NCBI GenBank assembly: GCA_964536725.1 | Contig: CAZHYJ010000001.1 | Coordinates: 53,018-117,017 of the forward strand | Reading direction: 5' to 3' | Origin: an uncultured Gammaproteobacteria bacterium | GTDB taxonomy: Bacteria > Patescibacteriota > Patescibacteriia > Magasanikbacterales > GWA2-37-8 | Length of the DNA stretch: 64,000 bases | Shown: positions 1 to 64,000 of the stretch, in pieces | Position numbering within the stretch: the stretch's first letter is position 1 | Layout of the letters: each line of letters begins with the position of its first letter | Made by a program: the position numbers and the translations under genes | Notes under the pieces: generated by a model | Database searches by the model: none | Told to the model about the DNA's origin: nothing | Seen by the model: only the letters and a program-made list of their open reading frames with translations

Positions 1-42
1 ACTGCATTGTGTGGTGGTGATGAAATCGTTTGTTGTAATTAA
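1..42 (+). CDS. 3' end of an upstream gene with a Cys-rich C-terminal tail (..TALCGGDEIVCCN*), probably another T4SS-pilin-like paralog
   Basis: Frame 1 reads TALCGGDEIVCCN then a stop. The Cys-rich tail resembles the C-terminus of the next gene (..CADKACCKAQ*). Partial at the window edge. Confidence 0.3.
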   Translation, partial: TALCGGDEIVCCN

Positions 43-48
43 TATTTA

Positions 49-549
49 TTGATTATTATGAAAAAATTTCTTTTATTACTATCATTTGGTCTCATTCTTC
101 TCCCTTTTGCTGTCTCTGCCCAATGGGGATCGGCGGGAAGCAAGTTACAAACAGTTGGCAATCAAACCGGTTTGCAGGCTAATCTAGAGACATCTGTTGG
201 TACAATTATCGCCAGCGTATTGGCTTTAGTTGGTACGATATTTTTAATACTCACTGTCTATGCTGGTATCTTGTGGATGACGGCGAGTGGTAGTGAAGAA
301 AAAGTAACTAAAGCAAAAAATATTATTACCGCAGCGATTATCGGTTTGGTAATTACAATGGCTGCTTATGCGATTACCAGTTTTGTAACTAATAGGTTGA
401 GTGGGGGTGGTTCTGTATCAGTGACTGACGCAGCTAGCTGTGCTGCTGCCGGCGGTGTTTGTAGTGTTAATTCTGGATGTACGGATGTATCACCAGATTT
501 AAAACAAATTGGCACTTGTGCTGATAAAGCCTGTTGTAAAGCTCAATAA
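49..549 (+). CDS. T4SS pilin-like protein (TrbC/VirB2-like topology), paralog 1, with a short Cys-rich C-terminal tail
   Basis: Signal peptide then two hydrophobic helices split by the conserved loop ..YAGILWMTASGSEEKVTKAK... The last 40 residues carry 8 Cys. Motif shared with the next three genes. Confidence 0.6.
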   Translation: MIIMKKFLLLLSFGLILLPFAVSAQWGSAGSKLQTVGNQTGLQANLETSVGTIIASVLALVGTIFLILTVYAGILWMTASGSEEKVTKAKNIITAAIIGLVITMAAYAITSFVTNRLSGGGSVSVTDAASCAAAGGVCSVNSGCTDVSPDLKQIGTCADKACCKAQ

Positions 550-566
550 GTTTTTTAATATTTTTT

Positions 567-974
567 ATGAAACTAATAAATAAAATAATATTAAGCATCC
601 TGTTTTCCGTGAGTGTCTTGTTTTTTGCCGCCCCAGTTTTTGCTCAGCCAAAAATCAACGAACTAACCCCTGGTGTGGCGGCTCAGGCGGGGTATAGTAA
701 AAGTGACGCCAGTGAAACTGCACTTTCAGAAAGAGTGGGTGGAATTATCAAAGTGGCGATGACTTTTGTTGGTACAATATTTTTGGTGTTAACTGTCTAC
801 GCTGGGTTTTTGTGGATGACGGCGAGTGGCAATGAAGAGCAAGTTAAAAAAGCAACCGGCATATTGAAAATGGCAGTTATTGGGTTGATTATAGTCTTGG
901 CGGCCTACGGCATTACGACTTTTGTGGTGAATTATATGGTGAGTAATGCACAGGGTACAGTAGTTGGAAAATAA
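567..974 (+). CDS. T4SS pilin-like protein (TrbC/VirB2-like), paralog 2
   Basis: Signal peptide and the conserved core ..LTVYAGFLWMTASGNEEQVKKA.. with two TM helices. Tandem with paralogs 1 and 3. Confidence 0.6.
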   Translation: MKLINKIILSILFSVSVLFFAAPVFAQPKINELTPGVAAQAGYSKSDASETALSERVGGIIKVAMTFVGTIFLVLTVYAGFLWMTASGNEEQVKKATGILKMAVIGLIIVLAAYGITTFVVNYMVSNAQGTVVGK

Positions 975-989
975 TTATCTTTTAATATT

Positions 990-1460
990 ATGCGAAAATT
1001 TTTTGTCTGTTTATCCGTTGCCTTAGTCTTTTTGGGAAGTGCGTTTTTTTTGACGATGGCACAAGCGCAATCTGACACTCAGTCTGAGATTACCAAGCAA
1101 CTGCAGGCAGCTGGCGGGGACAAAGGTGCTGGGTATGGGGTGGCGCAAGATCCACGCTTGATCGCTGCCAACATTGTGCGCACAGCGTTGGAATTTTTGG
1201 GAATAATATTTATCGTTTTGACAATGTATGCTGGGTTTTTGTGGATGACTGCTGGTGGTAATGAAGAAAAAGTAACCAAAGCAAAAACATTATTATTTCA
1301 AGCAGTTATCGGTTTGGCGATTATTCTTGCCGCCTATTCTATCACTTTGATGGTGGTTAGATTGGTCACTGGTAAATGGACAGATTTTGAGAATACGGAC
1401 TATATTATCCAGCAACCAAGAATAGAATGCGGGTTGCCCGGTCAACCACAGTGTCCTTAA
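990..1460 (+). CDS. T4SS pilin-like protein (TrbC/VirB2-like), paralog 3
   Basis: Signal peptide and the conserved core ..LTMYAGFLWMTAGGNEEKVTKAK... The C-terminus has CGLPGQPQCP. Confidence 0.6.
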   Translation: MRKFFVCLSVALVFLGSAFFLTMAQAQSDTQSEITKQLQAAGGDKGAGYGVAQDPRLIAANIVRTALEFLGIIFIVLTMYAGFLWMTAGGNEEKVTKAKTLLFQAVIGLAIILAAYSITLMVVRLVTGKWTDFENTDYIIQQPRIECGLPGQPQCP

Positions 1461-1467
1461 AAAATTA

Positions 1468-1490
1468 CCCTCCTTTAAAAGGAGGGTTTT
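1468..1490 (+). terminator. Rho-independent terminator after pilin paralog 3
   Basis: Hairpin CCCTCCTTTAAAAGGAGGG followed by TTTTGAATTTT. Confidence 0.5.
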
Positions 1491-2640
1491 GAATTTTAGT
1501 ATGTTGAAAAGAATTGGTATATTTTATGTCAACGCTGGTGGTGGTCATAGCGGTACGGCCAAGGCTTTAGCGCGTGAAATTACCGAAAAATATGCCGATA
1601 TTGCCGAGCCTGTTTTGGTTGATGCGGGTGCGAATAGTGGTAGATTTTCCCATTGGATATTGACCAAAGGATATGGGTTATGGACAAACAGCAGTCATTT
1701 TATTTTGCTCTGGTGGATTTTTTATTGGGCGAGCCAATTTTTGTGGGTCAGACGTATTTGGGTGAAAATGTTTCGCAATCAAAAGCATGTGAACAAATTA
1801 GTAAGAGATGGGCGTTTTGATATTGTGATTTCTCTATATTTTTTCATCACTCCACCGTTGGCAAAGGCGGTAAAAAGCATTAGTCCGCAGACGGAAGTTT
1901 GGTCGGTGGTGACCGATCCTTTTACAGTGCCAAAAATTTGGTTTTATGAAAAAAATGTTAAATATTTTGTTTTTTCCGAGTTGGCAAAAAAGATGGCATT
2001 GTCCGAATGTATTGTGGAAGAAAATATTTCAGTAGTGGCGCCGGTGATTAATAATAAATTTTTACAGGCACGTGGATTAGATAAAAATGTGGTGCGAGAA
2101 AAATTGGGTTTACCGTTGGATAAAAAAATAATTTTGGTGGCGGCGGGGGGTGACGGGTTGTTTAATGGAGGTAAGGTTGTTCGAGCGCTAACGAATTTGT
2201 CAGATGATTTTCGGTTGATTGTCGTGTGTGGGCGTGAGCAAAGTTTTCTTGATCAAGTAAATTCGTTAAAAGAAAAGTATCCTGATAAAATATTATGGGC
2301 AATGGGTTTTGCAGAAAATATGGAGGAATTAATGGTGGCAGCCGATCTGGTTGTGGGTAAAGCTGGGCCAGCAGTAGTGTTTGAATCTTTAACGATTGGG
2401 CGTCCATTAGTTTTGACCAATTATATCTGGGGACAAGAAAAAGGCAATCGTGATTTTGTGGTGGAAAACGGTGTGGGGAAGTATGAACCACATACCGACC
2501 GGCTGGCGCAGACGGTGAGTTATTTTTTTGCTAATGAGGCGGAGTACAAAAAAACTATGGAAAAAATTGGAGCACTATCATTCCCAATCGGGACGGATGA
2601 GATATTGGAAAAAATACTAAAAACAAAAGAGGCTGAATAA
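1489..2640 (+). CDS. Family 28 glycosyltransferase (MGDG synthase / UgtP-like diacylglycerol glycosyltransferase)
   Basis: N-terminal ..FYVNAGGGHSGTAKALAREI.. is typical of the MGDG-synthase N-domain. A C-terminal GT28-like domain follows (..VAAGGDGLFNGG.., ..VVGKAGPAVVFESL..). Confidence 0.55.
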   Translation: MNFSMLKRIGIFYVNAGGGHSGTAKALAREITEKYADIAEPVLVDAGANSGRFSHWILTKGYGLWTNSSHFILLWWIFYWASQFLWVRRIWVKMFRNQKHVNKLVRDGRFDIVISLYFFITPPLAKAVKSISPQTEVWSVVTDPFTVPKIWFYEKNVKYFVFSELAKKMALSECIVEENISVVAPVINNKFLQARGLDKNVVREKLGLPLDKKIILVAAGGDGLFNGGKVVRALTNLSDDFRLIVVCGREQSFLDQVNSLKEKYPDKILWAMGFAENMEELMVAADLVVGKAGPAVVFESLTIGRPLVLTNYIWGQEKGNRDFVVENGVGKYEPHTDRLAQTVSYFFANEAEYKKTMEKIGALSFPIGTDEILEKILKTKEAE

Positions 2641-2668
2641 AATCAGTCTCTTTTTTGAAAATCCGGGT

Positions 2669-2744
2669 GGGGGTGTCCTACGGGAGTTGAACCCGTTTTG
2701 TCGGTTCCACAAACCGACGTAATAACCGTTATACCAAGGACACC
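2669..2744 (-). tRNA. tRNA-His (anticodon GTG)
   Basis: Hand-folded cloverleaf. Extra G(-1) paired to discriminator C; anticodon loop TTGTGGA; T-arm ACGGG-TTCAACT-CCCGT; CCA encoded. Confidence 0.85.
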
Positions 2745-2838
2745 CCTACCAGGACTTTGTTGCAGTTCTGATTATATCGCATTATGTATTTTTTTTCAAC
2801 TGTCTGTGCTTCGCAGCGCCGTAGCTTTAGCGAAGGTG

Positions 2839-2910
2839 TGCCCCCAGTAGGAATCGAACCTACAACTCAACCTTAGAAGGGTCGTGTTTTATCCATTAAA
2901 CTATAAGGGC
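2839..2910 (-). tRNA. tRNA-Arg (anticodon TCT)
   Basis: Hand-folded. Acceptor GCCCTTA/TGGGGGC with G-U pairs; anticodon stem CGACC/GGTTG; loop CTTCTAA; T-arm GTAGG-TTCGATT-CCTAC. Confidence 0.85.
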
Positions 2911-2937
2911 AATTCAACAAGAGGATTATATTGTATT

Positions 2938-2966
2938 TTTACAAATAAATCAAGTTATGGTATTAT
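2938..2966 (+). promoter_or_regulatory. Sigma70-like promoter for pilin paralog 4 (-35 TTTACA, 17-nt spacer, extended -10 TGgTATTAT)
   Basis: The hexamers are seen directly; the start codon lies about 30 nt downstream. Confidence 0.45.
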
Positions 2967-2994
2967 TTAGAGGTAAATAAAAGTTATAACCTGT

Positions 2995-4071
2995 ATGAAA
3001 AAATGTTTTCTTCTAATTTTGCCGTTATTTTTATTGACGGTTTTTTTGTTTGGTTTAGCGCCGGTTAGTGCGCAAAATTTTGGATTAGAGGTGACGGGTG
3101 CTAAGGCAGGTTACAATAAAACCGACACGCCGGAGTCTATAACAACAACTGTTATAAATTCTGCACTGGCTTTGGTGTACATCGCTTTTTTTATCTTAGT
3201 ACTATACGCGGGTATTCGCTGGATGACGGCCCAGGGCAATGAAGAGCACGTTACTAAGGCAAAAAACATATTAGAAGCAGCGATTATTGGTGTAGTGATT
3301 ATCTCTGCGGCTTATGCGATTACGAATTTCATATTAGGCAAGGTAGGAGCGAATGGTGGAGGGGGTGGAGGTGGTGAGCCAACTATTCCTAGCGTATGTT
3401 CCGGTCCATCACTTGTTTGCTATGATTTGTCTCAGTGTGCTACGGCGGGCGGTGAAGAAGTATCAGGAAAAACCTGTGCTGGTTCTGATGAGATTTGTTG
3501 TGATATTGGTACTGGAGAAAGCACTGATATTTGTGAGTCTGATTCGGATTGTGGAGAGCAGCATTCCTGTTATTATAGTAAATGCAGACTGAAGTGTGGT
3601 AGTAATAATGATTGTGAAGATGATCAGGATTGTACAGGGGGTGTTTGTATAGAAAGTGTTGATAAGTGTGCGATAGCGAATTGTGATTCTAATCAAAATT
3701 GTGATCCAGAGACAGGCGCTTGTACTTACAAAACAGGTTGTTGCTTGACAGGTTGTACCGTGCAAACAAGTGATAAATGTTCAGGAAATTTTGCTCCAGA
3801 CAAACAGTGTTCCGAAGTGATAGGTTGTGGTTTGTCTAATTGTCAGCCAAATAATGCTGGATTAATTAGTTTTTGTAAAAAACAAGAAGTGAAAGACGAT
3901 TTTGGGCTTGTGGTATGTAAAACGGGCAATGAGACTTATTGTTTTTCTGGTATGCAAAAAGAGTGTTTACCAAATTCTTCGTTTAACCTAAATACTTTTT
4001 GTGCAGCGCGGGGACAGAGCACCTGTGATATTGGGTTTGGTGATCCTTCGATCTGTATTTGGAAATATTAA
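2995..4071 (+). CDS. T4SS pilin-like protein (paralog 4) fused to a roughly 230-aa hyper-cysteine-rich C-terminal domain
   Basis: The N-terminal 120 aa match paralogs 1-3 (..LYAGIRWMTAQGNEEHVTKAK..). A GGGGGGGG linker follows, then about 50 Cys in repeated 4-Cys units (C-x5-C-x5-C-x4-C). Confidence 0.6.
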   Translation: MKKCFLLILPLFLLTVFLFGLAPVSAQNFGLEVTGAKAGYNKTDTPESITTTVINSALALVYIAFFILVLYAGIRWMTAQGNEEHVTKAKNILEAAIIGVVIISAAYAITNFILGKVGANGGGGGGGEPTIPSVCSGPSLVCYDLSQCATAGGEEVSGKTCAGSDEICCDIGTGESTDICESDSDCGEQHSCYYSKCRLKCGSNNDCEDDQDCTGGVCIESVDKCAIANCDSNQNCDPETGACTYKTGCCLTGCTVQTSDKCSGNFAPDKQCSEVIGCGLSNCQPNNAGLISFCKKQEVKDDFGLVVCKTGNETYCFSGMQKECLPNSSFNLNTFCAARGQSTCDIGFGDPSICIWKY

Positions 4072-4088
4072 TTGTGTTGAGGTGCCCA

Positions 4089-4117
4089 TTGACACTTTCC
4101 CCATTTTCCGCTATAGT
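4089..4117 (+). promoter_or_regulatory. Near-consensus sigma70 promoter (TTGACA-17-TATAGT) upstream of rpsO
   Basis: TTGACA at 4089-4094, 17-nt spacer, TATAGT at 4112-4117. A GC-rich structured leader follows. Confidence 0.55.
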
Positions 4118-4199
4118 ATCCCCATAATTATTCCCGTTTAATCGGGGCCGAACCCTGCCGGACATGCCCGGAATGCGCTCGGTTAACAATATCGCATGT

Positions 4200-4568
4200 A
4201 TGTTAGACATCAAAAAGAAACAGCAAATTATCAAGAAATTCCAGACCCATGCTGGGGATACTGGTTCGAGCGAGGTTCAAATCGCCATTTTAACCTCAGA
4301 AATCGATGAATTGATCGAACACTTGAAGAGCCATCACAAAGATCATTCTTCTCGTCGTGGTTTACTTCGTAAGGTTAGTACTCGTCGTCGTCTGATGCGT
4401 TATCTAAAGAAAGATAACCCAGAAAGCTACGAAATTATCGCTAAAAAATTAAAAATCAAACAACCTCGTACAATTACCAAGTTAGATGCTTCTGGTAAAG
4501 AAGTCGCTGAAATTGAAGATTTAGAAGAGGTTGACATAGTGGAGGAAAAAGATGGAATTAAAGAATAA
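4200..4568 (+). CDS. rpsO: 30S ribosomal protein S15 with an acidic C-terminal extension
   Basis: MLDIKKKQQIIKKFQTHAGDTGSSEVQIAILT...HHKDHSSRRGLLRKVSTRRRLMRYL aligns with the S15 family. The ORF continues upstream to 4164, but the S15 alignment begins at M4200. Confidence 0.85.
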   Translation: MLDIKKKQQIIKKFQTHAGDTGSSEVQIAILTSEIDELIEHLKSHHKDHSSRRGLLRKVSTRRRLMRYLKKDNPESYEIIAKKLKIKQPRTITKLDASGKEVAEIEDLEEVDIVEEKDGIKE

Positions 4569-5166
4569 AAAAAATCATCCTTTAAAACACCCCGAACAAC
4601 GCGTTGGGGTGTTTATTGATGTACAAAATATGTACTATAGTGCCAAAAACTTGTTTGGTGCTAAAGTAAATTTTGGTAATATCGTGAAAGAGGCAATTGG
4701 TGGTCGGAAGCTTATCCGTGCCATTGCCTATGTGGTTCGAACTGAAGGTAAAGAAGAGCAACCTTTTTTTGACGCTCTCTACAACCTGGGTATCGAAACC
4801 AAAGAACGTCCACTGCAGATTTTCTACGGTGGCGAGAAGAAAGCCGACTGGGACGTGGGTTTGACAGTGGATGCGATTCGGCTGTCTTCCAGTTTAGATG
4901 CAGTGATTTTAGTATCGGGTGATGGTGACTATTTGCCGTTAGTCGAATATTTGAAATTTAATCAAGGCAAACAAGTAGAGGTATTGGCATTTGGCCAAAC
5001 TACTTCTGCGCGTTTGAAAGAGGCAGTGGATGACTTTGTGGATTTGGCTGAAGAAAAAGGCAAGTTTTTAATCTCTGACAGTCGTCCACAGGCAGTGCGT
5101 CCGATGGTGCGCCCAACAATGCCGCGCCCAATCGCTCGGCCGATGTTACGACCCAAGAAATTTTAA
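4552..5166 (+). CDS. NYN-domain (LabA-like, PIN-like) protein inserted between rpsO and pnp
   Basis: ..VGVFIDVQNMYYS.. and ..AVILVSGDGDYLPLVEYLK.. are characteristic NYN/LabA motifs. A Pro/Arg-rich tail follows. Confidence 0.7.
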   Translation: MELKNKKNHPLKHPEQRVGVFIDVQNMYYSAKNLFGAKVNFGNIVKEAIGGRKLIRAIAYVVRTEGKEEQPFFDALYNLGIETKERPLQIFYGGEKKADWDVGLTVDAIRLSSSLDAVILVSGDGDYLPLVEYLKFNQGKQVEVLAFGQTTSARLKEAVDDFVDLAEEKGKFLISDSRPQAVRPMVRPTMPRPIARPMLRPKKF

Positions 5167-5175
5167 GGATAGATC

Positions 5176-5211
5176 GCTAAACTTTTTAAAAAGAGTTTAG
5201 CACTTTATTTT
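5176..5211 (+). terminator. Perfect 8-bp hairpin (GCTAAACT-N10-AGTTTAGC) with a T-rich tail after the rpsO-NYN unit
   Basis: The hairpin is followed by ACTTTATTTTTAAG. It lies in the rpsO-pnp intergenic region, where E. coli has a terminator and an RNase III site. Confidence 0.45.
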
Positions 5212-5225
5212 TAAGCGAAGTGAGT

Positions 5226-5250
5226 GAAATGAAAATTTTATTTTCATTTC
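5226..5250 (+). promoter_or_regulatory. AT-rich perfect palindrome (GAAATGAAAAT-TTT-ATTTTCATTTC) in the pnp leader
   Basis: Seen directly. It lies about 115 nt upstream of the likely pnp start. Candidate RNase III or autoregulatory hairpin, by analogy only. Confidence 0.3.
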
Positions 5251-5365
5251 CGAACGAGCGCAAAAAATATAAACTTTAGTTTTTATTCTTAAGAAGATGG
5301 TTTGCGGACAAAGAGACCACTTATCTGGTCTTGTGCGCGCGAATCATCTTCAGGAAAGGACATTT

Positions 5366-7576
5366 ATGAATGTCAAAAATTGGTCAATGGAATGGGGCGG
5401 AAGAACCCTTTCTGTTGAGGTAGGAAAATTGGCTTTACAGACCAATTCTTCTTGTGTAGTGCGTTACGGCGACACGGTTATTTTGGCAACTGCCAATATG
5501 AGTCGTCAAACTCGTGATGGGATTGATTTTTTCCCACTCATGGTGAACTTTGAAGAAAAGTTATACGCTGCGGGAAAAATTAAAGGCAGTCGGTTTATCA
5601 AACGCGAAGGTCGACCAACGGAGGATGCAATTTTGTCCGCTCGTTTGGTTGATCGTTCAATTCGTCCGTTGTTTGACGAACGCATGCGTAATGACGTGCA
5701 GGTTATTTTGACTGCGCTGTCATATGATATGGAAAACGATCCACAGGTGCCAGCTTTGGTGGCGGCAGCTTTGGCGCTGACTATTTCCTCTATTCCTTGG
5801 AAGGGAAATTTGGCTGGTGCTCGCGTCGGTCGCATTGATGGTAAATTAATTTTAAACCCCAGTTTGTTGGAGCGTGCTAAAAGTGATTTCGATGTTGTCG
5901 TAGCGGGTAATCCAGACAAAGTGGTAATGGTAGAAGCAGCTTGTAATGATATTCCTGACGCCGAGGTTATTGCCGCAATGAAATTTGGTGCGGAGAACCT
6001 GCTTCCAGTTTTGGATTTTATTACCAAAATTCAAAAAGAGATTGGTCAAACAAAGATTGATATTGAAGAATTGTTAAAGAGTGAATTTGAAGTGGCAATC
6101 AATTTGTGGGAGAAGGATGTTGAAAGTTTTATCGCTAGTAAAGTAGATGAATGGATGTTTGATGCACCAAAAATTAACCGCGCAGAACGTGTGGTGATGG
6201 TAGATCGATTTACTGATGCTGCCAAAGAGCTAATGGTGGCTAAAGAAGCTGACGCCGCAGTGCAGAAGGTGATTTTGAGCCGCATAAAAATTTATGTGGA
6301 GAAATTTATCACTAAAAGAATTTTAGACAAAAAGCAGCGTTTGGATGGTCGTCGTTTAGACCAAGTACGTAATTTAGAAGTGGAGACTGGTTTGTTACCA
6401 CGCGTTCATGGTTCTGGTATGTTTATGCGTGGTGATACTCAAGTTTTATCGATCGTAACTTTGGGTGCTCCTGGTGATGTGCAAACTCTAGACTCAATGG
6501 AAGAAGAGGGCACAAAACGCTATATGCACCACTATAATGACACTCCCGCCACTTATGGTGAGACCGGTCCGTTACGTGGTCCAGGGAACCGTGCAATCGG
6601 CCACGGAGCGTTAGCGGAGAAGGCATTGGAGCCAGTGTTGCCTTCGGAGATTGATTTCCCTTATACGATTCGTATTGTATCTGAAGTATTAGGCTCGAAC
6701 GGTTCGAGTTCGATGGCCTCGACCTGTGGATCGTCCCTGGCTTTGATGGATGCTGGCGTGCCGCTTAAAAAAGCGGTGGCTGGTATTGCGATGGGTTTGG
6801 CCAGTGAACCAAATGGTCGCTATGAGATTATCACTGACTTACAAGATGTAGAAGACGGACCAGGTGGAATGGATTTCAAAATTACTGGTACTAAAGATGG
6901 CGTGACCGCAATACAGATGGACACCAAAACCGATGGTTTGTCTTGGGAGATTGTTGATACCACTTTCAGTCGTTCACGTACCGCCCGTTTGGAAATTTTA
7001 GAAGCGATGGGCAAAGTTATGCCAACACATCGTGCTGAATTGTCCAAATATGCCCCACGCATCGTGGTAATCAATATTGACCCAGAAAAGATCCGCGATG
7101 TTATCGGTCCAGGCGGCAAGATGATCAACAAGATTATCGCCGAGACTGGTGTGTCAATTGATATTGAACAAGATGGTCGAGTATTTGTTACTTCGAGTGA
7201 TGCGGTTGGAATGGAAAAGGCGATTAAATGGGTTAATGATTTAACTCGTGAGCCTGCAGCTGGTGAAATCTTTGAAGGCACAGTTGTTCGTATGGAGGAC
7301 TTTGGTGCTTTTATCAATATTTTGCCTGGTAAGGATGGTATGGTGCATGTGAGTGATATCGCTTGGGCACGTACTAACAAGCCAAGTGATGTGATGAAGC
7401 TTGGCGACAAAGTAAAAGTACAAGTAAAAGAAGTGGATAATTTAGGTCGGGTGAATTTGAGTATGAAATCTCTGTTGCCTCGTCCTGAAGGATACGTTGA
7501 GCAGCCACGTCCAGAGCGTAGTTCCGGCGGTAGCCGGGGTGGGTTTGGTGGACGCAGTGGAGGCGGACATCGTTAA
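5366..7576 (+). CDS. pnp: Polynucleotide phosphorylase (PNPase)
   Basis: Two RNase PH domains, then KH and S1 domains (..GPGGKMINKI.., ..GTVVRMEDFGAFINILPGKDGMVHVSDI..), and a Gly/Arg-rich tail. The ORF is open from 5297; the likely start is M5366 (MNVKNW..). Confidence 0.9.
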   Translation: MNVKNWSMEWGGRTLSVEVGKLALQTNSSCVVRYGDTVILATANMSRQTRDGIDFFPLMVNFEEKLYAAGKIKGSRFIKREGRPTEDAILSARLVDRSIRPLFDERMRNDVQVILTALSYDMENDPQVPALVAAALALTISSIPWKGNLAGARVGRIDGKLILNPSLLERAKSDFDVVVAGNPDKVVMVEAACNDIPDAEVIAAMKFGAENLLPVLDFITKIQKEIGQTKIDIEELLKSEFEVAINLWEKDVESFIASKVDEWMFDAPKINRAERVVMVDRFTDAAKELMVAKEADAAVQKVILSRIKIYVEKFITKRILDKKQRLDGRRLDQVRNLEVETGLLPRVHGSGMFMRGDTQVLSIVTLGAPGDVQTLDSMEEEGTKRYMHHYNDTPATYGETGPLRGPGNRAIGHGALAEKALEPVLPSEIDFPYTIRIVSEVLGSNGSSSMASTCGSSLALMDAGVPLKKAVAGIAMGLASEPNGRYEIITDLQDVEDGPGGMDFKITGTKDGVTAIQMDTKTDGLSWEIVDTTFSRSRTARLEILEAMGKVMPTHRAELSKYAPRIVVINIDPEKIRDVIGPGGKMINKIIAETGVSIDIEQDGRVFVTSSDAVGMEKAIKWVNDLTREPAAGEIFEGTVVRMEDFGAFINILPGKDGMVHVSDIAWARTNKPSDVMKLGDKVKVQVKEVDNLGRVNLSMKSLLPRPEGYVEQPRPERSSGGSRGGFGGRSGGGHR

Positions 7577-7592
7577 AAATATCTAAACAAAA

Positions 7593-7624
7593 ATATGCCG
7601 ATTAAAAACCGGCATATTTTTTAT
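7593..7624 (+). terminator. Rho-independent terminator after pnp
   Basis: ATATGCCG-ATTAAAAAC-CGGCATAT followed by TTTTTTATT. Confidence 0.6.
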
Positions 7625-7640
7625 TAACAGTCGAGTGGAG

Positions 7641-7668
7641 TTGACTTTTGGGGTGGATAATATATAAT
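7641..7668 (+). promoter_or_regulatory. Promoter for tRNA-Gly(TCC) (TTGACT-16-TATAAT)
   Basis: The hexamers are seen directly; the tRNA starts about 13 nt after the -10 element. Confidence 0.5.
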
Positions 7669-7680
7669 ACTAGCGCTTTT

Positions 7681-7752
7681 GCGGGTGTCGTATAATGGCT
7701 ATTATCCCAGTTTTCCAAACTGGTGACACGGGTTCGATTCCCGTTACCCGCT
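7681..7752 (+). tRNA. tRNA-Gly (anticodon TCC)
   Basis: Acceptor GCGGGTG/TACCCGC; anticodon stem CCAGT/ACTGG; loop TTTCCAA; T-arm ACGGG-TTCGATT-CCCGT. Confidence 0.85.
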
Positions 7753-7782
7753 CTTAGATGGCCAATAAACAGAGGGTCGACT

Positions 7783-7812
7783 TGACATTTTTGTTCAAAA
7801 AATATATATTAT
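7783..7812 (+). promoter_or_regulatory. Promoter for tRNA-Gly(GCC) (TTGACA, then TATTAT after about 18 nt)
   Basis: TTGACA at 7783-7788; an AT-rich -10 candidate at 7807-7812. Confidence 0.4.
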
Positions 7813-7832
7813 AAGTCGTCAAATAAAACTTG

Positions 7833-7906
7833 CGGGTATAGTATAACGGCTATTATGCGTCCTTGCCAAGGACGAGTCACGGGTTCGACTCCCGTTACCC
7901 GCTCCA
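7833..7906 (+). tRNA. tRNA-Gly (anticodon GCC), CCA encoded. Its 3' end overlaps the 3' end of the serine recombinase gene on the opposite strand.
   Basis: Acceptor GCGGGTA/TACCCGC; anticodon stem CGTCC/GGACG; loop TTGCCAA; T-arm ACGGG-TTCGACT-CCCGT; then TCCA. Confidence 0.85.
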
Positions 7907-9483
7907 ATGTGAATAAACAGCTTGAAAAGAGCTGTTTTTTCTTTTATCTTCGCAATAAATTGTCGGTTCTAACATGGCCTTTTGAAGGACTTCATCCTTT
8001 AAACCTTCACGCAAAGTTAAGTATGGTTTTTGCAGTTCAATATGCAGTTTTTTGTCCTTTAAATAAAAGTTCTGACCGAGCGTTCGTAAAATATCGGTTT
8101 TAATCTGTATGTCTCCGGCCTCAAATTTGATTTTGGCATAGGTGGCAAACTCAAAAGCACCTTCCGTTAATTCTACCCATTCATTGACCCCTGTCTCAAT
8201 TTCTCTTATCACACCCTCAATTCGCGCCTTCTCCGTCATTAAGGAATTTTTCTGTTCTCTATATTCGTTATCACTTAAAAATGTTCGGTCAGCGTTACTC
8301 GGTGATATAAACAAATTTATTAAATTATCTATGCTTTTAAGGCAGTTGTTATAATTTTCTTGTTGAGCCTTTAATACAATCTCCCGGTTCTTTTCCTCAA
8401 TAATATTTCTGTTCCTTAATATTTCAACAGCCCAATGCAAAAATTCTTCCGGTATAGTAATGGCATCTAGATAGGTAGAAATTTGTTTTAGAATTTCCTC
8501 ACTGGTTATTGATTTTTGGCTGCATGTCTTACCACATTTATTATGCGAGCAATGGTGGTAAAGATGTCTTTTAATACTTCCGTCCTTCATCTTTTTAAAT
8601 TTTTCTTCGGCAGTTATCATACCATCGCATTCAGCACAACGGATTATTCCATTAAAAGGTAACCTTTTATATTTAGGCCGTGGTTTTCCGCTCTGCCCTA
8701 ATATTTTTTGTGCCAAATCAAACTGTTCTTTCGTGATCATTGGTTCATGTTTGCCTTCGTATATTTTTCCATTATAAACAAATTCACCACAATAAAAAGA
8801 ATTGGTAAATATTTTATACATTGCACTTAAACATAATGGCTGGCCATCTTTGTTTCTCAATCCATACTCATTGCATACTATCTGATGAATTTGATTAACG
8901 GAGTAGTTGCCGGTTAGCAATAACCCCCAGGCTTTTTTTACCAACTCAAATTTTGATTCGTCTTTAAATAATCTTTTTTTACCTTTTTCTCCTGCTTTAT
9001 CGTTTAGATATCCGATAGCAGCAATGCCCGGTCTCCATCCTTTTTCAACTTTTGTATTCATTCCTCGCTTAACATCCTTGCTTAAGTCAAGGACATACTG
9101 GTTGGCCATGCCAAACTCAACAGCCATCATCAATATGTTGTCGGTGGGTAAGTATTCTCTACCAGGCGTAACAATTGATTTTATTATCCCTTGTTGTAAA
9201 AGCCATTGTATCTCACCGCCATCAATTGGATTTCTGGCTAGACGGTTTAATTTCCAACAAACCACACCATCTGCTTCGCCGCGTTTTATCATTTTCATCA
9301 TTTCATCATATTGTGGTCTACCTGGTTTCTTTGCCGACATTGATTCGCCAAATGTTTTGATAATATTTAAGCCTTTTCTTTTAACTTCATATCCTAACTC
9401 CTTTTTTTGATCATCAATAGATTGAACTTGACGATCTTCGGAATCAGTAGATTTTCTACAATACATGATATAGCGTAATGACA
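7895..9483 (-). CDS. Large serine recombinase (resolvase-type N-domain, recombinase domain and zinc-ribbon), integrase of an integrated element
   Basis: N-terminal ..YCRKSTDSEDRQVQSIDDQ.. holds the catalytic-Ser region. ..VVCWKLNRLARNPIDGGEI.. and a Cys cluster (..CAECDGM...HHCSHNKCGKTC..) follow. The ORF is open to 9541; the likely start is MSLRYIMYC at 9483. Confidence 0.8.
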
Positions 9484-9510
9484 TATAATTTAATTTTAAT
9501 AATAAATAAA

Positions 9511-9630
9511 AGGACGGTCTGGTTGACCCAACTCTATACATTCCGAAGGAATGATATCGCTGGCAGACCGCCCTTTTATGGCAGTGATATCAAAAAATAA
9601 AACCTTCGGATAGATTATAGGTTGGGTCAA
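9511..9630. repeat. Nested inverted repeats just upstream of the recombinase start: GTTGACCCAAC/GTTGGGTCAAC, CCGAAGG/CCTTCGG, GGACGGTCTGG/~GGCAGACCGCC
   Basis: Seen directly. Candidate operator or recombinase-binding site. Confidence 0.4.
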
Positions 9631-9706
9631 CGGATATATTATAGCATATGATTTTAGTTATTTCTATATTATCTGGACTTAAAAAAGTAAACCAAAGTAA
9701 ACAGAA

Positions 9707-10105
9707 TTATGGCGGTCTTTCAAACCCTTGAATCTCTCTCAACAGGCGATGTCCTTGTTGTTTTGCTGTTTTGGGACTAAATCCTGCCCGAATTGCCGCC
9801 TCTTTGGCATTGCCTAATGTTGCTATGTAGTTATGCAAAAAACGTAGTCTCCGCAAACAAGGCCCATTAAACGCTGGAAGGCGCTTCACAATTGTGTTGT
9901 TCATGACATAGTCTGCAATATAAAAAAATACTAATTTATTTGGTTTGCAAAAGATAAGATCCCTTATAAAACGTATCTCTTGAATATTAAACCTTGGTAG
10001 TTTTTTAGGTTTTTTAAAATCGTCTGATAGATATAATGTATTTAAACACTCTATAAGAAATTTGGTGCTATAAGTCGTTTCCTTCTTGGTGTGGGTTTGT
10101 TTCAT
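9707..10105 (-). CDS. Protein with a C-terminal terminase-small-subunit-like HTH
   Basis: ..IATLGNAKEAAIRAGFSPKTAKQQGHRLL.. resembles the Terminase_2 N-terminal DNA-binding motif. Confidence 0.4.
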   Translation of the reverse strand: MKQTHTKKETTYSTKFLIECLNTLYLSDDFKKPKKLPRFNIQEIRFIRDLIFCKPNKLVFFYIADYVMNNTIVKRLPAFNGPCLRRLRFLHNYIATLGNAKEAAIRAGFSPKTAKQQGHRLLREIQGFERPP

Positions 10106-10250
10106 AGAGATAGTTTTTAATAATTAAATTTAAAATATCCGTCATTACCGAACCTTTGGAGGCGGCAACAACTTTAAGTTCCTTATGCAACTCCTTATCA
10201 ATACGAACTTGTTTTGTATTGTTTTTATTATTTTGTAACTTTGTTGACAT
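10068..10250 (-). CDS. Ribbon-helix-helix (CopG/Arc-like) DNA-binding protein
   Basis: MSTKLQNNKNNTKQVRIDKELHKELKVVAASKGSVMTDILNLIIKNYL is an RHH-like beta-strand followed by two helices. The ORF is open upstream only because of the G/C-rich leader. Confidence 0.45.
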   Translation of the reverse strand: MSTKLQNNKNNTKQVRIDKELHKELKVVAASKGSVMTDILNLIIKNYLYETNPHQEGNDL

Positions 10251-10262
10251 ATTATTACCATC

Positions 10263-10334
10263 ACCCTTCCCTAGATAACCCTCTCCCTCCCTGCACTCCC
10301 TCAACCCGAATGTCCTACTTGTCCTGTCCCTCCC
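10263..10334 (-). promoter_or_regulatory. G-tract-rich leader (GGGAGGGAGAGGG..GGG..GGG on the minus strand) upstream of the RHH gene; potential G-quadruplex or i-motif
   Basis: There are at least six C3 tracts on the plus strand within 70 nt, in otherwise AT-rich DNA. Confidence 0.35.
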
Positions 10335-10548
10335 GTAAAGAGTCTCGTCTTTACTCAAAGGTTTGGTTAGTTTGGTCATTTTAAGTGAAAAATTTTTCAC
10401 TCATTCGGTATATCGGTCGTTTGGTCGGTCGCCCATAATCTCTGCTAAATTTTATTTTATATCGTTTTAGCCAGCGCTATGGGTGCGCCCTCATACGATA
10501 AGGTTCAAAGTCCTGATCTATTTCTTTGTTAGAAATAAGTCGGGGCTT

Positions 10549-10812
10549 TTAACTTTGGGATATGTTGTTAAGCCATTTTAAATTAGCCTGTGGCACAAAA
10601 TTTAAGATAGCATTCGGCATAGCAGCCCCTCCGCTCACAAACTCTCGGCCAGCTATTTTGTTCTTCTTGGTCTCTCTCATCCAGCGACATTTGTCTTGTG
10701 TGCTACCGCTTCTTAAATTTAAATCAGGATCCAGTGGACAAAGATTTTGAGAACAGGAGTTAAAATTTGGGCAATGACGTAAATTATCAACGGCGTTTAA
10801 TTCTTTTGTCAT
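10549..10812 (-). CDS. Hypothetical small Cys-containing protein (CPNFNSCSQNLCPLD...C)
   Basis: ORF only. Possible zinc-binding motif. Confidence 0.3.
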   Translation of the reverse strand: MTKELNAVDNLRHCPNFNSCSQNLCPLDPDLNLRSGSTQDKCRWMRETKKNKIAGREFVSGGAAMPNAILNFVPQANLKWLNNISQS

Positions 10813-10814
10813 AT

Positions 10815-11000
10815 TTATGTATTATTTTTTGGAGTTAAGCTATGTTTATTATGTTCTGCTTTGGTTATGGGTTGAAAAACTAACTCAACAAGCCGGAGAA
10901 GTTTGATCCCGATTTCACACGCTTCTTTCTTGGTTGTTTCTTTGCCATGTCGTTTGCAAAGAGTTTGAAATTCTAGGATTTCGTCCTCGGACAAGATCAT
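10815..11000 (-). CDS. Hypothetical small protein
   Basis: ORF only. Tightly spaced with its neighbours on the same strand. Confidence 0.3.
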   Translation of the reverse strand: MILSEDEILEFQTLCKRHGKETTKKEACEIGIKLLRLVELVFQPITKAEHNKHSLTPKNNT

Positions 11001-11082
11001 AATTAAAAATCACACTGGGTTATAGTGTGATTATATATGACTTAATTTTGAGTAGTGTGACGATAACTGGCACCAATTAAAA

Positions 11083-11856
11083 TCAGTCACCAAATAACAT
11101 TTTTCTCTTTTTTTGAATTACAGAGTAGATTTTTCTTACAAGTGAGGCTTTACTTGTTTTTTTAAAAAACTTTTTAGCTATTTCTTTACTGGTGTATTGC
11201 TCTAACTTTTTATCTACTTTATATCCATTTTTTTTCTTTATTTTTTCATATTCAGTTTCACTATACTGTTTTTTTAGTATTGATAGATACATACTGGGGT
11301 GTTCAACCCACTCTTTTTTTCTTTTCCGCATTTCCTCTTCAATTTTTATAGCTAAATCTATATCAATTTTGGGTCTTAAATCCAGCGTTACCTTTGATGG
11401 CAAAAATTCTTTTTGTAATTGTAGTAATTTTTTGGTCGCTGCTCTAATTTCTTCTTTTGTTAGCGATGCATATGCTTTAATTGATACCCACTTATTAGAT
11501 CTGTTTCCGCTAGGGTCTGGGCCAAGAGAAACAGCAAAGTTAATTTTAGGAGCATCTATTTTATTAGAAATAATAAAATTTTTTATATGAATCAAAAAAT
11601 TATACCGTAATTGATATTTTTTTGTTAAACTTTCTGCATTATAAAAAAGACCGCTCTCATCCAATAATGATCTTTTGTTTGGGGGAAGCGCGTTTAGGTT
11701 TTTGCCAAGCCAATGTTTTTTTAGTATTTCATTATCAAATCCATGTACAGGAATTTTTATTTTTTTTCTGATCTTTTTAACATCCTCCAAAAATTTTGGA
11801 TGACTTGCGAGCAGTTTCATTATAAACAAATTTTCTTTATATGTTTTTTCAAACAT
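11083..11856 (-). CDS. Hypothetical Lys-rich protein
   Basis: ORF with coherent composition. No recognised motif. Confidence 0.4.
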   Translation of the reverse strand: MFEKTYKENLFIMKLLASHPKFLEDVKKIRKKIKIPVHGFDNEILKKHWLGKNLNALPPNKRSLLDESGLFYNAESLTKKYQLRYNFLIHIKNFIISNKIDAPKINFAVSLGPDPSGNRSNKWVSIKAYASLTKEEIRAATKKLLQLQKEFLPSKVTLDLRPKIDIDLAIKIEEEMRKRKKEWVEHPSMYLSILKKQYSETEYEKIKKKNGYKVDKKLEQYTSKEIAKKFFKKTSKASLVRKIYSVIQKKRKMLFGD

Positions 11857-11883
11857 ATGGTAATTTTAAAAATTATACCTTTG

Positions 11884-11912
11884 TTGACTTGAGGGTAAAT
11901 AAGCTGTAATAT
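11884..11912 (+). promoter_or_regulatory. Promoter (TTGACT-17-TAATAT) reading into the structured RNA region and the first cassette
   Basis: The hexamers are seen directly. Confidence 0.45.
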
Positions 11913-12024
11913 TATGATATTATAATTTAGTATATATTAGCTTAACTACAAAGACAAATTACTAATTACAATACCTAACCCCTAGAGACTTCTGGCGATT
12001 CTTTTCTAGGATATGGTAATCAAA

Positions 12025-12137
12025 CCCTACGCGAATAAAGATGGTCTTCTGACCAGCACTTATTCGCGTAGGTTCACTCCCGAAAGGGGGCGAGGCAGGT
12101 CCGAAAGGATTTGTCGCTGTGTCGGGAGGCCTTTTTT
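12025..12137 (+). ncRNA. Candidate structured RNA: a 14-bp hairpin, then a helix with GAAA tetraloop carrying the SRP-RNA-like motif CAGGUCCGAAAGGA, then GCCUUUUUU
   Basis: The local sequence is GC-rich. Paired arms are CCCTACGCGAATAA/TTATTCGCGTAGG and CTCCCGA/TCGGGAG. A 10-nt direct repeat CCTACGCGAA lies at 12026 and 12167. SRP RNA identity is a guess. Confidence 0.25.
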
Positions 12138-12180
12138 GTTCTCTCGGCGAGCCCTAATTATTAAATCCTACGCGAAAAAT

Positions 12181-12903
12181 ATGAAGAAATATCTTCTAAT
12201 TTTATTCTTGGTAGCAATCATGTTTCCCTCGGTAGCTTTTGCTTCTTGGTGGAATCCTTTTTCTTGGAAAATTTTTAATTCCTCTCACAAAAAAGAAGTA
12301 GTGCTACAGGCACAGGCGGTTAATAATAAACCAGTAGTTAGTCCAACGGTAGAAAACAAAAAACTACAAAATCAAAATTTAAATTTAGAAAAAAAACCAA
12401 AAGAAATCGCTAATGATGAATGGTATAATGTTACAATTTTAACTCCTCCGAACAGAAAATCAGATGATCCACCTGGGGGAATGAAGTTTGAGGTTAAACT
12501 TAAAAATCTAAATGTAACCCCGTTTATTACAAATCTAGGTATCTGTGGATGTACTCTTTCTGATCTGAAAGGGAAAACCTACAGAACTGAATTTTCCGGT
12601 GAAGGTAGATTAAAAAAGGCTTTATTACCAGGAGAGGAAGCCAGCTTAAATTTTTTTAGTACGTTCAGTCATAGAGAATTTGTTAAAAATGGTGAAGTTG
12701 AGTGTCGCGGGGAAAATACTTTAGATTTTATTATGTTGGATTGGAGTAAAAATATAGTTAAGTGTATATATAATCAATCCGGTGAGTGTGCATGTGAAGA
12801 TCTTGGCCCAATGCATGTTGTGAATTGTGATTTCAGTATTTCAACAGATGGCAAGCAAGCTTCTTGCTGGGGCAAATATCCGACGACAGTAAAAATAGAT
12901 TAG
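12181..12903 (+). CDS. Secreted hypothetical protein (signal peptide MKKYLLILFLVAIMFPSVAFA)
   Basis: The ORF is open from 12013, but the N-terminal 56 codons overlap the structured RNA. The likely start is M12181. Confidence 0.5.
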   Translation: MKKYLLILFLVAIMFPSVAFASWWNPFSWKIFNSSHKKEVVLQAQAVNNKPVVSPTVENKKLQNQNLNLEKKPKEIANDEWYNVTILTPPNRKSDDPPGGMKFEVKLKNLNVTPFITNLGICGCTLSDLKGKTYRTEFSGEGRLKKALLPGEEASLNFFSTFSHREFVKNGEVECRGENTLDFIMLDWSKNIVKCIYNQSGECACEDLGPMHVVNCDFSISTDGKQASCWGKYPTTVKID

Positions 12904-12928
12904 GATTTATCCAAATTGCACCAAAATT

Positions 12929-13903
12929 ATGGATGTTAAACAAATCAATGAGTACGCTGAAAAATTGTGTAGTGTTATTAAACTCTATTACCTAAAGGAT
13001 TATTGTGATAATGATAAAAACTGGTTTAGTGCCTGCCAATTATCAATGCGTAATTTTGTTTTGTCTCGTAATGGGTGGCTTAAAAGTGATAAATCTGAAG
13101 ATACTTTGGTATTTGCTGGCAAACACCACTTAACGGTAAATATACTCTACAGCGGCTCACCGGGTGAGCTCATGCTAAATACAGCAATCGGTATTGCCAA
13201 AGCAGAGTTAATTGATAATTTTAACACCAATGGAAAAAATACGCTTGAAGACACTGTAACAAACATTGAAAAATGTGTTAGAGGTCAGGATTGGATAATA
13301 CCATTTGTGCGTAATAAACATTTTACCCAAAACAATAATAAAAATATGAACAAACACACCTCTATTCTTCGTTGGCTCTCAATAATACCAGTGGTTTTTA
13401 CAATTGTTTATTTATCGGATTGGATTGTAAGATTTATTTTATGGTTTTTGCGTTTACCAATAATTATATTTGAAAAGATTTTTGGTTTTGGTTCCGGCCC
13501 AATTGGAAAATTGTTTGATAATATAACAAATTTTCTTTTTGGACTTAATAGTATTGGCACTTTGACCGTAATTTTTTCTGGTCTACTAACAATGTCAGCA
13601 ATTGTTTATCTTTTGGCCATTATTATACCTAAAGACAATAAATCTACCGCACGAACATTGGCAATAATTTTATTGACTTTTTTCGCTATTAGTTTAGTTG
13701 CCACTTTTTTATCTAACAGAATGACAGGAGAAGTCATACTATATACAATCGTTTTAACAACGGGAGCTATTTTGGGGTGGAATTCAATTAAAAAAGAGAC
13801 AGAAAAAGAAAGGGAAAAACATGAGTATCTGGTTCAAAAATATATTAAGCGTATTTTTATTTTTACAACTCTGTTTACGGTATTTTTGTTATTTTTTTCT
13901 TGA
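12929..13903 (+). CDS. Hypothetical protein with a soluble N-domain and a C-terminal multi-TM region
   Basis: ORF. Several hydrophobic helices lie in the C-terminal half. Confidence 0.5.
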   Translation: MDVKQINEYAEKLCSVIKLYYLKDYCDNDKNWFSACQLSMRNFVLSRNGWLKSDKSEDTLVFAGKHHLTVNILYSGSPGELMLNTAIGIAKAELIDNFNTNGKNTLEDTVTNIEKCVRGQDWIIPFVRNKHFTQNNNKNMNKHTSILRWLSIIPVVFTIVYLSDWIVRFILWFLRLPIIIFEKIFGFGSGPIGKLFDNITNFLFGLNSIGTLTVIFSGLLTMSAIVYLLAIIIPKDNKSTARTLAIILLTFFAISLVATFLSNRMTGEVILYTIVLTTGAILGWNSIKKETEKEREKHEYLVQKYIKRIFIFTTLFTVFLLFFS

Positions 13904-13953
13904 GATAAGGTAGGTTCATTATTTGGAGTGTGTTATAGTGGTACATTAACTTT

Positions 13954-14445
13954 ATGAAAGGTAAGCACGAAAAATATATAGTATTATTCTTTTTCGGCGT
14001 TGTCGCAATAGCTGGTATTGTTATTTATAACAACAATAAAATAAACAGCTTTTCAAATTCACTTACCGTAAACGCACAAGCCAATAATAAAGCAGTAGAA
14101 CAACAAGTAAATAATGGCTGGGAAGACTGTGAAAATTATAAAGATATAGAAATTTTTAAAAAACCAAAACAGATTGTCTGGTTAGCCAAAATGAATGGTT
14201 GTCTAGAGAGTTGCCAAGGAGGGTCTTTTACCAGTATAGAAGCAGGAGTTGAATACCCAAGGTTTGCCGCCTATCTACCAGATGGCGAAAAAATACCCGA
14301 GGAGTATAAGGATAAAAATGATCTAGTTTTAAAGATAGTCGGCGAATGGATCGGCATTGGCGACGATTATTACAATACCGTTTTTAGTGGTCAATGCGTG
14401 CCTATAATTACAATTAAAAGCGTTACACCGGCAGCAAACATTTGA
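13954..14445 (+). CDS. Hypothetical membrane-anchored protein
   Basis: N-terminal TM helix; Cys-containing ectodomain. Confidence 0.45.
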   Translation: MKGKHEKYIVLFFFGVVAIAGIVIYNNNKINSFSNSLTVNAQANNKAVEQQVNNGWEDCENYKDIEIFKKPKQIVWLAKMNGCLESCQGGSFTSIEAGVEYPRFAAYLPDGEKIPEEYKDKNDLVLKIVGEWIGIGDDYYNTVFSGQCVPIITIKSVTPAANI

Positions 14446-14491
14446 TAGATTTGGATATCTGTATAATCGTAGTAACTAAAGCCTAAAAAAT

Positions 14492-14785
14492 GTGAAAAAA
14501 ATATTTCTCTATATATTTTGGACGATGATGCTAATATTTATCGCGGTAGCGCTAATTTATGGGTTTATAACTTATTCCATCTTTAAGGTAGATTCAAGTG
14601 GGCTGATTTATGATGGTCTTGGCAGACAACTTTATGAAGCGCCTCTTTGGGCGAAGTTTTTATTATTGAACGAACACCGGTGGCCTGGTTTATTTTGGAC
14701 AATATTTGATAGAGCAGCATGTGTTTGTTTTGGCAGTTTGGCATATATAATGCATAAACTTGCAACAAAAATGAGCATTGAATAA
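14492..14785 (+). CDS. Hypothetical small membrane protein
   Basis: Two predicted TM helices. Confidence 0.4.
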   Translation: MKKIFLYIFWTMMLIFIAVALIYGFITYSIFKVDSSGLIYDGLGRQLYEAPLWAKFLLLNEHRWPGLFWTIFDRAACVCFGSLAYIMHKLATKMSIE

Positions 14786-14803
14786 AAATTTGTATCAAGT
14801 ACT

Positions 14804-15289
14804 ATGCCCATCCTCTCAACGTTTTACACCATAGTAATTCCAATTGAAAACTTAAAAAGAGTCTTAACTGATGAGGAATTACAAAAAGCCTTGGCCGAAA
14901 AGAATTATCTGACCATGGTTAGGTTTGATGATAATTTATATAGTGAATCCACAATGGGCCCTTATGATAATGAAATTGTTATTAAGTATTGGGAAAGCAA
15001 GGGTTTAATTCCGACAGAAATAGTTAATGGAGAAGAGCGTTGGAAAGATCTGTGTCTGGTGGCTGCACCCGATAATCAGCCGACAGCACCTTGTGATTGG
15101 GTTGAAATCTTCTCTGTTGATGAATATAACAGCTATATTAACTTGAAAGGAAAACCAAGAGATCTTCTAGTAAAACAAACATCTTCGGTTGAAGAATTTG
15201 CGAAAGCATTAAAATACACGAAACAAGAATTGCAGCAACTCCTTCACAACAGGCCTATAACAAAAAAAGTCTGTTTTAGAGATTATTGA
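14804..15289 (+). CDS. Hypothetical cytoplasmic protein
   Basis: ORF only. Confidence 0.45.
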   Translation: MPILSTFYTIVIPIENLKRVLTDEELQKALAEKNYLTMVRFDDNLYSESTMGPYDNEIVIKYWESKGLIPTEIVNGEERWKDLCLVAAPDNQPTAPCDWVEIFSVDEYNSYINLKGKPRDLLVKQTSSVEEFAKALKYTKQELQQLLHNRPITKKVCFRDY

Positions 15290-15353
15290 GTGTCTTCTAA
15301 ATTAGGTTGACTTACCCATGTTGTTAGGCTAACATAAAGCCGTAAAACACTTT

Positions 15354-15749
15354 ATGAAAAAGGCCTATCTAACTTTTCTATTTTTATTCATTTTTCTTCC
15401 ATCGGTAACCTTGGCCCACCCCGGACGCACGGATTCTTCTGGTTGCCATACTTGTCGCACAAATTGTGCTAAATGGGGGCTTTCTACGGGCGAATATCAT
15501 TGTCATAGGGCAAAGACACTCCCGCAGCCAAAAGAGCCCATTAAAAGCCATTTTAGCGAGACTGGTGGGTATATCACGCCGGCACCGGAGTATAAACAAC
15601 CTGCCACTAATATTAAAAAGGCAGTTACGACAACCGCCGAAGTTAAGCCGGTAGTAAAACAGGTTGAAGTTAAATCAACTGCTAAACAAGCAGAGGTTAA
15701 AGTGAGCGAATCGTGGTTTACTAAGTTGGTTAGATTTTTGTTTAAATAA
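15354..15749 (+). CDS. Secreted protein with a Cys/His motif (..GRTDSSGCHTCRTNCAKWGLSTGEYHCH..) and a Lys/Val-rich repetitive tail
   Basis: Signal peptide; GxCHxC...YHCH metal-binding-like motif. Confidence 0.45.
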   Translation: MKKAYLTFLFLFIFLPSVTLAHPGRTDSSGCHTCRTNCAKWGLSTGEYHCHRAKTLPQPKEPIKSHFSETGGYITPAPEYKQPATNIKKAVTTTAEVKPVVKQVEVKSTAKQAEVKVSESWFTKLVRFLFK

Positions 15750-15750
15750 T

Positions 15751-16482
15751 ATGGAAAAAATTAGCCTTATAGCACAAGTATTCTTAGTTTTAATAACTAT
15801 AGCGGGCTGGTTTGCCGTCTACTACCTAAATTTAAAACAACAACGGAAAAATTTGGAAGATAACGCAAAATATAGGGTTTATGAAAAATTTTGGTCGTCA
15901 AGAGGACTTATATATAGCACACATAATCAATTAAGTAGCCAAATATTTGTGGGCCCGCCATTTATTCTAATGGATTCCACAAAAATTCTTGGGCAAGTCA
16001 CGAACAGGCAGGAAGATGTGTGGAAAGGACAACAGAACGCTATACAGATCTTTTTTGAATATCGGAATAAATTAGCGTCGTTAAATGAAAATTTTAATGA
16101 CACATATCTACAATTTTGGAGAGATGTTGAAATGTGGTTACATGTAATGCCAGACCTTGAACAATCGGCAAAGATTCTTTTTTCTGAATATACTATTACA
16201 AAAGATTTAGTTTACAAACATATTAGTTATTTACAGATTCTTGACGCTCAAAAATGGGAGACATTTAATCGCAACGATATCAAAGAAAGAGCAGAGACGG
16301 TATGGGGTAGTATGTCTAACCTCAGTGCTTACACGGAGGATTTTATGGCGTTAATTCACAACGAGCTTGTTGGTCCGTTATTTAAGTACAAAAAAACTGT
16401 CAGGGTCCCAATGGATCAGAGATATAAAGTGTTAACTAAAGATGGTTTGAAAATTATTGATAGTGCACATAGCATAAAATGA
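15751..16482 (+). CDS. Hypothetical protein with an N-terminal TM helix
   Basis: ORF only. Confidence 0.45.
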   Translation: MEKISLIAQVFLVLITIAGWFAVYYLNLKQQRKNLEDNAKYRVYEKFWSSRGLIYSTHNQLSSQIFVGPPFILMDSTKILGQVTNRQEDVWKGQQNAIQIFFEYRNKLASLNENFNDTYLQFWRDVEMWLHVMPDLEQSAKILFSEYTITKDLVYKHISYLQILDAQKWETFNRNDIKERAETVWGSMSNLSAYTEDFMALIHNELVGPLFKYKKTVRVPMDQRYKVLTKDGLKIIDSAHSIK

Positions 16483-16710
16483 TGATTAAAAGTTATCAAT
16501 ACAAAACTTCGTTTGAGTAGTGGTTATTTGGCACCATTTTTGCATGATGGATGATGGTGTTGCTTTAATGTAAAAAGGGTTGTATACTATAGATAGTGAA
16601 TATTCTTCAATTTTACATGATGTGTTATGTGGTGGGTTCTTTTTAGTGAGTAGGCTTTATAAATATTGACATTTTTTAGTAATTGTGTTTAAATGTTATA
16701 CTAAACTTAT

Positions 16711-17121
16711 ATGGGGAATTTGTCACCACTACAACATAGAATCAACGTAATATTAGCTAATCTCAGAGTGAAATTATTTCCGAGTAATAATTTGATAAAA
16801 GAGGTGCATGTTTGTTGTAACCAAAAATTACCAAAGGATGTTAAGGTGATTTGGAAAAGAGAAGATGATGGTTTTATAGTTGGCCATGTTAATGTAGATG
16901 GTTATGAGTTTACTACCCAAGGTAAAAATGCTAAAGATTTTATAAACATGGTAAATGATGCCATCTACGCTATTTACGAAATCCCCCCACAGTATATTCC
17001 TTATCTTGGTGGTTATCAAAGATATTTTCCTAAACCAGATCAGCTAGAACTGTTAAAAGATAAAAGCATTACAAATTCAACTCTTGGTTTCTATCAAAAC
17101 CAACATTGTCCAGCATCTTAA
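16711..17121 (+). CDS. hicB: HicB-like antitoxin (RNase H-like fold N-domain)
   Basis: ..WKREDDGFIVGHVNVDGYEFTTQGKNAKDFINMVNDAIYAIYE.. matches the HicB N-terminal pattern. It directly precedes the HicA-like gene. Confidence 0.5.
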   Translation: MGNLSPLQHRINVILANLRVKLFPSNNLIKEVHVCCNQKLPKDVKVIWKREDDGFIVGHVNVDGYEFTTQGKNAKDFINMVNDAIYAIYEIPPQYIPYLGGYQRYFPKPDQLELLKDKSITNSTLGFYQNQHCPAS

Positions 17122-17125
17122 GAAT

Positions 17126-17377
17126 ATGGGTGAATTTGCAGATGTAAAAAGAAAGAAAATTTTAAAGCTGCTGAAAAAGTTAGCTCAAATAAATGGCTTT
17201 ACAATCACTACTGGAGGTAATCATCAATGGGTAATTAGGTATACGAGCTGGCAGAGACCTTTCCCAATCCCATTTAAACAAAATAAGTTAAAAAAATGTT
17301 ATATTGAGGATCTTGCAAAGCTGGTCATTGCAACTGGAACATGCACAGAAGAAGTTTTTAAGGAATGGATAGGGTAA
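17126..17377 (+). CDS. hicA: HicA-like mRNA-interferase toxin
   Basis: ..KKILKLLKKLAQINGFTITTGGNHQWVIRYTSWQRPFPIPFKQNKL..DLAKL.. matches the HicA/YcfA pattern. The start is 4 nt after the hicB stop. Confidence 0.55.
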   Translation: MGEFADVKRKKILKLLKKLAQINGFTITTGGNHQWVIRYTSWQRPFPIPFKQNKLKKCYIEDLAKLVIATGTCTEEVFKEWIG

Positions 17378-17437
17378 AATAAAAATAAAATACACCTATT
17401 TTGTGAGTGTATTTTTTAATTTTGTATAAAAAATATA

Positions 17438-17590
17438 GTTCTAACATCCTCTACTAAGGAGCTCACTTTTCGTAAAACACCAAAACTCTGCTAAGTCTGG
17501 CAGAGTTTTTGGTTCTGATATTTGGCATAAGGTACATATATTTACTACCCCTTTGGAGAAAAAATGGCAAGAGTAGAACCGATTGAAAAA
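17438..17590 (+). repeat. Cassette-boundary repeat, copy 1 (long form): GTTCTAACATCCTCT..AAGGAGCTCA box, then hairpin AAAACTCTGC/GCAGAGTTTT with a T-run
   Basis: Near-identical over about 135 nt to the copy at 19598. It contains a tiny SD-ATG ORF (MARVEPIEK..). Confidence 0.6.
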
Positions 17591-17619
17591 GGATTATTTT
17601 TTTGGTATAGTTAATCATA

Positions 17620-18480
17620 ATGACTACTATTTTGAACCCCTGTTATTTTAACCTTTTTATGTATAGCATTCTTTTTCCGTTAATTTTGGTCTTTGTTATT
17701 TATTTTTTGGTAAAAGAATACAAAAGATACAGGTGGCCAAAGGTTTTTTCAAGAAAAATTACAAAAGAGCTGGGGAAACAGTTTGATAAATTGTGGAAAG
17801 CCAAAGATGACGGCCTCCTGGATTTGAAAATTTTTGATTCAGCCAAAAGAGTGTTTGAAAAATATTCTATTTACTTTTCTTCTTCTTTGGAATGGACACC
17901 ACTTCTTAAGAATGACGAAGGCCCAATCGACCCCGACCAGGCTGTGATTTTACGAAAGGAAATGGATAATTATTGGGTCATGGAAAAAAGTGTTATTTGC
18001 GATAATCATGTTTATAAATTTGAAGAAAAGCCCGATGGCGTTTTTATGCTTTTTAGGGATGGAGAATTAATAGGTGAAGTTAAAAGTGGAATTACGGATA
18101 GTAATAAAGTTTGTTTTATAAATCCACCAGACCCTAAATGTTTTTTTAATTCAACGCCATCTTGGGGAGAAGTTTTTGTCTGGAAAGATAACTATATTAT
18201 TAAAAGCTATACAGAGAATAGTGCCACCTTTAAAATCAATAATGACTTTTTAGAACTTCCAAAATCATGGGATGGAAAAATGAAAGCTCATGCTTTTGTT
18301 TTGGATAAAGATGGAGTTGTGGAATCTGCTGTTTTTGAAATCAAAGAAACATTAAATCCCCCGATTCCGCTGGATAATATTTATTGGTGCAAGTATCTTG
18401 GAAATGGAAAATTATCTCCACCAACATTGATTATTTCACAGGCTCATTTGGAAAGCGCGAGTATAAATGAGGTCAATTAA
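17620..18480 (+). CDS. Hypothetical protein with an N-terminal TM segment
   Basis: ORF only. Confidence 0.45.
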   Translation: MTTILNPCYFNLFMYSILFPLILVFVIYFLVKEYKRYRWPKVFSRKITKELGKQFDKLWKAKDDGLLDLKIFDSAKRVFEKYSIYFSSSLEWTPLLKNDEGPIDPDQAVILRKEMDNYWVMEKSVICDNHVYKFEEKPDGVFMLFRDGELIGEVKSGITDSNKVCFINPPDPKCFFNSTPSWGEVFVWKDNYIIKSYTENSATFKINNDFLELPKSWDGKMKAHAFVLDKDGVVESAVFEIKETLNPPIPLDNIYWCKYLGNGKLSPPTLIISQAHLESASINEVN

Positions 18481-18515
18481 ATTTATAGGTAGAAACCAAT
18501 TTATTTTGGTAAACC

Positions 18516-18577
18516 GTTCTAACATCCTCTATCAAGGAGCTCGCCGTAAACTTCGCTTAAACAGCGGGGTTTTTTGT
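18516..18577 (+). repeat. Cassette-boundary repeat, copy 2 (short form): conserved box, then G-U-containing hairpin AAACUUCGC/GCGGGGUUU with a T-run
   Basis: It shares the box and AAACTTCGCTTAAACAGCGGGGTT with the copies at 21124 and 22214. Confidence 0.6.
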
Positions 18578-18612
18578 TATACCCACAAGAAGAGTCGAAC
18601 TAAAACAAAAAA

Positions 18613-18638
18613 CACTCAGTAATTCTGAGAGTTTTTTA
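18613..18638 (+). terminator. Hairpin CTCAG-TAATT-CTGAG followed by AGTTTTTT
   Basis: Seen directly. Confidence 0.4.
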
Positions 18639-18790
18639 TTCCTCAATCACTTCTATAAATAAAAATGATAATCGGAGGGGAGGTCAAGACTTGCGTCACG
18701 ACCCCCGTTGCGAGTGCGTTCGTCAAACCTTGCGGTCTTCAGAACAGCACTGACACAGTTCCCCTCCGAGCGCGCCGGCCGTGTGACCGA

Positions 18791-19336
18791 CTACGCCGGC
18801 TTATCGGCCGACTTCTGCGCGCGCATGACCCGCACGTAGCCGAGCACGTCGGCCCAGCTCGAGACGAAGGCCGGGCCCATCACGTTCTCGTCGTGGACGA
18901 GGCCGTTCTGGGTCCAGAACTCGATCTCGGCGGCGTTGTTGTCGATGACGCCGGGGTCGTGGGGCTCGCGCGGGGCGCTGGGGCCGGGGAAGCTGGTGTA
19001 GAGCTGCCACGACGTGCCGTCGTCCGAGATGCCCGCGATGACCGTGAAGAGGGACGTCGGCTGCTTCTCGATCCCGACGAGGACGTGGCTCGGCACGTCG
19101 CGGCCCTTGCGGAACGCGAAGTACATCTGCCCGTTGTCCACGACGGGGAGGCAGCCGTTGAGGCCGACGATGCGCCCCATGTCGATGGTCGTCAGCAGGA
19201 ACCCCCCGCTCTCGGGCATGGTCACCATGCCGATCGCCTCCTCGAGGAGGGCCATCGCCTCGGGGTGCGCCTCGAGGTGCTTCTGGGTCTGGTCGGACAC
19301 GATGACCTTCTTGCCGCACTTGCTCTGGAATTCCAT
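18791..19336 (-). CDS. Hypothetical protein on a strongly GC-rich (foreign-composition) segment
   Basis: Of three overlapping long ORFs in this segment, only this frame has a balanced amino-acid composition. It also has a GGAGG Shine-Dalgarno 6 nt before the ATG. The segment, about 18.66-19.44 kb, is by eye roughly two-thirds G+C against AT-rich flanks. Confidence 0.55.
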   Translation of the reverse strand: MEFQSKCGKKVIVSDQTQKHLEAHPEAMALLEEAIGMVTMPESGGFLLTTIDMGRIVGLNGCLPVVDNGQMYFAFRKGRDVPSHVLVGIEKQPTSLFTVIAGISDDGTSWQLYTSFPGPSAPREPHDPGVIDNNAAEIEFWTQNGLVHDENVMGPAFVSSWADVLGYVRVMRAQKSADKPA

Positions 19337-19597
19337 CGGAAAACCTCCATTGTGGCCGGATTGGTTGCCGGCACTTGGTTCACTACCCGCCCTAAGAGCG
19401 CGGAATACTTAACGCCAGACTGACGTAAAATACACCGCGTTTTAGTGCAGATGATGTAAGGGAACTGTGTCTTGTAAAGAACAGCGTTCCATTATTAGGA
19501 ACCGAATGGTATAGCATAAAAAGGGATTTTTGTCAAGATTAAGGCTAAAAAATGGCTAATTTAACTGTTTGCACAAACTTCTCTATTTATCAAAGCA

Positions 19598-19731
19598 GTT
19601 CTAACATCATCTACTAAGCAGCTCAGATTTTCAAAAACCTCAAAACTCTGCTAAATCTGGCAGAGTTTTTGGTTCTGATATTTACTACCCCCTTTGGAGA
19701 AAAAATGGCAAGAGTAGAACCGATTGAAAAA
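19598..19731 (+). repeat. Cassette-boundary repeat, copy 3 (long form)
   Basis: Near-identical to copy 1, including the hairpin AAAACTCTGC/GCAGAGTTTT and the tiny ORF MARVEPIEK... Confidence 0.6.
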
Positions 19732-19892
19732 ACTGTAAATATCTGGTAATCTAATATGGTATATTATTTATATGGACAAACAAGAAGAGATTAAAAAAAT
19801 TAGAAAATTAGTTCAGAATAGAATTAAACTAAAAAAAGAACTGGCTAGCTTGCCAGAATTTAAGGAACGATTAAAAAAAGCAAAAGAAAAAT

Positions 19893-21068
19893 ATGAGGCC
19901 AAACAATGAGGGCATATCAATCGGTGCAACAGAACTTTCGCGTGAAAGGGTCCTTGAAATGTCACCAAAAGAATTGGTTGATTATTTTACTCACCTTGAA
20001 GAATCTGGGGGATTAGAAGCATACTTGCAAAGAGCTTCCAAGGATGATGCTTTGGTTGCTATGTTTAGTTATTGGGAAAAGTGGTTGACAAATGATCAGC
20101 GCGCGATGGTTGATGATATTGTAAGACAGAAAAAAGAGTTATATCCTGGAAACAGTGAGTCATTACCACTAGAATTGGAAAAAAGGTTTACTGGAGACGA
20201 ACTTGAAATTATTTTTTCAAATTTATTAGCTATACAACTTACTTTTGGTTGCTCCAAAGGTTGTCCGTTTTGCGGTTTTGATGCGGTTCCTGGCGTAAGA
20301 GAACACATACCTTATTCTCAATTGGCTAATATGTTTCAGAGGTTTGGTAAAGAGATTGGGGAAAGTAAGCCGTTGTTGTATTATGCTTCAGAACCAACCG
20401 ATTACCTCGACGAAGATAATACATACATGGATGTGCATCAGTTGGCAGTAGAGTATGCTAAGTATAAGCCACATGTAACGAGTAAAAATACTGATACTGA
20501 GTGGGTTGATTTTTTATCTAAAAAAGTAAATAAACCAAGAATAAGCTTGTTTGGTGTTCCAGAAGAATCAATATTAAATTTGGAAAGCTTGTCTGCAATC
20601 ACAGGTATTGAATTAGGGGGAAGACAAAAAAAACACTTTGAGGGTTTGGGAGTTTCAAGACAAAAGACAGAAGCGCCATTTAGTGTTGGGATAGGCTGTG
20701 GAAGTGGTATCTTAATTACACCACGAGGTTTGTATAATACTTTAACTTTATCAAGGACCAGCGATAGGTTTCCTCAGGGTATAGCAATTCAACCGTTTGA
20801 AAAAGAAGATGATAATTTTGATATAAAAATAGGGTCAGATGTTGTTGAAATAATGAAGAATACTTTAATAGGCAAGTTGCGTGCCATTACTGGTTTTTTC
20901 TTCGTAAGACAGCATGGTGTAAAAGTGTATGTAAAAGTTAATGACGCTGGTAAAGTTGTTGATTTTTACAAACAAAACGAACCTTGGAACCGGGCTGATC
21001 ACCAGCCATTTTTTGTGGAACTTGTTGATAGGCTCTTAGCGTCTGAGAAAGTAGCTGGTGTAAAATAA
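19893..21068 (+). CDS. Hypothetical protein with a CxxxCxxC motif (..TFGCSKGCPFCGFD..), possible radical SAM-like enzyme
   Basis: Only the CxxxCxxC motif was noted; the remaining radical-SAM signature was not checked. Confidence 0.4.
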   Translation: MRPNNEGISIGATELSRERVLEMSPKELVDYFTHLEESGGLEAYLQRASKDDALVAMFSYWEKWLTNDQRAMVDDIVRQKKELYPGNSESLPLELEKRFTGDELEIIFSNLLAIQLTFGCSKGCPFCGFDAVPGVREHIPYSQLANMFQRFGKEIGESKPLLYYASEPTDYLDEDNTYMDVHQLAVEYAKYKPHVTSKNTDTEWVDFLSKKVNKPRISLFGVPEESILNLESLSAITGIELGGRQKKHFEGLGVSRQKTEAPFSVGIGCGSGILITPRGLYNTLTLSRTSDRFPQGIAIQPFEKEDDNFDIKIGSDVVEIMKNTLIGKLRAITGFFFVRQHGVKVYVKVNDAGKVVDFYKQNEPWNRADHQPFFVELVDRLLASEKVAGVK

Positions 21069-21123
21069 ATAAATTTATTTTTATAAAAAATAGACAGATA
21101 ACAAATTAATTTATAATTAAATT

Positions 21124-21189
21124 GGTTCTAATATCCTCTGCCAAGGAGCTCAGATAAAAACTTCGCTTAAACAGTGGAGTTTTTTCTTA
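21124..21189 (+). repeat. Cassette-boundary repeat, copy 4 (short form)
   Basis: GGTTCTAATATCCTCTGCCAAGGAGCTCAGATAAAAACTTCGCTTAAACAGTGGAGTTTTTT. Confidence 0.6.
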
Positions 21190-21327
21190 ATATGGTATTA
21201 GAGAAGAGTCATATTTTATTGCTTTAAACCGTGAAAAAAGTAGTTTTTCTATATATTTTCACGGTTATATTGACAAAATAGTGAAAATATGCTATAATTG
21301 TATTAGATTCTACATTTAAGTTAGTAT

Positions 21328-22200
21328 ATGGCTAAAATATCTAATGTTTTCAATAAAATAAACGACTTACGTAAACGTTATTATTTAGCGGCTGTTGGCA
21401 GACAATCACTTTTGAAATTAATTAGCGAAACTGAAGTAGCTGAACAAGTTTACAATTCTAATGCTATAGAAAACAGCACTTTGTCCCTTGAAGAAACAGA
21501 AAAAATTCTACTGCAAATAGATCTGGACAGATATATTTCTGAGCGAGAAATTTTTGAAGCTAAAAATTTAGCACGTGTGGTCTCATATATAGATACCAAA
21601 GCTAAAGAAAAAGAACTCGATTTGGATGTTATTTTGATGTTACACAAAATGTTAATTAGTAATATTAGAGAAGACGTAGCGGGACGTTTTAGAAAAGAAA
21701 ATGAGTGGGTGCGAGTTGGTAATCATATAGCAGTTGATCCTAAAGAAATAATTGGTCGCTTAGAAAAAATGCTAGCTGAGTACAATGCCGAGAGCCAAGA
21801 AAATGTTATAAAAAGAATAGCACGTTTGCATTTAGCTTTTGAATACGTTCATCCTTTTGTCGATGGTAATGGTCGAATTGGTAGAGTGTTAAATAATTAT
21901 TTATTGATCAGAGAAGGGTTTGTGCCGATAAATATTAAATTTATTGATAGAAAAATGTATTATGAAGCATTCAAAGAGTTTGACACCAATGAAGCGACGG
22001 GTGTAATGGAGGAGATCGTCGGCCGTGCTTTGACCAATAGTTATCATAAGAGGTTGGCATATTTAGAGAGTAAAAATATTATTACCCTTAAAGAGTACGC
22101 ACAAAAAAATAAAATATCACATTCAAACGCTATCAACAAGGCTACTCGTCAAACTATTGAAGCTTTTTTGGAAAAGGGAATTTGGAAAATTGGAGAATAA
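21328..22200 (+). CDS. Fic/Doc-family protein (putative AMPylase)
   Basis: The canonical Fic motif HPFVDGNGRIGR is present. Confidence 0.8.
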   Translation: MAKISNVFNKINDLRKRYYLAAVGRQSLLKLISETEVAEQVYNSNAIENSTLSLEETEKILLQIDLDRYISEREIFEAKNLARVVSYIDTKAKEKELDLDVILMLHKMLISNIREDVAGRFRKENEWVRVGNHIAVDPKEIIGRLEKMLAEYNAESQENVIKRIARLHLAFEYVHPFVDGNGRIGRVLNNYLLIREGFVPINIKFIDRKMYYEAFKEFDTNEATGVMEEIVGRALTNSYHKRLAYLESKNIITLKEYAQKNKISHSNAINKATRQTIEAFLEKGIWKIGE

Positions 22201-22213
22201 TTTGTTGTAAGCA

Positions 22214-22278
22214 GGTTCTAACATCCTCCACCAAGCAGCTCACCGTAAAACTTCGCTTAAACAGCGGGGTTCTTTGTT
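22214..22278 (+). repeat. Cassette-boundary repeat, copy 5 (short form)
   Basis: GGTTCTAACATCCTCCACCAAGCAGCTCACCGTAAAACTTCGCTTAAACAGCGGGGTTCTTTG. Confidence 0.6.
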
Positions 22279-22333
22279 TGCTTAAAGATTTTTAATACTG
22301 TATACTTAAAACAGTATTTTTGTTTTAATTATT

Positions 22334-22687
22334 TTGATAATATTACTTAATTGTATGTCAGAGAACAATATTGTTCATAACATTGACTTGGACAAGCCCG
22401 TAACACCAGCTATGGCGCGTGATGCAATGGTGGAGTGTTTTTATGAAGCACATTGTACGGACACAGGTTTAGACGAAGGTGATCCTAATGTTAATAGAGA
22501 ATATATTTTGGATGTTATCAAAAAAGCTACTACTGATATTGGTGAAGATTTTGAAAACCCTACCAAAAAATCACTTTTAAAGACAGTGGAAAAATTAAAA
22601 GAGTTTGCTAAAAAATTTCGAGATCAATCTGTAATTCAGAAGCATGCCGCTGAGATGGTTAAAATAATAGAAAAAATAAAAGAGTAA
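22334..22687 (+). CDS. Hypothetical acidic protein
   Basis: ORF only. Confidence 0.4.
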   Translation: MIILLNCMSENNIVHNIDLDKPVTPAMARDAMVECFYEAHCTDTGLDEGDPNVNREYILDVIKKATTDIGEDFENPTKKSLLKTVEKLKEFAKKFRDQSVIQKHAAEMVKIIEKIKE

Positions 22688-22692
22688 CTAGG

Positions 22693-24441
22693 TTATTTAA
22701 AAAGCGATATAATAAAACAGTTTTTGGTAACGTGGGTTGACAAAGTATGAAATGCGAGTATAATAGGGGATAGATTACATCGCGGGGTAGAGCAACCAGG
22801 CAGCTCGCAAGGCCCATAACCTTGAGGTTCCCGGTTCAAATCCGGGCCCCGCAACAATGTTGGACTCTGGTCATATAAAGTGGCCAGAGTCCTTTTTGTT
22901 AAAGGGTCTTCCGGAGGTTCGAAGTTTTTTTTAATCTCTTTTACTTCTTTGGACGCCTCTTCTAAAAGCACGAGCGGTTTTTGCGCTTGGAAAAGCACTT
23001 TTCCGTCTTTAAGTAATAGGTTCGAACCGAGACCCGACAGAATACTGCGTTTTGTAAATATATTATTTTCTTGGAACTTTTCTCTGGCAATTTGGGCGAA
23101 TGAGAAAATCTTTCCCGCCCTTTCTTTAGACTTATCCTCTTGGTTATTTTTACCAGATAATATATATTCCAAATTTTCTTTCTCTTTATTAATTTCAGCC
23201 TTTTTTTCTTTGGCTACCGTTTCAGATATCTCGCCGTTAATACGCATGTCCACTATAGTATCTAGTTTTTTGAGACAAGATGCTAGGGATTTTTCTAAGT
23301 TGGATACTATAATATTTTGATCGTTTTCTTTTTGTTGAGTTTCGTTTTTTAATTTTTCCAAAGCCCAAACACAGAAATCATTCGGTATCTCTATTCTATT
23401 CAGGATGTCCGTAATTTGCTCCTCGATTTCTTTTTCTTGGACATACCTCTGTGAGCAGTTGGGATTCTTTTGTTTGGTACAATGATAATATGTATATACA
23501 TGGGTGTTACCATTTTTTTGTTTCTTAACTCTTAATTCAGCGGTTATCATTGCTCCACATTCGCCACAACGTAATGGCCCCCGAAAAGCGAAATCGAATT
23601 TTTTCGGTCGCGGTTTATTTCGACCAGATATAATATCTTGTATTTGATCAAATTCTTCTTTGGTTATCATCGCGGGATGCTTTCCGTCATACCAGTTTCC
23701 ACTACCTTGGGGGTATTCATATCTACCATAATAGAACGGCAGAGTGAACATGCGGTAAAAAGTACTACGACCGATCGGTTTTCCGTTATCCATACGGAAT
23801 CCCCACTTATGAGTTATTACACGCCATAATTCTTGGACAGTGTACTGTCCAGTTAACATCTCTCGGAACGCTCTTTGGATGATGGGGAAGCGCTCTTTAT
23901 CTATCAAGATACACCTTGATCCGCCGGTGAGATTTGGAGTGTTTAAGTACCCTGTGGGGGCGTGTGAGGGATATATACCCATTTCTGCTTTAGTACGTAA
24001 TCCTCTGGCCGTATTGTGGCGTAGGTCGATAATGTATTGGTTAGCCATGCCTAACTCTACAAACATCATTAGGACGTTGTCGGTGGGGTAATAATCGCGA
24101 TCATAAGCCCGTATGTGTTGGATAATACCTTGTTGGAGCATCCAGTTGATAATACCGCCGTCAACAGGGTTTCTGGCCAAACGATCTAGTTTCCAACAGA
24201 CGATGCCGTTGGCCTCACCTTTTTTTATTCGTTCCACCATTTCATTAAACTCAGGGCGTGCACCAGGTTCTTTGGCCGAGTGGGCTTCGGTGAATGTCTT
24301 AACGACTTTAAGGCCGTCACGTCCAACGAGTTTTTTCATTTCACTAATTTGGGAATCGATAGAGAGGGCTTGTCGTTCTTCGCCCTCACTACTTTTTCTG
24401 CAGTAGAGAAAATATCTTAGTGGTTTTTTGTTGCTTCGCAT
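22693..24441 (-). CDS. Large serine recombinase, paralog of the one at 7895-9483
   Basis: ..YCRKSSEGEERQALSIDSQ.., ..IVCWKLDRLARNPVDGG.., and a Cys cluster (..CGECGAM...HCTKQKNPNC..). The ORF is open from 24483; the likely start is MRSNKKP at 24441. The C-terminal roughly 55 codons read through the tRNA-fMet antisense. Confidence 0.8.
   Translation of the reverse strand: MRSNKKPLRYFLYCRKSSEGEERQALSIDSQISEMKKLVGRDGLKVVKTFTEAHSAKEPGARPEFNEMVERIKKGEANGIVCWKLDRLARNPVDGGIINWMLQQGIIQHIRAYDRDYYPTDNVLMMFVELGMANQYIIDLRHNTARGLRTKAEMGIYPSHAPTGYLNTPNLTGGSRCILIDKERFPIIQRAFREMLTGQYTVQELWRVITHKWGFRMDNGKPIGRSTFYRMFTLPFYYGRYEYPQGSGNWYDGKHPAMITKEEFDQIQDIISGRNKPRPKKFDFAFRGPLRCGECGAMITAELRVKKQKNGNTHVYTYYHCTKQKNPNCSQRYVQEKEIEEQITDILNRIEIPNDFCVWALEKLKNETQQKENDQNIIVSNLEKSLASCLKKLDTIVDMRINGEISETVAKEKKAEINKEKENLEYILSGKNNQEDKSKERAGKIFSFAQIAREKFQENNIFTKRSILSGLGSNLLLKDGKVLFQAQKPLVLLEEASKEVKEIKKNFEPPEDPLTKRTLATLYDQSPTLLRGPDLNREPQGYGPCELPGCSTPRCNLSPIILAFHTLSTHVTKNCFIISLFK
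22781..22854 (+). tRNA. Initiator tRNA-fMet (anticodon CAT)
   Basis: Near-identical to E. coli tRNA-fMet: CGCGGGG acceptor with a C1-A72 mismatch; anticodon loop CCCATAA; T-arm CCCGG-TTCAAAT-CCGGG. It lies entirely antisense inside the 3' end of the recombinase-2 ORF. Confidence 0.8.
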
Positions 24442-24512
24442 ATAAGAATAATTAAAAATTCCATTAAACCACGGTAATAACATGCCTTACAATATGGCGT
24501 CAATAATTATAA

Positions 24513-26060
24513 TTAAAATTGAATATCCTCCGCATTAAGAGAAGCTTCGTCTCCAGCGTCTCCGCCGTCGGTATTTCTAATCAGCTTTATATGTATAATC
24601 CGCTCTCTTTTTTCTTTGATTCTCCATATTTTAATACCCGCATCCTCGAGATTGTTTTTGAGGATATTTAATGACTTGCTTAATTTTGCCGCGGACTTAG
24701 GCCAAGCTTTTTCATGGTTCGTATCAGTTTTTAATTCCGCAGCCTTCTCGTTAAGGCAGTTCAACAAACTTGACGCCGTACCGATCCATTCGTTTGTGTC
24801 TTCTATAAAACGCACTAGTATGTTAGCTAACAAACTACCGTCAATAACTTCTTCATTTTGGCTTTTTTGGTTATTCGCATAAGCTGTCATAAAAGCTCCC
24901 TGTTCATATCCCAAGGCCTCGGCGATTGCGCAACCCCAACTGGCGAAGTCTGCCATTCTAGGCATTTTTGGTAATCTAATAGTTGGTTTAATCAGCAATG
25001 CTTTGGAGATCGTGTCAAAAACTCCACCCAGTATGGAGGGTTTTAACTCGGTAAGTTCGGTATATAATTCTTGTTCTGATCTTCGCCCTGCTCCATCATC
25101 AGAAATTCTGTCTAATTCGACAATGATGCTACGTTCCATGAGATCGGGTTTCCCAATAACCAAATTGATTCCATTGATCATGACGCATCGCTTGATTTTG
25201 AATATAAAATCATCATCATTAGTAAACAGTGACCGTTTTGCAAATCCCGCTCCAGTTATAGCCCGACACAGTGTGTCTGACGAGCTTTCAGATAAGTAGC
25301 TAACATTATCAAAACAGAGCAACCAGCTGTGAGCTAACATTTGTACAAGCTCTACTTCTTTATTTGGAAAACTAATTGCGTCTAATTGAGAAGGATCAAT
25401 TAAATCTTTTAATATCTTACACAAAGTAGATTTAGAAGATCCTTGCGGACCATGTATACACAGAATGGGGTGGGGGAAGTCAGGGATGAAACATGATACC
25501 ACCCAGACCAACAAGAGTAGCTGCTTTTCTGGATCAGAAACATTTATAAATTTAAGCAATTCTTTTATATCTCCTTTTTTAATTGGGATTGTTTGTTGTT
25601 TTTGGTGGTTAAAATTTCGGAACATGATTGGTGGTTGTTCAACAATCTGCCACCCATTTCTATCGGTTTTAATAGCAGATCCGTTGCCTATGTCATACCA
25701 CAGGTTATTGTCACCCCATGCAATTCGAATATTAAGGGGGATAGTACCGTTATCAGAGCAGGCCCGAGCTTCTAGGATTGAGATGATATTCGATCTGACT
25801 TCACCTCTAGGAGCCTTGTGCATTTTGTCCCAAATTAATTTAGACATCCAACGATTAAATCGTGTGCTTCCAATCCGCATAGTTTGGGAACCACTTCCCT
25901 GGGGGATGTTAGCGTAAGGTTCTCCCAATTCGTCGTGAAAAAGTTCTACACCACAATTTTCAATCAGTTTTAAAATCTTCGAGACCTCTTGATTGTTTTC
26001 TGGAAATTGTTGTTTTTCCTCAACCTCAATTAATTTTTTTTCTAGAATATCGTTTTCCAT
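24513..26060 (-). CDS. P4-family phage/plasmid primase-helicase-like protein (SF3 / VirE-like P-loop NTPase)
   Basis: Walker A ..ILCIHGPQGSSKSTLCKIL.. and a Walker B-like ..LLCFDNV... The size and layout fit the primase C-terminal/D5 family. Confidence 0.6.
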   Translation of the reverse strand: MENDILEKKLIEVEEKQQFPENNQEVSKILKLIENCGVELFHDELGEPYANIPQGSGSQTMRIGSTRFNRWMSKLIWDKMHKAPRGEVRSNIISILEARACSDNGTIPLNIRIAWGDNNLWYDIGNGSAIKTDRNGWQIVEQPPIMFRNFNHQKQQTIPIKKGDIKELLKFINVSDPEKQLLLLVWVVSCFIPDFPHPILCIHGPQGSSKSTLCKILKDLIDPSQLDAISFPNKEVELVQMLAHSWLLCFDNVSYLSESSSDTLCRAITGAGFAKRSLFTNDDDFIFKIKRCVMINGINLVIGKPDLMERSIIVELDRISDDGAGRRSEQELYTELTELKPSILGGVFDTISKALLIKPTIRLPKMPRMADFASWGCAIAEALGYEQGAFMTAYANNQKSQNEEVIDGSLLANILVRFIEDTNEWIGTASSLLNCLNEKAAELKTDTNHEKAWPKSAAKLSKSLNILKNNLEDAGIKIWRIKEKRERIIHIKLIRNTDGGDAGDEASLNAEDIQF

Positions 26061-26063
26061 ATA

Positions 26064-26687
26064 TTAATAGTTATTGATTAAATTTTTTACTGCTTCCTTA
26101 AAGTTGTAATTATAGAGTAATTGAATAAGCTTTATACTATTCCCACCTTGTTGGCAACCAAAGCACTTAAAAGTATTTGTTTTGGTGAATACCGTGAAGG
26201 ATGGGGTTTTTTCTTTGTGTAGAGGACACAGGCACACTAGGTTCCTGCTCGATTTCCTAAATGGCCCAGGCAACAAAGCTTGTATTGGGACAGTGTTAGC
26301 TTGGTCGATTTGTTCTTGTGTTATTAAACCATCTCTTGGTTTTTTACCATGAAGAAAATTATGTTGACGATGGAGACGGAACAAATGCTTATCAATTTCA
26401 ACCAGTTCCGGAATAAATAAATATTTTACGCAGTCTCTGTTGAACTGTTTAGAAAAAGCGTTCATCGGGGACTCATTAATGCGAACGAGTATTTCATTAA
26501 TGTGCTTTGTTAATAATATTCGTTTTTCTTTCCACTCATTAATTTTTAATTGGATGACCGCTCGCGCTTCTGGAAACCAGCTGAACAACTCCGCGTCTGT
26601 GGGGTGGGGCAGCATCTCTCGTTCCTTTTCGATATCTAATGCGTTAAACAAGAATTCTATTTCTTCATTTGTTGGCAGATTATCCAT
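26064..26687 (-). CDS. DnaG-type CHC2 zinc-finger (primase zinc-binding domain) protein
   Basis: ..CLCPLHKEKTPSFTVFTKTNTFKCFGCQQGGNSIKL.. matches the zf-CHC2 pattern CPxHxEKTPSFxV...CFGCxxGG. Confidence 0.6.
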   Translation of the reverse strand: MDNLPTNEEIEFLFNALDIEKEREMLPHPTDAELFSWFPEARAVIQLKINEWKEKRILLTKHINEILVRINESPMNAFSKQFNRDCVKYLFIPELVEIDKHLFRLHRQHNFLHGKKPRDGLITQEQIDQANTVPIQALLPGPFRKSSRNLVCLCPLHKEKTPSFTVFTKTNTFKCFGCQQGGNSIKLIQLLYNYNFKEAVKNLINNY

Positions 26688-26926
26688 ATTATTTGTTTTT
26701 AAAGTAAGTTAAAGCCTGGTCGATTTTGTCGCCATATATTAAGTCCATAAACTGAATAAACTTGGTCGCTAGCTCAGAAGCCTCGGAAGATGTGATTGGC
26801 GAACCAAAGTGTTTCAGATATAGATTTTGGAATTCAGTTGTTTCTTTCTCGGGAAACATAAGAGCCACGGGTAACGTGGCTCAATTATAAAATAATCGTT
26901 TTGGTTTGTATAAGTAAAAAGCGATA

Positions 26927-27715
26927 TCACTTTTTGTCGTATTTTTTTGATAAGGAGATGATTTTGCCGATGCCGCCAATATCAACTGGTGGCCAGCCTT
27001 TTCCTTCAGAAATAAGGTTCAGCATTTCGCTGATTTTTTTATATGGACGACCCCTTTTTTGTATTATGAATTCGTCTCTTTCGGAAATTTTTTCATTTTT
27101 TGGACGGATATGATGAATAAGGGTATCTTTTTTCCGATAATGGCTTTGGTATAATTTGATAATTTTTTCTTTCTTTTGTAAGAAATTTTTTATGTCATTT
27201 ATCGATGCGTAGGGGCTTATTCTTATGGCAATTGGGAACTCTAAATCAATGTCGTGGTCTATTTTTTGTTCGAGTCGTTTTAGTGTTTTGTCTGAAGGGT
27301 AAGTATATTTTTTTTGCATCAATAAATCATCTAATCTACAAAGGTCATAATCATAAAGCCAATGGTGTAGATCAGAATCGGTGTGATTGTATATAATAAA
27401 ATCCCACAGAATTTCTTTCCAACACTGGTTGTAAAGATAATATTTCTTACAAAGTTTGTCGATGTCTTTGATTAAATTATCTAAGCTTTTGAGAGTTTCC
27501 TTGTGTTGCCAGCCGTCTGGTAATATTGGATAATGGTAATTTTCTTTTTTAGTATATCCTGTCAGTGGTATCTTATACTTTTTTCTCAATTTTTTTGCAA
27601 TATTTTGGAATGAATCCATTTTTTTTATATCGCACCAGTAAGCATACAACCATTCGAAACCGTTGGTTGTGTTCTTTTTAGATTCTAATAGTACTTCATC
27701 TTTTTCTTTGTTCAT
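26927..27715 (-). CDS. Hypothetical protein
   Basis: ORF only. Confidence 0.4.
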   Translation of the reverse strand: MNKEKDEVLLESKKNTTNGFEWLYAYWCDIKKMDSFQNIAKKLRKKYKIPLTGYTKKENYHYPILPDGWQHKETLKSLDNLIKDIDKLCKKYYLYNQCWKEILWDFIIYNHTDSDLHHWLYDYDLCRLDDLLMQKKYTYPSDKTLKRLEQKIDHDIDLEFPIAIRISPYASINDIKNFLQKKEKIIKLYQSHYRKKDTLIHHIRPKNEKISERDEFIIQKRGRPYKKISEMLNLISEGKGWPPVDIGGIGKIISLSKKYDKK

Positions 27716-27901
27716 ATTGTGAATTAAACTACATAATTGACGCAGTATATATCGGTATGATAAACTAAAAAGCGTGAAACAACAATACTTATAAGTCCGA
27801 AGCTGAAAAAGCTATATTTTTAGCTTCTTGTGTATTGGAACGGGCGTTCCGATCAACACAAGAAGCATCTTCGGACGCTGATTGTTGTTTCACAGGTCGG
27901 G

Positions 27902-27926
27902 CGTCCGTTTTTGTTTTTTAAATTAT
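27902..27926 (+). repeat. Direct repeat CGTCCGTTTTTGTTTT(T)TAAATTAT, copy 1, immediately upstream of a small membrane-protein gene
   Basis: Second copy at 28164-28187. Each lies about 27 nt before an ATG. Confidence 0.5.
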
Positions 27927-27930
27927 TCAT

Positions 27931-28158
27931 ATGCGTTGGATAAAAGAAAACTGGTTCAAAATTTTAGCATCCGTACTTTTGGTTTGGGTAACGTTTTTTT
28001 GGACATACACAAAAATAAAAGACAATGACAGGCTGATAGAGATAAGCTTTATTTCTGTTTGTGCCGAACTTGGAGAGCAGGATGCCGCAGATTGTGCCAA
28101 GAATATTTTTAGATCCAACTATTTTTCAAGATTTCGTTATCCGCAACTTTTTAAATAA
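27931..28158 (+). CDS. Small membrane protein (75 aa)
   Basis: One TM helix. Preceded by the duplicated 25-nt element. Confidence 0.4.
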   Translation: MRWIKENWFKILASVLLVWVTFFWTYTKIKDNDRLIEISFISVCAELGEQDAADCAKNIFRSNYFSRFRYPQLFK

Positions 28159-28163
28159 TTAAT

Positions 28164-28187
28164 CGTCCGTTTTTGTTTTTAAATTAT
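28164..28187 (+). repeat. Direct repeat copy 2 (CGTCCGTTTTTGTTTTTAAATTAT)
   Basis: See the copy at 27902. Confidence 0.5.
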
Positions 28188-28192
28188 AGAGT

Positions 28193-28495
28193 ATGTGGGA
28201 ATTTAAATGGGGGTTGTTTAAGAGTCATACTTGGCCAAAATGGGAGAAGGGGTTAAAATTCTTTGCGATTTGTTTGGTCGTTGCGTTGCTTTTAAGTTTT
28301 TTTTCTACCAGTGAGGAAGATTATATTTGTGAATCAGAACCACTTTTTGGTCAGAACTGCGGATTGGGCAAATCTTTTAACGGTGATTGGGCCGGTGTTT
28401 TGGTCAAGGGTGTTGGCCTTTGTATGTTTGGTACTTTTTCGCAGATTTATCTGAACAGTTTTAAAAAAGACAAAAATAAGGAATTGAGACCATAG
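28193..28495 (+). CDS. Small membrane protein (100 aa)
   Basis: One TM helix. Preceded by the duplicated element. Confidence 0.4.
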   Translation: MWEFKWGLFKSHTWPKWEKGLKFFAICLVVALLLSFFSTSEEDYICESEPLFGQNCGLGKSFNGDWAGVLVKGVGLCMFGTFSQIYLNSFKKDKNKELRP

Positions 28496-28645
28496 CATAT
28501 TCCCTTGCCCTCCCACGGTATCTTTCTTGCGCCAGAGAGTATCTGGGGTTGTCTAAATAGCATGAACACCGCAAAGAGCAAAAGAAAAACAAAGGAAACG
28601 GTAGAGACGATTAAGACGGTATAAAAACAAATTTTATATATTTAT

Positions 28646-29098
28646 ATGGAAATCACTATATCTAAAAAAAATCTAATAGTTGTACTCTGTACAATAATAA
28701 TCGCATTGGTTGTCGGTGTCGGTTATTTTTTGAGGACGAGTCGGTCTAATGATAGGGTTGATAGAGAAGTTGAAGAAATGTTCAGGAGAATAGAGAGCGG
28801 GGAGAAGACCAAAGGAGAGAAGCTCTTGCTGAACTACTATAATAAAAAAAATCAACATGATATTCTAATATCAGAAGATTACGCTTCGGTTGTGCTTAAC
28901 ACCGAAAAGTGTTTTATGGTTGACCCGAAAGATCCAGAATGTTGGTTTGCTCGCGCGGTGGCTTTAGATCAGCTTGGAAAATCAGAGGAGGCACTGACGG
29001 CATTATGGAATGTGGCTGAATATGCCACCGGCACACGTAAAGATCAAGCTTTAAGTATTCTCGCCTCAAGACTAATGGCATCATCTACTAAGGAATAA
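28646..29098 (+). CDS. Membrane-anchored protein with a TPR-like C-terminal region
   Basis: N-terminal TM; ..CWFARAVALDQLGKSEEALTALWNVAEYA.. looks helical-repeat-like. Confidence 0.4.
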   Translation: MEITISKKNLIVVLCTIIIALVVGVGYFLRTSRSNDRVDREVEEMFRRIESGEKTKGEKLLLNYYNKKNQHDILISEDYASVVLNTEKCFMVDPKDPECWFARAVALDQLGKSEEALTALWNVAEYATGTRKDQALSILASRLMASSTKE

Positions 29099-29255
29099 AT
29101 TAGGATGTGACATTTCGGACAATTCGGACAGTTTGGACGAGCTCGGGTCATACTGAGCGGCTATTCAAGAGTTTATTTGATTACTTAGTTGTTTACACGT
29201 TAAGCAATAACAGGCCTGTTAAGGGTGTTTTTTTAATTGACTTTAAAAAAAACAA

Positions 29256-30851
29256 ATGATAAAGTATATTTTAATATTATTTATTTTAATTATGATACGA
29301 GCAGAGGAGTACAAAGATCTTATTGAGTCGTTAACGATAGGCGCGAATGTTGCCGAACAGGATTCTTTTTTGGAAGCAGCCAAAGTAGAGACGCCAATAC
29401 TGAACGATTTTCTTGCGGATAAAGTGGATTTTATCTTAGGATCAAAGGGGTCTGGCAAAACCTCTATATTTAGGTTGACTCAAGCATTAAGAGACCCTCT
29501 ATTATCTAAGGCACGTCTTCATTTAATTACGGGGGTAGAGCCTCAGGGCAATGCCGTTTTTGATTTATTTAAAAGAGACTTTGAATCTTTTTCAGAGTCG
29601 GAATTTGAAAATTTTTGGAAAATTTATTTTATTAATTTGGTTTATAATGATTTCATAACTAATGATTCGTTTACTGCGCAATTAAAATCCTGTAAATCAG
29701 AAATAGAGGAACTGATAAAAGAATGTGCGAGAATAGGGGTGCCTCAGATTACCCGTAATTCTAGCCTGTCTGAGATAGTGCAAAAAACAATTGCTGCGAT
29801 AAATTCAAAAAGAATCAAGAAAATAAAAGTAAGTGCAATTACTGATGCTAACCAGCCTTCGTTGTTTACATCAACAGCCGAAATGGAGTTTGAACACAAA
29901 GACAACAATGTTTACAAAGAAAAAAATGATCTTCCTGTTTATGTAAATAAGATAGGACTTATTCTGGAGGGGTTACTTAAAAAAACCAACATCAGAATCT
30001 GGGTCCTTTTAGATCGCCTCGATGTTGTGTTCGAGCATGGTAGTCGGCTCGAATTTTTTGCGTTAAGGGGATTGTTAAGAGCGTATGAGAGTTTTCAAGT
30101 CAGTGCGGGTAGTCCGTTTAAATTTTTAAGAATTAAGATTTTTTTGCGTGATGATATCTTTGAGTTTCTTTTAAATCCAAATCAATTCAAGAGAATCTCA
30201 ACTTACAAGGTCGCTAAAAGCTTACCGGCTTTAACCCATATAACTTCTAGAGCAACTAAAACACCCCTGAGATGGACTAAAGGAGAAATTCAGCAACTAA
30301 TGCTTAAACGGTTATTTATCTCTCCCTTGTTGCGGACTTATTTTAAAACGAGTATTGCGGAGTTGAATAATGAAAAAACTAGAAATGATGTTTGGGATAC
30401 GTTGTTTGGTAAAAAAATTGAACCAGGAGATAAAAAACCCGATTCCTTATCTTGGATTTACGCGAGATTAAGTGATGCACGACAAGTTACCCCACGATCA
30501 GCAATAGATTTTTTAGAGGGTGTTATATTCGAACAAAATAGGTTATTTAAGCTCGACAGTATAGAACAAGAGAGGTTTTTTTCTCCTTCCGCCGTTAAAC
30601 ATGGAATAGTTACAGCATCTAAAGAAAAGTACGGCAAGGAAACAAAAAATGAATACATAAAGATTGTTCCATATATAGAAAAAATAAGGGGGAGTAGCGC
30701 TCAGATAAGTAATCCAGATAAAATATTTGGAGATAATTATCTTGAGATTATGACAGAATTGGAAAAAATTGGCTTATTGTATAAGGTTGGTGATAATTAC
30801 AAAGTTTCATTTATTTTTCGTGCCGCTTTGGATGTTCACCCGCAATTTTAA
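29256..30851 (+). CDS. Uncharacterised P-loop NTPase (Walker A ..ILGSKGSGKTSIF.., Walker B ..IWVLLDRLD..)
   Basis: Motifs are seen directly; the family was not recognised. Possible defence-type ATPase given the accessory context. Confidence 0.5.
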   Translation: MIKYILILFILIMIRAEEYKDLIESLTIGANVAEQDSFLEAAKVETPILNDFLADKVDFILGSKGSGKTSIFRLTQALRDPLLSKARLHLITGVEPQGNAVFDLFKRDFESFSESEFENFWKIYFINLVYNDFITNDSFTAQLKSCKSEIEELIKECARIGVPQITRNSSLSEIVQKTIAAINSKRIKKIKVSAITDANQPSLFTSTAEMEFEHKDNNVYKEKNDLPVYVNKIGLILEGLLKKTNIRIWVLLDRLDVVFEHGSRLEFFALRGLLRAYESFQVSAGSPFKFLRIKIFLRDDIFEFLLNPNQFKRISTYKVAKSLPALTHITSRATKTPLRWTKGEIQQLMLKRLFISPLLRTYFKTSIAELNNEKTRNDVWDTLFGKKIEPGDKKPDSLSWIYARLSDARQVTPRSAIDFLEGVIFEQNRLFKLDSIEQERFFSPSAVKHGIVTASKEKYGKETKNEYIKIVPYIEKIRGSSAQISNPDKIFGDNYLEIMTELEKIGLLYKVGDNYKVSFIFRAALDVHPQF

Positions 30852-30949
30852 GTAATCGGCCGAAGTCTCCATTTTAGTAGAGTTAAAAGAATTTATCTTA
30901 ATCGATCTCTGAAGCAAGTTCGAATGTCATCTAACACCCGCAACAAATA

Positions 30950-30976
30950 AAAAATGACCTAATGGCCATTTTTTAT
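30950..30976. terminator. Bidirectional hairpin terminator between convergent genes (AAAAATGACC-TAAT-GGCCATTTTT)
   Basis: Seen directly. A/T runs lie on both sides. Confidence 0.45.
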
Positions 30977-30994
30977 TTTTATATATTTTTTGTT

Positions 30995-32047
30995 TTAGTT
31001 GTTATTTAACTCATTGTGGTAGTACTGCTCATACATATCCCAAAAAGCCATAAATAGAGCGGCGATGATTGGGCCGATGATAAAACCAGAAGCGCCAAAT
31101 ACAACGATACCGCCTAGTGTGGAGAATAGGACTAATAAAGGATGTATTTGGATATCTTTTCCAACCAACACGGGTCGTAAGAAATTATCAATAGTGCTGA
31201 TAAGCAAAGCCCCTACCACCAAGATTGTTATTCCTTGCCAAGTGCTGCCGGTTAGAAGAACAATCATTCCAGTCGGAAACCAGACGATAAACGAACCAAG
31301 ACCTGGAATCACGCAGAACAACATCATAATTATACCCCAGATAAGCGCACCGGGTATGCCGGTAAGGGTAAACAATATTACACCCAGTCCTCCTTGTATT
31401 GCACCCAAGATTAAATTACCTTTAATAGTGGCGCGAGCAGTAGAAGTAAAACGATTGTAAAGTTGTTGTTCGTAGTTATCACCAAGTGGACAGAGATGCA
31501 TTAGTTTGCGTAAAAGTTTTTCGCCATCACGCAATAAAAAGAACAATGCGTAGAACATGACGATAAACATTATTATGAAAGTAACCGAATCTTGGGTGAA
31601 AGCAGTGGCTGATTCAATCAAGAAGGTAGTCGTTTTTTGTGCCACTTCAGAAAATTTTTCTACCCAAAAAGTGTCGTTAAAATTGATCTGTCTGGTCAGT
31701 GGGTTGTTTTGTATCCAGTGGGTAATATTTTGAGCAGTTTGGGTTATCTGTTCACGATTTCCATTGATTGATGAGTATAGATCAACAGATTGTTTGAGTA
31801 CCAATGTTCCAAGTACACTAAAAGGAATGACGATCACCAAAAAAACTGCTGCCAAAGTGATAATAGAGCTTAGGTCGGGGTGTTTTAATTTGGTGTTTAA
31901 CCAGCGATACACGGGATAAAAAATCGCGGCAATTACCATTGCCCAAAAAATTGGGTAGACAAACACTTTGATGGTAGATAAAAATGCGATAGTGATAGCG
32001 GCAAGTAACAGTAAAAAAAGATAGTTGCGAACTTTAGAAAAATCCAT
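30995..32047 (-). CDS. AI-2E family transporter (PerM/YhhT-like)
   Basis: About 350 aa with 8 predicted TM helices. The N-terminal region resembles the AI-2E family. Confidence 0.6.
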   Translation of the reverse strand: MDFSKVRNYLFLLLLAAITIAFLSTIKVFVYPIFWAMVIAAIFYPVYRWLNTKLKHPDLSSIITLAAVFLVIVIPFSVLGTLVLKQSVDLYSSINGNREQITQTAQNITHWIQNNPLTRQINFNDTFWVEKFSEVAQKTTTFLIESATAFTQDSVTFIIMFIVMFYALFFLLRDGEKLLRKLMHLCPLGDNYEQQLYNRFTSTARATIKGNLILGAIQGGLGVILFTLTGIPGALIWGIIMMLFCVIPGLGSFIVWFPTGMIVLLTGSTWQGITILVVGALLISTIDNFLRPVLVGKDIQIHPLLVLFSTLGGIVVFGASGFIIGPIIAALFMAFWDMYEQYYHNELNNN

Positions 32048-32075
32048 ATATTTTTTATTTAAAAATCTTTTACTA

Positions 32076-33515
32076 TTATACCTTATTTATGCCTTCTTCG
32101 GCAACCACATTTGGCGACAAAATCATTTTTAGTGTATTCCACGAGATTATTCTCAGTCCTAAAACAAGTAATGTGTAGGATAAAATACCAACGGCGGTAC
32201 TAATCAGCAAAGAGTTAGCGGGAAATTTAACTACAACCACCCCCATTAACACACTGGCCAAAGTAATTTTTGCCAGGGTGAGAATCTTGGGCAATGTTTT
32301 ACTAGCGTGGGTTACAAGGATAAACAGTAAAAGACTGGAATATATTTCGGAAAAAATTGTCACGCCGACTGCACCCCAAACTCCAAAGCGAGGGATGAAG
32401 ATAAAATAGCCGATGATACTTAAAATGGCGTTACTGCCATAAATCCAGAGGGCTTGGCGTTGGCGGTTTAAGGCGAGAGCGGTATAACCGAAAGTAACAC
32501 CAAAACAGATGCCGAGAATGGAAAGGGCAAGGTAGCGCAAGATGTTACCGGAGCCAATAAATTTTTCGCTAGCAACGAAACTCATAATTGGTTCGGCTTT
32601 GATGACAATGCCAACTAAGAGAGGAAACAGTACTAGGGCAGTTAGGTTGATTGCCAAGCGATAGCGTTCTTTAAATTCTTCGGTTTGTTCGCGTGACCAG
32701 GCGAAAGTGATGAGCGGTAACATTATTCCCATTATCAAAGTGGCGATTTGGATAACAATGTCTAAAACACGATAGGCGGCACCGTAGAGTCCGACCAAAG
32801 TTTGGGAGACGAATAGCGGTAGGATCACGCGATCACCCTGGAGATAAAAAGAGTTGAAAATAACCGCCGTGGCATTGGGCCATATTTTTTTGTAAATTGC
32901 TTTGGATATTTCTCGGTCAAGAGAAAATCGTACGGGTTCGCTTTTGTACCAGAGATAAAAAAAGTTCAGGATTGACCCAAGAGCAACAATCGCCATGATC
33001 CAGAGGAAGCCCCAGTTGAAGCTGAAAGCGAGTACCACACCAACTAGCAAAGCGATACGGCCGATGATTTCTCCGATGGCCACAAAATTGGTTTTGATTT
33101 TCGCTTGATAGTAGCCGATGAAGGATTGATTAAGAGCAAGGGCAAAGAAAGAGACGGCGGCAATTAGTACGGCGATCTTTACTTGGGGTGGATAAGGAAA
33201 GAAAAAAATCGAAAGTGGAGCGAGGCCATTAAATATTAGGGCAGTCAAAAACCGCCAGGTGAAGAGAGTGTTAAATAGTTTTCTTTTATCAAATGTCGGT
33301 TCGGATAACATGTTGGCGGTGGTGACGGTAAAGCCGAAATCAGACAGTAGGCCAATGAATTGCAAAAAGCCGACAGCAGTGGTGTACCAACCAAATTGTT
33401 CCACACCCAAATAGCGGGTCATTACCATGACGGCCGCGATGCCAAGAACGGTGCTGATTATTTTTCCACCAATTTGGAAACTAGTGTTTAAAGCGATTTT
33501 TCGTAGTGTTTGCAT
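32076..33515 (-). CDS. MOP-superfamily flippase (Wzx / polysaccharide biosynthesis protein-like)
   Basis: About 480 aa with 12 or more TM helices. N-terminal ..ISTVLGIAAVMVMTRYLGVEQFGWY.. is typical of this family. Confidence 0.6.
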   Translation of the reverse strand: MQTLRKIALNTSFQIGGKIISTVLGIAAVMVMTRYLGVEQFGWYTTAVGFLQFIGLLSDFGFTVTTANMLSEPTFDKRKLFNTLFTWRFLTALIFNGLAPLSIFFFPYPPQVKIAVLIAAVSFFALALNQSFIGYYQAKIKTNFVAIGEIIGRIALLVGVVLAFSFNWGFLWIMAIVALGSILNFFYLWYKSEPVRFSLDREISKAIYKKIWPNATAVIFNSFYLQGDRVILPLFVSQTLVGLYGAAYRVLDIVIQIATLIMGIMLPLITFAWSREQTEEFKERYRLAINLTALVLFPLLVGIVIKAEPIMSFVASEKFIGSGNILRYLALSILGICFGVTFGYTALALNRQRQALWIYGSNAILSIIGYFIFIPRFGVWGAVGVTIFSEIYSSLLLFILVTHASKTLPKILTLAKITLASVLMGVVVVKFPANSLLISTAVGILSYTLLVLGLRIISWNTLKMILSPNVVAEEGINKV

Positions 33516-33612
33516 ACTTTATGAAGTTAAGTATAGCTGATAAACCGTTTTTTTTCAATAAAAAGGCCAATTTAAAAAGTGTGGTATAATATACAGGTAA
33601 CATATATTACTT

Positions 33613-35697
33613 ATGCAAAGATTTTTTTTGGCCCTTATCATCTTTCTCTCAGTTTTTTCCTTTACTTCAGTCGCCTCGGCGGCGGAGTTTAAAATACCAA
33701 CTTTTCGGGACAAAAGCTACGCGGGCAAGTATGTGAGCCAATCGATCGCCGATCCGGTTGCGATGGAGGCGGGTAGTACCAAAGAGGTGATTTTGAAAAT
33801 TAAAAATACTGGTCAGACCACTTGGAAGGCAACGGGTGCTAATTATGTTTCAGTTTATACCGTTGATCCCAATTATCGCGCTAGTGTTTTTTATGACAGC
33901 AACAGTTGGGTACACAACGATCAGCCGGCAAAATTAAAAGCCGATACTAAGCCGGGAGCAATTGGTGAGTTTCGGATAAAGTTAAAAGCACCGACCAAGT
34001 TGGGAGATTATCAGGAGAGATTTTATCTAGTCGCAGAAAACAAAACCTGGATTCAGGGATCATATTTTTTCTTAAAAATTAAAGTGACGAAAGGTACGAG
34101 CGCAGTAGTGGTAAAATTCACCAAGACATTAAGTTTGGGTATGTCTGATAGTATGGTCGCTGAATTGCAAAAATTTTTAAAAAATTTAGGATATTTTAAT
34201 CATCCATATATCACCAACTATTTTGGTTCAGTGACCAAAGCGGCATTGGTGCAATATCAAAACGAAAACAAACTCAGCCCTACCGGTATCTTGGATTTGG
34301 CAACCAGGGAAAAAATGAATGGAGTGGAAAAAGACACTACTGTTACAACAGGAAATGAATCTAGTACTGGTGGTAACTCGGCTGGTGAAGAGGTGGCGGC
34401 GGACACCGGGGAATATGTTTCACATTTGCTAGCTTTTTCGGCGCGCAGTTTGGAAATATCCCGCGGCGGTGATAGTGTTAATTTTATCGTACGTTATACC
34501 AATGATGGCACCAAAGAATGGAACAAATACACTTGGCAGGAAGCGGGTAGTGTTGCGCTAAACAATTCTTCAGCACCAAATATCTCTGATCCCAGTTGGC
34601 AATCGCGCAAATTGATTGAATCAGGCAGCAACGTGATTAAGTTGGGCGCTCCGCTAGAATTTGGTTTCGCTTTCCGTGCTCCGCGTTTGGCTGGTGACTA
34701 CATCTTACGTTTTCAATTGATAGCGAATGATCACACGACGTCAGGTGGTACTTTGGAATTGCCAGTTAAAGTTTTGGCGGATGCACCCAGTGATTTTCAA
34801 GAAACTGTGTGGCAGACAGCGCGTACTTTGATCAGTGAACCGAATGTTCGGGTGGGTTTGTATAAAACAGATGAGGCAGTAAAGTTTAAAGCCAATTTTC
34901 GTTATGAAGTATTAGCAGATGGTGTGTCGAAGGGTTGGTTGGAACCAAATGAAACAGCGACCTTGTCATATACCCAAGGGGTGTACAGCTTCCTGGGTGG
35001 CGCAGTAGAGTTCTCCGGGCATGGTTTTATCCGACTTGTTCCCGAAGACAAAGGAGCGTATTTTACTTTAACAAACTACAATCGTCCGGTTTCTTGGAAA
35101 GGTAATAAAAATTTTAATATCTATCGTGGTACTTTAGAATATGTCTATTCTCCCAAAAGTGCTCTGCCGTATATAATCAACGAATTACCATTAGATGCAT
35201 ATATTGCCGGTATTGGTGAAACATCTAATGGCGCAGCGATGGAATATATCAAAGCCGTTTTGGTGGCAGCGCGCAGTTATGCATATAATAGTATCCGAGC
35301 GGGTGTCTCTTCAGCTCAACCTAGTTTTGATGTTTTTCCCACGACAGTTGATCAACTGTATTTGGGTTACAATTCGGAAGTGTTGATGCCACGGGTGGTG
35401 CAGGCGGCACAGGCAACATATGGTGAGATGGTAACCTACAACAATAACCCAGTCACTACACCATATTTCGGCAACTCCAACGGTAAAACTCGGGGGTGGA
35501 AAGAAGTTTGGGGTGGGACAGACAAACCGTGGTTACAACCAGTTGATTGTATCTATGATGTGGGCAAAAGTATGTTCGGCCATGGTGTGGGCATGAGTGC
35601 CTATGACGCTTCGCGTCGTGCAGCCGAAGATGGTTGGACGTATGATCAGATTTTAAAATATTATTATACCGGTGTGGGGGTGGAGCGGGTGTATTAA
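33613..35697 (+). CDS. Secreted SpoIID/LytB-domain protein with a peptidoglycan-binding (PG_binding_1) domain
   Basis: Signal peptide. ..LQKFLKNLGYFNHPYITNYFGSVTKAALVQYQNENKLSPTGIL.. is a PG-binding motif. A C-terminal SpoIID/LytB-like region follows (..YFGNSNGKTRGWKEVWGG..). Confidence 0.65.
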   Translation: MQRFFLALIIFLSVFSFTSVASAAEFKIPTFRDKSYAGKYVSQSIADPVAMEAGSTKEVILKIKNTGQTTWKATGANYVSVYTVDPNYRASVFYDSNSWVHNDQPAKLKADTKPGAIGEFRIKLKAPTKLGDYQERFYLVAENKTWIQGSYFFLKIKVTKGTSAVVVKFTKTLSLGMSDSMVAELQKFLKNLGYFNHPYITNYFGSVTKAALVQYQNENKLSPTGILDLATREKMNGVEKDTTVTTGNESSTGGNSAGEEVAADTGEYVSHLLAFSARSLEISRGGDSVNFIVRYTNDGTKEWNKYTWQEAGSVALNNSSAPNISDPSWQSRKLIESGSNVIKLGAPLEFGFAFRAPRLAGDYILRFQLIANDHTTSGGTLELPVKVLADAPSDFQETVWQTARTLISEPNVRVGLYKTDEAVKFKANFRYEVLADGVSKGWLEPNETATLSYTQGVYSFLGGAVEFSGHGFIRLVPEDKGAYFTLTNYNRPVSWKGNKNFNIYRGTLEYVYSPKSALPYIINELPLDAYIAGIGETSNGAAMEYIKAVLVAARSYAYNSIRAGVSSAQPSFDVFPTTVDQLYLGYNSEVLMPRVVQAAQATYGEMVTYNNNPVTTPYFGNSNGKTRGWKEVWGGTDKPWLQPVDCIYDVGKSMFGHGVGMSAYDASRRAAEDGWTYDQILKYYYTGVGVERVY

Positions 35698-35710
35698 AAT
35701 ATTGGGTAAT

Positions 35711-35739
35711 AAAAAACAGAGATTAGTCTCTGTTTTTTT
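35711..35739. terminator. Bidirectional terminator (AAAAAACAGAGA-TTAG-TCTCTGTTTTTTT) between convergent genes
   Basis: Perfect stem flanked by A and T runs. Confidence 0.6.
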
Positions 35740-35744
35740 GTCTG

Positions 35745-36290
35745 TTATTTCCCTTGCCCTGCATGATACCGCTTGTCTGCACTGGATAAATCTAGAAGCA
35801 GTTGGCGTAATTCGTGTGGATTAGGGGTGTTGTGAATAATAAATTTTGGGACTGGTCCAGCGGTTTGTAAAGTAAGTGTGCCATAGTTAAAAATGGACGG
35901 AAAGAATCCCTCTATTTCAGAGGTAGCATCTTGAATTTGGTAAAGATCCAACTCAGAAATCGATTTGGCGAACAAACTGATTTGACGTATGTCAACCAAA
36001 CGATCGTTGGTGATCACCCACATGTCTAAATAGAAAGCGACAAAATATGAATAGAAAAAAAGGCAGATACAGAGGTAGTATGTACTACCAAACAAGACCA
36101 TAATAGGATAAAAAATGTTTCCAGATATTAATGTTGGAAACATAGTGTTGATTAACCAAAAAACACCCACTGGCATCGCGGCTAGAATTATGAACACCGC
36201 AACATAGGGAATAAATGTAACCGGTGAACGGCGCACAGTTTTGATGATTTGTTCGTAGGATTTTTTATGGATAAATTCTATTAAGTTCAT
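35745..36290 (-). CDS. Membrane protein with a bacterial PH (bPH_2/YdbT-like) domain
   Basis: Two TM helices followed by a domain pattern similar to bPH_2 (..MWVITNDRLVDIRQISLF..). Confidence 0.4.
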   Translation of the reverse strand: MNLIEFIHKKSYEQIIKTVRRSPVTFIPYVAVFIILAAMPVGVFWLINTMFPTLISGNIFYPIMVLFGSTYYLCICLFFYSYFVAFYLDMWVITNDRLVDIRQISLFAKSISELDLYQIQDATSEIEGFFPSIFNYGTLTLQTAGPVPKFIIHNTPNPHELRQLLLDLSSADKRYHAGQGK

Positions 36291-36330
36291 ATTAGCGAAT
36301 ATATATTTAGGTTTATCTTTTTTAAAACAT

Positions 36331-36378
36331 TTGTTTCGGTGCCGCGGTCGCTGTGACGCTTCCTAGGCACCTCAACAA
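36331..36378. terminator. Palindromic element TTGTTTCGGTGCC-N22-GGCACCTCAACAA, family copy A; likely bidirectional terminator
   Basis: A near-identical copy lies at 60396-60443. There are 13-nt inverted arms, and the flanks are A/T-rich. Confidence 0.45.
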
Positions 36379-36394
36379 AAATTTTAAAAAATCT

Positions 36395-36655
36395 TTAGTA
36401 TATTATTGACGCGTCGCTTTTAAACCAGTTGGTAATTTCCCAAGTGTCAGTCCAGTTTACATTCTGCAGTAAAAACCAAGTGGCAAATAATATGAAAACG
36501 GTGAAAACAAGGATGATGGCAGTTACGATAAAACTAACAAAAGTAATACTGCCAGTTTGAAAAATGTGAGTAAAGTTAATGATTGAGAAGGTGAGGAAGA
36601 TTAGTAAAAAGAAAAAATAGGCAAAGAGGAAAACGTAAATAGGGATGGAAATCAT
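36395..36655 (-). CDS. Small hydrophobic membrane protein
   Basis: Three predicted TM helices. Confidence 0.35.
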   Translation of the reverse strand: MISIPIYVFLFAYFFFLLIFLTFSIINFTHIFQTGSITFVSFIVTAIILVFTVFILFATWFLLQNVNWTDTWEITNWFKSDASIIY

Positions 36656-36664
36656 AGTGTGTTT

Positions 36665-37705
36665 TTAAACGTTAATGTTGGTTTGTGTAGGTGGAACAAT
36701 ATGTCCCAAATGTTTGTAAGCAGCAGGAGAAGCTTTGCGACCACGTGGGGTACGTTCCAAAAATCCCAACTGTAACAGATAGGGCTCGTAAACAGTTTCG
36801 ATGGTGTCCATTTCTTCGGCGACCGATGCGGCTAGGGTATTTAAGCCAGTTGGTCCGCCATTAAATTTTTCGATTAGGGTATTTAAAAGCTGGCGATCAA
36901 TTTCGTCTAATCCCAGTTCGTCAATTGCCAACATTTCTAAAGCACTGTCGGCGGCGTGTTGGTTGATAACCGCATCGGTGTGCACTTCGGCATAATCGCG
37001 GACACGTTTTAAAAGGCGATTAGCGATGCGGGGAGTGCGGCGAGCGCGAGTGGAGATCAATTTGACTGCCACTGGTTCAATTTCGATCTGTAACAAGCGG
37101 GCACTACGATTGACAATCGTCTCAATCTCCTCTGGTTCGTAAAAATTTAGATGATAGACATGGCCGAAGCGATCGCGTAGTGGTCCGGGGAGCATGCTCA
37201 TTTTGGTAGTGGCACCAATTAAAGTAAAAGGTGCAATCGGCATACGAATGGTGCGGGCCGCCGGTCCTTGGCCGATGACGATGTCCAGGACAAAGTCTTC
37301 GAGTGCGGGATAGAGCACCTCGGCGATAGTTTTGTTTAAACGGTGAATTTCGTCGATAAAAAGAATGTCGCCCTGTTGGAGGTTGGACAATATTGCGGCC
37401 AAGTCACCAACCTTTTCTAAGGTTGGCCCAGCGATAATTTTAATATTGCTTCCCATCTCACGGGCGATAATATGAGCGAGGGTGGTTTTGCCTAAACCAG
37501 GGTTGCCATAGAGCATAATGTGCTCTAAAACATCGCCACGTTTTTTGGCAGCGGCAAGAGCGATGTCTAAATTCTTTTTGATGTTGTTTTGGCCAACAAA
37601 ATCAGCCAAGGTTTCAGGACGAAGCGCTCGGTCTAAAATATTTTCTTCTGGGCTTTCCTCTGCCGCCACTAAACGGTCGTCAGTATTTGGATTTTTTTCT
37701 TCCAT
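36665..37705 (-). CDS. ruvB: Holliday junction branch-migration helicase RuvB
   Basis: ..LYGNPGLGKTTLAHIIAREMG.. (Walker A), ..LFIDEIHRL.., and a C-terminal winged-helix region. High similarity to RuvB. Confidence 0.9.
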   Translation of the reverse strand: MEEKNPNTDDRLVAAEESPEENILDRALRPETLADFVGQNNIKKNLDIALAAAKKRGDVLEHIMLYGNPGLGKTTLAHIIAREMGSNIKIIAGPTLEKVGDLAAILSNLQQGDILFIDEIHRLNKTIAEVLYPALEDFVLDIVIGQGPAARTIRMPIAPFTLIGATTKMSMLPGPLRDRFGHVYHLNFYEPEEIETIVNRSARLLQIEIEPVAVKLISTRARRTPRIANRLLKRVRDYAEVHTDAVINQHAADSALEMLAIDELGLDEIDRQLLNTLIEKFNGGPTGLNTLAASVAEEMDTIETVYEPYLLQLGFLERTPRGRKASPAAYKHLGHIVPPTQTNINV

Positions 37706-37754
37706 ATGTTATATTTTATATGTAATTAGATTATTAGTCAAAAAGTGTAGTCCT

Positions 37755-38234
37755 ATGAATGACTTAGAAAATCGCCAGGAAGGTCTATTTCGTAAAACTG
37801 GAGCCGAAGCGCGTGATGTAGGGGTGGAAGGACGCGAAAAACAGGCAGAAGAACAAGAAAAAAAGATGGCCGCCAAGGAGCGGGCCGAGTTGGTGTCAAA
37901 AGAGGTAAAAAGCACCAAACAACAGATGCAGAATATTTTGGCGAACATGCAGGCAGTGGTGAAAGCCGTGCAAGCTATCCGGGCACAGTTGGCAATTAGT
38001 GCCAACGGGTTAATTCCTTCAGTAGAACAGGATCAAAAGACGATGGAAAACTTGCAAAAGAAGTTGGCAGGCTTACGCGGCGAGCTTTCGGGCTTGCGCC
38101 AAGCACTGTTAATCGAAGAAATCGCTCGTTTGGAAGAAGAGGGGCGAATTAGCGACCATCAAACGTTGGAAATTGAAGCCGAAAAGAGTGTTGTAACGAT
38201 GTTAAAGTCGCTCGGAGTAGAAGAAGAGGGATAA
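37755..38234 (+). CDS. Coiled-coil hypothetical protein
   Basis: The ORF is open from 37518 antisense to ruvB; a sensible start is MNDLENRQ at 37755. It is Lys/Glu/Ala-rich with heptad-like repeats. Confidence 0.4.
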   Translation: MNDLENRQEGLFRKTGAEARDVGVEGREKQAEEQEKKMAAKERAELVSKEVKSTKQQMQNILANMQAVVKAVQAIRAQLAISANGLIPSVEQDQKTMENLQKKLAGLRGELSGLRQALLIEEIARLEEEGRISDHQTLEIEAEKSVVTMLKSLGVEEEG

Positions 38235-38381
38235 ATTTTGGCGAAGGTGTGCTTCGCAACGCCAAAACGACGGCACGCTTCGCATTGCCATAGCCCAAAG
38301 GGCGACGGCTTGTGGATAACTTTGACAAGGGGGAACAGCCGCCTTGTTTTTTTCTCTCAAAATACACCAAAAAACGACTTG

Positions 38382-38411
38382 TTGGTAGTGGTTTGACGGG
38401 TGTGATATAAT
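38382..38411 (+). promoter_or_regulatory. Promoter for nrdJ (-35 TTGGTA, 18-nt spacer, extended -10 TGaTATAAT)
   Basis: The hexamers are seen directly. A leader of about 120 nt follows. Confidence 0.45.
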
Positions 38412-38541
38412 GTATGAGCTTTACCTGATTTACAACATGTTGTGGTCAAAAAAGGTTTTAAGCACAAGTTGTAGTTTTTGTTCAGGTGTGCAGATAATTT
38501 AATTAATAAAAAATAATTTTTTACAAATTCATCTTACTCAT

Positions 38542-41500
38542 ATGCATACTGCCACGGCCACGCGAACTTTCAAAGTCGATAATGATTTTAAATATTCTCC
38601 GGAAAATGGTTTGCGTTTCAAGCGTCACTTCACGCAAGATGGAGTAAGTCCGTATGATTTGTTTCAGTATGAGTTACGCGCTTCAGTTATTCGTGAAACG
38701 AGTGGTCGGGTAATTTTTGAAATGAACGATGTTGAAGTTCCAACTGTTTGGTCGCAAGTGGCGACTGATATTTTGGCACAAAAATATTTTCGTAAAGCCG
38801 GTGTCCCGCAATATGATGCCGATGGTCATGCTAAGCTTAATACTGACGGGACTCCCGTGCTTGGTCCTGAGAAAAGTGTTAAACAAGTTGCCCATCGGCT
38901 AGCTGGTACTTGGCGTTATTGGGGAGAGAAGTTTGGCTATTTCGCTTCCGTTGGTGACGCACAAGTTTTTTATGATGAACTAGTTTACACTTTGATCAAA
39001 CAGATGACTGCACCGAATTCTCCGCAGTGGTTTAATACTGGCTTATATTGGGCGTATGGAATTAACGGTCCTTCGCAAGGTCATCATTACGTTGATCCAA
39101 CTACCGGAGTGTTGATGGCGGCTACTGATTCATATTCTCACCCTCAGCCGCATGCTTGTGGTCGTTATGATACAAAATTATTTACCGATCGCGGCATAAT
39201 GAATTTGGGAGATGTGGTGGAAAACAATATGGCGGGTATAAAAGTATTCGATGGAGAAAATTATGTTGTCGTGAAGGCGGTAAAGAACAATGGTGTCAAG
39301 AAAATTTATCGTGCCAATTTAAAAAATGGAAATTATTTGGATTTTACTGACGATCATTTGGTGTGGTCAGCGGACAAACGTCTAAAAGATGGTGGCCAAT
39401 ATGATTGGAGTGAGTTGTCCACAATCTTAGGAAAAAAAGTGCAACAATTCTCTTTGCCTGCAGAGGTAAGTAATGTGGCTAAAGAAAATGATTTAGATTT
39501 GTTCCAAGCAGAGTTGGCAGGTTGGGTTTTGGGTGATGGGTATTATGGAAAATATGGTAAAAACAAGAAGAGTACGGTATTTGGGGTGATAACAATCAAC
39601 GATGATGAGTTTAATAGCGTAACCAATTTATTCAACAACGTTTTCGGGCGTTATACAGTAAGGATAAAACGTTCAGTGGATGACTTGTATCGGACAATTT
39701 GTTGTGATTCTAAGCAAGTAGACGAATATGTGCAGAATTTTGAATTGGAAAAAAATGTCTATACAGCGTCTGTGCCAGAAAAGATTTGGCAGGGCAGTAA
39801 CAGGGTGAAGGCAGTCTTCTTGCGTGGTCTGTTTCAGGCTGACGGTAGTGTACGTTTGAGAAAAGATGATGATCGAAATAGCGGAGATGTGGTTTTGACT
39901 ACTGTGTCAGAAGAGTTGGCACATGGAGCACAAATGTTGTTGTTACAATTAGGAATATATTCTCGAATCGTACCTTGTCATGATAGTCGCGAAGATCGAC
40001 ACGAATGTTATCAGGTGGTTATTGCTTTTTATTCAGAAAGAAAGAGATACGAGGAGTTAATTGGTTTTGTTTCGCAAGATAAACAGGAGAAATTGAAATT
40101 GTTAAACAGCATAGTGGAAGGGAAAAACAAAGAAAATTTATCAGAGGAGACAGTCGTGTCAGTTGACTATATCGGTGAGGAAGAGGTTTATGATATTCAG
40201 ACGGAATCCAGCAAATTTTTGGCCAATGGCGTGGTGGTACACAACTGTTTCATTCAATCCGTGCGCGATGATTTGGTGAACGAGGGTGGTATTATGGATC
40301 TGTGGATTCGTGAGGCACGATTGTTTAAATATGGATCAGGTACGGGCACTAACTTTTCTAATTTGCGTGGCAAGGGAGAAAAATTATCAGGTGGTGGAAC
40401 GACTTCGGGTTTAATGAGCTGGTTGAAGATTGGTGATCGTGCAGCTGGTGCGATTAAATCTGGCGGCACCACTCGTCGAGCAGCCAAGATGGTAATTTTA
40501 AATATTGATCATCCGGATATCGAGGAGTTTATCAACTGGAAAGTTTTGGAAGAGAAAAAAGTGGCGGCTTTGATTGCTGCTGGTTATGATTCCTCCTATG
40601 AAAGTGAGGCCTATCAAACTGTTTCGGGGCAGAACTCTAATAATTCAGTGCGTGTTAATCAAGCATTTTTGGAAGCAGTGGAAAGTGGTATTGATTGGAA
40701 TTTGACTTGGCGCACTGATGGTAAGGTTTGTAAAACGTTGCCGGCGCGTAATCTTTGGGATCAAATCGCACACGCTGCTTGGGCTTGTGCTGATCCTGGT
40801 ATTCAATTTGATTCGACCATTAACGAGTGGCACACCTGTCCGCAGTCGGGCACGATTAACGGCTCCAATCCTTGTAGTGAGTACATGTTCTTAGATGACA
40901 CAGCCTGCAATTTAGCGTCAATAAACTTGGCTCATCTTTATGATTCAGAAACTGCGACCTTTGATATTTCTGGATTTACTTATGTCACTCGTCTGTGGAC
41001 GGTAGTTTTGGAGATTAGTGTTTTGATGGCGCAATATCCAAGCGCTGAAATTGCCCAAGGTAGCTATGACTATCGCACGCTTGGTTTAGGTTATGCCAAC
41101 ATTGGTTCGCTGTTGATGACAGCAGGCGTGCCATATGATTCGCCAACCGCCTTGGCTTTTGCTGGCAGTGTGACAGCTTTAATGACTGCTGAATCCTATG
41201 CCACCTCAGCTGAAATGGCGCGACTACATGGTCCATTTCCTAAATACGAAGAGAATCGCGCCGATATGCTGCGTGTGATTCGCAACCATCGCCGTGCTGC
41301 CTTTGGTGTTTCAGATGATGAGTATGAAGGGTTGTCTGTAATGCCGTTATCTATTGATCCACAATATGCTCCAGCTTATCTTTTGGCGGCAGCGCGTGAA
41401 AGTTGGAACAAAGCTTTAGAGATGGGGGAGAAATATGGTTTTAGAAATGCCCAAACTACCTTGCTTGCTCCAACTGGTACAATTGGTTTGTTGATGGACT

Positions 41501-43077
41501 GTGCAACTACCGGTGTAGAACCAGATTTTTCTTTAGTGAAGTTTAAAAAATTGGCCGGTGGCGGATATTTTAAGATTGTAAATGAATCGGTACCGATGGC
41601 GTTAAAAACTTTAGGGTATAACGATACACAGATTAGTGGTGTAATTGATTATCTTAAGGGTCGTGCGACTTTGCACAACTGTCCAGAGATCAACTTTGAG
41701 TCTTTAAAAGCAAAAGGTTTTACTGAAGAAGATATTAACAAAGTAGAAAAAGGTTTAGCGGGGGTTTTTGAACTACCATTTACTTTTAATGTTTGGACTT
41801 TGGGTGAGGAGTGTTTGAAACGTTTAGGGTTTACCAGCGAACAATACAATGATCAGAATTTTGATCTACTGACCGCGCTTGGATTTACACGCGAGCAAAT
41901 TAATATTGCTAACGAATTTGTTTGTGGTGCTATGACAATTGAAGGTGCGCCACACTTACGTCAGGAGCACTATGCTGTATTTGATACGGCTAATAAAAAC
42001 GGAAGAAAAGGTGAGCGTTATATCCACTACCTCGGTCATATCCGAATGATGGCGGCAGTACAACCGTTTTTATCGGGCGCAATTTCCAAAACCATCAACA
42101 TGCCAAACGAGGCAACTGAAGAAGATATTAAGATTGCTTACAACGCTTCGTGGAAGTTGGCTTTGAAAGCGATCGCGATTTATCGTGATGGTTGTAAATT
42201 GTCTCAGCCATTGTCGAGTAAGAGTGTTGATAAAAAAGAAAAGAAAGAAGAAGTTGTGTCAGTAGAAAAAGAAATTATGTCAACGCCAGTTGCCAGTGCT
42301 ATGCCAGCACATTCTGACAGCCAGATGCAGGTTAGTTATGCGCACGATGGATCGGAAAATGGTAAACAGATATATATACATGGCGAGCAGCGTAAGATGC
42401 CTTACAAACGCAGTGGCTTAACAATTAAAGCAAAAGTGGGTGGGCAAAAATTATTCTTGCGCACGGGTGAATATCCAGATGGGAAATTGGGTGAAGTATT
42501 CATCGATATGTACAAGGAGGGGGCGTCGTTCAGAAGTCTGCTTAATTTGTTTGCTATTTCCATTTCTACTGGCTTGCAATACGGCGTGCCATTGGAGGAA
42601 TATGTCGACAAGTTTATCTTTACTCGTTTTGAGCCGAGCGGCATGACGGATCATCCAAATATTAAGCTTTCAACTTCGATCGTTGATTTCATTTTCCGGG
42701 TACTTGGTATGGAATATTTGGGACGGACCGATTTTGTTCAGGTTAAACCAGCGGGCATTCAAAAAAATCGTGTGGAGCAATTGGCAAAATTAATGGCGGA
42801 AGCGGCTGGGCAAAAAACAATGGAATTGCCGGAGATAAAAGAAGACACTGAAGACGAAGTGGAAAAAGAAAAAATAATTTTGAAAGATCCAGAGGCAACG
42901 AAGGACCAGATGGAATTGTTTAAAAAAGAGGTCGCTGCAGCAACAGCTAGTGTTGATCAGCAGTTGGCAGGAATGATGGGTGATGCACCGCCATGTTCAA
43001 CTTGTGGACATACTACAGTGCGTAGCGGAACCTGTTATAAATGTTTGAATTGTGGTGGAACCACGGGTTGTAGCTAA
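38542..43077 (+). CDS. nrdJ: Class II (adenosylcobalamin-dependent) ribonucleotide reductase NrdJ interrupted by an intein
   Basis: RNR motifs are ..GSNPCSEYMFLDD..CNLASINL.. and a C-terminal Cys4 finger (CSTCGHT...CYKCLNCGG). An in-frame 363-aa insertion sits at the conserved ..PHA|C..HN|CFIQS site. Confidence 0.85.
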   Translation: MHTATATRTFKVDNDFKYSPENGLRFKRHFTQDGVSPYDLFQYELRASVIRETSGRVIFEMNDVEVPTVWSQVATDILAQKYFRKAGVPQYDADGHAKLNTDGTPVLGPEKSVKQVAHRLAGTWRYWGEKFGYFASVGDAQVFYDELVYTLIKQMTAPNSPQWFNTGLYWAYGINGPSQGHHYVDPTTGVLMAATDSYSHPQPHACGRYDTKLFTDRGIMNLGDVVENNMAGIKVFDGENYVVVKAVKNNGVKKIYRANLKNGNYLDFTDDHLVWSADKRLKDGGQYDWSELSTILGKKVQQFSLPAEVSNVAKENDLDLFQAELAGWVLGDGYYGKYGKNKKSTVFGVITINDDEFNSVTNLFNNVFGRYTVRIKRSVDDLYRTICCDSKQVDEYVQNFELEKNVYTASVPEKIWQGSNRVKAVFLRGLFQADGSVRLRKDDDRNSGDVVLTTVSEELAHGAQMLLLQLGIYSRIVPCHDSREDRHECYQVVIAFYSERKRYEELIGFVSQDKQEKLKLLNSIVEGKNKENLSEETVVSVDYIGEEEVYDIQTESSKFLANGVVVHNCFIQSVRDDLVNEGGIMDLWIREARLFKYGSGTGTNFSNLRGKGEKLSGGGTTSGLMSWLKIGDRAAGAIKSGGTTRRAAKMVILNIDHPDIEEFINWKVLEEKKVAALIAAGYDSSYESEAYQTVSGQNSNNSVRVNQAFLEAVESGIDWNLTWRTDGKVCKTLPARNLWDQIAHAAWACADPGIQFDSTINEWHTCPQSGTINGSNPCSEYMFLDDTACNLASINLAHLYDSETATFDISGFTYVTRLWTVVLEISVLMAQYPSAEIAQGSYDYRTLGLGYANIGSLLMTAGVPYDSPTALAFAGSVTALMTAESYATSAEMARLHGPFPKYEENRADMLRVIRNHRRAAFGVSDDEYEGLSVMPLSIDPQYAPAYLLAAARESWNKALEMGEKYGFRNAQTTLLAPTGTIGLLMDCATTGVEPDFSLVKFKKLAGGGYFKIVNESVPMALKTLGYNDTQISGVIDYLKGRATLHNCPEINFESLKAKGFTEEDINKVEKGLAGVFELPFTFNVWTLGEECLKRLGFTSEQYNDQNFDLLTALGFTREQINIANEFVCGAMTIEGAPHLRQEHYAVFDTANKNGRKGERYIHYLGHIRMMAAVQPFLSGAISKTINMPNEATEEDIKIAYNASWKLALKAIAIYRDGCKLSQPLSSKSVDKKEKKEEVVSVEKEIMSTPVASAMPAHSDSQMQVSYAHDGSENGKQIYIHGEQRKMPYKRSGLTIKAKVGGQKLFLRTGEYPDGKLGEVFIDMYKEGASFRSLLNLFAISISTGLQYGVPLEEYVDKFIFTRFEPSGMTDHPNIKLSTSIVDFIFRVLGMEYLGRTDFVQVKPAGIQKNRVEQLAKLMAEAAGQKTMELPEIKEDTEDEVEKEKIILKDPEATKDQMELFKKEVAAATASVDQQLAGMMGDAPPCSTCGHTTVRSGTCYKCLNCGGTTGCS
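39157..40245 (+). other. Intein with a LAGLIDADG homing-endonuclease domain inside nrdJ
   Basis: It starts with Cys (CGRYDTKLFTDRG..) and ends ..VVVHN before extein CFIQS. The motif ..LAGWVLGDGYYGK.. is present. Splicing would restore the conserved ACF active-site region. Confidence 0.7.
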
Positions 43078-43085
43078 AATATATA

Positions 43086-43118
43086 ATGCCACTCTAATCA
43101 GGAGTGGCATTTGATGTG
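43086..43118 (+). terminator. Hairpin ATGCCACTC-TAATCAG-GAGTGGCAT with a T-containing tail after nrdJ
   Basis: Perfect 9-bp stem. Confidence 0.45.
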
Positions 43119-43168
43119 TACTTTAAATATCAAATGTTCAGGTTCTAATTCTAAGTTATTTATTTTCT

Positions 43169-44611
43169 ATGGAAAATTCTATTCCTTGGGCATTAACATA
43201 CGATGATGTGCTGATTGTTCCCAAACGATCCTCTTTTGTTTCGCGTAGTGAAGCAAGCACACGTACGCGGTTAACAAAAAAGATTAGTATTAATGTGCCG
43301 ATTGTGAGTGCGAATATGGATACGGTGACTGAGGCAGAAATGGCAATCGCCTTGGCGCGAATTGGTGGCTTTGGATTTTTGCATCGCTTCATGAGTATTG
43401 AGGAAAATGTGGAACAGGTGAAACGAGTAAAACGAGCACAGAATTTTATCGTGGAAGATCCATATACTATCGCACCCAATTGTACAGTAAGAGAGGCAAG
43501 AAAGTATGCCTCCGAGGTTGGTGTCACCGGTCTGTTGGTAGCCAACGGTGATCATCGGTTGCGCGGTATGCTTACTCAGCGGTCCTTTATGTTTGTTGAT
43601 GGCGACGAAGATGTTTTGTTGGTGCAAGATATTATGACACCAAAAGAAAAAATGGTGATCGCTAGTTCGCAAACAACTTTTGAAGAAGCCAAGAAAATAT
43701 TTGCTGATTGTAAAATAGACAAATTGCCTTTAATAAATGACGATGGTGTTATCACTGGTTTGATTACTCTTTCTGATATTAAACATGTCATGCAATATCC
43801 TTTGGCCAACCTAGATAGTGATGGTCAGTTGTTGGTCGGTGGTTCAGTAGGTGTACACGGTGATTTTATCGAGCGCGCAACTGCCCTGGTCAATGCGGGG
43901 GCGGATGCATTGGTGATAGACATTGCACATGGACATTCGGATTTAATGATTCGGGCGATTGAGCAGATTCGTGCTGCAGTCGGTGATGCGCAAATAGTAG
44001 CTGGGAATATTGCAACGGCAACAGCTGCACGTGATTTGTGTGAAGCGGGAGTAGATGCAGTGAAAGTGGGTGTGGGGCCAGGAACGACTTGTATTACGCG
44101 TCTGGTAACTGGTTGTGGTATGCCACAACTAACTGCGGTAATGGAGGTGGCGCGGGTGGCGAAGCGCTATGGTGTACCAGTGATTGCAGACGGAGGAGTA
44201 CAGCGTTCGGGTGATATTGTGAAAGCGATTGGAGCGGGGGCGGATACAATAATGTCGGGTGGGATGTTGGCTGGTACAGAAGAGTCGCCAGGTGTATTAA
44301 TGAAGAGGGGAGATAAGAAATTTAAATTGTGTCGTGGGAGTGCAAGCTTTTCTGTTAGCCACAAGCGTAAATCAATTAATTTGGAAAAGAAAGATTTGAG
44401 TGATGTGGTGCCAGAAGGAGTGGAATCGCTTGTACCATACAAGGGGCCAGTGATTGATCTTGTTTCACAATGGGTAGGGGGATTAAAGTCAGGGATGAGT
44501 TATACCAATTCACACACGATCGCTGAGTTGCAAGAGAATGTTTCGTTTGTGCGGTTAACTGCTGCTGGTCAACATGAGAGTGGGGCGCATGATATTGATG
44601 TGATGGGGTGA
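43169..44611 (+). CDS. guaB: IMP dehydrogenase (with CBS pair)
   Basis: ..[10 protein letters not shown].., a CBS region, then ..[26 protein letters not shown].. with the catalytic Cys loop. Confidence 0.85.
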
Positions 44612-44632
44612 AGTTGTATATTATAAAATCAT

Positions 44633-45175
44633 ATGACCAAAATATATACTAAAACCGGCGACACTGGCGAAACGTCACTCTTAGGTGGTGAGCGTGTCAC
44701 CAAAGATTGTATTACCTTGCAGGTGGTGGGGGAGATTGATGAATTAAATTCTACGATTGGCGAAGTGGTGGCGCATTTGTTTGGTGCTTTGCCAACGGAA
44801 TTTTTGGTTAAAATTCAACACGACTTATTTAAAGTCGGAGCGGAGGTCGTTTCGTTGCAAGCTAAATTGGGAGATGGTTTGGTTAAGATCGGTGAAGAAG
44901 AAATAAAAGAGTTGGAAGAAAATATTGATAACTATTGGAAAGATCTACCGGAATTAAAAAATTTCATTTTACCTGGTGGGTGTTTGTCAGGCGCACATTT
45001 GCATCACGCCCGCACAATTTGTCGACGCGTGGAGCGAGAGTTGGTAACATTTGGTAAAGAACAAAACGTACGACCAGAATTGTATAAATATTTAAATCGT
45101 TTGAGCGATTATCTGTTTACTGCAGCGCGCTGGGTGAATTTTCAAGAGGGTGTAGAAGAAGTGAAAATAATTTAA
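44633..45175 (+). CDS. ATP:cob(I)alamin adenosyltransferase, PduO-type
   Basis: MTKIYTKTGDTGETSLLGGERVTKD...VGEIDELNSTIG matches the PduO/MMAB N-terminus. Confidence 0.75.
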   Translation: MTKIYTKTGDTGETSLLGGERVTKDCITLQVVGEIDELNSTIGEVVAHLFGALPTEFLVKIQHDLFKVGAEVVSLQAKLGDGLVKIGEEEIKELEENIDNYWKDLPELKNFILPGGCLSGAHLHHARTICRRVERELVTFGKEQNVRPELYKYLNRLSDYLFTAARWVNFQEGVEEVKII

Positions 45176-45440
45176 TTGTAATTTTTAGTTATCAACAGGC
45201 AGCTTCACTTGACGGTGAGCGTGAATCAGATATAATGTTTGAGTGCTTTTCTTTAAAGAGCTGCGGTAGAGTTGATGTTTCAACCGAATCGGATTTTAAA
45301 AACAATCTCTCTCTCTTTTTCCTTACATTAAGTTGTCTGGATTAAGCGTTTTCATAATTTGATTCGTTAGCTAAAACATGCAATTCTTCTCGCAGCTCCT
45401 TGGAGGAAAGTATTTTTGTTTAAAAAGAATAATAGGATCA

Positions 45441-45546
45441 GGATTTACACGTTTGATAATTTTTTCGCTTTCCTCGGCCACGAGGCCTCAGGGATGAAGT
45501 CTGTGGACTTCATAACCCGCTCAAAAAATATCAAACGTGTAAATCC
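45441..45546. mobile_element. MITE-like palindromic element with perfect 18-bp terminal inverted repeats (GGATTTACACGTTTGATA); second copy at 56158-56254
   Basis: The TIRs are seen directly. Two internal hairpins differ between the copies by compensatory base changes. Confidence 0.5.
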
Positions 45547-45553
45547 TGGGGTA

Positions 45554-45582
45554 TTGAATTTTTTTAATAGACGTGATAATAT
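45554..45582 (+). promoter_or_regulatory. Promoter for tRNA-Leu (TTGAAT-17-TAATAT)
   Basis: The hexamers are seen directly; the tRNA begins 13 nt downstream. Confidence 0.5.
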
Positions 45583-45594
45583 TTTCTTGGTTTT

Positions 45595-45679
45595 GCCCAG
45601 GTGGTGAAATTGGTAGACACAAGAGACTTAAAATCTCTCGCCGCAAGGCTTGCGGGTTCGATTCCCGCCCTGGGCACCA
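45595..45679 (+). tRNA. tRNA-Leu (anticodon TAA), long variable arm, CCA encoded
   Basis: Acceptor GCCCAGG/CCTGGGC; anticodon stem AGAGA/TCTCT; loop CTTAAAA; variable arm CGCCGCAAGGCTTGCGG; T-arm CGGG-TTCGATT-CCCG. Confidence 0.85.
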
Positions 45680-45681
45680 GT

Positions 45682-45710
45682 AGAACGCTTTTTTAAAGGC
45701 GTTCTTTTGT
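45682..45710 (+). terminator. Terminator after tRNA-Leu (AGAACGC-loop-GCGTTCT with a T-run)
   Basis: Seen directly. Confidence 0.5.
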
Positions 45711-46048
45711 TGTGAGAAAGGGGAGGAGTTATAGGCAAATTTTTGTTTTCTTGACTTATCCACCGCTAAAATTTGACTTTTCTTGGCAAATAATATAAAA
45801 TCTATGTGCTTCTTGATTTAGGAGAAAAAATAGCTGTTTTTCTGCTTAATCAAGCGAAAAATGCGGCTTCAACCTATTCCAACGGTTGGGCTGCGTGCAA
45901 GGACATTAAGACAAAAATCATGTTAACCTTGCGTGTTTTGGCTAAATTATAAGGAAATTTTATCTAAAAGCCTCTTTTTTTGGCCGTTTTTTTGCGTTAT
46001 TACCTCTTTTTTTAAAAATAAATAAAAAATTAAATAATTTAATTTTCT

Positions 46049-49000
46049 ATGTCTCTCTTTAAACGCCTCCCGCTCAAGACTTTGGAAAGAAAATTCTTTA
46101 CCACCGCCCTTGATGCCATGCCTTTGCCCGACTTGATCGAGGTTCAAAAGGATTCGTATAATTGGTTTTTAAAATTTGGTATCAAAGAATTGTTTGAGGA
46201 GATTTCTCCGATCACAGACTTTTCTGGTCGGGATTTGGAATTATATTTGGAGGACTATTATCTAGACGAACCACGTTTTGATGAAGTGGTTTGTCGTCAG
46301 CGCAATGTTACCTTCGAAGCGCCACTGCGCATTACTGCGCGCATGGTGAACAAGCGTACCAACCAAACAAAATCACAAGAGATTTATTTGGGTGATGTGC
46401 CAGTAATGACTGATCGTGGTACTTTTATTGTGAATGGTATTGAACGTGTAGTTGTTTCTCAGTTGATCCGTTCCGCTGGTGTGTTCTTCACTGCTGAAAA
46501 TGTTCGTGGTCGCAAATATTATGGTGCCAAAATTATTCCGAATCGTGGCGCTTGGATTGAAGTAGAAACTGATGCTAACAATGCTCTTTGGATCAAAGTT
46601 GATCGCAAACGTAAGGTGGCTGCTACATCGTTGCTTCGTGCTTTTGGTTATGAGGATGATGAAAAAATGAAAGAACTTTTTAAAGATGTAAACAATCATC
46701 CGAACATTGATTTCTTGGATGCCACTATCAAAAAAGATTTAGCAAAAAATCAGAGCGAAGGTTTTATCGAAGTATATAAAAGAATTCGTCCAGGTGATTT
46801 GGCCACGGCCGACAATGCTAAGAGTCTGATCGAGGCGATGTTTTTCAATTTTGAAAGATATGATTTGGGCCGCGTGGGTGTTTACAAATTTAATAGTAAA
46901 TTTGATATCGCTTGTGATCCGTCCGCTTACGATCAAAAAGAAAATCGTGTTTTATCCGCGGATAAATTATTAGCAGTTTTGAAAGAAGTAATTCGTTTGA
47001 ATGTTACCCAAGAAGAGCCTGATGATGTTGATCATTTGGGCAATCGTCGTGTCCGTGCAGTGGGTGAATTAGTACAGAATCGTTTCCGCGTTGGTTTAGC
47101 GCGTATGGAGCGTGTCGCTAAAGATCGCATGAGTACCTACGACATGGAACAGGTGACACCAAATCGTTTGATCAACTCTCGTCCCGTGACCAGTGCCATC
47201 CGTGAATTCTTTATGAGTTCTCAGATGTCCCAGTTCATGGATCAGCATAATCCACTGTCTGAGTTGGAACACAAACGTCGTTTGTCCGCTATGGGTCCAG
47301 GTGGTTTGTCACGTGATCGTGCCAGTTTTGAAGTTCGCGATGTGCATACCACTCACTATGGCCGCATCTGTCCAGTAGCTACTCCAGAAGGACCGAACAT
47401 TGGTTTGGTCAACCACTTATCCAGTTTTGCTCGGATCAATGAATTTGGTTTTATCGAAACCCCTTATCGTAAAATTTTACGTGAGGTGGAAAACAAACCA
47501 GAATTATTGGAAGGCGAAATTTTGCGCGGTGAAATTGAAGGGGTAAAAGATGGCACCAAAATTACTCGTGAAGTAGCGGCTAAATTAGCCAAAGCAAAAT
47601 TAAAAAAGATTCCAGTACGTTCACGCGTGACTAATGAAATTGTTTATTTATCTGCATTTAAAGAAGAAAAAGTTTTGACCGCTTCCGCCAAAACGCGCAC
47701 TGATGAAAATGGATATTTCATGGATGAAATGACCCCAGCGCGTGTACACGGTAACGCTGGTACCGCTCCAACTGCCGATTTAGATTATTTGGATGTTTCT
47801 TCCAGTCAAATTGTCAGTGTGGCAACCGCTTGTATTCCTTTCATGGAACACGACGATGGTCAGCGTGCTTTGATGGGTACAAACATGCAACGTCAGGCTG
47901 TGCCTTGTATTCGTCCTGAACCACCACTAGTTGGTACGGGTGTAGAAAAAGCGGCCGCTAATTATTCCGGCCACATGGTTATCGCCGAAGAAGATGGCGA
48001 GATTGTAGAAGCTGATGGTGGTCACGTCGTTTTGAAAGGTAAAAAAGGTGATTTGCATACTTATCATTTAAATAAATTTGTTCGTTCGAATGCTGCTACT
48101 TGTATCAATCAGCATTTGCAAACCAAAGTAGGCGACAAAGTTAAAAAAGGACAATACCTCTCTGATGGTCCAAGTATTCATGATGGTGAATTGGCATTGG
48201 GTCAGAATGTATTAGTGGCTTACATGGTGTGGGATGGTTTCAACTACGAAGATGCGGTAATTTTTTCTGAGAACTTGGTGCAGAGTGATCGCTATACCTC
48301 TATCCATATTGAGGACTATACAATTGATGTACGCGAGACCAAGCTTGGCCCAGAGTTAGTTACATCTGACATCCCGAATGTTAGTGAAGAAAAATTAAAG
48401 AATTTGGATTCTGAAGGTATCGTTCGTATCGGCGCTGAGGTAAAATCCGGTGATATTTTGGTGGGTAAAATTACCCCAAAGGGTGAAACTGAATTGTCTG
48501 CTGAGGAAAGATTGTTGCGTGCTATCTTTGGTGAGAAGGCGCGCGATGTTCGTGACTCTTCATTATATCTTGAACATGGTGAACACGGAAAAGTTATTGG
48601 TGTACAGGTATTTTCCGAAGCTGCTGGCGACAAATTGGAACCAGGGGTAATCAAACAAGTGCAGATCAAAGTGGCCGACATGCGCAAGATTCAGGTAGGT
48701 GACAAAATGGCCGGTCGTCATGGTAACAAAGGTGTGATCTCACGCGTGGTGCCAATGGCCGATATGCCTTTCCTTGAAGACGGTACGCCAATTGACATCA
48801 TTCTTTCACCGCTTGGTGTTATCTCACGTATGAACTTGGGTCAGATTTTGGAAACCCACTTAGGTTTGGCAGCGAATGCCTTGGGTTACAAGATTGCCAC
48901 TCCAGTTTTAAATGGTTTAACTGAAGATCAAATTCGTGATGAATTAATTAAAGCCGGTTTGCCAGTAGATGGCCAAGTACGTTTGTTTGATGGTCGCACC

Positions 49001-49480
49001 GGTGAACCGTTTGATCACAAAATTACTGTTGGTTACAACTACATGTTGAAGTTGAACCATATGGTTGAAGACAAGATCCACCAGCGCTCAATCGGTCCAT
49101 ACTCTTTGATCACTCAACAGCCATTGGGTGGTAAAGCGCAGTTCGGTGGCCAGCGTTTTGGTGAGATGGAAGTTTGGGCGCTCGAAGCATACGGCGCTGC
49201 TCATACTTTGCAAGAAATTTTAACAATCAAATCCGATGATGTACCTGGTCGCTCTAAGGCGTATGAGGCCATCGTTAAAGGTGAGCAAATTAGCCGCGTC
49301 AACATTCCTGAGTCTTTCAATGTGTTGGTACGCGAACTTAAAGGTCTAGGCTTGGAAGTAGAGTTGTTGAAACGGTCTGAATCGGGTGAATACACAGTGG
49401 CAAAAGAAGTGATTGAAAACGAAAACGAGAACAAGGGTGATATGCAAAGCGGTGGTCCAGTTCCACCACCGGTAGCTTAA
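46049..49480 (+). CDS. rpoB: DNA-directed RNA polymerase subunit beta
   Basis: Full-length RpoB with all conserved blocks (for example ..GDKMAGRHGNKGV..). Confidence 0.95.
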   Translation: MSLFKRLPLKTLERKFFTTALDAMPLPDLIEVQKDSYNWFLKFGIKELFEEISPITDFSGRDLELYLEDYYLDEPRFDEVVCRQRNVTFEAPLRITARMVNKRTNQTKSQEIYLGDVPVMTDRGTFIVNGIERVVVSQLIRSAGVFFTAENVRGRKYYGAKIIPNRGAWIEVETDANNALWIKVDRKRKVAATSLLRAFGYEDDEKMKELFKDVNNHPNIDFLDATIKKDLAKNQSEGFIEVYKRIRPGDLATADNAKSLIEAMFFNFERYDLGRVGVYKFNSKFDIACDPSAYDQKENRVLSADKLLAVLKEVIRLNVTQEEPDDVDHLGNRRVRAVGELVQNRFRVGLARMERVAKDRMSTYDMEQVTPNRLINSRPVTSAIREFFMSSQMSQFMDQHNPLSELEHKRRLSAMGPGGLSRDRASFEVRDVHTTHYGRICPVATPEGPNIGLVNHLSSFARINEFGFIETPYRKILREVENKPELLEGEILRGEIEGVKDGTKITREVAAKLAKAKLKKIPVRSRVTNEIVYLSAFKEEKVLTASAKTRTDENGYFMDEMTPARVHGNAGTAPTADLDYLDVSSSQIVSVATACIPFMEHDDGQRALMGTNMQRQAVPCIRPEPPLVGTGVEKAAANYSGHMVIAEEDGEIVEADGGHVVLKGKKGDLHTYHLNKFVRSNAATCINQHLQTKVGDKVKKGQYLSDGPSIHDGELALGQNVLVAYMVWDGFNYEDAVIFSENLVQSDRYTSIHIEDYTIDVRETKLGPELVTSDIPNVSEEKLKNLDSEGIVRIGAEVKSGDILVGKITPKGETELSAEERLLRAIFGEKARDVRDSSLYLEHGEHGKVIGVQVFSEAAGDKLEPGVIKQVQIKVADMRKIQVGDKMAGRHGNKGVISRVVPMADMPFLEDGTPIDIILSPLGVISRMNLGQILETHLGLAANALGYKIATPVLNGLTEDQIRDELIKAGLPVDGQVRLFDGRTGEPFDHKITVGYNYMLKLNHMVEDKIHQRSIGPYSLITQQPLGGKAQFGGQRFGEMEVWALEAYGAAHTLQEILTIKSDDVPGRSKAYEAIVKGEQISRVNIPESFNVLVRELKGLGLEVELLKRSESGEYTVAKEVIENENENKGDMQSGGPVPPPVA

Positions 49481-49504
49481 ATCATCTAATAACCTCTTAA
49501 TAAT

Positions 49505-52500
49505 ATGAAAGACCTTATTCGCACTATAGACTTTGATGCCATTCGCTTGCGCTTGGCTTCTCCTGAAACAATTCGGGAATGGTCTTATGGTGAAGTAAAC
49601 AAACCAGAGACTATTAACTACCGTACGCAAAAACCAGAAAAAGGCGGTTTGTTTGCGGAAGAAATTTTTGGCCCAACCAAAGATTGGGAATGTTATTGTG
49701 GAAAATATAAAAAGATCCGTTACAAGGGAATCGTGTGTGATAAGTGTGGTGTAGAAGTAACTACTTCACTCGTGCGTCGTGAACGCATGGGTCACATCGA
49801 ACTCTCAGCACCGGTGTCACATATTTGGTTCTTACGCTCAGTGCCTTCCAAGGTTGGTTTGGTTTTGGATTTGTCGGTACAGGCCTTGGAAAAGGTTATT
49901 TACTTTGCCGCTTTCATCATCATGCACGTGGACGATAATGCTAAGAAACAGACAGTGGATTTGTTGCGTCAAGAGTACAAGACAAAAAAGAAACAGATCG
50001 AGCGTGAGCACGAGACCGCTATTAAAAATGCTAACGACCAAAAATTAGGTAAGGAAGCTTTGAGTGCGGTGCAGGAAGAAACTGAACGCAAGAACAAATC
50101 TTTGGATGAGGACTTCCAACAAGCCGATAAAGATTTGAAAGAGATTCAGATGATGAAAGTGATTTCGGAAAATAAATACCAAGATCTTTCTTTGCGCTTC
50201 GGTCATTTATTTGAAGCCGCAATTGGTGCGGAAGGTGTCTATCGTTTGCTCGAAAGAATTAATTTGGAAGAAACAATTAAACAAATTACCGCAGAACAGG
50301 AAAAATCCAAGGGTGCTAAACTAGAACGTCTAGTTCGTCGCAAGAAATTGTTGCGTAGTTTGGCTATCAATGGTATTCGTCCTGAGTGGATGATTATGCG
50401 TTGTATCCCAGTGATTCCACCAGATTTGCGCCCGATGGTTGCATTGGACGGTGGTCGTTTTGCCACTTCCGATTTGAATGATTTATATCGTCGTGTTATT
50501 AACCGCAACAATCGTTTGCGTCGGTTGCTTGAGCTTGATGCTCCAGAAGTTATCTGCCGCAACGAAAAGCGTATGTTGCAGGAAGCCGTTGATGCTTTGA
50601 TTGATAACAATGCGCGTCACTCCAAAACTGTTATTGCTGCTACCGGTCAGAAACGTCAGTTGCGTTCTCTTGCTGATATTTTAAAAGGTAAACAAGGCCG
50701 TTTCCGTCAGAACTTGCTTGGTAAGCGTGTGGACTATTCTGGTCGTTCGGTAATTGTGGTTGGTCCAACTTTAAATATTGATGAATGTGGTTTACCAAAA
50801 CGCATGGCTTTGGAATTGTTCAAACCGTTTATCATCGGTGAAATTATCAAACGTGAATTGGCACACAATGTTCGTTCTGCTTCGCGTTTTATCGAAGGCG
50901 AGCATGATGAAGTGTGGGATATTTTGGAAGAATTAACCAAAACCACGCGCGTGTTTTTAAACCGTGCTCCGACTTTGCATCGTCTTGGTATTCAAGCTTT
51001 TCACCCTCGTTTGGTGGAAGGTAAAGCTATTCATTTACATCCATTGGTTTGTACCGCTTTCAACGCGGACTTCGATGGCGATCAGATGGCTGTGCACTTA
51101 CCTTTGACTGTGGAAGCGCGCTGGGAAGCAGACAATTTAATGGCGGCAGAGAAAAATCTTTTGAAACCAGCTACAGGTCAGCCGGTAATTACTCCTAAAC
51201 AAGATATCGCTCTTGGTTGTTATTACCTCACTCGCATCGATAGTACCGACACTGCGGAAGTGAAAAAGTTTTTCTATTCCGAACGTGACGCCAAGTTGGC
51301 TTACAAAGTTCGCCGCGTGTCTTTACATGAACGTATCAAGGTGAAAATGGTGGAAACGATCAACAAGTTCCCTGAAGGGGAAAAATTATTGATCGAAACT
51401 ACAATCGGCCGCATCTTGTTCAATGAAATTTTGCCGGAAAAATTAAAATATTACAATGAGATTATCAACACCAAAAAGTTGGCTGAGATTATCCGTTATT
51501 GTTTGGAGTTCTACGACCAACAAGAGACCGCTTACTTCTTGGATGAATTGAAAAATCTTGGTTTCCGCTATGTTACCAAATCTGGTTACTCCTTGGGTTA
51601 TGCCGATTTCCCTTCAGTAAAAGAAAAGCCAGCGATTTTGGAAGGCGCGGATAAACAAGTGCGTGATTTGGAAGAGCAGTATCAAGAAGGTTTGTTAACA
51701 CAAGCCGAACGTTACGCTAAGATTTTGGAAATCTGGACAACTGCTAAAGAGAAAATTTTGGCACACAATCAAGAGATCTTGGACAAAAATGGTCCAGTAT
51801 TCGCCATGATCGATTCCGGTGCGCGTGGTACTTGGGGCCAGTTGGGTCAGGTGATCGGTATGAAAGGTATGGTGGTGTCACCTTCCGGTGATGTTATCGA
51901 GTTGCCAGTAAAGGGTAACTACAAAGACGGCTTTGATGTGTTGGAATACTTCATTTCTTCCCACGGTACCAGAAAAGGTTTGTCTGATACGGCCTTGCGT
52001 ACTGCCAACGCTGGTTACTTAACTCGTCGTTTGGTGGATGTGTCACAAGACGTGGTGGTGTTGGAAGAAGATTGTGGCGATACTACTGGTGAGGTGTTCA
52101 CCACGGAACAATCCAAACAGATGGGTGAAAAATTGTCCGATCGTGTTTGGGGTCGCTATGCTATGGCGGATGTGGTGGCTAATGGTAATGTCCTGGTCAA
52201 AGCCGGTGAGGTTATCGATGACAAGATTGCGCGTTTGATTGATGAGAACAATCTTGAATCTGTTCATGTACACAGTGTTTTACAATGTAAGTTGCCTAAG
52301 GGTGTTTGTCGCAAATGTTACGGCAACGACTTGGCACACAACCGTCCCGTAGAATTTGGTACGGCCGTTGGTACCATCGCCGCACAATCAATCGGTGAAC
52401 CAGGTACTCAGTTGACCTTGCGTACCTTCCACGCCGGTGGTGTGGCTGGTGGTGGTGATATTACCCAAGGTTTGCCACGCGTAGAAGAATTGTTTGAAAA

Positions 52501-53380
52501 TCGCATGCCAAAGCACAAGGCTATTTTATCTGAAGTAGCGGGCAAAGTAGAAGTGGAAGATGCCGACGGTAAGATTGTTACTTCGCCGACTGGTAAAAAG
52601 ATTTTTGAAGGCCGTCGTGGTCAGAAAATCTTGCGTGTGCACTTTGAAGGTATGGATGAGACCAAGATCAAAGTAACTGCTGAAGATGAAGTGATGGTCA
52701 AAGAAGGTACTACTGTTCAGAAAGATCAGGTGGTAGTAGTACGCGGTGCAACCGGTGAAGAAATTACTGCAAAATATTTGAGTGAGGTAAAGATTGTGAA
52801 GAACAATATCACCTTGTCTTACGTTGGTCCAAAGATTCGCGAATATATCGTACCGGCGGGGTATAAGATATTGGTTAGTGATGGTGATGTAATGGTAAAG
52901 GGACAACGCATGACCAATGGTAGTATTAGTTTGCAAGAATTGTTTGAACTTTCTGGTCGTCCAGCAGTACAACGCTATGTCTTGGAAGAAATTCAGAACA
53001 TCTACTCTTCTCAAGGTCAGAAAGTTAACGACAAACACGTCGAGCTTTTGATCAAACAAATGTTCTCACGTGTGTACGTAGAAGATGCGGGCGAAACTGA
53101 TTTGTTACCAGGTGAGGTAGTAGAAAAATCACAGTTGGAATTTGCCAATCGGTTGGCAAAGAAGAACGGTAGCAACTTGGCTACCGCACGCGAATTGCTT
53201 TTGGGCATCTCTCGTGTGGCGCTCTCTACTCAGAGCTTCTTGTCTTCTGCTTCGTTCCAAGAAACTGCCAAGGTTTTGATCAACAGCGCCATCACTGGTA
53301 AAGTTGACTACTTGGAAGGTTTGAAAGAGAATGTGATTATCGGTCGTTTGATCCCAGCGGGTACTGGGTTTAAACAATAG
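49505..53380 (+). CDS. rpoC: DNA-directed RNA polymerase subunit beta'
   Basis: ..NADFDGDQMAVH.. catalytic motif; zinc-binding Cys; full length. Confidence 0.95.
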   Translation: MKDLIRTIDFDAIRLRLASPETIREWSYGEVNKPETINYRTQKPEKGGLFAEEIFGPTKDWECYCGKYKKIRYKGIVCDKCGVEVTTSLVRRERMGHIELSAPVSHIWFLRSVPSKVGLVLDLSVQALEKVIYFAAFIIMHVDDNAKKQTVDLLRQEYKTKKKQIEREHETAIKNANDQKLGKEALSAVQEETERKNKSLDEDFQQADKDLKEIQMMKVISENKYQDLSLRFGHLFEAAIGAEGVYRLLERINLEETIKQITAEQEKSKGAKLERLVRRKKLLRSLAINGIRPEWMIMRCIPVIPPDLRPMVALDGGRFATSDLNDLYRRVINRNNRLRRLLELDAPEVICRNEKRMLQEAVDALIDNNARHSKTVIAATGQKRQLRSLADILKGKQGRFRQNLLGKRVDYSGRSVIVVGPTLNIDECGLPKRMALELFKPFIIGEIIKRELAHNVRSASRFIEGEHDEVWDILEELTKTTRVFLNRAPTLHRLGIQAFHPRLVEGKAIHLHPLVCTAFNADFDGDQMAVHLPLTVEARWEADNLMAAEKNLLKPATGQPVITPKQDIALGCYYLTRIDSTDTAEVKKFFYSERDAKLAYKVRRVSLHERIKVKMVETINKFPEGEKLLIETTIGRILFNEILPEKLKYYNEIINTKKLAEIIRYCLEFYDQQETAYFLDELKNLGFRYVTKSGYSLGYADFPSVKEKPAILEGADKQVRDLEEQYQEGLLTQAERYAKILEIWTTAKEKILAHNQEILDKNGPVFAMIDSGARGTWGQLGQVIGMKGMVVSPSGDVIELPVKGNYKDGFDVLEYFISSHGTRKGLSDTALRTANAGYLTRRLVDVSQDVVVLEEDCGDTTGEVFTTEQSKQMGEKLSDRVWGRYAMADVVANGNVLVKAGEVIDDKIARLIDENNLESVHVHSVLQCKLPKGVCRKCYGNDLAHNRPVEFGTAVGTIAAQSIGEPGTQLTLRTFHAGGVAGGGDITQGLPRVEELFENRMPKHKAILSEVAGKVEVEDADGKIVTSPTGKKIFEGRRGQKILRVHFEGMDETKIKVTAEDEVMVKEGTTVQKDQVVVVRGATGEEITAKYLSEVKIVKNNITLSYVGPKIREYIVPAGYKILVSDGDVMVKGQRMTNGSISLQELFELSGRPAVQRYVLEEIQNIYSSQGQKVNDKHVELLIKQMFSRVYVEDAGETDLLPGEVVEKSQLEFANRLAKKNGSNLATARELLLGISRVALSTQSFLSSASFQETAKVLINSAITGKVDYLEGLKENVIIGRLIPAGTGFKQ

Positions 53381-53403
53381 GGAACATACAAAACAGTGAA
53401 AGG

Positions 53404-53429
53404 CCTCGACGTAAGTCGGGGTCTTTTTT
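53404..53429 (+). terminator. Terminator after rpoC (CCTCGAC-GTAA-GTCGGGG with a T-run)
   Basis: Seen directly; one G-U pair. Confidence 0.55.
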
Positions 53430-53521
53430 AATCTTGATATTTTTTTGATTTTGTGATAAAACGTGAATAGTTAATTGGACTTCAGTTGGTTATCTAAACC
53501 ATTGGAAGTTGGGAGGAAGGT

Positions 53522-54232
53522 GTGAAGGTACGAAACTTGGTATCAAAGGTTACTGAATGGGGAACATGGAGTGGACTGCGTGAATGGACGCGCGGTATCC
53601 TGCACTTCTATGTGGGATTGGCTGCGTGGGCCGTTCTGCACCCACTTTACCGAGACGACGAGACGGTGACGTGGTCGCTTATCGTCGTTGGCGGCGCATT
53701 CTCGCTCGCGGAAGGAGCGAGGATTGCTGTGTCGAAAAGTCGGGGGACGGTGTGGTTCACTCGTTTTCTCAAATGGCTCAATCACGGATTTGCCGAAAGG
53801 CTGTTCGTGCGTGAGTCAGAGAAGTTCGGGTTCACCACCACTTTCCAGACCATTCTGGGCTGCACACTGGCGTGGATGTTGTGTCCGCGCTGGATCTGTG
53901 CCCTGAGCGGTCTGCTGCTCGGACTCTGCGATCCGCTCGCGAAGTTCGGCAAACACTGCCAGATCTATCAGTTTCCAAACAGAAAGTCGCTCGGTGGAGC
54001 ACTGTTTGGATTGGCTGGTGGTGCAGCTGGCTGTGCTCTGATTGTGGTGGTTCAGAGTTTCATCCCGCTATTTCCCGCCCATTTGGGTGCTGGACACATC
54101 GCTGCGGTATATGCCGTGGGGTTGGTGTTTGCACCCGTGCTCGAGCTGATCGGTGGCAAATGGGACAACTTCCTGATTGTCAGCGGATCAGCGTTCCTCA
54201 TGACCCTCGCCTCGTTGTACATTCCCATCTAG
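53522..54232 (+). CDS. Integral membrane protein on a GC-enriched segment; possible CTP-transferase-1 family member (CdsA / dolichol-kinase-like)
   Basis: GTG start after a GGGAGGAAGG SD. Multi-TM. ..CDPLAKFGKHCQIYQFPNRKSLGGALFGLAGG.. resembles the DxxAxxxGK..K(T/S)xEG signature. Visibly higher G+C than its flanks. Confidence 0.4.
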   Translation: MKVRNLVSKVTEWGTWSGLREWTRGILHFYVGLAAWAVLHPLYRDDETVTWSLIVVGGAFSLAEGARIAVSKSRGTVWFTRFLKWLNHGFAERLFVRESEKFGFTTTFQTILGCTLAWMLCPRWICALSGLLLGLCDPLAKFGKHCQIYQFPNRKSLGGALFGLAGGAAGCALIVVVQSFIPLFPAHLGAGHIAAVYAVGLVFAPVLELIGGKWDNFLIVSGSAFLMTLASLYIPI

Positions 54233-54310
54233 ATACGCCGTGGTTTCGACCGCGGCGTTCCTGTTTTTAAGCTTGTTTTTTATCTTTTTTTAGGGTAAGA
54301 TTAGGGTTGT

Positions 54311-56152
54311 ATGCGTATTAAACAAACTATCTTTTTGGTATTAAGCGGATGCTTGGCTCTAGGGGCCGGATTGCTTGGTTTTTGGTTTGGTCCGGAGGTT
54401 GGGAAATATACCCAAAATTTGCCGGAGCCAGCTTTAGCGGAAACGACTGGCCCAAACTCCGCCAACGTAATTTCCACCGTCTTTGCTTCGGAAGAAATGT
54501 ACAAAGACTTTTTTGCTTACCCGCGCTCGATTGTTGCTCCAACAAATACAGTAATGTCATTGGTTCTGCCCCATCATTTGGTGGCTGGTAGTTATGTTGC
54601 CGGTGTTTTTGAAGGGGTAAAAAATTCTCGTCCACCGGTGGTAGTGGTGATTGGTCCAAACCATCAACAAGCCGGTGGTAGTTTTGTTTTATCTACCAAA
54701 TTAGGGTGGCAGACAATGGGCGGTGTGCTTTCATCCAATTCTCAAGTTATCGACTCATTAGTGGCGAGTAATTTAGTTGGTATTGATGATGCGGTTTTAA
54801 CCAACGAACACAGCGTGGGTGCTTTGGCGCCGTTTATCAAAAACACCTGGCCTAGTACAAAAATCGTACCGCTGGTAATTAAAAATATTAAAAATGATGA
54901 ATTAGCGGATGGACTAGCTTCAAAGTTGTATGAAGTTTTACCGGTTGGCAGTTTGGTAATTGCCAGTGTAGATTTTTCCCACTATCTACCCAAAACAGTC
55001 GCGAATTTTCATGATGATTTGTCGATCAATGTTTTGAGTACTGGTGATATGGGGCGAATTAAAAAAATGGAGATTGATAGTCAAAACAGTATTCGTGCTT
55101 TGTTAAAATACAACAGTATTGTCGGGGCACAAAGATTTACTTTGGCATATCACACCAACAGCGCGGATATTATGAATAGTGACCTGGCCGAAACCACCTC
55201 GCATGTGTTGGGATATTTTACTCGTGAGACTCGTGCGGAACAGCCAATGATTTCTTTGCAGTTGTTTGGTGATATGATGATAGAGCGAAGTGTGGAAAGG
55301 AATTTTGGTAAGAGTGGTTTGGATTATGTTTTTAAAAATTTAAAGGGTCAAGAAAACAGATTCTTTTATGGCGTGGATTTGTTGTTGGCCAACTTAGAAG
55401 GTCCATTTGCCCCCGCGCGTGTTCCGACCACCAAGTCAATCGCTTTTCGTTTTAATCCGGATTTAGCACCACAGTTAAAGCGTTACGGTTTTACCGGTTT
55501 TTCTTTGTCCAACAACCATGGGTTAGATATGGGTTTCAAAAATTACGATTTTACGAAGAAAATTTTAACCGATAATGGTTTGACATATTTTGGTCATCAG
55601 ACTAAAGAGGGAGCGGAATACACTTGGGTTGCCGGTGAAAAAGAAGGGTTACCAGAAAAGGTGGCGTTTATTGGTATCAACAATACTGACCATCCGCTAA
55701 ATATGGCCAAGGTAAAAAGTGCAATTGATGCGGCCAAAAAAGAAGCGCGGTATGTTATCGTCTACGCGCATTGGGGCAATGAATATCAGCGCATTTCTCA
55801 CCAGACCCAAAGAGATCTAGGTCATTGGTTGATTGATAACGGGGTGACGGCAGTGGTTGGTATGCATCCGCATGTTATTCAAGAGATGGAAATTTACAAA
55901 GGCCAGCCAATTTTTTACTCTTTAGGCAACTTTGTTTTTGATCAATATTTTTCCAAAGATACTCAAGAAGGCGTGAGCGTTGGGTTGAATTTGCAAGACG
56001 GGCAGGTGAAGGATGTATATGTTTTTCCTTTTTACGGCGTTAAGTCACAGGACAGTTTAATGAGTGGAAAACGTCAAACGGATTTCTTTACCTGGTGGAA
56101 TAAAAACAGCCGACTGGGTGAGAAGACTTTTGAAAATAATAAATTAAAATAA
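54311..56152 (+). CDS. Fusion protein: N-terminal TM, Memo-like (AmmeMemoRadiSam system protein B-like) domain, then CapA/PGA_cap metallophosphatase-like domain
   Basis: Memo-like region ..LVLPHHLVAGSYVAGVFEG..VVVIGPNHQ... CapA-like region ..SLSNNHGLDMGF.. and ..YAHWGNEYQRISHQTQRDLGHWLIDNGVTAVVGMHPHVIQ..SLGNFVFDQ... Confidence 0.55.
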   Translation: MRIKQTIFLVLSGCLALGAGLLGFWFGPEVGKYTQNLPEPALAETTGPNSANVISTVFASEEMYKDFFAYPRSIVAPTNTVMSLVLPHHLVAGSYVAGVFEGVKNSRPPVVVVIGPNHQQAGGSFVLSTKLGWQTMGGVLSSNSQVIDSLVASNLVGIDDAVLTNEHSVGALAPFIKNTWPSTKIVPLVIKNIKNDELADGLASKLYEVLPVGSLVIASVDFSHYLPKTVANFHDDLSINVLSTGDMGRIKKMEIDSQNSIRALLKYNSIVGAQRFTLAYHTNSADIMNSDLAETTSHVLGYFTRETRAEQPMISLQLFGDMMIERSVERNFGKSGLDYVFKNLKGQENRFFYGVDLLLANLEGPFAPARVPTTKSIAFRFNPDLAPQLKRYGFTGFSLSNNHGLDMGFKNYDFTKKILTDNGLTYFGHQTKEGAEYTWVAGEKEGLPEKVAFIGINNTDHPLNMAKVKSAIDAAKKEARYVIVYAHWGNEYQRISHQTQRDLGHWLIDNGVTAVVGMHPHVIQEMEIYKGQPIFYSLGNFVFDQYFSKDTQEGVSVGLNLQDGQVKDVYVFPFYGVKSQDSLMSGKRQTDFFTWWNKNSRLGEKTFENNKLK

Positions 56153-56157
56153 AGAAA

Positions 56158-56254
56158 TTATACGTTTGATATTTTTTGAGCGGGTTATGAGGCCAAGGCC
56201 TCATCCCTGAGGCTTCGCAGCCGAGGAAAGCGAAAAAATTATCAGACGTATAAT
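56158..56254. mobile_element. Second copy (inverted orientation) of the MITE-like palindromic element
   Basis: TIR of about 14 bp (ATTATACGTTTGATAT/TATCAGACGTATAAT). Internal hairpins are GGCT-GCGA-AGCC and ATGAGGCC-TT-GGCCTCAT, against GGCC-ACGA-GGCC and ATGAAGTC-TGTG-GACTTCAT in copy 1. Confidence 0.5.
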
Positions 56255-56271
56255 TTCTAAAACATTATTCT

Positions 56272-57006
56272 ATGTCCGGACATTCTAAATGGCACAATAT
56301 CCAAGCGCGCAAAGGAAAGCAAGATGCCAAACGAGGTAACATCTTTTCTTTGTATGCCAAGAAAATCACTATTGCCACCAAAAGTGGCGGCGGTGATCCA
56401 ACGATGAATTTTTCTTTACGGATTTTAATTGATAAGGCTAAGGAGGCGGGGATGCCAAAAGACGGGATTGATCGCGCCATCAAGCGCGGAACAGGTGAAT
56501 CAGGAGAGAGTGCCCAAATCGAAGAGTGTTTGTATGAGGGTTATGCTCCAGGTGGAGTGGCGATTTTGGTTAAGACTTTGAGTGATAACAAGAATCGAAC
56601 AGTGGCGGATATTAAACATATTTTAAGTACACGCGGCGGTTCGATGGGCGGGTCTGGGAGTGTTGCTTGGATGTTTAATGAGTGGGGTTTGATCACGGTG
56701 GCAAGTGAAAAATTTAAAAATGATAAATTAAATCGTGAAGAATTAGAATTGGCTTTGATTGAAGTCGGAGCGGAAGATATTACGGAAGAGGACGAGGAAG
56801 TGGAGATAAAAACAAAGGTGGAAAATTTACAAAAGGTAGTTAACAAATTAAAAGAACTGGGTGTTGAGCCGGACGAAGATGGTTTAGGTTGGGTAGCTAA
56901 AGACAAAGTGCCAGTGTCGAAAGAAAACCAGGCCAAGTTGTCCGCGCTTTTTACGGCGTTAGAGGAAAACGATGATGTGGAAGAATATTTTACTAACGCA
57001 GAGTGA
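56272..57006 (+). CDS. yebC: YebC/PmpR-family transcriptional regulator
   Basis: MSGHSKWHNIQARKGKQDAKRGNIF... is the canonical YebC N-terminus. Confidence 0.85.
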   Translation: MSGHSKWHNIQARKGKQDAKRGNIFSLYAKKITIATKSGGGDPTMNFSLRILIDKAKEAGMPKDGIDRAIKRGTGESGESAQIEECLYEGYAPGGVAILVKTLSDNKNRTVADIKHILSTRGGSMGGSGSVAWMFNEWGLITVASEKFKNDKLNREELELALIEVGAEDITEEDEEVEIKTKVENLQKVVNKLKELGVEPDEDGLGWVAKDKVPVSKENQAKLSALFTALEENDDVEEYFTNAE

Positions 57007-57034
57007 TATATTAAGATATATTTTCATTCATTCG

Positions 57035-57058
57035 GAAAAGCAAACAAGTTTGCTTTTC
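57035..57058 (+). terminator. Hairpin GAAAAGCAAAC-AA-GTTTGCTTTTC after yebC
   Basis: Perfect 11-bp stem; the U-tail is weak. Confidence 0.4.
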
Positions 57059-57075
57059 ACTCATTCATTTTAAAT

Positions 57076-57585
57076 ATGAAATTGCCCGAAATAATTTTGG
57101 GAGTTGATCCGGGTTTTGGGCGCATGGGTTGGGGGGTAATAAAACAGGAAAAAAATAATACCTGGCGGGCATTGGATTGGGGTTGTGTAAAAACAACACC
57201 CAATAGTGTGTTGTCTGATCGGTTGATGATTTTACGTGATGAATTAAAAGCAGTGATTAAAAAATATCAGCCAACTAGTGCTGCCGTGGAACAGTTGTTT
57301 TTCTTTAATAACGCCAAGACGGCGATGGATGTAGGACAGGCACGAGGGGTAATATTGTTAACGATAATTGATGCAGGTATGAAAGTGGCAGAGTTTACAC
57401 CATTGCAGGTAAAGCAGGCGACTACAGGGTATGGTCGAGCGGAGAAAGGGCAGATGCAAAAGATGGTGGCAGTAATTTTAGGACTAAAAGAAAAGATAAA
57501 ATCCGACGACGCGGCCGATGCGCTCGCTATTGCCTTGTGTGCCGCGCAAAGTCAAAAATGGAATTTAATGTGTGGAAAAAAATAA
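57076..57585 (+). CDS. ruvC: Holliday junction resolvase RuvC
   Basis: MKLPEIILGVDPGFGRMGWGVI.. with the catalytic Asp in DPG, and the ..DAADALAIALC.. motif. Confidence 0.85.
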   Translation: MKLPEIILGVDPGFGRMGWGVIKQEKNNTWRALDWGCVKTTPNSVLSDRLMILRDELKAVIKKYQPTSAAVEQLFFFNNAKTAMDVGQARGVILLTIIDAGMKVAEFTPLQVKQATTGYGRAEKGQMQKMVAVILGLKEKIKSDDAADALAIALCAAQSQKWNLMCGKK

Positions 57586-58033
57586 TTTTGTAATTTTACT
57601 TCCGAGTATTCGTAGTGCCCACAATGTTGGTGCTATGTTTCGGACTGCCGACGGCGCCGGGGTTGATAAATTGTATCTAACCGGATTCACACCGACACCA
57701 CCCCATCCCCGCTTGGACAAAGTTTCTTTAGGGGCAGAAAAATGGATGGCTTGGGAGTATGTAAAACAGCCAGTACGGTTGTTAAAAAAATTAAAAGCGG
57801 AGGGGTATGAAATTGTCGCTTTGGAGCAAACCAAAAAAAGTGTTAATATATATGAGTGGCAACCAAAGTTTCCGACAGTGTTGATTGTGGGAAATGAAAA
57901 AACCGGTGTGACAAAAAATATGTTAAAATATTGTGACACGGAAGTCGAACTACCAATGCGCGGGAAAAAGAATAGTTTGAACGTCAGTGTTGCTGCTGGT
58001 ATTGCCATGTATTATATTAGTAATTTTAAATAA
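57572..58033 (+). CDS. SpoU/TrmH-family RNA 2'-O-methyltransferase (TrmL-like, 153 aa)
   Basis: ..SAHNVGAMFRTADGAGV.. and ..LIVGNEKTGV.. ..LPMRGKKNSLNVSVAAGIAMY.. are SPOUT motifs. Confidence 0.7.
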   Translation: MEKNNFVILLPSIRSAHNVGAMFRTADGAGVDKLYLTGFTPTPPHPRLDKVSLGAEKWMAWEYVKQPVRLLKKLKAEGYEIVALEQTKKSVNIYEWQPKFPTVLIVGNEKTGVTKNMLKYCDTEVELPMRGKKNSLNVSVAAGIAMYYISNFK

Positions 58034-58038
58034 TTTTT

Positions 58039-58758
58039 ATGCAATCAACCATTTCACTATTCCGTTATCTTTATGAACATTTGCCTCCGCTTTTTCTCGA
58101 AGAGGACAAGGCAAAGATGAAGCACGCTTTGGAGCATTTAGAAAATGATCCAACGGTGCCGATAGATTCGTTGGAAGATATGATGGTGGCCTTTGGATAT
58201 TTGGTTTGGCCATGGACACAAGCACACCAAGAATTTCTAGCGTTAGCTGAAGGTGAAGTGGGGGAACACTTTTTGTTGCCACGGTTATCACCAGGTTTAC
58301 AGGAGAAATATATTGAGTTCAAAGCTTATGGCGGAACACTGCGTGATATGCATTCGGGTCGGTCAGCAGAGTATTTTGAAAGCGAAGAACGCAACGAGTT
58401 GTGTGTAGCTTTCGTTGGTATGCAAAACGACCTGCGTGATTTTGTTGATCGTAAAGTGGTAGGAATGGAAAAGAAAAAATATTTACAACGCGTGGAAGAT
58501 TTTAAAAAGGTGTTGAAAGAGATTAGGGGGAAGCTAGATGAAATGGTAGTGTTGTCCGAGCGCGAACAGGATCACCCAAATTTGGCTAACGAAATTAGAG
58601 AGCGGGTACGGATGTTTGAACATGGCTTGTGTCATTTAGCACCTTCACCTGATCACGAGGCAGTGTGCCGGTCGGTAGATTTTTTTCACGAAAGAAAAAA
58701 AGATTTGAATCGTATGCGTGGGACACATTTGGTTCCGGAGATTGATTTTTACACTTAA
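58039..58758 (+). CDS. Hypothetical protein
   Basis: ORF only. Confidence 0.4.
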   Translation: MQSTISLFRYLYEHLPPLFLEEDKAKMKHALEHLENDPTVPIDSLEDMMVAFGYLVWPWTQAHQEFLALAEGEVGEHFLLPRLSPGLQEKYIEFKAYGGTLRDMHSGRSAEYFESEERNELCVAFVGMQNDLRDFVDRKVVGMEKKKYLQRVEDFKKVLKEIRGKLDEMVVLSEREQDHPNLANEIRERVRMFEHGLCHLAPSPDHEAVCRSVDFFHERKKDLNRMRGTHLVPEIDFYT

Positions 58759-58762
58759 TTAT

Positions 58763-59281
58763 ATGAAACCGATACTCCTAGTTATTGCCCATGAAGGTTT
58801 TCAACCGGTGGAATATGATGTGCCAAAGAGAGCGTTGCTCACTTCTGGTTTTGAGGTTAAAACCGCTAGCGATTTGCTCGGCACGGCAATTTCAGCGATT
58901 GATCAAGAAGAGGCTGAAGTGGATCTAACTTTGGATAGTGTAGCGGTTAGTGATTACGATGGTATTTTTTTTATCGGCGGTCCAGGCGCCTTGGAGTTTT
59001 TAAATAACGAAAAATCATATCGAGTAATTCAAGAGGCGGCTAAGGAGTGTAAGGTGTGGGGAGCAATTTGTATCTCTCCGCGTATTTTGGCTGAAGCAGG
59101 TGTCCTGAAAGGAAGAAAAGCCACTGGTTGGGATGATGATGGCGAGTTGGTCGGAATATTGTCTGGTGTTGGTGCAGAATATATTAAGGAACCAGTAGTA
59201 GTTGATGGAAATTTAATTACTGCTAGTGGTCCAGCTGCGGCGGAGGAATTTGGAAGAGAAATTGTAAGAGTATTAAAATAA
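58763..59281 (+). CDS. DJ-1/PfpI-family protein
   Basis: ..DGIFFIGGPGA.. and ..GAICISPRILAEAGVLKGRKATG.. include the nucleophile-elbow Cys. The likely start is M58763, within the ORF open from 58718. Confidence 0.65.
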   Translation: MKPILLVIAHEGFQPVEYDVPKRALLTSGFEVKTASDLLGTAISAIDQEEAEVDLTLDSVAVSDYDGIFFIGGPGALEFLNNEKSYRVIQEAAKECKVWGAICISPRILAEAGVLKGRKATGWDDDGELVGILSGVGAEYIKEPVVVDGNLITASGPAAAEEFGREIVRVLK

Positions 59282-59285
59282 CGAT

Positions 59286-60320
59286 ATGGTTACTTGGAAA
59301 GAAATCAAAGACGATAGTAGTGCCCGTTGGCGCATTGAGAAAAAAGCGGAGATAATAAAATCTATCCGCGAGTTTTTTTGGTCACAAGATTTTATCGAAC
59401 CTACCACACCGGTGGCAGTTTACAAAATGATCCAGGAAAAATATCTCCAACCCGTGCCGATTAAATTTCATAATCCAAACGGAAAGGAGTTTCCCTTTGT
59501 TTTAGTTACGTCACCTGAGATTGGTTTGAAAAAATTGTTAGGTGCTGGTCTATCAAAAATTTTTCAAGTGTGTCCGGTCTTTCGTGATTATGAAGATTTT
59601 GGCCATACGCATAATCCAGAATTTTTAATGTTAGAATGGTATCGTTCGCCGGGTGGTCTAACAGCAATTATGGATGACACGGAAAACATGGTGAAGTTTA
59701 TCGCCCAGAAAATTGGGGTAGAGAAAATTAAAGTGGGTGACAAGGAAGTCAACTTGTTGATCGAATGGGAGAGAATTAGTATGAAAGATTTGTGGAAGAA
59801 ACTTTTGGATGTAAATTTGGATGATTATCTAACCGATGAGACAATGGCCGAACTGGCTAGATCTTTAGGATACAATGTCAAAGTAGGTGAGGCCTATGAA
59901 AACAGTTTTTACGAAATATTTTTAAACAAAGTTGAGCCATTTTTGGGTGCTGAGCGACCGGTGATGATTTACGACTACCCTTTACCAATGTCAGCGTTGT
60001 GTAGGCCCAACCCAAGCGATCCACGCTATGTAGAGCGTTCGGAGTGTTATATCGCCGGCCTGGAGCTTTCCAACGCCTATGGCGAGCTGGTGGACGTTGT
60101 GGAACAGTCTAAGAGGATGCAAGAGAGCTACGATTGTCGGATAAAAAACAATTTGGCATTAACACCAATAGACGAAGATTTCAATGTGGCGGTGGGGGAG
60201 ATAAAATCAGCGGGTGGGATTGCTTTGGGGGTAGATCGGTTAGTGATGCTCCTTACTGAAGCCAAAGATATTAACGATGTAATTTTTGAATCAGTAGCAG
60301 ATCAGGTGGAGAGAGAATAA
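59286..60320 (+). CDS. epmA: EpmA/GenX-like class II aaRS-core paralog (elongation factor P lysylation enzyme, LysRS-like)
   Basis: Class II motifs are ..KIFQVCPVFRDYEDFGHTHNPEFLMLEWY.. and ..AGGIALGVDRLVMLL... Its length of 344 aa is too short for a full LysRS. Confidence 0.55.
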   Translation: MVTWKEIKDDSSARWRIEKKAEIIKSIREFFWSQDFIEPTTPVAVYKMIQEKYLQPVPIKFHNPNGKEFPFVLVTSPEIGLKKLLGAGLSKIFQVCPVFRDYEDFGHTHNPEFLMLEWYRSPGGLTAIMDDTENMVKFIAQKIGVEKIKVGDKEVNLLIEWERISMKDLWKKLLDVNLDDYLTDETMAELARSLGYNVKVGEAYENSFYEIFLNKVEPFLGAERPVMIYDYPLPMSALCRPNPSDPRYVERSECYIAGLELSNAYGELVDVVEQSKRMQESYDCRIKNNLALTPIDEDFNVAVGEIKSAGGIALGVDRLVMLLTEAKDINDVIFESVADQVERE

Positions 60321-60395
60321 AAGTACTATAATAAAATATCCCAGACTAAGCTAGCTGGGATATTTTATTTACAGTCATTATCGTCTTAAAAATAC

Positions 60396-60443
60396 TTGTT
60401 TCGGTGCCGCGGTCGTCGCGAGTCTTCCTAGGCACCTCAACAA
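60396..60443. terminator. Palindromic element, family copy B, between convergent epmA-like and pfkB genes
   Basis: Same arms as the copy at 36331-36378; the central 9 nt differ. Confidence 0.5.
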
Positions 60444-60543
60444 TTATTTTTAAAACTCATATTTTTTAAAATTTTTATTGAGAAGCCTAGGGAGCTTCGC
60501 AGCGACCGGGGCTTCGAAATAAATGTTTTAAAAAATTAAATCA

Positions 60544-61533
60544 CTAGAAAACTTTTATTGGTTTGGTGCCAGGAAAAGTATTAATCATCTTTTTCATACC
60601 CATCGGTCGGAGTAGCCCAAGGTGTGAGCTTGGTTGCTGAATCACGGAACAGCTATTTGCAATCCCCCAAACCAAACAAGTGGTAATATCGTTACCAGTA
60701 ATTTTTGCTGCTAGATATCCGGAAGAAAAAGCATCGCCTGCACCAGTCTTGGCAACTACCTTTACCGGATAGCTTTCCATCTTGTAGACATTTTCTTCAT
60801 CACCCGCCATTGCTCCGCTCGCGGCGTCAGTGATTACCACTTCCTGCGCGCCCAAATTTATCAATTCGTGAATTAACGCTCGTGCACTTTTTTCTTTCTT
60901 TAGAGTTGTGCCCAGTATTTTTTCTGCTTCTTGGCGATTAACAATTAGCAGATCAGTAATTTTTAACATTTCGCGGACAGTTTCCAAAGAGTTTTTTAAT
61001 TGGAATGATCCAGGGTTGTAAGCTAGACGAACAGTGGGGTGTTTTCTTAAATATTTTTCTAGTGATTCCAATAAATTTTCGAAACCTTCAGACAAGCCGG
61101 TAAAATATATCCAATCAACTTCCGGTTCGTTTTTTGGCCAAACATATTGGCGTTTGTGGTGATAGACCAAGATTGTTCGTTCGCCTTTAAAATTTAAAAC
61201 GGTGGAATAGCGGGTGGGTGTTTTTATGTCGATAGTTATCAGGTTGGTTTCGACACCATTGTTTTTTAGTTCGTTAATAACCAACTCACCACTGCTGTCA
61301 TTACCAATCGAGGTGAGGATTGAGGTGGAGACATCAAGTTTAGCGGTGCCGATGGCGACATTGGCGCCATTACCGCCCACTGCCTGAAAACTTTCTTTTA
61401 CTGGAATCTTGGCTGCATAATCTAAACAGAGCTTGCAGTTGGTATGATCAAAATCACACTCCAAAGAAGCATCGTCGATCATTAATTGTGTGTCGATGGT
61501 CGCGTCGCCGATAACCAAGAGTTGTTTGATCAT
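60544..61533 (-). CDS. PfkB-family carbohydrate/nucleoside kinase (ribokinase-like)
   Basis: ..GGNGANVAIG.. and the C-terminal ..GAGDAFSSGYLAA.. signature. Confidence 0.75.
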   Translation of the reverse strand: MIKQLLVIGDATIDTQLMIDDASLECDFDHTNCKLCLDYAAKIPVKESFQAVGGNGANVAIGTAKLDVSTSILTSIGNDSSGELVINELKNNGVETNLITIDIKTPTRYSTVLNFKGERTILVYHHKRQYVWPKNEPEVDWIYFTGLSEGFENLLESLEKYLRKHPTVRLAYNPGSFQLKNSLETVREMLKITDLLIVNRQEAEKILGTTLKKEKSARALIHELINLGAQEVVITDAASGAMAGDEENVYKMESYPVKVVAKTGAGDAFSSGYLAAKITGNDITTCLVWGIANSCSVIQQPSSHLGLLRPMGMKKMINTFPGTKPIKVF

Positions 61534-61536
61534 ATA

Positions 61537-61872
61537 TTATCTTTTTATCTCATGCGGACAATTACCACTAGGACATTTGTATTTGGACACCATCTCTTCG
61601 CTGTGCACGTGGCGTCCGATCAATATTTCGATGAGTTCGATAAAAGCACCCACTGTTAAGCCAGCCATTGCAACAGAAAATATTGTGTTACCAATCCATA
61701 GGGCGTACACCAAAAGACAGCCTGCGCCAATGGTAAAGACGGCGTCTTGGCGACGTTCGGCTTCTAAGAAGATGGCATAGGTAATTAAAATTGCTCCGAG
61801 TCCAGCAGCTACATTCATAATGATATCAATGAGTGGCCAGGGGAGCGTAGGAAGAAAACCGGCGAATGGCAT
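61537..61872 (-). CDS. Small membrane protein
   Basis: Three TM helices; C-terminal ..KCPSGNCPHE... Confidence 0.35.
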   Translation of the reverse strand: MPFAGFLPTLPWPLIDIIMNVAAGLGAILITYAIFLEAERRQDAVFTIGAGCLLVYALWIGNTIFSVAMAGLTVGAFIELIEILIGRHVHSEEMVSKYKCPSGNCPHEIKR

Positions 61873-61893
61873 ATAATTAATTTAAAAGTTAAA

Positions 61894-62115
61894 TTATTTT
61901 TTCTTTAATAAAAAAACTTCGTAAACACTGGCGATGGTAAATATTATCTGTAGTGGGATAAATACCGGATCTCTTAGATACGCGCTGTAGCAAAACAATA
62001 ATATGCCGCCGATAATAAAATAATAATTTCTCGGCAGTGCCTTCTTTGTGATCACGCCAACAGTGATAAAAATTAGTCCAAGTGAGCCGAGTATTTTAAA
62101 TATAAGCGGTAACAT
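61894..62115 (-). CDS. Small membrane protein
   Basis: Two TM helices. Confidence 0.3.
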   Translation of the reverse strand: MLPLIFKILGSLGLIFITVGVITKKALPRNYYFIIGGILLFCYSAYLRDPVFIPLQIIFTIASVYEVFLLKKK

Positions 62116-62121
62116 ATATTT

Positions 62122-63069
62122 TTATTCCTCAAACCGATTGAGATATTCAATCGCAGCGAGCGCGGCGATGATACCTTGTCCAGCAGAGATGCCGATTTGT
62201 TTGTAGGGGATATTAGTAACATCACCAGCGGCCAAGATACCAGGCATAGTGGTGTTGCATTTGGCGTCCACCACAATTTCTCCAGTGCGAGTTTTTTCTA
62301 CATTGTCGATAAATTGTGAATTAGGAATCTGGCCCGCGTGCACCATTACACCTTGTACTTCAATAGTTTTTTCTGCGCCAGCTTCGTCGGTATATTTTAG
62401 TCCGCTCACTCGATCGGTGCCCAGCACCTCGGTAGTTTTGGCGCCATAGATTATCTCTACATTTGGTAGTTGTTTTATCTTATCAACCAAAATATTTTCT
62501 CCTTTAGGGAAGCCGCCGTTGTTTTCTGGAGTGTTGGTATATTTACTGATTAAATATACCTTGGTGGCTATAGTGGCCATCATCAGAGCGGATTCTAAGG
62601 CTGCATTACCTGAGCCGATTGTAGCGGTAACTTTGTTGCGGAAAAGTGGACCGTCACAAACTGTGCAATAGGTTACACCTTTTTGGTACATCTCTTTTTC
62701 GTTGGGTATATCCAAGCGACGGGGATGAATACCAGTAGCGATAATTATCGTCTTAGTTTCGTAAGTTTTAACCTCGCCGACTGCGTTTTTGGCGGTGATT
62801 AAATAGTGTTTTTTTACTGGTTCAATTTTTTCTACACGCCAACCCTCGTCGGTTTTTACATCATAAGATTTTACGTGCTTGGCGAAATTTTGTGCCAATT
62901 CGTATCCTTGAATTTCAATAGTCCCGGGCCAGTTGTTCACCACCCCAGATAAGGCTACTTCACCCCCAATATTGTCGCTCACCATAACAAAATCCAGTTT
63001 TCTGCGGGCGGCATAGATAGCGGCGGCAGATCCAGCGGCAGCACCTCCGATAATAACAAGGTCCAACAT
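62122..63069 (-). CDS. trxB: Thioredoxin reductase
   Basis: ..VIIGGAAAGSAAAIYAAR.. (FAD GxGxxG) and the redox-active CTVCDG. Confidence 0.85.
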   Translation of the reverse strand: MLDLVIIGGAAAGSAAAIYAARRKLDFVMVSDNIGGEVALSGVVNNWPGTIEIQGYELAQNFAKHVKSYDVKTDEGWRVEKIEPVKKHYLITAKNAVGEVKTYETKTIIIATGIHPRRLDIPNEKEMYQKGVTYCTVCDGPLFRNKVTATIGSGNAALESALMMATIATKVYLISKYTNTPENNGGFPKGENILVDKIKQLPNVEIIYGAKTTEVLGTDRVSGLKYTDEAGAEKTIEVQGVMVHAGQIPNSQFIDNVEKTRTGEIVVDAKCNTTMPGILAAGDVTNIPYKQIGISAGQGIIAALAAIEYLNRFEE

Positions 63070-63072
63070 ATT

Positions 63073-63726
63073 TTAAAAAGTTTCTAATGATTTAACTAAT
63101 TTTTCGTATGCCAATTTAATATCTGGTTGTTTTACCAAAGCACTGCCAACACAGAAATAGTCAGTGCCCCAGCTGCTGATCAAAGCAATATTTTCTGGAG
63201 TAACGCCGCCGTCTACTGAGCAGGTCATGTGAGGATATAGTTCTTTAAATTTTTTAATTTTTTCACCCACTGCTGGAATGAAAGGGTTGCCTTGTGCGCC
63301 CGGGGTGACAGTCAAAAACAATACAGAGTCAACGTGGTCCATATATTGATCAATCTTTTCCAAGGATGTTTCGGGATTAACAGACAGTCCAACTGCCCAA
63401 TCAAGTTCACGTGTCAGTTTTATCGCTGCCATTATATCTTCCTGGCTTTCCACCGCAATGACCGCTTTTTTGACCGTTAGTACTTCTGCCCAAGTTTTAA
63501 TTTCTTCTAAAGGGTGTGCCACCATCAAATGTAATTCTAAATCAAGATTGTGGGGGACGGAGTTGATTTCTTTTCTTTCAGAAAAAGATTTGTTTGGTAC
63601 GAATACGCCGTCCATAACATCAATTTGCACGAAAGGGAATATTATTTCTGTAGCAGAAAGGTTGTTCAAAATATTTTTAAACTCAAAGAAGTCGGAAGTT
63701 AAAATTGCAGGGATAATAATATTCAT
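63073..63726 (-). CDS. rpe: Ribulose-phosphate 3-epimerase
   Basis: ..IIIPAILTSDF.., ..DVMDGVFVPN.. and ..HLMV.. motifs. The ORF is open to 63744; the likely start is MNIII at 63726. Confidence 0.75.
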   Translation of the reverse strand: MNIIIPAILTSDFFEFKNILNNLSATEIIFPFVQIDVMDGVFVPNKSFSERKEINSVPHNLDLELHLMVAHPLEEIKTWAEVLTVKKAVIAVESQEDIMAAIKLTRELDWAVGLSVNPETSLEKIDQYMDHVDSVLFLTVTPGAQGNPFIPAVGEKIKKFKELYPHMTCSVDGGVTPENIALISSWGTDYFCVGSALVKQPDIKLAYEKLVKSLETF

Positions 63727-63727
63727 A

Positions 63728-64000
63728 TTATTTACTTTCTTCAATTTCTTTAATTTTCTCCAGACGACGTGTGTAGCGGATGCTGTCGGTGCGCAATTCG
63801 GTTTCTAAAAACTTCTTTACAATGGCGGCGGCATGTTCTTCGGACAAGATCCGACCAGCTAAACAAAGTACATTCACATCATCATCACGTCGGGCGAGTT
63901 CAGCACCTTCAATGCTGTAGCCAATGGACGCACGCACTCCTTTTATTTTGTTGGCGGTGATGCACATTCCGTGGCCAGAGCCACAAATGAGGATGCCAAG
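63728..64000 (-). CDS. rpiB: Ribose-5-phosphate isomerase B (partial; N-terminus beyond the window end)
   Basis: ..LGILICGSGHGMCITANKIKGVRASIG.. and ..VLCLAGR.. are RpiB/LacAB motifs. The ORF runs off the window edge. Confidence 0.7.
   Translation of the reverse strand, partial: LGILICGSGHGMCITANKIKGVRASIGYSIEGAELARRDDDVNVLCLAGRILSEEHAAAIVKKFLETELRTDSIRYTRRLEKIKEIEESK

What the first reader, a model, noticed from the sequence alone, without database searches (positions are those of the whole stretch)
22693..27900. Second serine-recombinase element at the initiator tRNA, carrying a primase module and an ORF that reads through the tRNA antisense
The paralogous recombinase has its last roughly 55 codons laid over tRNA-fMet on the opposite strand. 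Integration into, or domestication next to, the sole initiator tRNA is notable. It is followed by a P4-type primase/helicase (Walker A GPQGSSKST) and a DnaG-type CHC2 zinc-finger protein. This is a self-replicating integrative-element architecture, as in satellite or plasmid-like elements. The right end is hairpin-dense (27.75-27.90 kb, including the palindrome TTCTTGTGTATTGGAACGGGCGTTCCGATCAACACAAGAA).
Basis: partly seen in the sequence, partly recalled or inferred. Interest (0 to 1): 0.55.

Follow-up and report, generated by a model that had tools for sequence, protein, structure and literature searches.

The report
Serine-recombinase mobile element in initiator tRNA
An 8.1-kb mobile DNA element sits at the very end of the initiator tRNA gene, absent from a near-identical strain, and its recombinase belongs to a large, apparently undescribed group that targets tRNA genes, probably by recognising the T-loop sequence.

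Summary
The sequence features are real, but the element is larger than reported. It is an 8,089-bp insertion (window 22858-30946) flanked by a 10-bp direct repeat, CCCGCAACAA, which is tRNA-fMet nt 67-73 plus CAA. A 99.3-99.5% identical strain carries the empty site, and assembly-graph breakpoints show both alleles in two samples.

The 596-aa ORF is a by-product of integration. attP lies inside the recombinase gene, so the excised form would encode 559 aa ending VLDDIRTCFRDRLR, and that coding remnant sits at the far end (30893-30936).

This holds across the family. In 48 of 80 relatives a convergent tRNA lies in a fixed register at the gene end, and a circular relative keeps the native tail. 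The tail motif D-x-R-T is a T-loop-like DNA motif placed 5 bp farther from the crossover than the tRNA's own T-loop. That matches the known attP/attB zinc-ribbon-motif offset.

The "primase module" is a D5-type SF3 helicase plus a lone CHC2 zinc finger, with no catalytic primase domain found. The hairpins are internal: a conserved, promoter-driven structured RNA in the slot where relatives carry LOOT RNA. No circular junction was found.

The parts
22737..22764 (+). Host promoter of tRNA-fMet (TTGACA-16-TATAAT, 12/12)
   Evidence: also present in the empty-site contig L005
22781..22855 (+). tRNA-fMet (anticodon CAT). All mature nucleotides are host-derived or identical in both alleles. The T-loop GTTCAAAT lies at 22834-22841 and is the proposed zinc-ribbon-domain (ZD) motif of the attB left arm.
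22848..22857 (.). attL core CCCGCAACAA (tRNA nt 67-73 + CAA). The crossover lies within it and is predicted at 22852-22853.
22858..30946 (.). The integrative element, 8,089 bp (equivalently 22848-30936)
   Evidence: Logan contig L001 equals 22828-30966. Flank contigs end at 22857 and 30937. Empty-site contig L005 joins 22857 to 30947.
22862..22892 (+). Element-supplied intrinsic terminator for the tRNA (13-bp stem followed by TTTTT), lying inside the recombinase's C-terminal coding region
   Evidence: conserved in L003
22693..24483 (-). Large serine recombinase ORF as integrated (596 aa). The true start is probably M15 (24441). Family homology ends at 22849. Nt 22693-22848 are a read-through tail over the tRNA and its promoter.
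24513..26060 (-). D5-type SF3 helicase, 515 aa (Walker A GPQGSSKST), without a primase domain
26064..26687 (-). 207-aa protein with a C-terminal DnaG-type CHC2 zinc finger only; N-terminal 140 aa unassigned
26689..26868 (-). 59-aa protein, conserved in L003, L113 and some other recombinase loci; function unknown
26927..27715 (-). 262-aa protein of a Patescibacteria (CPR)-restricted family that recurs next to these recombinases; helix-turn-helix-type (HTH) DNA-binding fold hits only
27737..27766 (+). Promoter (TTGACG-18-TAAACT with an upstream TG) driving the structured RNA and cargo operon; conserved in L003
27774..27893 (+). Conserved nested-stem structured element (three-way junction), most likely an RNA on the + strand; no Rfam family matches
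27931..29098 (+). Cargo genes: 75-aa and 100-aa small hydrophobic proteins and a 150-aa TPR protein (p75 and TPR are shared with L003)
29256..30851 (+). Cargo gene: 531-aa Sll1717-family P-loop ATPase (weak match to PADLOC PDC-M28C); absent from L003
30893..30936 (-). Displaced 3' end of the recombinase gene (VLDDIRTCFRDRLR + stop), in frame with the core. It is also the attP left arm, carrying the T-loop-like GTTCGAAT at 30918-30925.
30937..30946 (.). attR core CCCGCAACAA

Best explanation
This is an 8.09-kb integrative, probably self-replicating, non-viral element of a Patescibacteria-type genome. Its own large serine recombinase inserted it at the extreme 3' end of the tRNA-fMet gene.

Shown:
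- The boundaries are known to the base.
- There is a 10-bp core repeat.
- Occupied and empty alleles coexist.
- The mature tRNA sequence is unchanged.
- The element supplies a new terminator for the tRNA.

Inferred with good support:
- attP lies inside the recombinase ORF, about 14 codons before its stop.
- Integration therefore detaches the native C-terminal tail, whose coding remnant is left at the far end, and fuses the ORF to the tRNA antisense. That produces the 596-aa read-through.
- The recombinase's zinc-ribbon domain (ZD) uses the tRNA T-loop sequence (nt 53-61) as the ZD motif of the attB left arm.
- attP carries the same motif 5 bp farther out, and the crossover falls at about tRNA nt 71-72.
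- This lets the clade move among tRNA genes.

Inferred only:
- The helicase, zinc-finger protein and helix-turn-helix (HTH) protein replicate the excised circle.
- The promoter-driven structured RNA acts in replication or in control of the cargo operon.
For: Boundaries and mobility:
- Logan contig L001 equals window 22828-30966. Flank contigs end at 22857 and 30937. All are exactly k-1 = 30 nt from the points where the occupied and empty alleles diverge (k = 31).
- Contig L005 from another sample is the empty site.

Recombinase:
- It has the three large-serine-recombinase domains. The R29/S31 catalytic-motif positions and four zinc-ribbon cysteines are invariant columns of alignment A1.
- The attP-form ORF is 559 aa and ends VLDDIRTCFRDRLR. 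This matches the native tails of relatives.
- A 12.8-kb circular contig, L151, carries the native tail.
- In six other integrated loci (L051, L055, L060, L054, L066, L039) the far end carries a short repeat of the tRNA 3' end, followed in frame by the native tail.

Family survey:
- 48 of 80 loci have a convergent tRNA at the recombinase gene end (nine tRNA types). The register is -6 to -8 nt in 45 of the 48.
- The GAAC of the motif lies 5 nt farther out in native tails. S of D-S-N is at +8 in 39/41 sequences; R of x-R-T is at +10 in 20/21. Direct att comparisons agree.
- This matches the ZD motif at positions 16-24 in attP and 11-19 in attB (PMC3783163).

Replication module:
- The helicase model (pLDDT 86) matches the ASFV PrimPol, NrS-1, SaPI5 and poxvirus D5/E5 helicases.
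- The module helicase -> recombinase -> convergent tRNA recurs in metagenomes.
Against: - No attP junction or circular form of this particular element was found. The left end of L001 argues against abundant circles in that sample.
- The polymorphism could reflect strains that were never invaded rather than excision.
- An unbiased 9-mer test puts the +5 shift first or tied first in only 7 of 11 att comparisons.
- The right-hand arms (B', P') show no clear inverted copy of the motif (and reading of the sequence).
- No catalytic primase or polymerase domain was identified, so autonomous replication is unproven.
- Some relatives with native tails lie in apparently chromosomal contigs with no tRNA nearby (L110, L067).
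Confidence: 0.8

Rival explanations
1. The C-terminal tail swap is a regulatory switch. The native tail (L-x-D-x-V/I-R-T...) would be needed for, or would tune, integration, stability or directionality. The integrated form, with a junk or truncated tail, would then behave differently, for example by being locked in or degraded. This would be analogous to integration-dependent gene remodelling in other elements.
For: - The tail motif is conserved across distant relatives.
- Integration always removes it.
- The circular L151 keeps it.
Against: - The conservation is equally explained at the DNA level, because the motif is the attP-arm T-loop-like sequence read in frame.
- Residues beyond the motif are poorly conserved.
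Confidence: 0.25
2. The element is a phage satellite or defective prophage (P4- or PICI-like) that depends on a helper phage for transfer, rather than a plasmid-like element.
For: - It combines an integrase with an SF3 helicase at a tRNA, as P4 does. One of the closest solved folds to the helicase is the SaPI5 primase-helicase.
- Island 1 next door carries a small-terminase-like HTH gene.
Against: - No capsid, terminase, portal or capsid-redirecting genes lie in 22858-30946.
- Only 1 relative of the recombinase was found among 2.9 million IMG/VR contigs, against at least 580 in genome contigs.
Confidence: 0.15
3. The element is a fixed, decaying remnant. The recombinase would have been inactivated by loss of its tail, and the empty site would simply be the ancestral allele in a sister strain.
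For: - No circular junction was found.
- The neighbouring island 1 contains recombinase-less remnants.
Against: - All ORFs are intact, and the R29/S31 catalytic-motif positions and four zinc-ribbon cysteines are conserved.
- Both alleles coexist in two samples at strain-level identity.
- The far-end remnant is still in frame and intact.
Confidence: 0.12
4. The 51-codon extension over the tRNA encodes a functional, selected peptide, i.e. a true overlapping gene.
For: The read-through recurs in L003 (577 aa) and L113 (564 aa) at tRNA-Met.
Against: - The extension length in relatives varies from 9 to 191 nt and depends only on where a stop happens to fall in each tRNA.
- The peptides are simply tRNA antisense translations.
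- Conservation follows from the tRNA itself.
Confidence: 0.03

Closest known systems
Phage and element large serine recombinases (phiC31, Bxb1, A118/LI integrase, SCCmec Ccr, XisF)
   Same: - Same domain architecture, and an att core of only 10 bp.
- An attP/attB pair whose shared outer motif is offset by 5 bp, as in the LI integrase model.
   Different: - The target is the 3' end of tRNA genes. A 2020 survey stated that such use by serine integrases had 'not been reported previously' (PMC7192596).
- attP lies inside the recombinase's own ORF.
- The proposed outer motif is the universal T-loop.
- The hosts are mainly Patescibacteria and other uncultured phyla.
Tycheposons of Prochlorococcus (Hackl et al., bioRxiv 10.1101/2020.12.28.424599)
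   Same: - tRNA-proximal integrative elements carrying an integrase, primase/helicase-type replication genes and cargo.
- Successive insertions build tandem islands. The same pattern is seen here in island 1.
   Different: - 910 of 937 tycheposon-type elements use tyrosine recombinases, with partial-tRNA repeats of about 40 nt.
- Here a serine recombinase is used with 4-10-bp cores, and the host phylum is different.
Satellite phage P4 and SaPI/PICI elements
   Same: An integrase plus a D5-type SF3 replicative helicase inserted next to or in a tRNA gene. The helicase fold matches the SaPI5 primase-helicase.
   Different: - P4 uses a tyrosine integrase, and its alpha protein contains the primase domain (own knowledge).
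- Here there is no primase catalytic domain and no capsid-hijacking genes.
SSV-type archaeal integrases and integration-dependent immunity of mycobacteriophage BPs (own knowledge, not checked here)
   Same: attP lies inside a gene of the element, so integration changes the gene product.
   Different: - Those are tyrosine recombinase systems.
- SSV splits the integrase gene into two large parts, and BPs truncates the repressor.
- Here only the last ~14 codons of a serine recombinase are exchanged.
LOOT RNA (Rfam RF03000)
   Same: A promoter-proximal structured RNA occupying the slot between the recombinase/replication module and the cargo genes in relatives and in island 1.
   Different: The element's own RNA at 27774-27893 has a different topology and gives no LOOT match at E <= 5.

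Membership tests
Large serine recombinase (serine integrase) | N-terminal resolvase catalytic domain with the Y-x-R-x-S motif | tested here: met
   PF00239 E = 1e-18. Y27, R29 and S31 are invariant columns in the 22-sequence alignment.
Large serine recombinase (serine integrase) | Recombinase domain plus a zinc-ribbon domain with four Cys | tested here: met
   PF07508 and PF13408. C306, C309, C335 and C343 are invariant.
Large serine recombinase (serine integrase) | Short att sites that share a small core, with the outer (ZD) motif 5 bp closer to the centre in attB than in attP | tested here: met
   10-bp core. The T-loop-like motif is 6 nt from the core in attB and 11 nt in attP. Family register. 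The unbiased test is only moderate.
Large serine recombinase (serine integrase) | Catalysis of attP x attB integration, with excision through a directionality factor | not testable with these tools
   Only the occupied/empty polymorphism was seen. No directionality factor was identified.
D5/P4-alpha-type SF3 replicative helicase | SF3 ATPase core (Walker A, Walker B, motif C) with a D5-type fold | tested here: met
   G204, Q206, G207, K210, D251, N252 and N296-N299 are invariant. Foldseek E = 6e-11 to 1e-7 to ASFV PrimPol, NrS-1 C-terminal region, SaPI5 primase-helicase and poxvirus D5/E5. No Pfam hit by sequence.
P4-alpha / Prim-Pol primase-helicase fusion | A primase catalytic domain (AEP Prim-Pol or TOPRIM) on the same polypeptide | tested here: not met
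   The 515-aa protein corresponds only to the helicase part of homologues that carry PF09250/PF08708 N-terminally. No Pfam, PHROG or NCBIfam primase hit.
DnaG-type primase | CHC2 zinc-binding domain | tested here: met
   PF01807 E = 6e-21, residues 143-206.
DnaG-type primase | TOPRIM / RNA-polymerase catalytic domain | tested here: not met
   TIGR01391 matches only profile positions 27-89 of 414. The N-terminal 140 aa have no family.
Tycheposon-like tRNA-island element | Site-specific integrase plus replication genes plus cargo, at a tRNA, with tandem accretion | tested here: met
   The family was defined in cyanobacteria, so this is a functional resemblance and not shown descent.
Prophage / phage satellite | Virion, packaging or capsid-redirecting genes | tested here: not met
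   No such PHROG or Pfam hits in 22858-30946. The recombinase clade is nearly absent from IMG/VR.
LOOT RNA (RF03000) | Match to the Rfam covariance model | tested here: not met
   No hit at E <= 5 for 26600-29300. Island 1 and relatives do match.
Bacterial initiator tRNA | CAT anticodon, 1:72 mismatch, A11:U24, G:C pairs at 29-31:39-41 | tested here: met
   C1.A72 and A11:U24 are present, and two of the three G:C pairs (29:41 is A:U), read. The L003 orthologue has all three.

The most novel reading that the evidence does not exclude
A very large clade of large serine recombinases (more than 5,500 detected relatives, mostly in Patescibacteria) would have evolved to use the universally conserved tRNA T-loop sequence as the zinc-ribbon-domain motif of attB. 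Its attP would be embedded in its own coding sequence. One protein scaffold could then retarget to many different tRNA genes by changing only the inner, acceptor-stem contacts, and each integration would rewrite the enzyme's C-terminus. These elements would also carry the orphan LOOT RNA or an analogue as a core component.
Probability: 0.5. Interest if true: 0.8.

Novelty: new variant of a known kind. Interest (0 to 1): 0.68.

Why it matters
Serine integrases are major genome-engineering tools. They have been regarded as not targeting tRNA genes: the 2020 TIGER survey found 14 of 297 candidates and called such use previously unreported (PMC7192596).

A clade that reads the T-loop and acceptor end would explain how such enzymes change target. 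It would offer natural landing sites that are conserved in every genome. It would also give a sequence-only way to tell integrated copies from free ones, by their D-S-N versus R-T tails.

For Patescibacteria, whose mobile elements are poorly known, it defines a common class of small integrative elements and the islands they build. It also gives the orphan LOOT RNA a genomic context.

For annotation, it shows that long recombinase ORFs running through tRNA genes are artefacts of integration.

Tried and rejected
- A generic repeat search in 22.6-32 kb gave no convincing att repeat. The 10-bp core is not significant on its own, since 39 of 100 shuffles give at least 2 matches. It became convincing only with the contig breakpoints and the empty site.
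- The idea that Logan contig L001 is a circle was rejected, because it has no terminal overlap of 15 nt or more.
- An attP-junction pattern search of JGI metagenomes found nothing.
- A 16-mer from the structured RNA found only unrelated IMG/VR contigs. An nhmmer profile of that RNA found no further copies in about 190 loci.
- Rfam at permissive thresholds gave nothing for 26.6-29.3 kb.
- The far end of the related element in L003 could not be found, because the contig ends first. The far end in L113 was not found either.
- A dyad-symmetry search of attP and attB gave only weak symmetry, 10/20 around CA in the core.
- PDB sequence searches for the helicase gave P-loop noise only.


Full report
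**Observation**

- ORF 22693-24483(-), 596 aa, carries the Resolvase, Recombinase and Zn_ribbon_recom domains. It is 40% identical over residues 12-539 to a 548-aa paralogue at 7895-9541(-), whose stop overlaps tRNA-Gly(GCC) by 12 nt.
- tRNA-Met(CAT) lies at 22781-22855(+). Reading the sequence shows C1.A72, A11:U24 and G30:C40/G31:C39, so it is an initiator-type tRNA. Pair 29:41 is A:U.
- Homology of the recombinase to its relatives stops at residue ~545, which is nt 22849. The last ~51 codons are therefore antisense to the tRNA and its promoter.
- Upstream on the minus strand lie a 515-aa Walker-A protein, a 207-aa protein whose C-terminus is a CHC2 zinc finger (E = 6e-21), a 59-aa ORF and a 262-aa ORF.
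- The interval 27.77-27.90 kb folds far better than shuffled sequence (z = -6.2 on both strands).

**True extent and mobility**

A Logan assembly contig that carries the same helicase, L001 (found in three samples), equals window 22828-30966 at 100% identity.

The only second near-copy of the tRNA 3' end in the window is at 30936-30946. It gives a 10-bp direct repeat, CCCGCAACAA, at 22848-22857 and 30937-30946.

Logan contigs come from a k = 31 de Bruijn graph (PMC12424806). If occupied and empty alleles coexist, contigs should break exactly 30 nt beyond the points where the alleles diverge. That predicts breaks at 22828 and 30966 for the element contig, 22857 for the left flank and 30937 for the right flank. 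All four predictions are met (L001, L007, L004, L006). An attP junction would instead have made L001 start at 22848.

Contig L005, from a different run (SRR16642447), joins 22857 directly to 30947 with a single core. It is 99.3-99.5% identical to the window flanks and has an intact tRNA.

The element is therefore an 8,089-bp insertion at 22858-30946. The hairpin region is internal.

In the occupied allele the tRNA sequence is unchanged through nt 73 and the CAA trailer. A strong terminator hairpin (22862-22892), encoded within the recombinase's 3' coding region, replaces the host terminator.

No circular junction was found in JGI metagenomes.

**Why the ORF runs through the tRNA**

Joining the two ends as in attP gives a 559-aa ORF ending ...SPTLLR|VLDDIRTCFRDRLR*. 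It would be about 545 aa from the likely start at M15. The last 14 codons and the stop lie at 30936-30893 on the minus strand, in frame with the core. attP therefore lies inside the gene.

The same holds across the family.
- Among 80 loci from species-representative genomes, 48 have a convergent tRNA at the end of recombinase homology: Asn 13, His 13, Lys 8, Gln 7, Ser 3, and Trp, Ile, Ala and Leu one each. The register is fixed at -6 to -8 nt in 45 of the 48.
- Nine more contigs end at that point.
- The ORF/tRNA overlap ranges from 9 to 191 nt, depending on where a stop happens to fall.
- Of the 120 closest protein clusters, 44 end in tRNA-antisense peptides (LLRGWDSNPRP...), and 56 are short or other, most of them stopping a codon or two after LLR. 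Twenty have a 'native' tail, such as LLRLCDNVRTC....
- In six other integrated loci (L051, L055, L060, L054, L066, L039) the far end of a 5-11-kb element carries a short repeat of the tRNA end followed in frame by a native-type tail.
- A circular 12.8-kb contig, L151 (97-nt terminal overlap), carries a related helicase and a recombinase with the native tail ...PTLLAWQDGFRTVNW....

**Proposed recognition mechanism**

The native tail motif D-[V/I]-R-T is the in-frame reading of ATTCGAAC or GTTAGAAC, which is the antisense of a T-loop-like GTTCGAAT. In integrated copies the tRNA's real T-loop antisense, GATTCGAAC, reads D-S-N.

In the window, GTTCAAAT (22834-22841) ends 6 nt before the core in attB. 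GTTCGAAT (30918-30925) ends 11 nt before the core in the attP left arm. That is a shift of 5 bp. The same shift is seen for tRNA-Gly (10 nt versus 15 nt) and for the Lys, Ile, His and Asn elements.

At family scale, S of D-S-N sits at +8 from a conserved proline in 39 of 41 sequences. R of R-T sits at +10 in 20 of 21. This again places GAAC 5 nt farther out.

That is the offset described for the zinc-ribbon-domain (ZD) motif of serine integrases: positions 16-24 in attP and 11-19 in attB (PMC3783163). With the T-loop at positions 11-19, the crossover falls at tRNA nt 71-72, which is 22852-22853. This lies inside the observed cores for Met, Gly, Lys, Ile and Asn.

Three caveats apply.
- An unbiased 9-mer test ranks +5 first or tied first in only 7 of 11 att pairs.
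- The right-hand arms show no clear inverted motif.
- Nothing has been tested biochemically.

One consequence follows: the conservation of the tail may be selected at the DNA level only. A regulatory 'tail swap' is therefore possible but unproven.

**The replication module**

The 515-aa protein has no Pfam, PHROG or NCBIfam family. It has more than 600 homologues, mostly in Patescibacteria, and most of them carry an N-terminal Prim-Pol (PF09250) with or without PriCT_1.

An AlphaFold model (pLDDT 86) matches the helicase parts of ASFV PrimPol, phage NrS-1 polymerase, the SaPI5 primase-helicase and poxvirus D5/E5. It is therefore a D5-type SF3 helicase without a primase domain.

The CHC2 protein has only the zinc-binding domain. 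The 262-aa protein (pLDDT 88) gives only helix-turn-helix-type (HTH) matches.

The pairing of a CHC2 protein with a helicase recurs in L003, L113, L114-L116, L163, L164, L181 and L190. Autonomous replication is thus plausible, but the priming activity is unidentified.

**The hairpin region**

Positions 27774-27893 form a nested three-way structure. It lies directly downstream of a promoter with an extended -10 (27737-27766) and upstream of the plus-strand cargo operon.

It is more conserved between the window and L003 than the flanking genes are. The alignment shows 85% column identity, three compensatory pairs, and G.U pairs that fit only the + strand.

It matches no Rfam family. In relatives the same slot holds LOOT RNA (RF03000): the tRNA-Met element L113, the circular L151, and island 1 of this window.

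**Cargo**

The cargo consists of two small hydrophobic proteins, a TPR protein and an Sll1717-family P-loop ATPase.

**Relatives at the same site**

L003 (76% nucleotide identity across the module) and L113 (recombinase 64%, helicase 55%) carry the same module ending over tRNA-Met, and L113 has the same core.

In L003, tRNA-Gly(GCC) lies 72 nt upstream of tRNA-Met. The window's 14-kb island 1 is therefore an insertion between the two tRNAs.

**Comparison and novelty**

The enzyme is a member of the large serine recombinases. The element works like tycheposons and like P4/PICI-type integrative replicons, but it is not a member of those groups (see the membership table).

A 2020 survey stated that serine-integrase use of t(m)RNA genes had not been reported before (PMC7192596). 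Tycheposon-type elements include 27 with such recombinases. My literature searches found no description of this clade, of attP inside a serine recombinase ORF, or of T-loop recognition. The searched library is incomplete.

The clade is almost absent from IMG/VR, with one hit.

**Verdict**

The more interesting content is the family-level mechanism.

Noticed in passing
window 7905-22241 (sites at 17461-17464, 18539-18542, 19621-19624, 22238-22241): Island 1 at tRNA-Gly(GCC) is a tandem accretion. It consists of a 9.56-kb element carrying the first recombinase, followed by three recombinase-less cassettes of 1,078, 1,082 and 2,617 bp. Each cassette ends in a homologous attR-like site. The antisense of each site reads the recombinase native tail (S-S/C-L-V/I-E/D-D-V-R-T) next to the core GCTC (tRNA-Gly nt 71-74).
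   Followed up: partly
window 11972-12115 (+); L110 9821-9940 and 15613-15729; L054 7386-7505; L055 6248-6363; L113 4960-5084; L151 4988-5106; L117 (two copies); L019; L044; L015; L120: The orphan Rfam family LOOT RNA (RF03000; 64-89 bits against a gathering score of 46) is a recurrent component of these recombinase/helicase elements. It usually lies divergent from the 262-aa-family gene. An nhmmer profile flags it in about 20 of 160 related loci.
   Followed up: partly
window 19893-22200: The last cassette of island 1 carries a radical-SAM protein and a Fic protein. The Fic protein matches PADLOC candidate defence families (PDC-S04 at E = 4e-34, and SoFic).
   Followed up: no
window 7901-7907 versus 22238-22244, and L003 9806-9815: The occupied tRNA-Gly(GCC) allele encodes ...GCTCCA, with the CCA completed by element sequence. 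The attR-like sites and the L003 orthologue read GCTCAC and GCTCAA. Integration may therefore change whether the CCA end is genome-encoded.
   Followed up: no
L003 7996-10051; protein P0121: Gene callers handle these recombinases inconsistently. JGI called no gene at all over the recombinase in L003, where it overlaps the tRNA. NCBI annotated the full 596-aa read-through ORF for this window.
   Followed up: no
L110 11808-13445 and 20292 onward; L067 (CP064994.1): Some relatives with an intact native tail lie in apparently chromosomal contigs with no tRNA nearby. In L110 they occur as two recombinases with two LOOT copies. The integrated-versus-free scheme does not explain them.
   Followed up: no
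L117 3569-3675: A SAM riboswitch lies between two LOOT RNAs on a helicase-bearing contig, possibly as cargo regulation inside an element.
   Followed up: no
window 27903-27920 and 28165-28182: A duplicated 18-nt segment, GTCCGTTTTTGTTTTT(T/A)A, followed by AAATTAT, precedes the start codons of both small hydrophobic cargo genes.
   Followed up: no

Follow-up and report, generated by a model that had tools for sequence, protein, structure and literature searches.

An intein-interrupted class II ribonucleotide reductase gene and a linked PduO-type adenosyltransferase gene in a Candidatus Magasanikbacteria genome

A single reading frame of an uncultured member of the Candidatus Magasanikbacteria (Patescibacteria/CPR) encodes a ribonucleotide reductase (RNR) with 363 additional amino acids in the middle of its active site, which raises the question of how a working enzyme could be made from such a gene and where its cofactor would come from. 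Our analysis of the 64-kb stretch of DNA that carries the gene (hereafter the window) indicates that the locus is very probably a nucleotide-supply cluster, in which an intein-spliced NrdJ is provided with cofactor by a PduO-type adenosyltransferase and a GMP reductase-like gene lies between the two.

The open reading frame at 38542-43077 (+ strand) encodes a 1511-aa product whose Pfam and NCBIfam matches identify it as NrdJ, the class II (adenosylcobalamin) RNR. Both the ten-stranded RNR barrel and the class II-specific N-terminal domain are present (PF02867, PF08471, TIGR02504), with Pfam placing Ribonuc_red_2_N (PF08471, E 8.5e-40) at residues 55-154, Ribonuc_red_lgC (PF02867, E 1.3e-126) at residues 568-1051 and a TSCPD domain at residues 1298-1389. 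TIGR02504 (NrdJ_Z) scored 568.8 against a cut-off of 399.95 and the cut-off of PRK06556 was exceeded, while PRK07562 scored 1645.6, slightly under its cut-off of 1737. The gene has neither a frameshift nor a stop codon, and its catalytic motifs are complete: the catalytic Asn/Cys/Glu of NPCxE are N776, C778 (the thiyl-radical cysteine) and E780 within SNPCSE (residues 774-780), and the redox cysteine pair consists of C789 and, after splicing, C569. Going by alignment offsets, we take Cys569 to be the counterpart of residue 134 in Thermotoga maritima NrdJ and of residue 218 in R1 from human and yeast, and equate the other catalytic and redox residues with named residues of other RNRs on the same grounds and on the established biochemistry of the family. 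The protein ends in a six-cysteine tail (CSTC-x9-CYKCLNC-x5-C); a zinc-binding C-terminal domain with six cysteines has been reported for most class II RNRs, and in the sole enzyme studied thioredoxin failed as its reductant (PMC5704485). The preliminary description regarded nrdJ as the only visible RNR of the stretch, and a Pfam sweep of the 43 window ORFs of at least 150 aa (RuvB was covered by NCBIfam models only, and ORFs below 150 aa were read by eye) indeed found no further RNR domain; genes for a radical-generating subunit (NrdB-like or NrdG-like) were likewise not seen in the window. The same sweep bore out the observation that no cobalamin biosynthesis gene is visible, and found no cobalamin transport domain among the 43 ORFs and no cob(II)alamin reductase in the window.

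The extra 363 residues sit in frame between HPQPHA and CFIQSV, dividing the gene into an N-extein (residues 1-205, 38542-39156, +), the insertion itself (C206 to N568, 39157-40245, +) and a C-extein that begins with the +1 residue Cys569 (residues 569-1511, 40246-43077, +). That this insertion is a LAGLIDADG intein with exactly those boundaries, placed at the conserved active-site ACF cysteine, had been proposed from the sequence, together with an alignment to intein-less NrdJ as the means of checking it, and it held up throughout. In the solved NrdJ 7b9p, chain residues 3-199 align with query residues 26-206, covering the N-extein, and chain residues 197-311 align with query residues 567-681; the two segments abut at the insertion point, and the 363 residues therefore have no counterpart there. 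HPQPHA-CFIQSV is ungapped in the seven intein-less relatives of a 27-sequence alignment. Nucleotide comparison with the empty allele of locus L002 shows the insertion as one precise block of 1089 nt; the NrdJ of L002 is 89% identical to the N-extein, and its DNA matches the spliced junction at 75 of 90 nt.

All four of the intein blocks A, B, F and G, the lack of which would have spoken against an intein, were found. Block A opens with the intein's Cys1 (Cys206), present in 45/45 family members; block B contains the TxxH motif as T64-D-D-H67 (intein numbering), with T64 and H67 invariant across 30 aligned relatives; block F is VYDIQTE with D346; and block G is H362-N363 followed by the +1 cysteine, which is present in 27/27 aligned sequences. 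Between them lie the two LAGLIDADG helices, each with its terminal catalytic acidic residue (LAGWVLGDG with D127 and LRGLFQADG with D229), and D127, D229, D346, H362 and N363 are at least 90% conserved in the 30 relatives. Pfam matched LAGLIDADG_3 at 62.9 bits and Intein_splicing at 36.2 bits, barely above its cut-off of 35.8. An AlphaFold2 model of the intein (pLDDT 91.8, pTM 0.92) has the Hint fold of splicing domains, and its best Foldseek match was the TliVMA intein (7qsu; E 8e-20, TM 0.70), with PI-PfuI (1dq3) and PI-SceI also among the top matches (full-length matches E 8e-20 to 1e-11); the endonuclease domain also matched I-DmoI (TM 0.7). By motifs and fold the insert is a canonical class 1 homing intein, predicted to splice and to cleave. 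The narrow Intein_splicing score and the four internal cysteines, which are not conserved, would fit a lineage-specific NrdJ domain that stays in the protein, or the remnant of a dead intein in a gene that no longer functions, but we regard this as scarcely credible: every splicing residue is in place and conserved in the family (Cys1, TxxH, the block F Asp, His-Asn and Cys+1), the model combines a bipartite splicing domain with a LAGLIDADG domain as active inteins do, the flanking NrdJ shares 87-92% identity with intact relatives, and the insertion parts an active-site cysteine from its neighbour at a site unbroken in all intein-less homologues and in the solved enzyme.

The +1 Cys of the intein (Cys569) is one of the pair of active-site redox cysteines of NrdJ, and the 1511-aa precursor cannot be active because the intein separates Ala205 from it. 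Judging from the motifs and the model, an N-S acyl shift at Ala205-Cys206 would be followed by trans-thioesterification onto Cys569, Asn568 would then cyclise with the assistance of His567, and an S-N shift would finally ligate HPQPHA to CFIQSV, to render a predicted 1148-aa adenosylcobalamin-dependent ribonucleoside-diphosphate reductase. Following the established chemistry of RNRs, to which family the protein belongs, the mature enzyme would carry its thiyl radical on Cys778 and use Cys569/Cys789 as its redox pair, and the zinc-finger tail would re-reduce the active site. One may go further and read the intein as a post-translational gate on what is possibly the cell's only RNR, operated through the two splice-junction cysteines, in which oxidation could trap the precursor by a Cys1-Cys+1 (Cys206-Cys569) disulfide and dNTP synthesis could be halted until the epibiont is back in a reducing, host-attached state. 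We consider this very improbable; if it were true, nrdJ, the GMP reductase gene and pduO would form a salvage module controlled by splicing, cofactor adenosylation and purine balance.

The distribution of the intein bears on whether it is still mobile. A same-site intein was present in 51 of 115 scorable homologues, and sequence comparison identified 64 relatives of the intein, 55 with NrdJ domains and nine with LAGLIDADG or intein domains only. The nearest relatives (those whose flanking NrdJ is 87-92% identical) lack the intein while remoter ones have it, so that either a recent gain or several precise losses are needed. Once excised, the intein would cleave nrdJ alleles that lack it, the cut falling across the CCGCATGC/TGTTTCATTCAA junction; gene conversion would then copy it into the cleaved allele, and such homing would explain the patchy distribution. 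Intein identity rises and falls with extein identity (r = 0.66), and only in 3/990 pairs was the intein better conserved than its host, thus the sample gives no direct sign of recent horizontal homing. No near-identical donor is present in the databases (the closest intein is 67% identical); long residence with repeated precise loss accounts for the data equally well. An intein that splices with an inactive endonuclease, its homing over and its maintenance due to vertical descent alone, would persist because any inexact deletion would inactivate a gene that the cell needs to live. The tracking of extein divergence by the intein, with no pair in which it is clearly better conserved, its GC3 of 0.375, the same as that of the host gene, which makes it compositionally at home there, and the two mini-inteins (142 and 146 aa) at the same nrdJ site, in which the endonuclease domain is gone and which document that such loss occurs among these inteins, all agree with this reading. 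We nevertheless judge it unlikely, since at least 90% of relatives retain D127, D229 and the neighbouring LAGLIDADG residues, which is unexpected in a decaying endonuclease, and since close hosts are intein-less and three predicted viral contigs (IMG/VR) carry a same-site intein (32-33% identical). An intein that still homes is our preferred reading.

The gene at 44633-45175 (+) encodes a 180-aa PduO-type ATP:cob(I)alamin adenosyltransferase and starts 21 nt past the stop codon of the preceding gene. Its position two genes downstream of nrdJ and its family were as first described, the family models and the solved homologues being in agreement: Cob_adeno_trans (PF01923) matched over its full length (positions 1-171 of 171, E 1.9e-55), TIGR00636 (PduO_Nterm) scored 185.1 bits against a cut-off of 108.45, and solved PduO-type enzymes, including 3ci1 and 2idx, matched at E 4e-40 to 1e-28. 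Its N-terminal sequence is TKTGDTGETS, of which TKTGDTGET (residues 6-14) presumably constitutes the ATP-binding motif T-K/R-x-G-D-x-G-x-T/S of Lactobacillus reuteri PduO. The enzyme would adenosylate cob(I)alamin with ATP and thereby supply or repair AdoCbl for NrdJ. In a comparison of loci that drew on the window and on at most 10 kb of flanking DNA, pduO lay downstream of nrdJ in 14/16 Magasanikbacteria-type loci (15/17 with the window), at up to about 5 kb in the window, L001-L012, L014 and L037. Among 67 loci from other phyla (Bacteroidota, Peribacteria, Doudnabacteria, Planctomycetota, Ignavibacteria, Actinomycetota, Chloroflexi and others) there was no case of pduO within 10 kb of nrdJ. 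This difference in linkage supports functional coupling of PduO and NrdJ, and strengthens the suggestion of the preliminary description that PduO may serve this RNR; the cobalamin itself may, as that description proposed, be scavenged. We infer the coupling from the identity of the protein and the conserved linkage. The local neighbourhood of the two genes runs from ruvB to rpoBC.

A promoter-like site (TTGGTA, 18 nt, then TATAAT preceded by an extended -10 TG; 38382-38411, +) lies about 130 nt upstream of nrdJ; it was found by a consensus scan and matches at 10 of 12 positions, a consensus match only, and promoter-like sites in the region showed no excess over shuffled sequences. Between it and the start of nrdJ is a perfect palindrome, ACAACATGTTGT (38432-38443), the sole exact copy in the window; ACAACATATTGT occupies the equal -110 position in L002 and also precedes nrdJ in L010, and L013 and L014 have variants of it. 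The palindrome is possibly an NrdR-box-like operator; there is no NrdR gene in the window. Just past the nrdJ stop codon lies a palindromic hairpin (AATGCCACTC-taatcag-GAGTGGCATT; 43085-43111), which the terminator scan flags on the minus strand, the T tail on the + strand being weak; with this hairpin after nrdJ, the two downstream genes are only possibly co-transcribed with it. Rfam elements, cobalamin riboswitches included, were absent from 38000-46100. The hairpin is one of the points in favour of a chance neighbourhood, in which PduO would serve another AdoCbl enzyme or none. The genes between nrdJ and pduO also vary (a guaB-like gene, an 818-aa unknown protein, or HATPase_c_2/DUF4325), and the entire ruvB-nrdJ-pduO-rpoB block is syntenic, so the linkage may be just one part of a gene order that is conserved as a whole. 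Chance is an improbable explanation all the same, as the pair persists down to 64% NrdJ and 38% PduO identity despite changing intervening and surrounding genes, nrdJ and pduO are just 5-10 bp apart in L005 and L012 (10 bp in L005), and no other AdoCbl-dependent enzyme was seen in the window or the examined flanks. Provision of cofactor by PduO to NrdJ is the reading that we retain.

The 480-aa product of the middle gene (43169-44611, +), initially annotated as guaB, is a member of the IMPDH/GMPR family, having the barrel, the Cys loop and a pair of CBS domains (PF00478, E 1e-132), and that much of the annotation stands; its identity as an IMP dehydrogenase is doubtful because the Arg-Tyr dyad is absent. 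In IMPDH this dyad of the mobile flap activates water for hydrolysis of E-XMP*; R418A makes this step about 1000-fold slower, and the double mutant has no activity. A second, slower water-activation pathway runs via Thr321/Glu431 (PMC2525682). T. maritima and Escherichia coli GuaB have DRY at this position, whereas the window protein has Asn-Leu at the aligned columns and none of its 120 closest homologues has the dyad. At the IMP-binding positions Tyr411 and Gly415 (human IMPDH2 numbering), where substitutions have been proposed to explain a Trypanosoma brucei GMP reductase (TbGMPR) without IMPDH activity (PMC4701174), the window protein has Cys and Ala; position 415 is Ala in 119/120 homologues and position 411 is Cys in 96/120 and Tyr in 17/120. 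The protein thus has the features of the T. brucei-type enzyme, with a CBS pair but without the dyad, with Ala in place of Gly415, and with the catalytic Cys, Thr and Glu kept (the C-I-T of the Cys loop and the Glu of PEG). The missing dyad and these diagnostic substitutions make a GMP reductase the more likely identity, and we hold with moderate confidence that the protein would reduce GMP to IMP rather than oxidize IMP.

A true GuaB, whose hydrolysis of E-XMP would depend solely on the ancestral Thr/Glu route of water activation, is a tentative alternative. The score for TIGR01302 (IMP_dehydrog; 485.4) exceeds its cut-off (481.5), every named homologue bears the IMP dehydrogenase label in its source, and the protein has the catalytic Cys with a Thr two residues on, the Glu of PEG and both CBS domains. 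The slower route does exist in IMPDH. Of the columns in which TbGMPR departs from a residue common to two IMPDHs, the window protein sides with IMPDH at 35 and with TbGMPR at 29. Against an IMP dehydrogenase stand, besides the absent dyad and the two substituted positions, a Cys loop (CITRLV) that is the same as in TbGMPR and the best solved match, TbGMPR 6lk4 (448.1 bits, 49% identity), a tiny margin above T. maritima IMPDH (447.1 bits). No guaA adjoins the gene in any of three contexts, and in one genome it is close to a phosphoribosyltransferase gene and a purine nucleoside phosphorylase gene. The protein is not of the actinobacterial GuaB1 type of GMP reductase (NF052358; 305 against a cut-off of 675). 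Whichever its activity, the guaB-like gene does not belong to the conserved part of the cluster: it separates nrdJ from pduO in the window, the duplicate contig L001 and L002 alone.

The T. brucei CBS GMP reductase (6lk4, 6jig) shares with the middle protein the CBS pair, the missing dyad, CITRLV, Ala at the Gly415 position and a residue other than Tyr at the Tyr411 position, which is Ile in TbGMPR and Cys in the window protein; the latter is bacterial, and its GMP reductase activity is predicted. L. reuteri PduO (3ci1), human MMAB (2idx) and Bacillus subtilis YvqK (1rty) are, like the window PduO, single domains of about 180 aa and are matched over their full length (E 1e-28 to 4e-40), but the window gene lies outside any pdu/eut microcompartment or cob operon, behind nrdJ in a reduced genome. 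The long class II RNR 7b9p (PRK07562/PRK06556 type) aligns with all extein segments of NrdJ (1088 bits), HACFIQSV, SNPCSEYMFLDDTACNLAS and later barrel elements being common to both, and differs in having no intein.

RNR is the second most frequent host of bacterial inteins (211 inteins counted; PMC4760082), and for this reason the intein, although real, is ordinary; no description of inteins from Patescibacteria was found in the searchable literature. The RIR1 inteins, such as PI-PfuI from the RNR of Pyrococcus furiosus (1dq3), resemble the window intein in their bipartite splicing domain with a two-motif LAGLIDADG domain, in their position at an active-site residue of the RNR catalytic subunit, and in Cys1, TxxH and His-Asn/Cys+1. 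Among solved structures, PI-PfuI gives the best sequence match (E 2.6e-5). The window intein is only 13-18% identical to any solved intein, and its host differs in being a long (about 1150 aa) bacterial NrdJ of Patescibacteria. The most frequent RNR intein site is the thiyl-radical cysteine, NP/C (PMC2677866), whereas the window intein occupies the redox cysteine (A/CF). Some same-site relatives have a second intein at SNP/CSE, a site that is uninterrupted in the window nrdJ, and some are mini-inteins (142-146 aa), whereas the window intein keeps its endonuclease domain. Also close to the window intein are the same-site NrdJ inteins of Magasanikbacteria, Puia and other Chitinophagaceae, Kapabacteria, Micrarchaeota and IMG/VR viral contigs, which are at most 67% identical to it but share its insertion point exactly (PQPHA/C...VHN/CF), are of similar length (361-407 aa) and match it in the blocks CGRYDTK, VYDIQTE and ANGVVVHN.

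The ORF at 38542-43077 (+) encodes a 1511-aa NrdJ precursor in which Pfam recognizes the class II-specific N-terminal domain, the ribonucleotide reductase (RNR) barrel and TSCPD, and which scores above the NCBIfam cut-offs TIGR02504 and NF005122 (adenosylcobalamin-dependent ribonucleoside-diphosphate reductase). An identical entry is present in NCBI and Logan, on a 201-kb contig, and the nearest named relatives come from Candidatus Magasanikbacteria; the window has the low GC content (~40%) of a Patescibacteria genome. The best solved-structure match, a 925-aa B12-dependent RNR (7b9p; 1088 bits), aligns in three pieces (NrdJ residues 26-206, 567-681 and 675-1226), and since the coordinates on the 7b9p chain are continuous (...199, 197...), NrdJ residues 207-566 are without a counterpart. 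The catalytic SNPCSE (N776, C778, E780) and C789 are intact, and the C-terminus holds six cysteines (CSTC-x9-CYKCLNC-x5-C). A zinc-binding, electron-relaying C-terminal domain of this kind has been reported for most class II RNRs, and thioredoxin did not reduce the single cysteine-rich-tail enzyme so far studied (PMC5704485). At 62122-63069 (-), a pyridine nucleotide-disulphide oxidoreductase the size of a thioredoxin reductase (315 aa) is a candidate electron source for NrdJ. Our Pfam sweep found no second RNR among the 43 window ORFs of at least 150 aa.

The preliminary description had interpreted the extra segment as a 363-aa intein, and its boundaries (Cys206-Asn568, nt 39157-40245) were reproduced to the residue when NrdJ was aligned with intein-less proteins, in which the insertion has no counterpart. 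Among 27 aligned homologues, seven read HPQPHA-CFIQSV ungapped and the other 20 carry an insertion at the identical point, with C(G/A/V)R... at its start and ...VHN at its end. Among loci that lack it, the closest (L002; GCA_964535515.1) shares 89% extein identity and the same gene order; its empty site reads CCGCATGCG^TGTTTCATT, centred on CCGCATGCG^TGTTTCATTCAA (the caret marks the insertion point), and the joined window flanks match it at 75 of 90 nt. None of the intein blocks A, B, F and G is missing, the complete canonical set being Cys1, T64-D-D-H67, LAGWVLGD127G, LRGLFQAD229G, VYD346IQTE and H362-N363, followed by Cys569. Cys1 occurs in 45/45 intein relatives; across 30 aligned relatives T64 and H67 are invariant, and D127, D229, D346, H362 and N363 are kept in at least 90%. 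An AlphaFold2 model of the intein built on the relatives' alignment (pLDDT 91.8, pTM 0.92) best matches full-length endonuclease-containing inteins, namely TliVMA (7qsu; E 8e-20, TM 0.70), PI-PfuI and PI-SceI, followed by free LAGLIDADG enzymes such as I-DmoI over the central domain. By its motifs and predicted fold, the insertion is a textbook class 1 intein with a LAGLIDADG domain. Its four internal cysteines are not conserved among relatives, and redox sensing through them was therefore dropped as an explanation. GC content is 0.387 in the intein vs 0.434 in the host gene, and the equal GC3 (0.375) makes composition uninformative as a sign of foreign origin.

Site occupancy could be scored in 115 of the best 120 NrdJ homologues, of which 51 have an insertion at the window's site and 64 do not. 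The hosts include Magasanikbacteria, other Patescibacteria, Puia and other Bacteroidota, Kapabacteria and one Micrarchaeota archaeon, and two of the 51 insertions are mini-inteins (142 and 146 aa) that correspond to the decay stage which the homing cycle predicts. The loci of our genome-contig scan were all intein-less because contiguous matches rank first, and they are uninformative on intein frequency by taxon. A query with the intein only recovered 64 relatives, 55 of them fragments with NrdJ domains and nine with only LAGLIDADG/intein domains, so the family looks tied to nrdJ. In IMG/VR, three viral contigs have an intein at this site that is 32-33% identical to that of the window, and these were set aside as related elements rather than donors; among GenBank phages, tblastn returned only matches below 30% identity, e.g., the SPbeta bnrdE intein and a Bacillus phage polymerase intein. 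No intein interrupts the four closest exteins (87-92% identity), and the nearest intein (67%) resides in a host that is only ~80% identical. Identity of the intein rises with that of the extein (r = 0.66, 990 pairs), with the intein more conserved than the extein in only 3/990 pairs and never by 5 points; recent homing across phyla was dropped for want of any signal in these pairs. Given this correlation and an intein almost never better conserved than its host, a recent invasion of nrdJ is not distinguishable from an ancestral intein that was precisely lost several times. Conservation of the endonuclease residues speaks for an element that may still be homing. The intein-bearing and intein-less alleles of close relatives define a natural homing site, and the intein, compact at 363 aa and with a Cys1/Cys+1 pair, might be of use as a splicing tool.

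The nrdJ gene is followed on the same strand by a guaB-like gene (43169-44611, +; 480 aa) and, after a gap of 21 nt, by pduO (44633-45175, +; 180 aa), with a hairpin 3' of nrdJ; ruvB lies upstream on the opposite strand, and tRNA-Leu, rpoB and rpoC lie downstream. Between ruvB and nrdJ, a small ORF (37752-38234, +) encodes a charged-residue-rich product of ~160 aa with no Pfam or NCBIfam match, whose position and size are kept in L002 (157 aa) and a further relative, L003 (160 aa). The PduO-type adenosyltransferase that had been noticed two genes downstream of nrdJ is borne out, as the product spans the whole Cob_adeno_trans model, passes the TIGR00636 (PduO_Nterm) cut-off and matches solved PduO-type enzymes of bacteria, archaea and human. 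We likewise found no cob or btu gene among the 43 ORFs of at least 150 aa (Pfam), in line with the earlier remark that the window holds no cobalamin biosynthesis gene. A scan for NrdJ relatives at one genome per GTDB species gave 80 loci; these and five further loci were queried with tblastn for pduO. The gene lies within ~5 kb downstream of nrdJ in the window, its duplicate contig L001, L002-L012, L014 and L037, all of Magasanikbacteria type with NrdJ at least 64% identical; the exceptions of this type are L013, with a downstream flank of only 3 kb, and L056, which ends at nrdJ. None of the 67 loci from other phyla has pduO within 10 kb of nrdJ by tblastn. The genes between the two vary and the pair persists, with a gap of only 5-10 bp in L005 and L012, and this persistence argues for a functional link. 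It supports a role of PduO in making or repairing AdoCbl for NrdJ, as predicted from gene content and order. The conserved pairing is a modest but useful addition. It is genomic evidence for a predicted reliance of Candidatus Magasanikbacteria, with their reduced genomes, on corrinoid from outside for DNA synthesis, a prediction relevant to how CPR bacteria depend on hosts. Close relatives differ in what separates nrdJ from pduO: L002 (15300-17756) has an 818-aa protein with no Pfam match, and L003 (15494-16525) and L004 have a HATPase_c_2/DUF4325 protein in place of the guaB-like gene.

The intervening gene at 43169-44611 had been described as guaB. The family is secure, since Pfam identifies the IMPDH/GMPR barrel with its CBS pair, but the assignment to IMP dehydrogenase is doubtful. 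The IMPDH model is passed narrowly (485.4 vs a cut-off of 481.5), and among solved structures the product is closest to Trypanosoma brucei GMP reductase, a CBS-containing enzyme (TbGMPR; 448.1 bits), with T. maritima IMPDH just behind (447.1); the overall identities (49% vs 47%) are non-discriminating. Individual residues were compared in an alignment that set the product against TbGMPR, T. maritima IMPDH, E. coli GuaB and GuaC and its 120 closest homologues. Both IMPDHs read DRY at the flap Arg-Tyr dyad, which is lacking in the window protein and in 120/120 homologues. This dyad activates water in IMPDH and is missing from GMPRs, and the R418A substitution lowers hydrolysis ~1000-fold (PMC2525682). 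The position of Gly415 is Ala in 119/120 homologues and that of Tyr411 is Cys in 96/120, and substitutions at these two positions have been proposed as the reason why TbGMPR has no IMPDH activity (PMC4701174). The Cys loop, CITRLV, is the same as in TbGMPR. On these residues, we consider it moderately likely that the product is a GMP reductase. A dyad-less IMPDH is a less probable reading, to which the passed IMPDH model lends some weight but against which the uniform loss of the dyad speaks. The clade-wide label 'IMP dehydrogenase' in Magasanikbacteria probably conceals a GMP reductase of the CBS type, and purine reconstructions for these organisms would then shift from GMP synthesis to GMP-to-IMP salvage; the probable mis-annotation is a modest but useful addition. 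The guaB-like gene is no constant member of the cluster: of the loci compared, only the window, L001 and L002 have it between nrdJ and pduO. In other genomes it is found elsewhere, once with a phosphoribosyltransferase gene and a purine nucleoside phosphorylase gene nearby; guaA is absent beside it in three contexts, which describe neighbourhoods and do not settle presence at the genome level.

Upstream of nrdJ are a promoter-like site (38382-38411) and, 110 nt from the gene, a perfect palindrome ACAACATGTTGT (38432-38443), its only copy in the window. The sequence ACAACATATTGT has the same position in L002 (9891-9902) and also precedes nrdJ in L010 (1295-1306), with variants 5' of nrdJ in L013 and L014. 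The window palindrome resembles an NrdR box and may be an NrdR-box-like operator; no nrdR gene was found in the window, which leaves it an unassigned candidate operator. Control of the cluster by a riboswitch or other RNA was rejected, as Rfam searches at gathering thresholds (window) and at E up to 1 (38000-46100) gave no riboswitch and tRNA-Leu as the sole match for the cluster. Of the promoter-like sites in the region, the best (TTGACG-16 nt-TATAAT, 11/12 matches) falls within 45209-45594 and is followed by ~360 nt with no convincing ORF or Rfam match and then by tRNA-Leu (45595-45679); this stretch may be an extended leader of the tRNA or encode a small RNA missing from the annotation.

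Elsewhere, 7681-30851 looks like one or two integrated mobile elements, judged by gene content and composition. Large serine recombinases are encoded at 7895-9541 (-) and 22693-24483 (-), each abutting tRNA genes (two tRNA-Gly, 7681-7906; tRNA-Met, 22781-22855), GC content falls to 0.33-0.37 and most ORFs have no Pfam match. The region also holds a radical SAM protein (19893-21068), a Fic protein (21328-22200), a DnaG-type zinc-finger protein (26064-26687) and a LOOT RNA (RF03000; 11972-12115, +; 63.6 bits vs a gathering score of 46.4) that overlaps the start of an ORF (12013-12903) without a Pfam match. Outside it are a 613-aa fusion of a Memo-like domain with a PGA_cap (capsule synthesis) domain (54311-56152, +) and three small proteins with T4SS_pilin domains (49-549, 990-1460 and 2995-4071, +), which also occur in other Patescibacteria loci such as L005.

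With the intein lodged directly before the active-site residue Cys569, the precursor cannot work as an enzyme. Once spliced, NrdJ would regain its active site, with the junction peptide HPQPHACFIQSVR, and the +1 nucleophile Cys569 would become a catalytic residue. Alignment offsets equate Cys569 with position 134 of T. maritima NrdJ and position 218 of human and yeast R1, which is one of the two cysteines that an RNR oxidises at each turnover. Catalytic subunits of RNRs are classic intein hosts. Bacterial RNR inteins have been counted at 211 (PMC4760082), and the window intein itself adds little, being in one of the commonest intein host proteins at a site filled in dozens of public sequences; inteins of this phylum are hardly discussed in the searchable literature. 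A second intein, at the thiyl-radical cysteine, is found in some homologues of ~1900 aa and in one viral contig; the window NrdJ is without it. The two-intein proteins P0040, P0047 and P0114 and the predicted viral contig L091 (5503-10395; IMG/VR UViG_3300017963_000254) are interrupted both at the window's site (A^C...HN^CF) and at the thiyl-radical cysteine (SNP^C...HN^C(S/G)E). That cysteine (NP^C), described as the most frequent RNR intein site (PMC2677866), differs from the site occupied in the window.

What the first reader, a model, noticed from the sequence alone, without database searches (positions are those of the whole stretch)
45441..45546. MITE-like palindromic element with compensatory hairpin substitutions, present twice in opposite orientations
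Copy 1 has perfect 18-bp terminal inverted repeats (GGATTTACACGTTTGATA / TATCAAACGTGTAAATCC). The interior has T6/A6 outer arms and two hairpins. Copy 2 (56158-56254, inverted) keeps the architecture. Its hairpin sequences are swapped by paired changes: GGCC-ACGA-GGCC becomes GGCT-GCGA-AGCC, and ATGAAGTC-TGTG-GACTTCAT becomes ATGAGGCC-TT-GGCCTCAT. Structure preserved through compensatory change points to selection on the fold (RNA or cruciform DNA) rather than simple duplication. One copy sits just upstream of the tRNA-Leu promoter; the other lies between capA-like and yebC.
Basis: seen in the sequence. Interest (0 to 1): 0.5.

Follow-up and report, generated by a model that had tools for sequence, protein, structure and literature searches.

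The report
Structured hairpin repeat family, CPR bacteria
The two palindromes are real and belong to an apparently undescribed family of about 105-nt hairpin elements scattered through the small genomes of Candidatus Magasanikbacteria, in which a conserved three-way-junction core sits on top of a long stem that pairs in every copy but whose outer half differs between most copies; this is unlike an ordinary miniature transposon, and its function is unknown.

Summary
Observation confirmed. Copy 1 (45440-45547) and copy 2 (56153-56258, inverted) are 87% identical. About 8 paired substitutions separate them, including 3 in the supposed terminal inverted repeat (TIR).

The MITE reading is only partly right. 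Two collection scans plus a covariance model gave 53 distinct copies, from 9 Magasanikbacteria (CPR) genomes plus metagenome contigs. All share a ~57-nt core (three-way junction, two hairpins). The closing stem (median 24 bp) keeps only a subfamily-specific inner ~10 bp; its outer half differs between most copies yet is always paired. Overall, 93.6% of cells pair, against 62% when shuffled, and 33 of 39 pairs show double changes. There is no conserved TIR, no target-site duplication, no partner transposase in the fetched DNA and no Rfam family.

Folding is strand-specific: G·U 42 against A·C 2 in the stem. That strand is '-' for copy 1 and '+' for copy 2, and the bias holds whichever way the neighbouring genes run (15 sense, 15 antisense).

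Elements fill intergenic spacers, are present or absent at orthologous sites, and are inverted between strains that are 99.5% identical.

Best guess (0.45): a structure-specified selfish hairpin element that propagates through a folded single strand. Main rival (0.3): a host small-RNA family. It is a new variant of interspersed palindromic repeats.

The parts
45440..45547 (-). Copy 1, whole hairpin element (108 nt). The folding strand (called Y) is the minus strand.
   Evidence: Sequence. Fold: -51.7 kcal/mol on '-', z -9.5. Covariance-model hit of 106.6 bits on '-'.
45523..45547 (-). Copy 1, stem P1 5' arm on strand Y, including the U-run. It pairs with 45440-45465.
   Evidence: alignment A3 columns 9-31 pair with 91-113.
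45440..45465 (-). Copy 1, stem P1 3' arm on strand Y, including the A-run.
45466..45522 (-). Copy 1, conserved three-way-junction core. On Y it reads GAGCGGGUU, hairpin P3 (45494-45513), CCCUGA, hairpin P2 (45476-45487, loop UCGU here and UCGC in the strain variant L193), GAGGAAAGCG.
   Evidence: Alignments. P2 loop SNP.
56153..56258 (+). Copy 2, whole hairpin element (106 nt). The folding strand Y is the plus strand. It starts 1 nt after the capA-like stop codon (56150-56152) and ends 13 nt before the yebC ATG (56272).
   Evidence: Fold: -48.2 on '+' against -41.7 on '-'. Covariance-model hit of 118.3 bits on '+'.
56153..56177 (+). Copy 2, P1 5' arm. It pairs with 56234-56258.
   Evidence: (I16).
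56178..56232 (+). Copy 2 core: GAGCGGGUU (56178-56186), P3 hairpin (56187-56204), CCCUGA, P2 hairpin (56211-56222), GAGGAAAGCG (56223-56232).
56234..56258 (+). Copy 2, P1 3' arm.
43078..43168 (+). Empty site. The RNR-IMPDH spacer has no element here and holds only a plain hairpin (ATGCCACTC..GAGTGGCAT). The orthologous spacer in L044 carries a family member.
36318..36391 (-). Sister family, copy a. It has a long AU-rich stem closed by the same UUGAG...CGAAA tandem-G·A motif but a different 38-nt core.
   Evidence: (D2).
60383..60456 (-). Sister family, copy b.
60461..60536 (+). Sister family, copy c. It lies next to copy b in the opposite orientation, between convergent genes.

Best explanation
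The two palindromes belong to a lineage-specific family of interspersed hairpin elements of about 105 nt in Candidatus Magasanikbacteria (Candidate Phyla Radiation).

Shown: each copy has a conserved core of about 57 nt that forms a three-way junction. Read on the folding strand Y, the core is UUU-GAGCGGGUU-[P3 hairpin]-CCCUGA-[GGCC-UCGC-GGCC]-GAGGAAAGCG-AAAA. Tandem G·A pairs sit at the P1/junction boundary and at the base of P2. The core is closed by a stem of 14-34 bp (median 24). Only the inner ~10 bp of that stem are subfamily-specific, and they carry a conserved pyrimidine-pyrimidine mismatch. The outer half differs between most copies. One strand folds: G·U outnumbers A·C by 42 to 2, whichever way the neighbouring genes or replication run. 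The elements are strictly intergenic and often fill the whole spacer. They occur equally in both orientations, lack target-site duplications, are present or absent at orthologous sites, and can be inverted between near-identical strains.

Inferred: it is most likely a non-autonomous selfish element specified by structure plus core sequence rather than by terminal repeats. A still unidentified trans-acting enzyme would copy or move it through a folded single-stranded intermediate of strand Y. The stem arms would stay complementary at least partly because one arm is templated on the other (fold-back or hairpin-primed synthesis, or arm-to-arm correction). That would also yield G·T rather than A·C mispairs on that strand. 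The host tolerates the element in spacers, where the long stem can double as a terminator-like hairpin.
For: Family size and spread:
- 26 exact two-anchor matches in 9 species-representative genomes, with at least 14 in one MAG.
- 43 metagenome stretches found from a P2-side pattern alone, and these still carry the 5' anchor.
- 53 distinct copies in all.

Structure:
- RNAalifold predicts 39 pairs, 31 of them with compensatory change.
- On 53 sequences, 93.6% of cells pair against 62.1% when shuffled. The covariation score is 0.77 against 0.175, and pairing falls to about 40% when partners are slid.
- The tandem G·A pairs are replaced by Watson-Crick pairs in L025, L038_200, L030_8026 and L076.

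Strand:
- Stem P1 has G·U 42 against A·C 2. The bias holds in sense (12:0), antisense (11:2), convergent (9:0) and divergent (3:0) contexts.

Behaviour typical of mobile or selfish DNA:
- Always intergenic, with orientation 15 sense, 15 antisense, 10 convergent and 7 divergent.
- Identical 55-57-nt cores sit in unrelated stems within one genome.
- Related stems occur at non-orthologous loci.
- The capA-yebC site is occupied in the window and in L076 but is a clean 10-nt spacer in the closer relative L075.
- The window's RNR-IMPDH spacer is empty where L044 is occupied. The L016 atpE-atpF spacer is empty where L019 and L051 are occupied.
- The element is inverted at three orthologous sites. In one case the strains are about 99.5% identical outside the element over 3.3 kb, and both arms carry symmetric 2-nt indels.
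- Assemblies break or mis-join in the core.

Not a known RNA: no Rfam family at the gathering threshold, and only generic hairpin hits far below it.
Against: - No transposase, reverse transcriptase or nickase is linked to it, and no long autonomous version or solo end appears in the fetched loci.
- No target-site duplication and no conserved target motif.
- The unpaired core bases are invariant or nearly so. The same sites stay occupied across genomes whose flanking proteins are only 60-90% identical. Both fit a host function as well as a selfish one.
- The two window copies lie on opposite strands with respect to replication, because GC skew is positive throughout. The orientation split is 15:15. 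Neither fits the IS200/IS605-type dependence on the lagging-strand template.
- The P2 loop is a GNRA tetraloop (GCGA), and many P3 loops are UNCG- or CUUG-like, but on the strand opposite to the one the stems favour. This is unexplained.
- One-arm templating from target DNA could not be confirmed. The only suggestive empty-site alignment (window against L044) is in diverged AT-rich sequence.
- The invariance of the two anchor blocks is partly forced by the search patterns.
Confidence: 0.45

Rival explanations
1. A host-functional family of small structured RNAs, or cis-acting RNA modules. The Y-strand transcript would fold into the three-way junction on a long double-stranded stem and be bound or processed by a host protein (for example RNase III on the ~24-bp stem, or a protein recognising the junction). 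In that case the multi-copy dispersal would be secondary.
For: - G·U strongly outnumbers A·C, tandem sheared G·A motifs alternate with Watson-Crick pairs, and hairpins tolerate apical insertions (L018, L061). All are classic RNA signatures.
- The unpaired junction bases (GAGCGGGUU, CC, AAAGCG) are invariant or nearly so, even in the divergent orthologous copy L076.
- Sites stay occupied across genomes with 60-90% flank identity.
Against: - There is no conserved promoter. Upstream sequence is variable and often the end of a coding region only 0-15 nt away.
- Half of the copies in co-directional contexts are antisense to their neighbours, yet they show the same wobble bias.
- T-runs after the stem are no commoner than A-runs before it (13 against 15 of 53), so no strand-specific transcript end is visible.
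- Flips and presence/absence between close relatives are odd for a fixed regulatory RNA.
- It matches no Rfam family.
Confidence: 0.3
2. Elaborate intrinsic terminators or mRNA 3'-end protecting hairpins, with a REP-like or ERIC-like host role. The long stem would be the functional part, and the core only a conserved apical decoration inherited with it.
For: - 10 of 53 copies have an A-run, a GC-rich stem base and a T-run, just like the plain bidirectional terminators of these genomes. Window examples are 7584-7626, 30945-30978 and 60330-60369.
- Many copies begin 0-15 nt after a stop codon.
- Empty orthologous spacers hold plain hairpins.
Against: - 43 of 53 copies lack the paired A/T tracts.
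- 7 copies sit between divergent genes.
- In L044, L021 and L030 a separate plain terminator already precedes the element.
- A terminator role does not explain the invariant junction sequence or the wobble bias tied to core orientation rather than to gene direction.
Confidence: 0.12
3. A classical MITE. This would be a deletion derivative of a DDE-type insertion sequence, recognised through ~18-bp terminal inverted repeats and inserted with a target-site duplication.
For: Multi-copy, about 100 nt, intergenic, palindromic, found in both orientations, and showing presence/absence polymorphism.
Against: - The terminal repeats are not conserved between most copies, and the interior is what is conserved.
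- Flanking direct repeats are no more frequent than with permuted partners, for k = 2-6.
- No parent element or solo end was found.
- Strand-specific wobble pairing is not expected for a transposase that binds double-stranded DNA.
Confidence: 0.05
4. An assembly or binning artefact, or a chance palindrome.
For: Some Logan contigs join the left flank of copy 1 to the right flank of another copy, L066.
Against: Independent assemblies from ENA, JGI, NCBI and Logan carry the same copies with unique flanks. Folding z-scores are -7 to -9.6, and covariation is massive.
Confidence: 0.01

Closest known systems
REP / REPIN elements (mobilised by RAYT, a Y1 HUH transposase) and IS200/IS605-derived palindrome-associated elements
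   Same: Short, non-coding, highly repeated intergenic palindromes. They have no classical TIR or TSD, fold strand-specifically as a single strand and tolerate G·T. REPINs are ~100-nt hairpins.
   Different: REPs are 20-40 nt with a conserved stem sequence and a GTAG/CGTC tag (Di Nocera et al., PMC3733652). Here the stem is variable and a 57-nt three-way-junction interior is conserved. No conserved flanking tetranucleotide, no replication-strand bias in the window, and no RAYT gene was identified.
Correia (NEMIS) elements of Neisseria and ERIC elements of enterobacteria
   Same: Palindromic repeats of about 100-150 bp in spacers, in both orientations. When co-transcribed they fold into long hairpins. 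From my own knowledge, some are RNase III or RNase E substrates or act as terminators.
   Different: Those have conserved 26-bp TIRs and a TA duplication (Correia), and their whole-length sequence is conserved. Here only the apical core is conserved, and there is no duplication.
Integron attC sites
   Same: The structure rather than the stem sequence is conserved. One specific strand folds, conserved mismatches or extrahelical bases are present, and the site sits immediately after a stop codon.
   Different: attC keeps its conserved boxes at the base of the stem and has a variable centre, which is the reverse of this element. attC sites occur in same-orientation arrays beside an integrase. These copies are dispersed among housekeeping genes in both orientations.
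Parvovirus / AAV inverted terminal repeats (T-shaped hairpin with flip and flop forms)
   Same: A long stem bears two small internal hairpins at a three-way junction. Both inversion states occur, and the arms appear templated on each other (symmetric indels).
   Different: ITRs are genome termini processed by a Rep nickase. These are internal chromosomal sites with no Rep gene seen. The resemblance is one of shape only.
Small hairpin-associated inversions in plastid non-coding DNA
   Same: The segment between short inverted repeats is inverted recurrently between close relatives (own knowledge). Here this is seen for the whole element (L019 against L051) and for the P3 loop.
   Different: Those are passive by-products of any hairpin. 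They do not explain a conserved multi-copy core.
Rfam structured-RNA motifs of CPR bacteria (for example LOOT RNA, present in this window at 11972-12115)
   Same: A lineage-restricted structured non-coding motif of unknown function, found by covariation.
   Different: There is no sequence or structure match to LOOT or to any of the 4227 Rfam models. This element has many copies per genome and is orientation-free.

Membership tests
MITE (DDE-transposon derivative) | Terminal inverted repeats conserved among copies | tested here: not met
   The outer stem differs between most of the 53 copies. Only about 10 inner bp are subfamily-specific.
MITE (DDE-transposon derivative) | Target-site duplication flanking each copy | tested here: not met
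   Flanking direct repeats for k = 2-6 were seen in 27, 11, 5, 1 and 1 copies, against permuted means of 25.3, 10.8, 4.2, 1.4 and 0.4.
MITE (DDE-transposon derivative) | A related autonomous IS with the same ends | tested here: inconclusive
   No solo core halves or halves separated by 0.1-4 kb were found in the fetched loci. Whole genomes were not searchable.
MITE (DDE-transposon derivative) | Multi-copy, dispersed, with presence/absence at orthologous sites | tested here: met
REP / REPIN-RAYT | A 20-40 nt GC-rich palindrome with a conserved stem and a GTAG or CGTC tag | tested here: not met
   The stem sequence is variable and AT-rich, and no conserved tag lies next to it.
REP / REPIN-RAYT | A cognate RAYT (Y1 transposase) gene in the genome | not testable with these tools
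   Only windows of 20 kb or less around hits were available. No whole-genome protein census was possible.
IS200/IS605-type single-strand elements | Strand-specific folding of subterminal hairpins | tested here: met
   G·U 42 against A·C 2 on one strand.
IS200/IS605-type single-strand elements | A conserved target tetra- or pentanucleotide at the left end, and an orientation bias with replication | tested here: not met
   The bases next to the core vary by subfamily. The two window copies have opposite orientations within one region of uniformly positive GC skew. The split against gene direction is 15:15.
Any Rfam 15 RNA family | A covariance-model score at or above the gathering threshold | tested here: not met
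   The whole window gave only tRNAs and LOOT. In E-value mode the region gave only miRNA-like or leader hits of 12-27 bits, against thresholds of 48-211.
Intrinsic (bidirectional) terminator | A GC-rich stem followed by a U tract (and preceded by an A tract if bidirectional) | tested here: inconclusive
   10 of 53 copies have both tracts, 15 have an A-run and 13 a T-run. Neither window copy has them.
Integron attC | Conserved R/L boxes at the stem base, a variable centre, and a same-orientation array next to intI | tested here: not met
   The conservation pattern is inverted. Copies are dispersed in both orientations.
Self-cleaving ribozymes (hammerhead, twister and others) | Core consensus nucleotides, or a hit to the Rfam model | tested here: not met
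   No Rfam hit. The CUGA...GA...GAAA-like strings do not fit the hammerhead core, and the G·A pairs are replaceable by Watson-Crick pairs.

The most novel reading that the evidence does not exclude
A new kind of bacterial mobile element defined by fold rather than by terminal sequence. A ~57-nt three-way-junction module would be propagated through a folded single strand. Its long closing stem would be regenerated by templating one arm on the other (fold-back synthesis), which gives a stem that differs between copies yet stays perfectly paired, an excess of G·T over A·C, symmetric indels and flip/flop inversion. This would be a chromosomal analogue of rolling-hairpin termini, in ultra-small CPR genomes otherwise poor in transposons. 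A sister family in the same window shares only the closure motif UUGAG...CGAAA, hinting at a common recognition protein.
Probability: 0.15. Interest if true: 0.85.

Novelty: new variant of a known kind. Interest (0 to 1): 0.6.

Why it matters
CPR (Patescibacteria) genomes are tiny, uncultivated and thought to carry few repeats, so a family with at least 14 copies in a single MAG is a notable feature of their genome biology.

- Its conservation pattern is invariant junction, free stem and one folding strand that ignores gene and replication direction. None of the standard classes (MITE, REP/REPIN, attC, terminator, known small RNA) fits this. It points either to an unrecognised mobilisation mechanism acting on folded single strands or to an unrecognised RNA-protein system in this lineage.
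- Practically, the element breaks and mis-joins short-read assemblies of these organisms.
- The covariance model built here could be used to census the family and to find the co-occurring protein.

Tried and rejected
- Known RNA families: searched in gathering and E-value modes. Nothing beyond generic hairpin matches.
- Hammerhead, K-turn and tRNA-like readings of the core: considered by eye and rejected. The consensus positions do not fit, the G·A pairs are symmetric (no 3-nt bulge) and replaceable by Watson-Crick pairs, and ARAGORN calls nothing there.
- A short ORF starting at the AUG of P3: rejected because AUG...CAU covaries with CGG...CCG.
- Phage origin: no blastn match in 50,697 phage records. 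A loose viral-contig pattern gave 115 stretches, and none of the 80 tested scored with the model, so these are chance hits.
- Autonomous parent element: no solo or widely spaced core halves.
- Target-site duplication: none.
- 'The core inserts into the loop of a pre-existing terminator': attractive for the 10 of 53 copies with A/T tracts. However, the L075 empty site is a bare 10-nt spacer, and in L044, L021 and L030 the element sits beside an intact plain terminator rather than inside it.
- 'One arm is copied from target DNA': only one weak, AT-rich alignment (window 43130-43150 against the L044 arm), so left open.
- Replication-strand dependence: rejected for the window using GC skew.
- A wider superfamily sharing the GAG...CGA closure: apart from the window's sister family there was one possible extra case (L036 10165-10249) and otherwise chance hits.
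- Literature: two full-text searches found no description of such repeats in Magasanikbacteria or Patescibacteria. One possibly relevant 2026 preprint was not held.

Full report
**1. Observation**

The full hairpins are 45440-45547 and 56153-56258, in opposite orientations, and are 87% identical over the aligned stretch, flanks included.

- Every quoted detail holds: the perfect 18-bp inverted repeat of copy 1, the T6/A6 runs, the two inner hairpins and the paired changes in both hairpins.
- Three further paired changes lie inside the supposed terminal repeat itself (G-C to A-T, T-A to A-T, C-G to T-A).
- Each copy folds far better than shuffled sequence on either strand (z from -7.2 to -9.6).
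- The conserved blocks occur exactly twice in the window, against about 0 expected.
- Pfam and ARAGORN confirm the neighbours. Upstream of copy 1 are a class II RNR with an intein, IMPDH and a cobalamin adenosyltransferase. Downstream are tRNA-Leu(taa), rpoB and rpoC. Copy 2 lies between a Memo/PGA_cap fusion gene and yebC-ruvC.
- A LOOT RNA match and the later hits place the window in the Candidate Phyla Radiation.

**2. It is a large family**

Two Logan contigs with an identical YebC both end inside copy 2, the first hint of a genomic repeat.

- A two-anchor pattern found 26 matches in 25 stretches from 9 species-representative genomes. Nearly all are labelled Candidatus Magasanikbacteria, and one MAG has at least 14.
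- A metagenome scan using only the P2-side block found 43 more stretches.
- A covariance model (R1) recovered full-length elements in all of them, plus extra copies that fail the exact patterns.
- After removing duplicates there are 53 distinct copies.
- Caveat: the two anchor blocks are invariant in the genome set by construction. However, the metagenome set was ascertained from the 3' side only and still carries the 5' block GAGCGGGUU almost unchanged, as does the divergent orthologue L076.

**3. Anatomy**

Laying the copies side by side overturns the TIR idea. The interior is conserved and the outer stem is not.

On the folding strand (Y) the element reads: P1 5' arm, U-run, GAGCGGGUU, P3 hairpin, CCCUGA, GGCC-UCGC-GGCC (P2), GAGGAAAGCG, A-run, P1 3' arm.

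- RNAalifold gives 39 pairs, 31 with at least one compensatory double change.
- On 53 distinct sequences, 93.6% of cells form a standard pair, against 62.1 ± 0.8% after shuffling. The covariation score is 0.77 against 0.175. Sliding the partners by 1-3 columns drops pairing to 38-46%.
- P1 is 14-34 bp long, median 24. Its inner ~10 bp fall into subfamilies (for example CUGAUA-U6 / A6-UUAUCAG, or AGUUAC-U4 / A5-GUCACU) and contain a conserved pyrimidine-pyrimidine mismatch. The outer ~12 bp differ between most copies.
- Variants refine the junction. The G32·A90/A33·G89 tandem at the P1 boundary becomes two Watson-Crick pairs in L030_8026 and L038_200. The stretch CUGA...GAGG at the base of P2 is fully Watson-Crick in L025, L038_200 and L076. 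So P2 is an 8-bp helix with tandem G·A, and P1 runs continuously into a 2-bp P1b.
- The junction strands are G36, none, and A84-A86.
- L018 and L061 carry extra hairpins at the P3/P2 side, so the apical regions tolerate insertions.

**4. Which strand folds**

In the orientation of copy 1's plus strand, P1 mismatches are A·C (30) rather than G·U (3). On the opposite strand Y, all 53 copies give G·U 42 against A·C 2. Y is therefore the minus strand for copy 1 and the plus strand for copy 2.

- The bias is the same for copies sense to both neighbours (12:0), antisense (11:2), between convergent genes (9:0) and between divergent genes (3:0).
- Tandem G·A pairs, stable on Y, would be C·U pairs on the other strand.
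- One observation points the other way. The P2 loop is GCGA (GNRA), and many P3 loops are UGCG, CUUG or UUCG, on the non-folding strand. I cannot explain this. The P3 pattern (UGYG) is not a clean UNCG signature, so I weight it less than the 42:2 count.

**5. Genomic behaviour**

- All copies are intergenic and often occupy the whole spacer, with gaps of -3 to about 20 nt to the flanking ORFs.
- Orientation relative to the neighbours is 15 sense, 15 antisense, 10 convergent and 7 divergent.
- There is no target-site duplication.
- 10 of 53 copies have an A-run before and a T-run after the stem, like the plain bidirectional terminators of these genomes. The window copies do not.
- GC skew is positive across the whole window, so the two window copies lie on opposite strands with respect to replication.

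**6. Turnover**

Flank comparisons give several kinds of evidence.

a) Orthologous sites can be occupied in several genomes with entirely different outer stems (L005_7179/L023_1961/L008_7812, and L038_200/L069).

b) Three orthologous sites hold the element in opposite orientations (L019/L051, L004/L013, L021/L030_8026).

c) Empty sites exist:
- The window's RNR-IMPDH spacer holds only a plain hairpin where L044 has an element.
- L016 has a plain 11-bp hairpin between atpE and atpF where L019 and L051 have the element.
- For copy 2 itself, the closer relative L075 (YebC 85% identical) has a bare 10-nt capA-yebC spacer. The more distant L076 (78%) has a divergent element in the same orientation.
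- So the whole hairpin, stem included, is the unit of gain or loss.

The L019/L051 pair is the sharpest case. Outside the element the strains differ at only a handful of scattered positions plus one 9-nt indel over 3.3 kb (about 99.5% identity). Yet the hairpin is inverted, its stem is about 30% different with 2-nt indels mirrored in both arms, and the P3 loop is reverse-complemented relative to the rest of the core.

Within genomes, identical 55-57-nt cores sit in unrelated stems (L009/L010/L021; copy 2/L052; copy 1/L066). Conversely, related stems occur at unrelated loci (copy 1, copy 2 and L054; the CACCGG group). Either cores and stems recombine, or stems are remade when the core moves.

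Contigs L196 and L200 join copy 1's left half to L066's right half through the identical core. This is probably an assembly chimera, but a real recombinant is not excluded.

**7. Interpretation**

The data exclude chance, artefact and a classical MITE. They fit an interspersed, structure-specified element whose relevant form is a folded single strand.

I favour a selfish, non-autonomous element (0.45) for these reasons:
- orientation is random;
- the strand bias ignores host transcription and replication;
- sites are gained, lost and flipped between close relatives;
- cores spread among unrelated stems.

Mirrored indels, and G·T far in excess of A·C, would both follow if one arm is synthesised on the other on strand Y. 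This is inference, not shown.

The main rival (0.3) is a host small-RNA family. The invariant junction, the RNA-like motifs and the long-term site occupancy argue for it. The lack of any promoter or strand-specific end signal, and the 15 antisense copies, argue against it.

A pure terminator or stabiliser role (0.12) explains only a fifth of the copies, though hosts may well exploit the stem.

**8. Relation to known families**

The element behaves most like REP/REPIN, Correia or ERIC repeats. It shares with integron attC the principle of 'structure, not sequence, one strand', but its conservation pattern is the reverse of all of these. Its T-shape and flip/flop recall parvoviral terminal hairpins.

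- It matches no Rfam model.
- It has no phage counterpart.
- Two literature searches found no description.
- A sister family in the same window (36318-36391, 60383-60456, 60461-60536) has a different core. It shares the long AU-rich stem and the exact closure UUGAG...CGAAA with tandem G·A. Those three plus the two copies are the only five hairpins in the window with that signature.

**9. Verdict**

This is a real, apparently undescribed family, and a new variant of interspersed palindromic repeats with an unusual architecture and an unknown mechanism. Interest 0.6.

Noticed in passing
window 36318-36391 (-), 60383-60456 (-), 60461-60536 (+): A second family of hairpin repeats. It has a long AU-rich stem closed by the same UUGAG...CGAAA tandem-G·A motif as the studied family, but a different 38-nt core (GGUGCC...GGCACC). 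Two copies sit back to back between convergent genes.
   Followed up: partly
window 11972-12115 (+): A LOOT RNA (Rfam RF03000) match at 63.6 bits, above the gathering score. This motif of unknown function marks OD1/OP11/TM7-type CPR lineages. It overlaps the start of the ORF at 12013-12903.
   Followed up: partly
window 38542-43077 (+): A class II (B12-dependent) ribonucleotide reductase interrupted by an intein with a LAGLIDADG homing-endonuclease domain (Pfam Intein_splicing and LAGLIDADG_3). A cobalamin adenosyltransferase gene lies two genes downstream.
   Followed up: partly
window 9500-9585: A strong long hairpin (minus strand -38.8 kcal/mol, z -7.2). An A-run/GGGCGGUCUG...CAGACCGUCC/U-run stem encloses a 42-nt insert with its own UUCG-type hairpin, at the 5' end of the minus-strand ORF 7895-9541. 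It is unrelated in sequence to the studied family.
   Followed up: no
window 259-3329 and 17437-22278: Diverged direct repeats of 60-125 nt (66-89% identical). One set lies within a run of paralogous ORFs at 49-4071. The other lies at the ends and spacers of paralogous ORFs at 17620-22200, where the shared spacer block is GGTTCTAACATCCTC..AAGGAGCTC followed by a terminator-like hairpin.
   Followed up: no
L076 3733-3877 (yebC-ruvC spacer of a relative): A perfect tandem duplication of a 72-nt unit that contains its own hairpin (GAAATGAAAAACACATTTTTCATTTC). This is another spacer-filling repeat type in this lineage.
   Followed up: no
L196 3061-3321 and L200 969-1229, compared with window 45380-45640: Two Logan contigs join copy 1's left arm and core to the right arm and flank (gatB side) of another copy, L066, through the identical core. 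This is either an assembly chimera or a real recombinant between copies.
   Followed up: partly
L013, L014, L015, L018, L023 (records CAZEYR01, CAYHBZ01, CAZXFG01): MAGs titled 'uncultured Gammaproteobacteria' carry this Magasanikbacteria-specific element, and L014/L023 (CAYHBZ01) and L018 (CAZXFG01) share orthologous flanks with Magasanikbacteria MAGs. The taxonomic labels are probably wrong.
   Followed up: no
window 43088-43113 compared with L044 (about 2437-2463): Orthologous plain terminator hairpins after the RNR gene keep a similar loop (TAATCAG / TAACCAA) but have completely different stems. Even ordinary hairpin stems therefore turn over with compensation at about 85% protein identity.
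   Followed up: no
window 45480, compared with L193: Copy 1's unusual P2 loop (ACGA on the plus strand) is a single SNP away from the family-typical GCGA, which is present in a strain variant. Copy 2's strain variant L040 has one pair-breaking SNP in P3.
   Followed up: yes
L036 10165-10249 (+): A hairpin with a 14-bp stem and the same GAG...CGA closure, but a different 85-nt interior that includes its own terminator-like hairpin. It may be a third related family.
   Followed up: no
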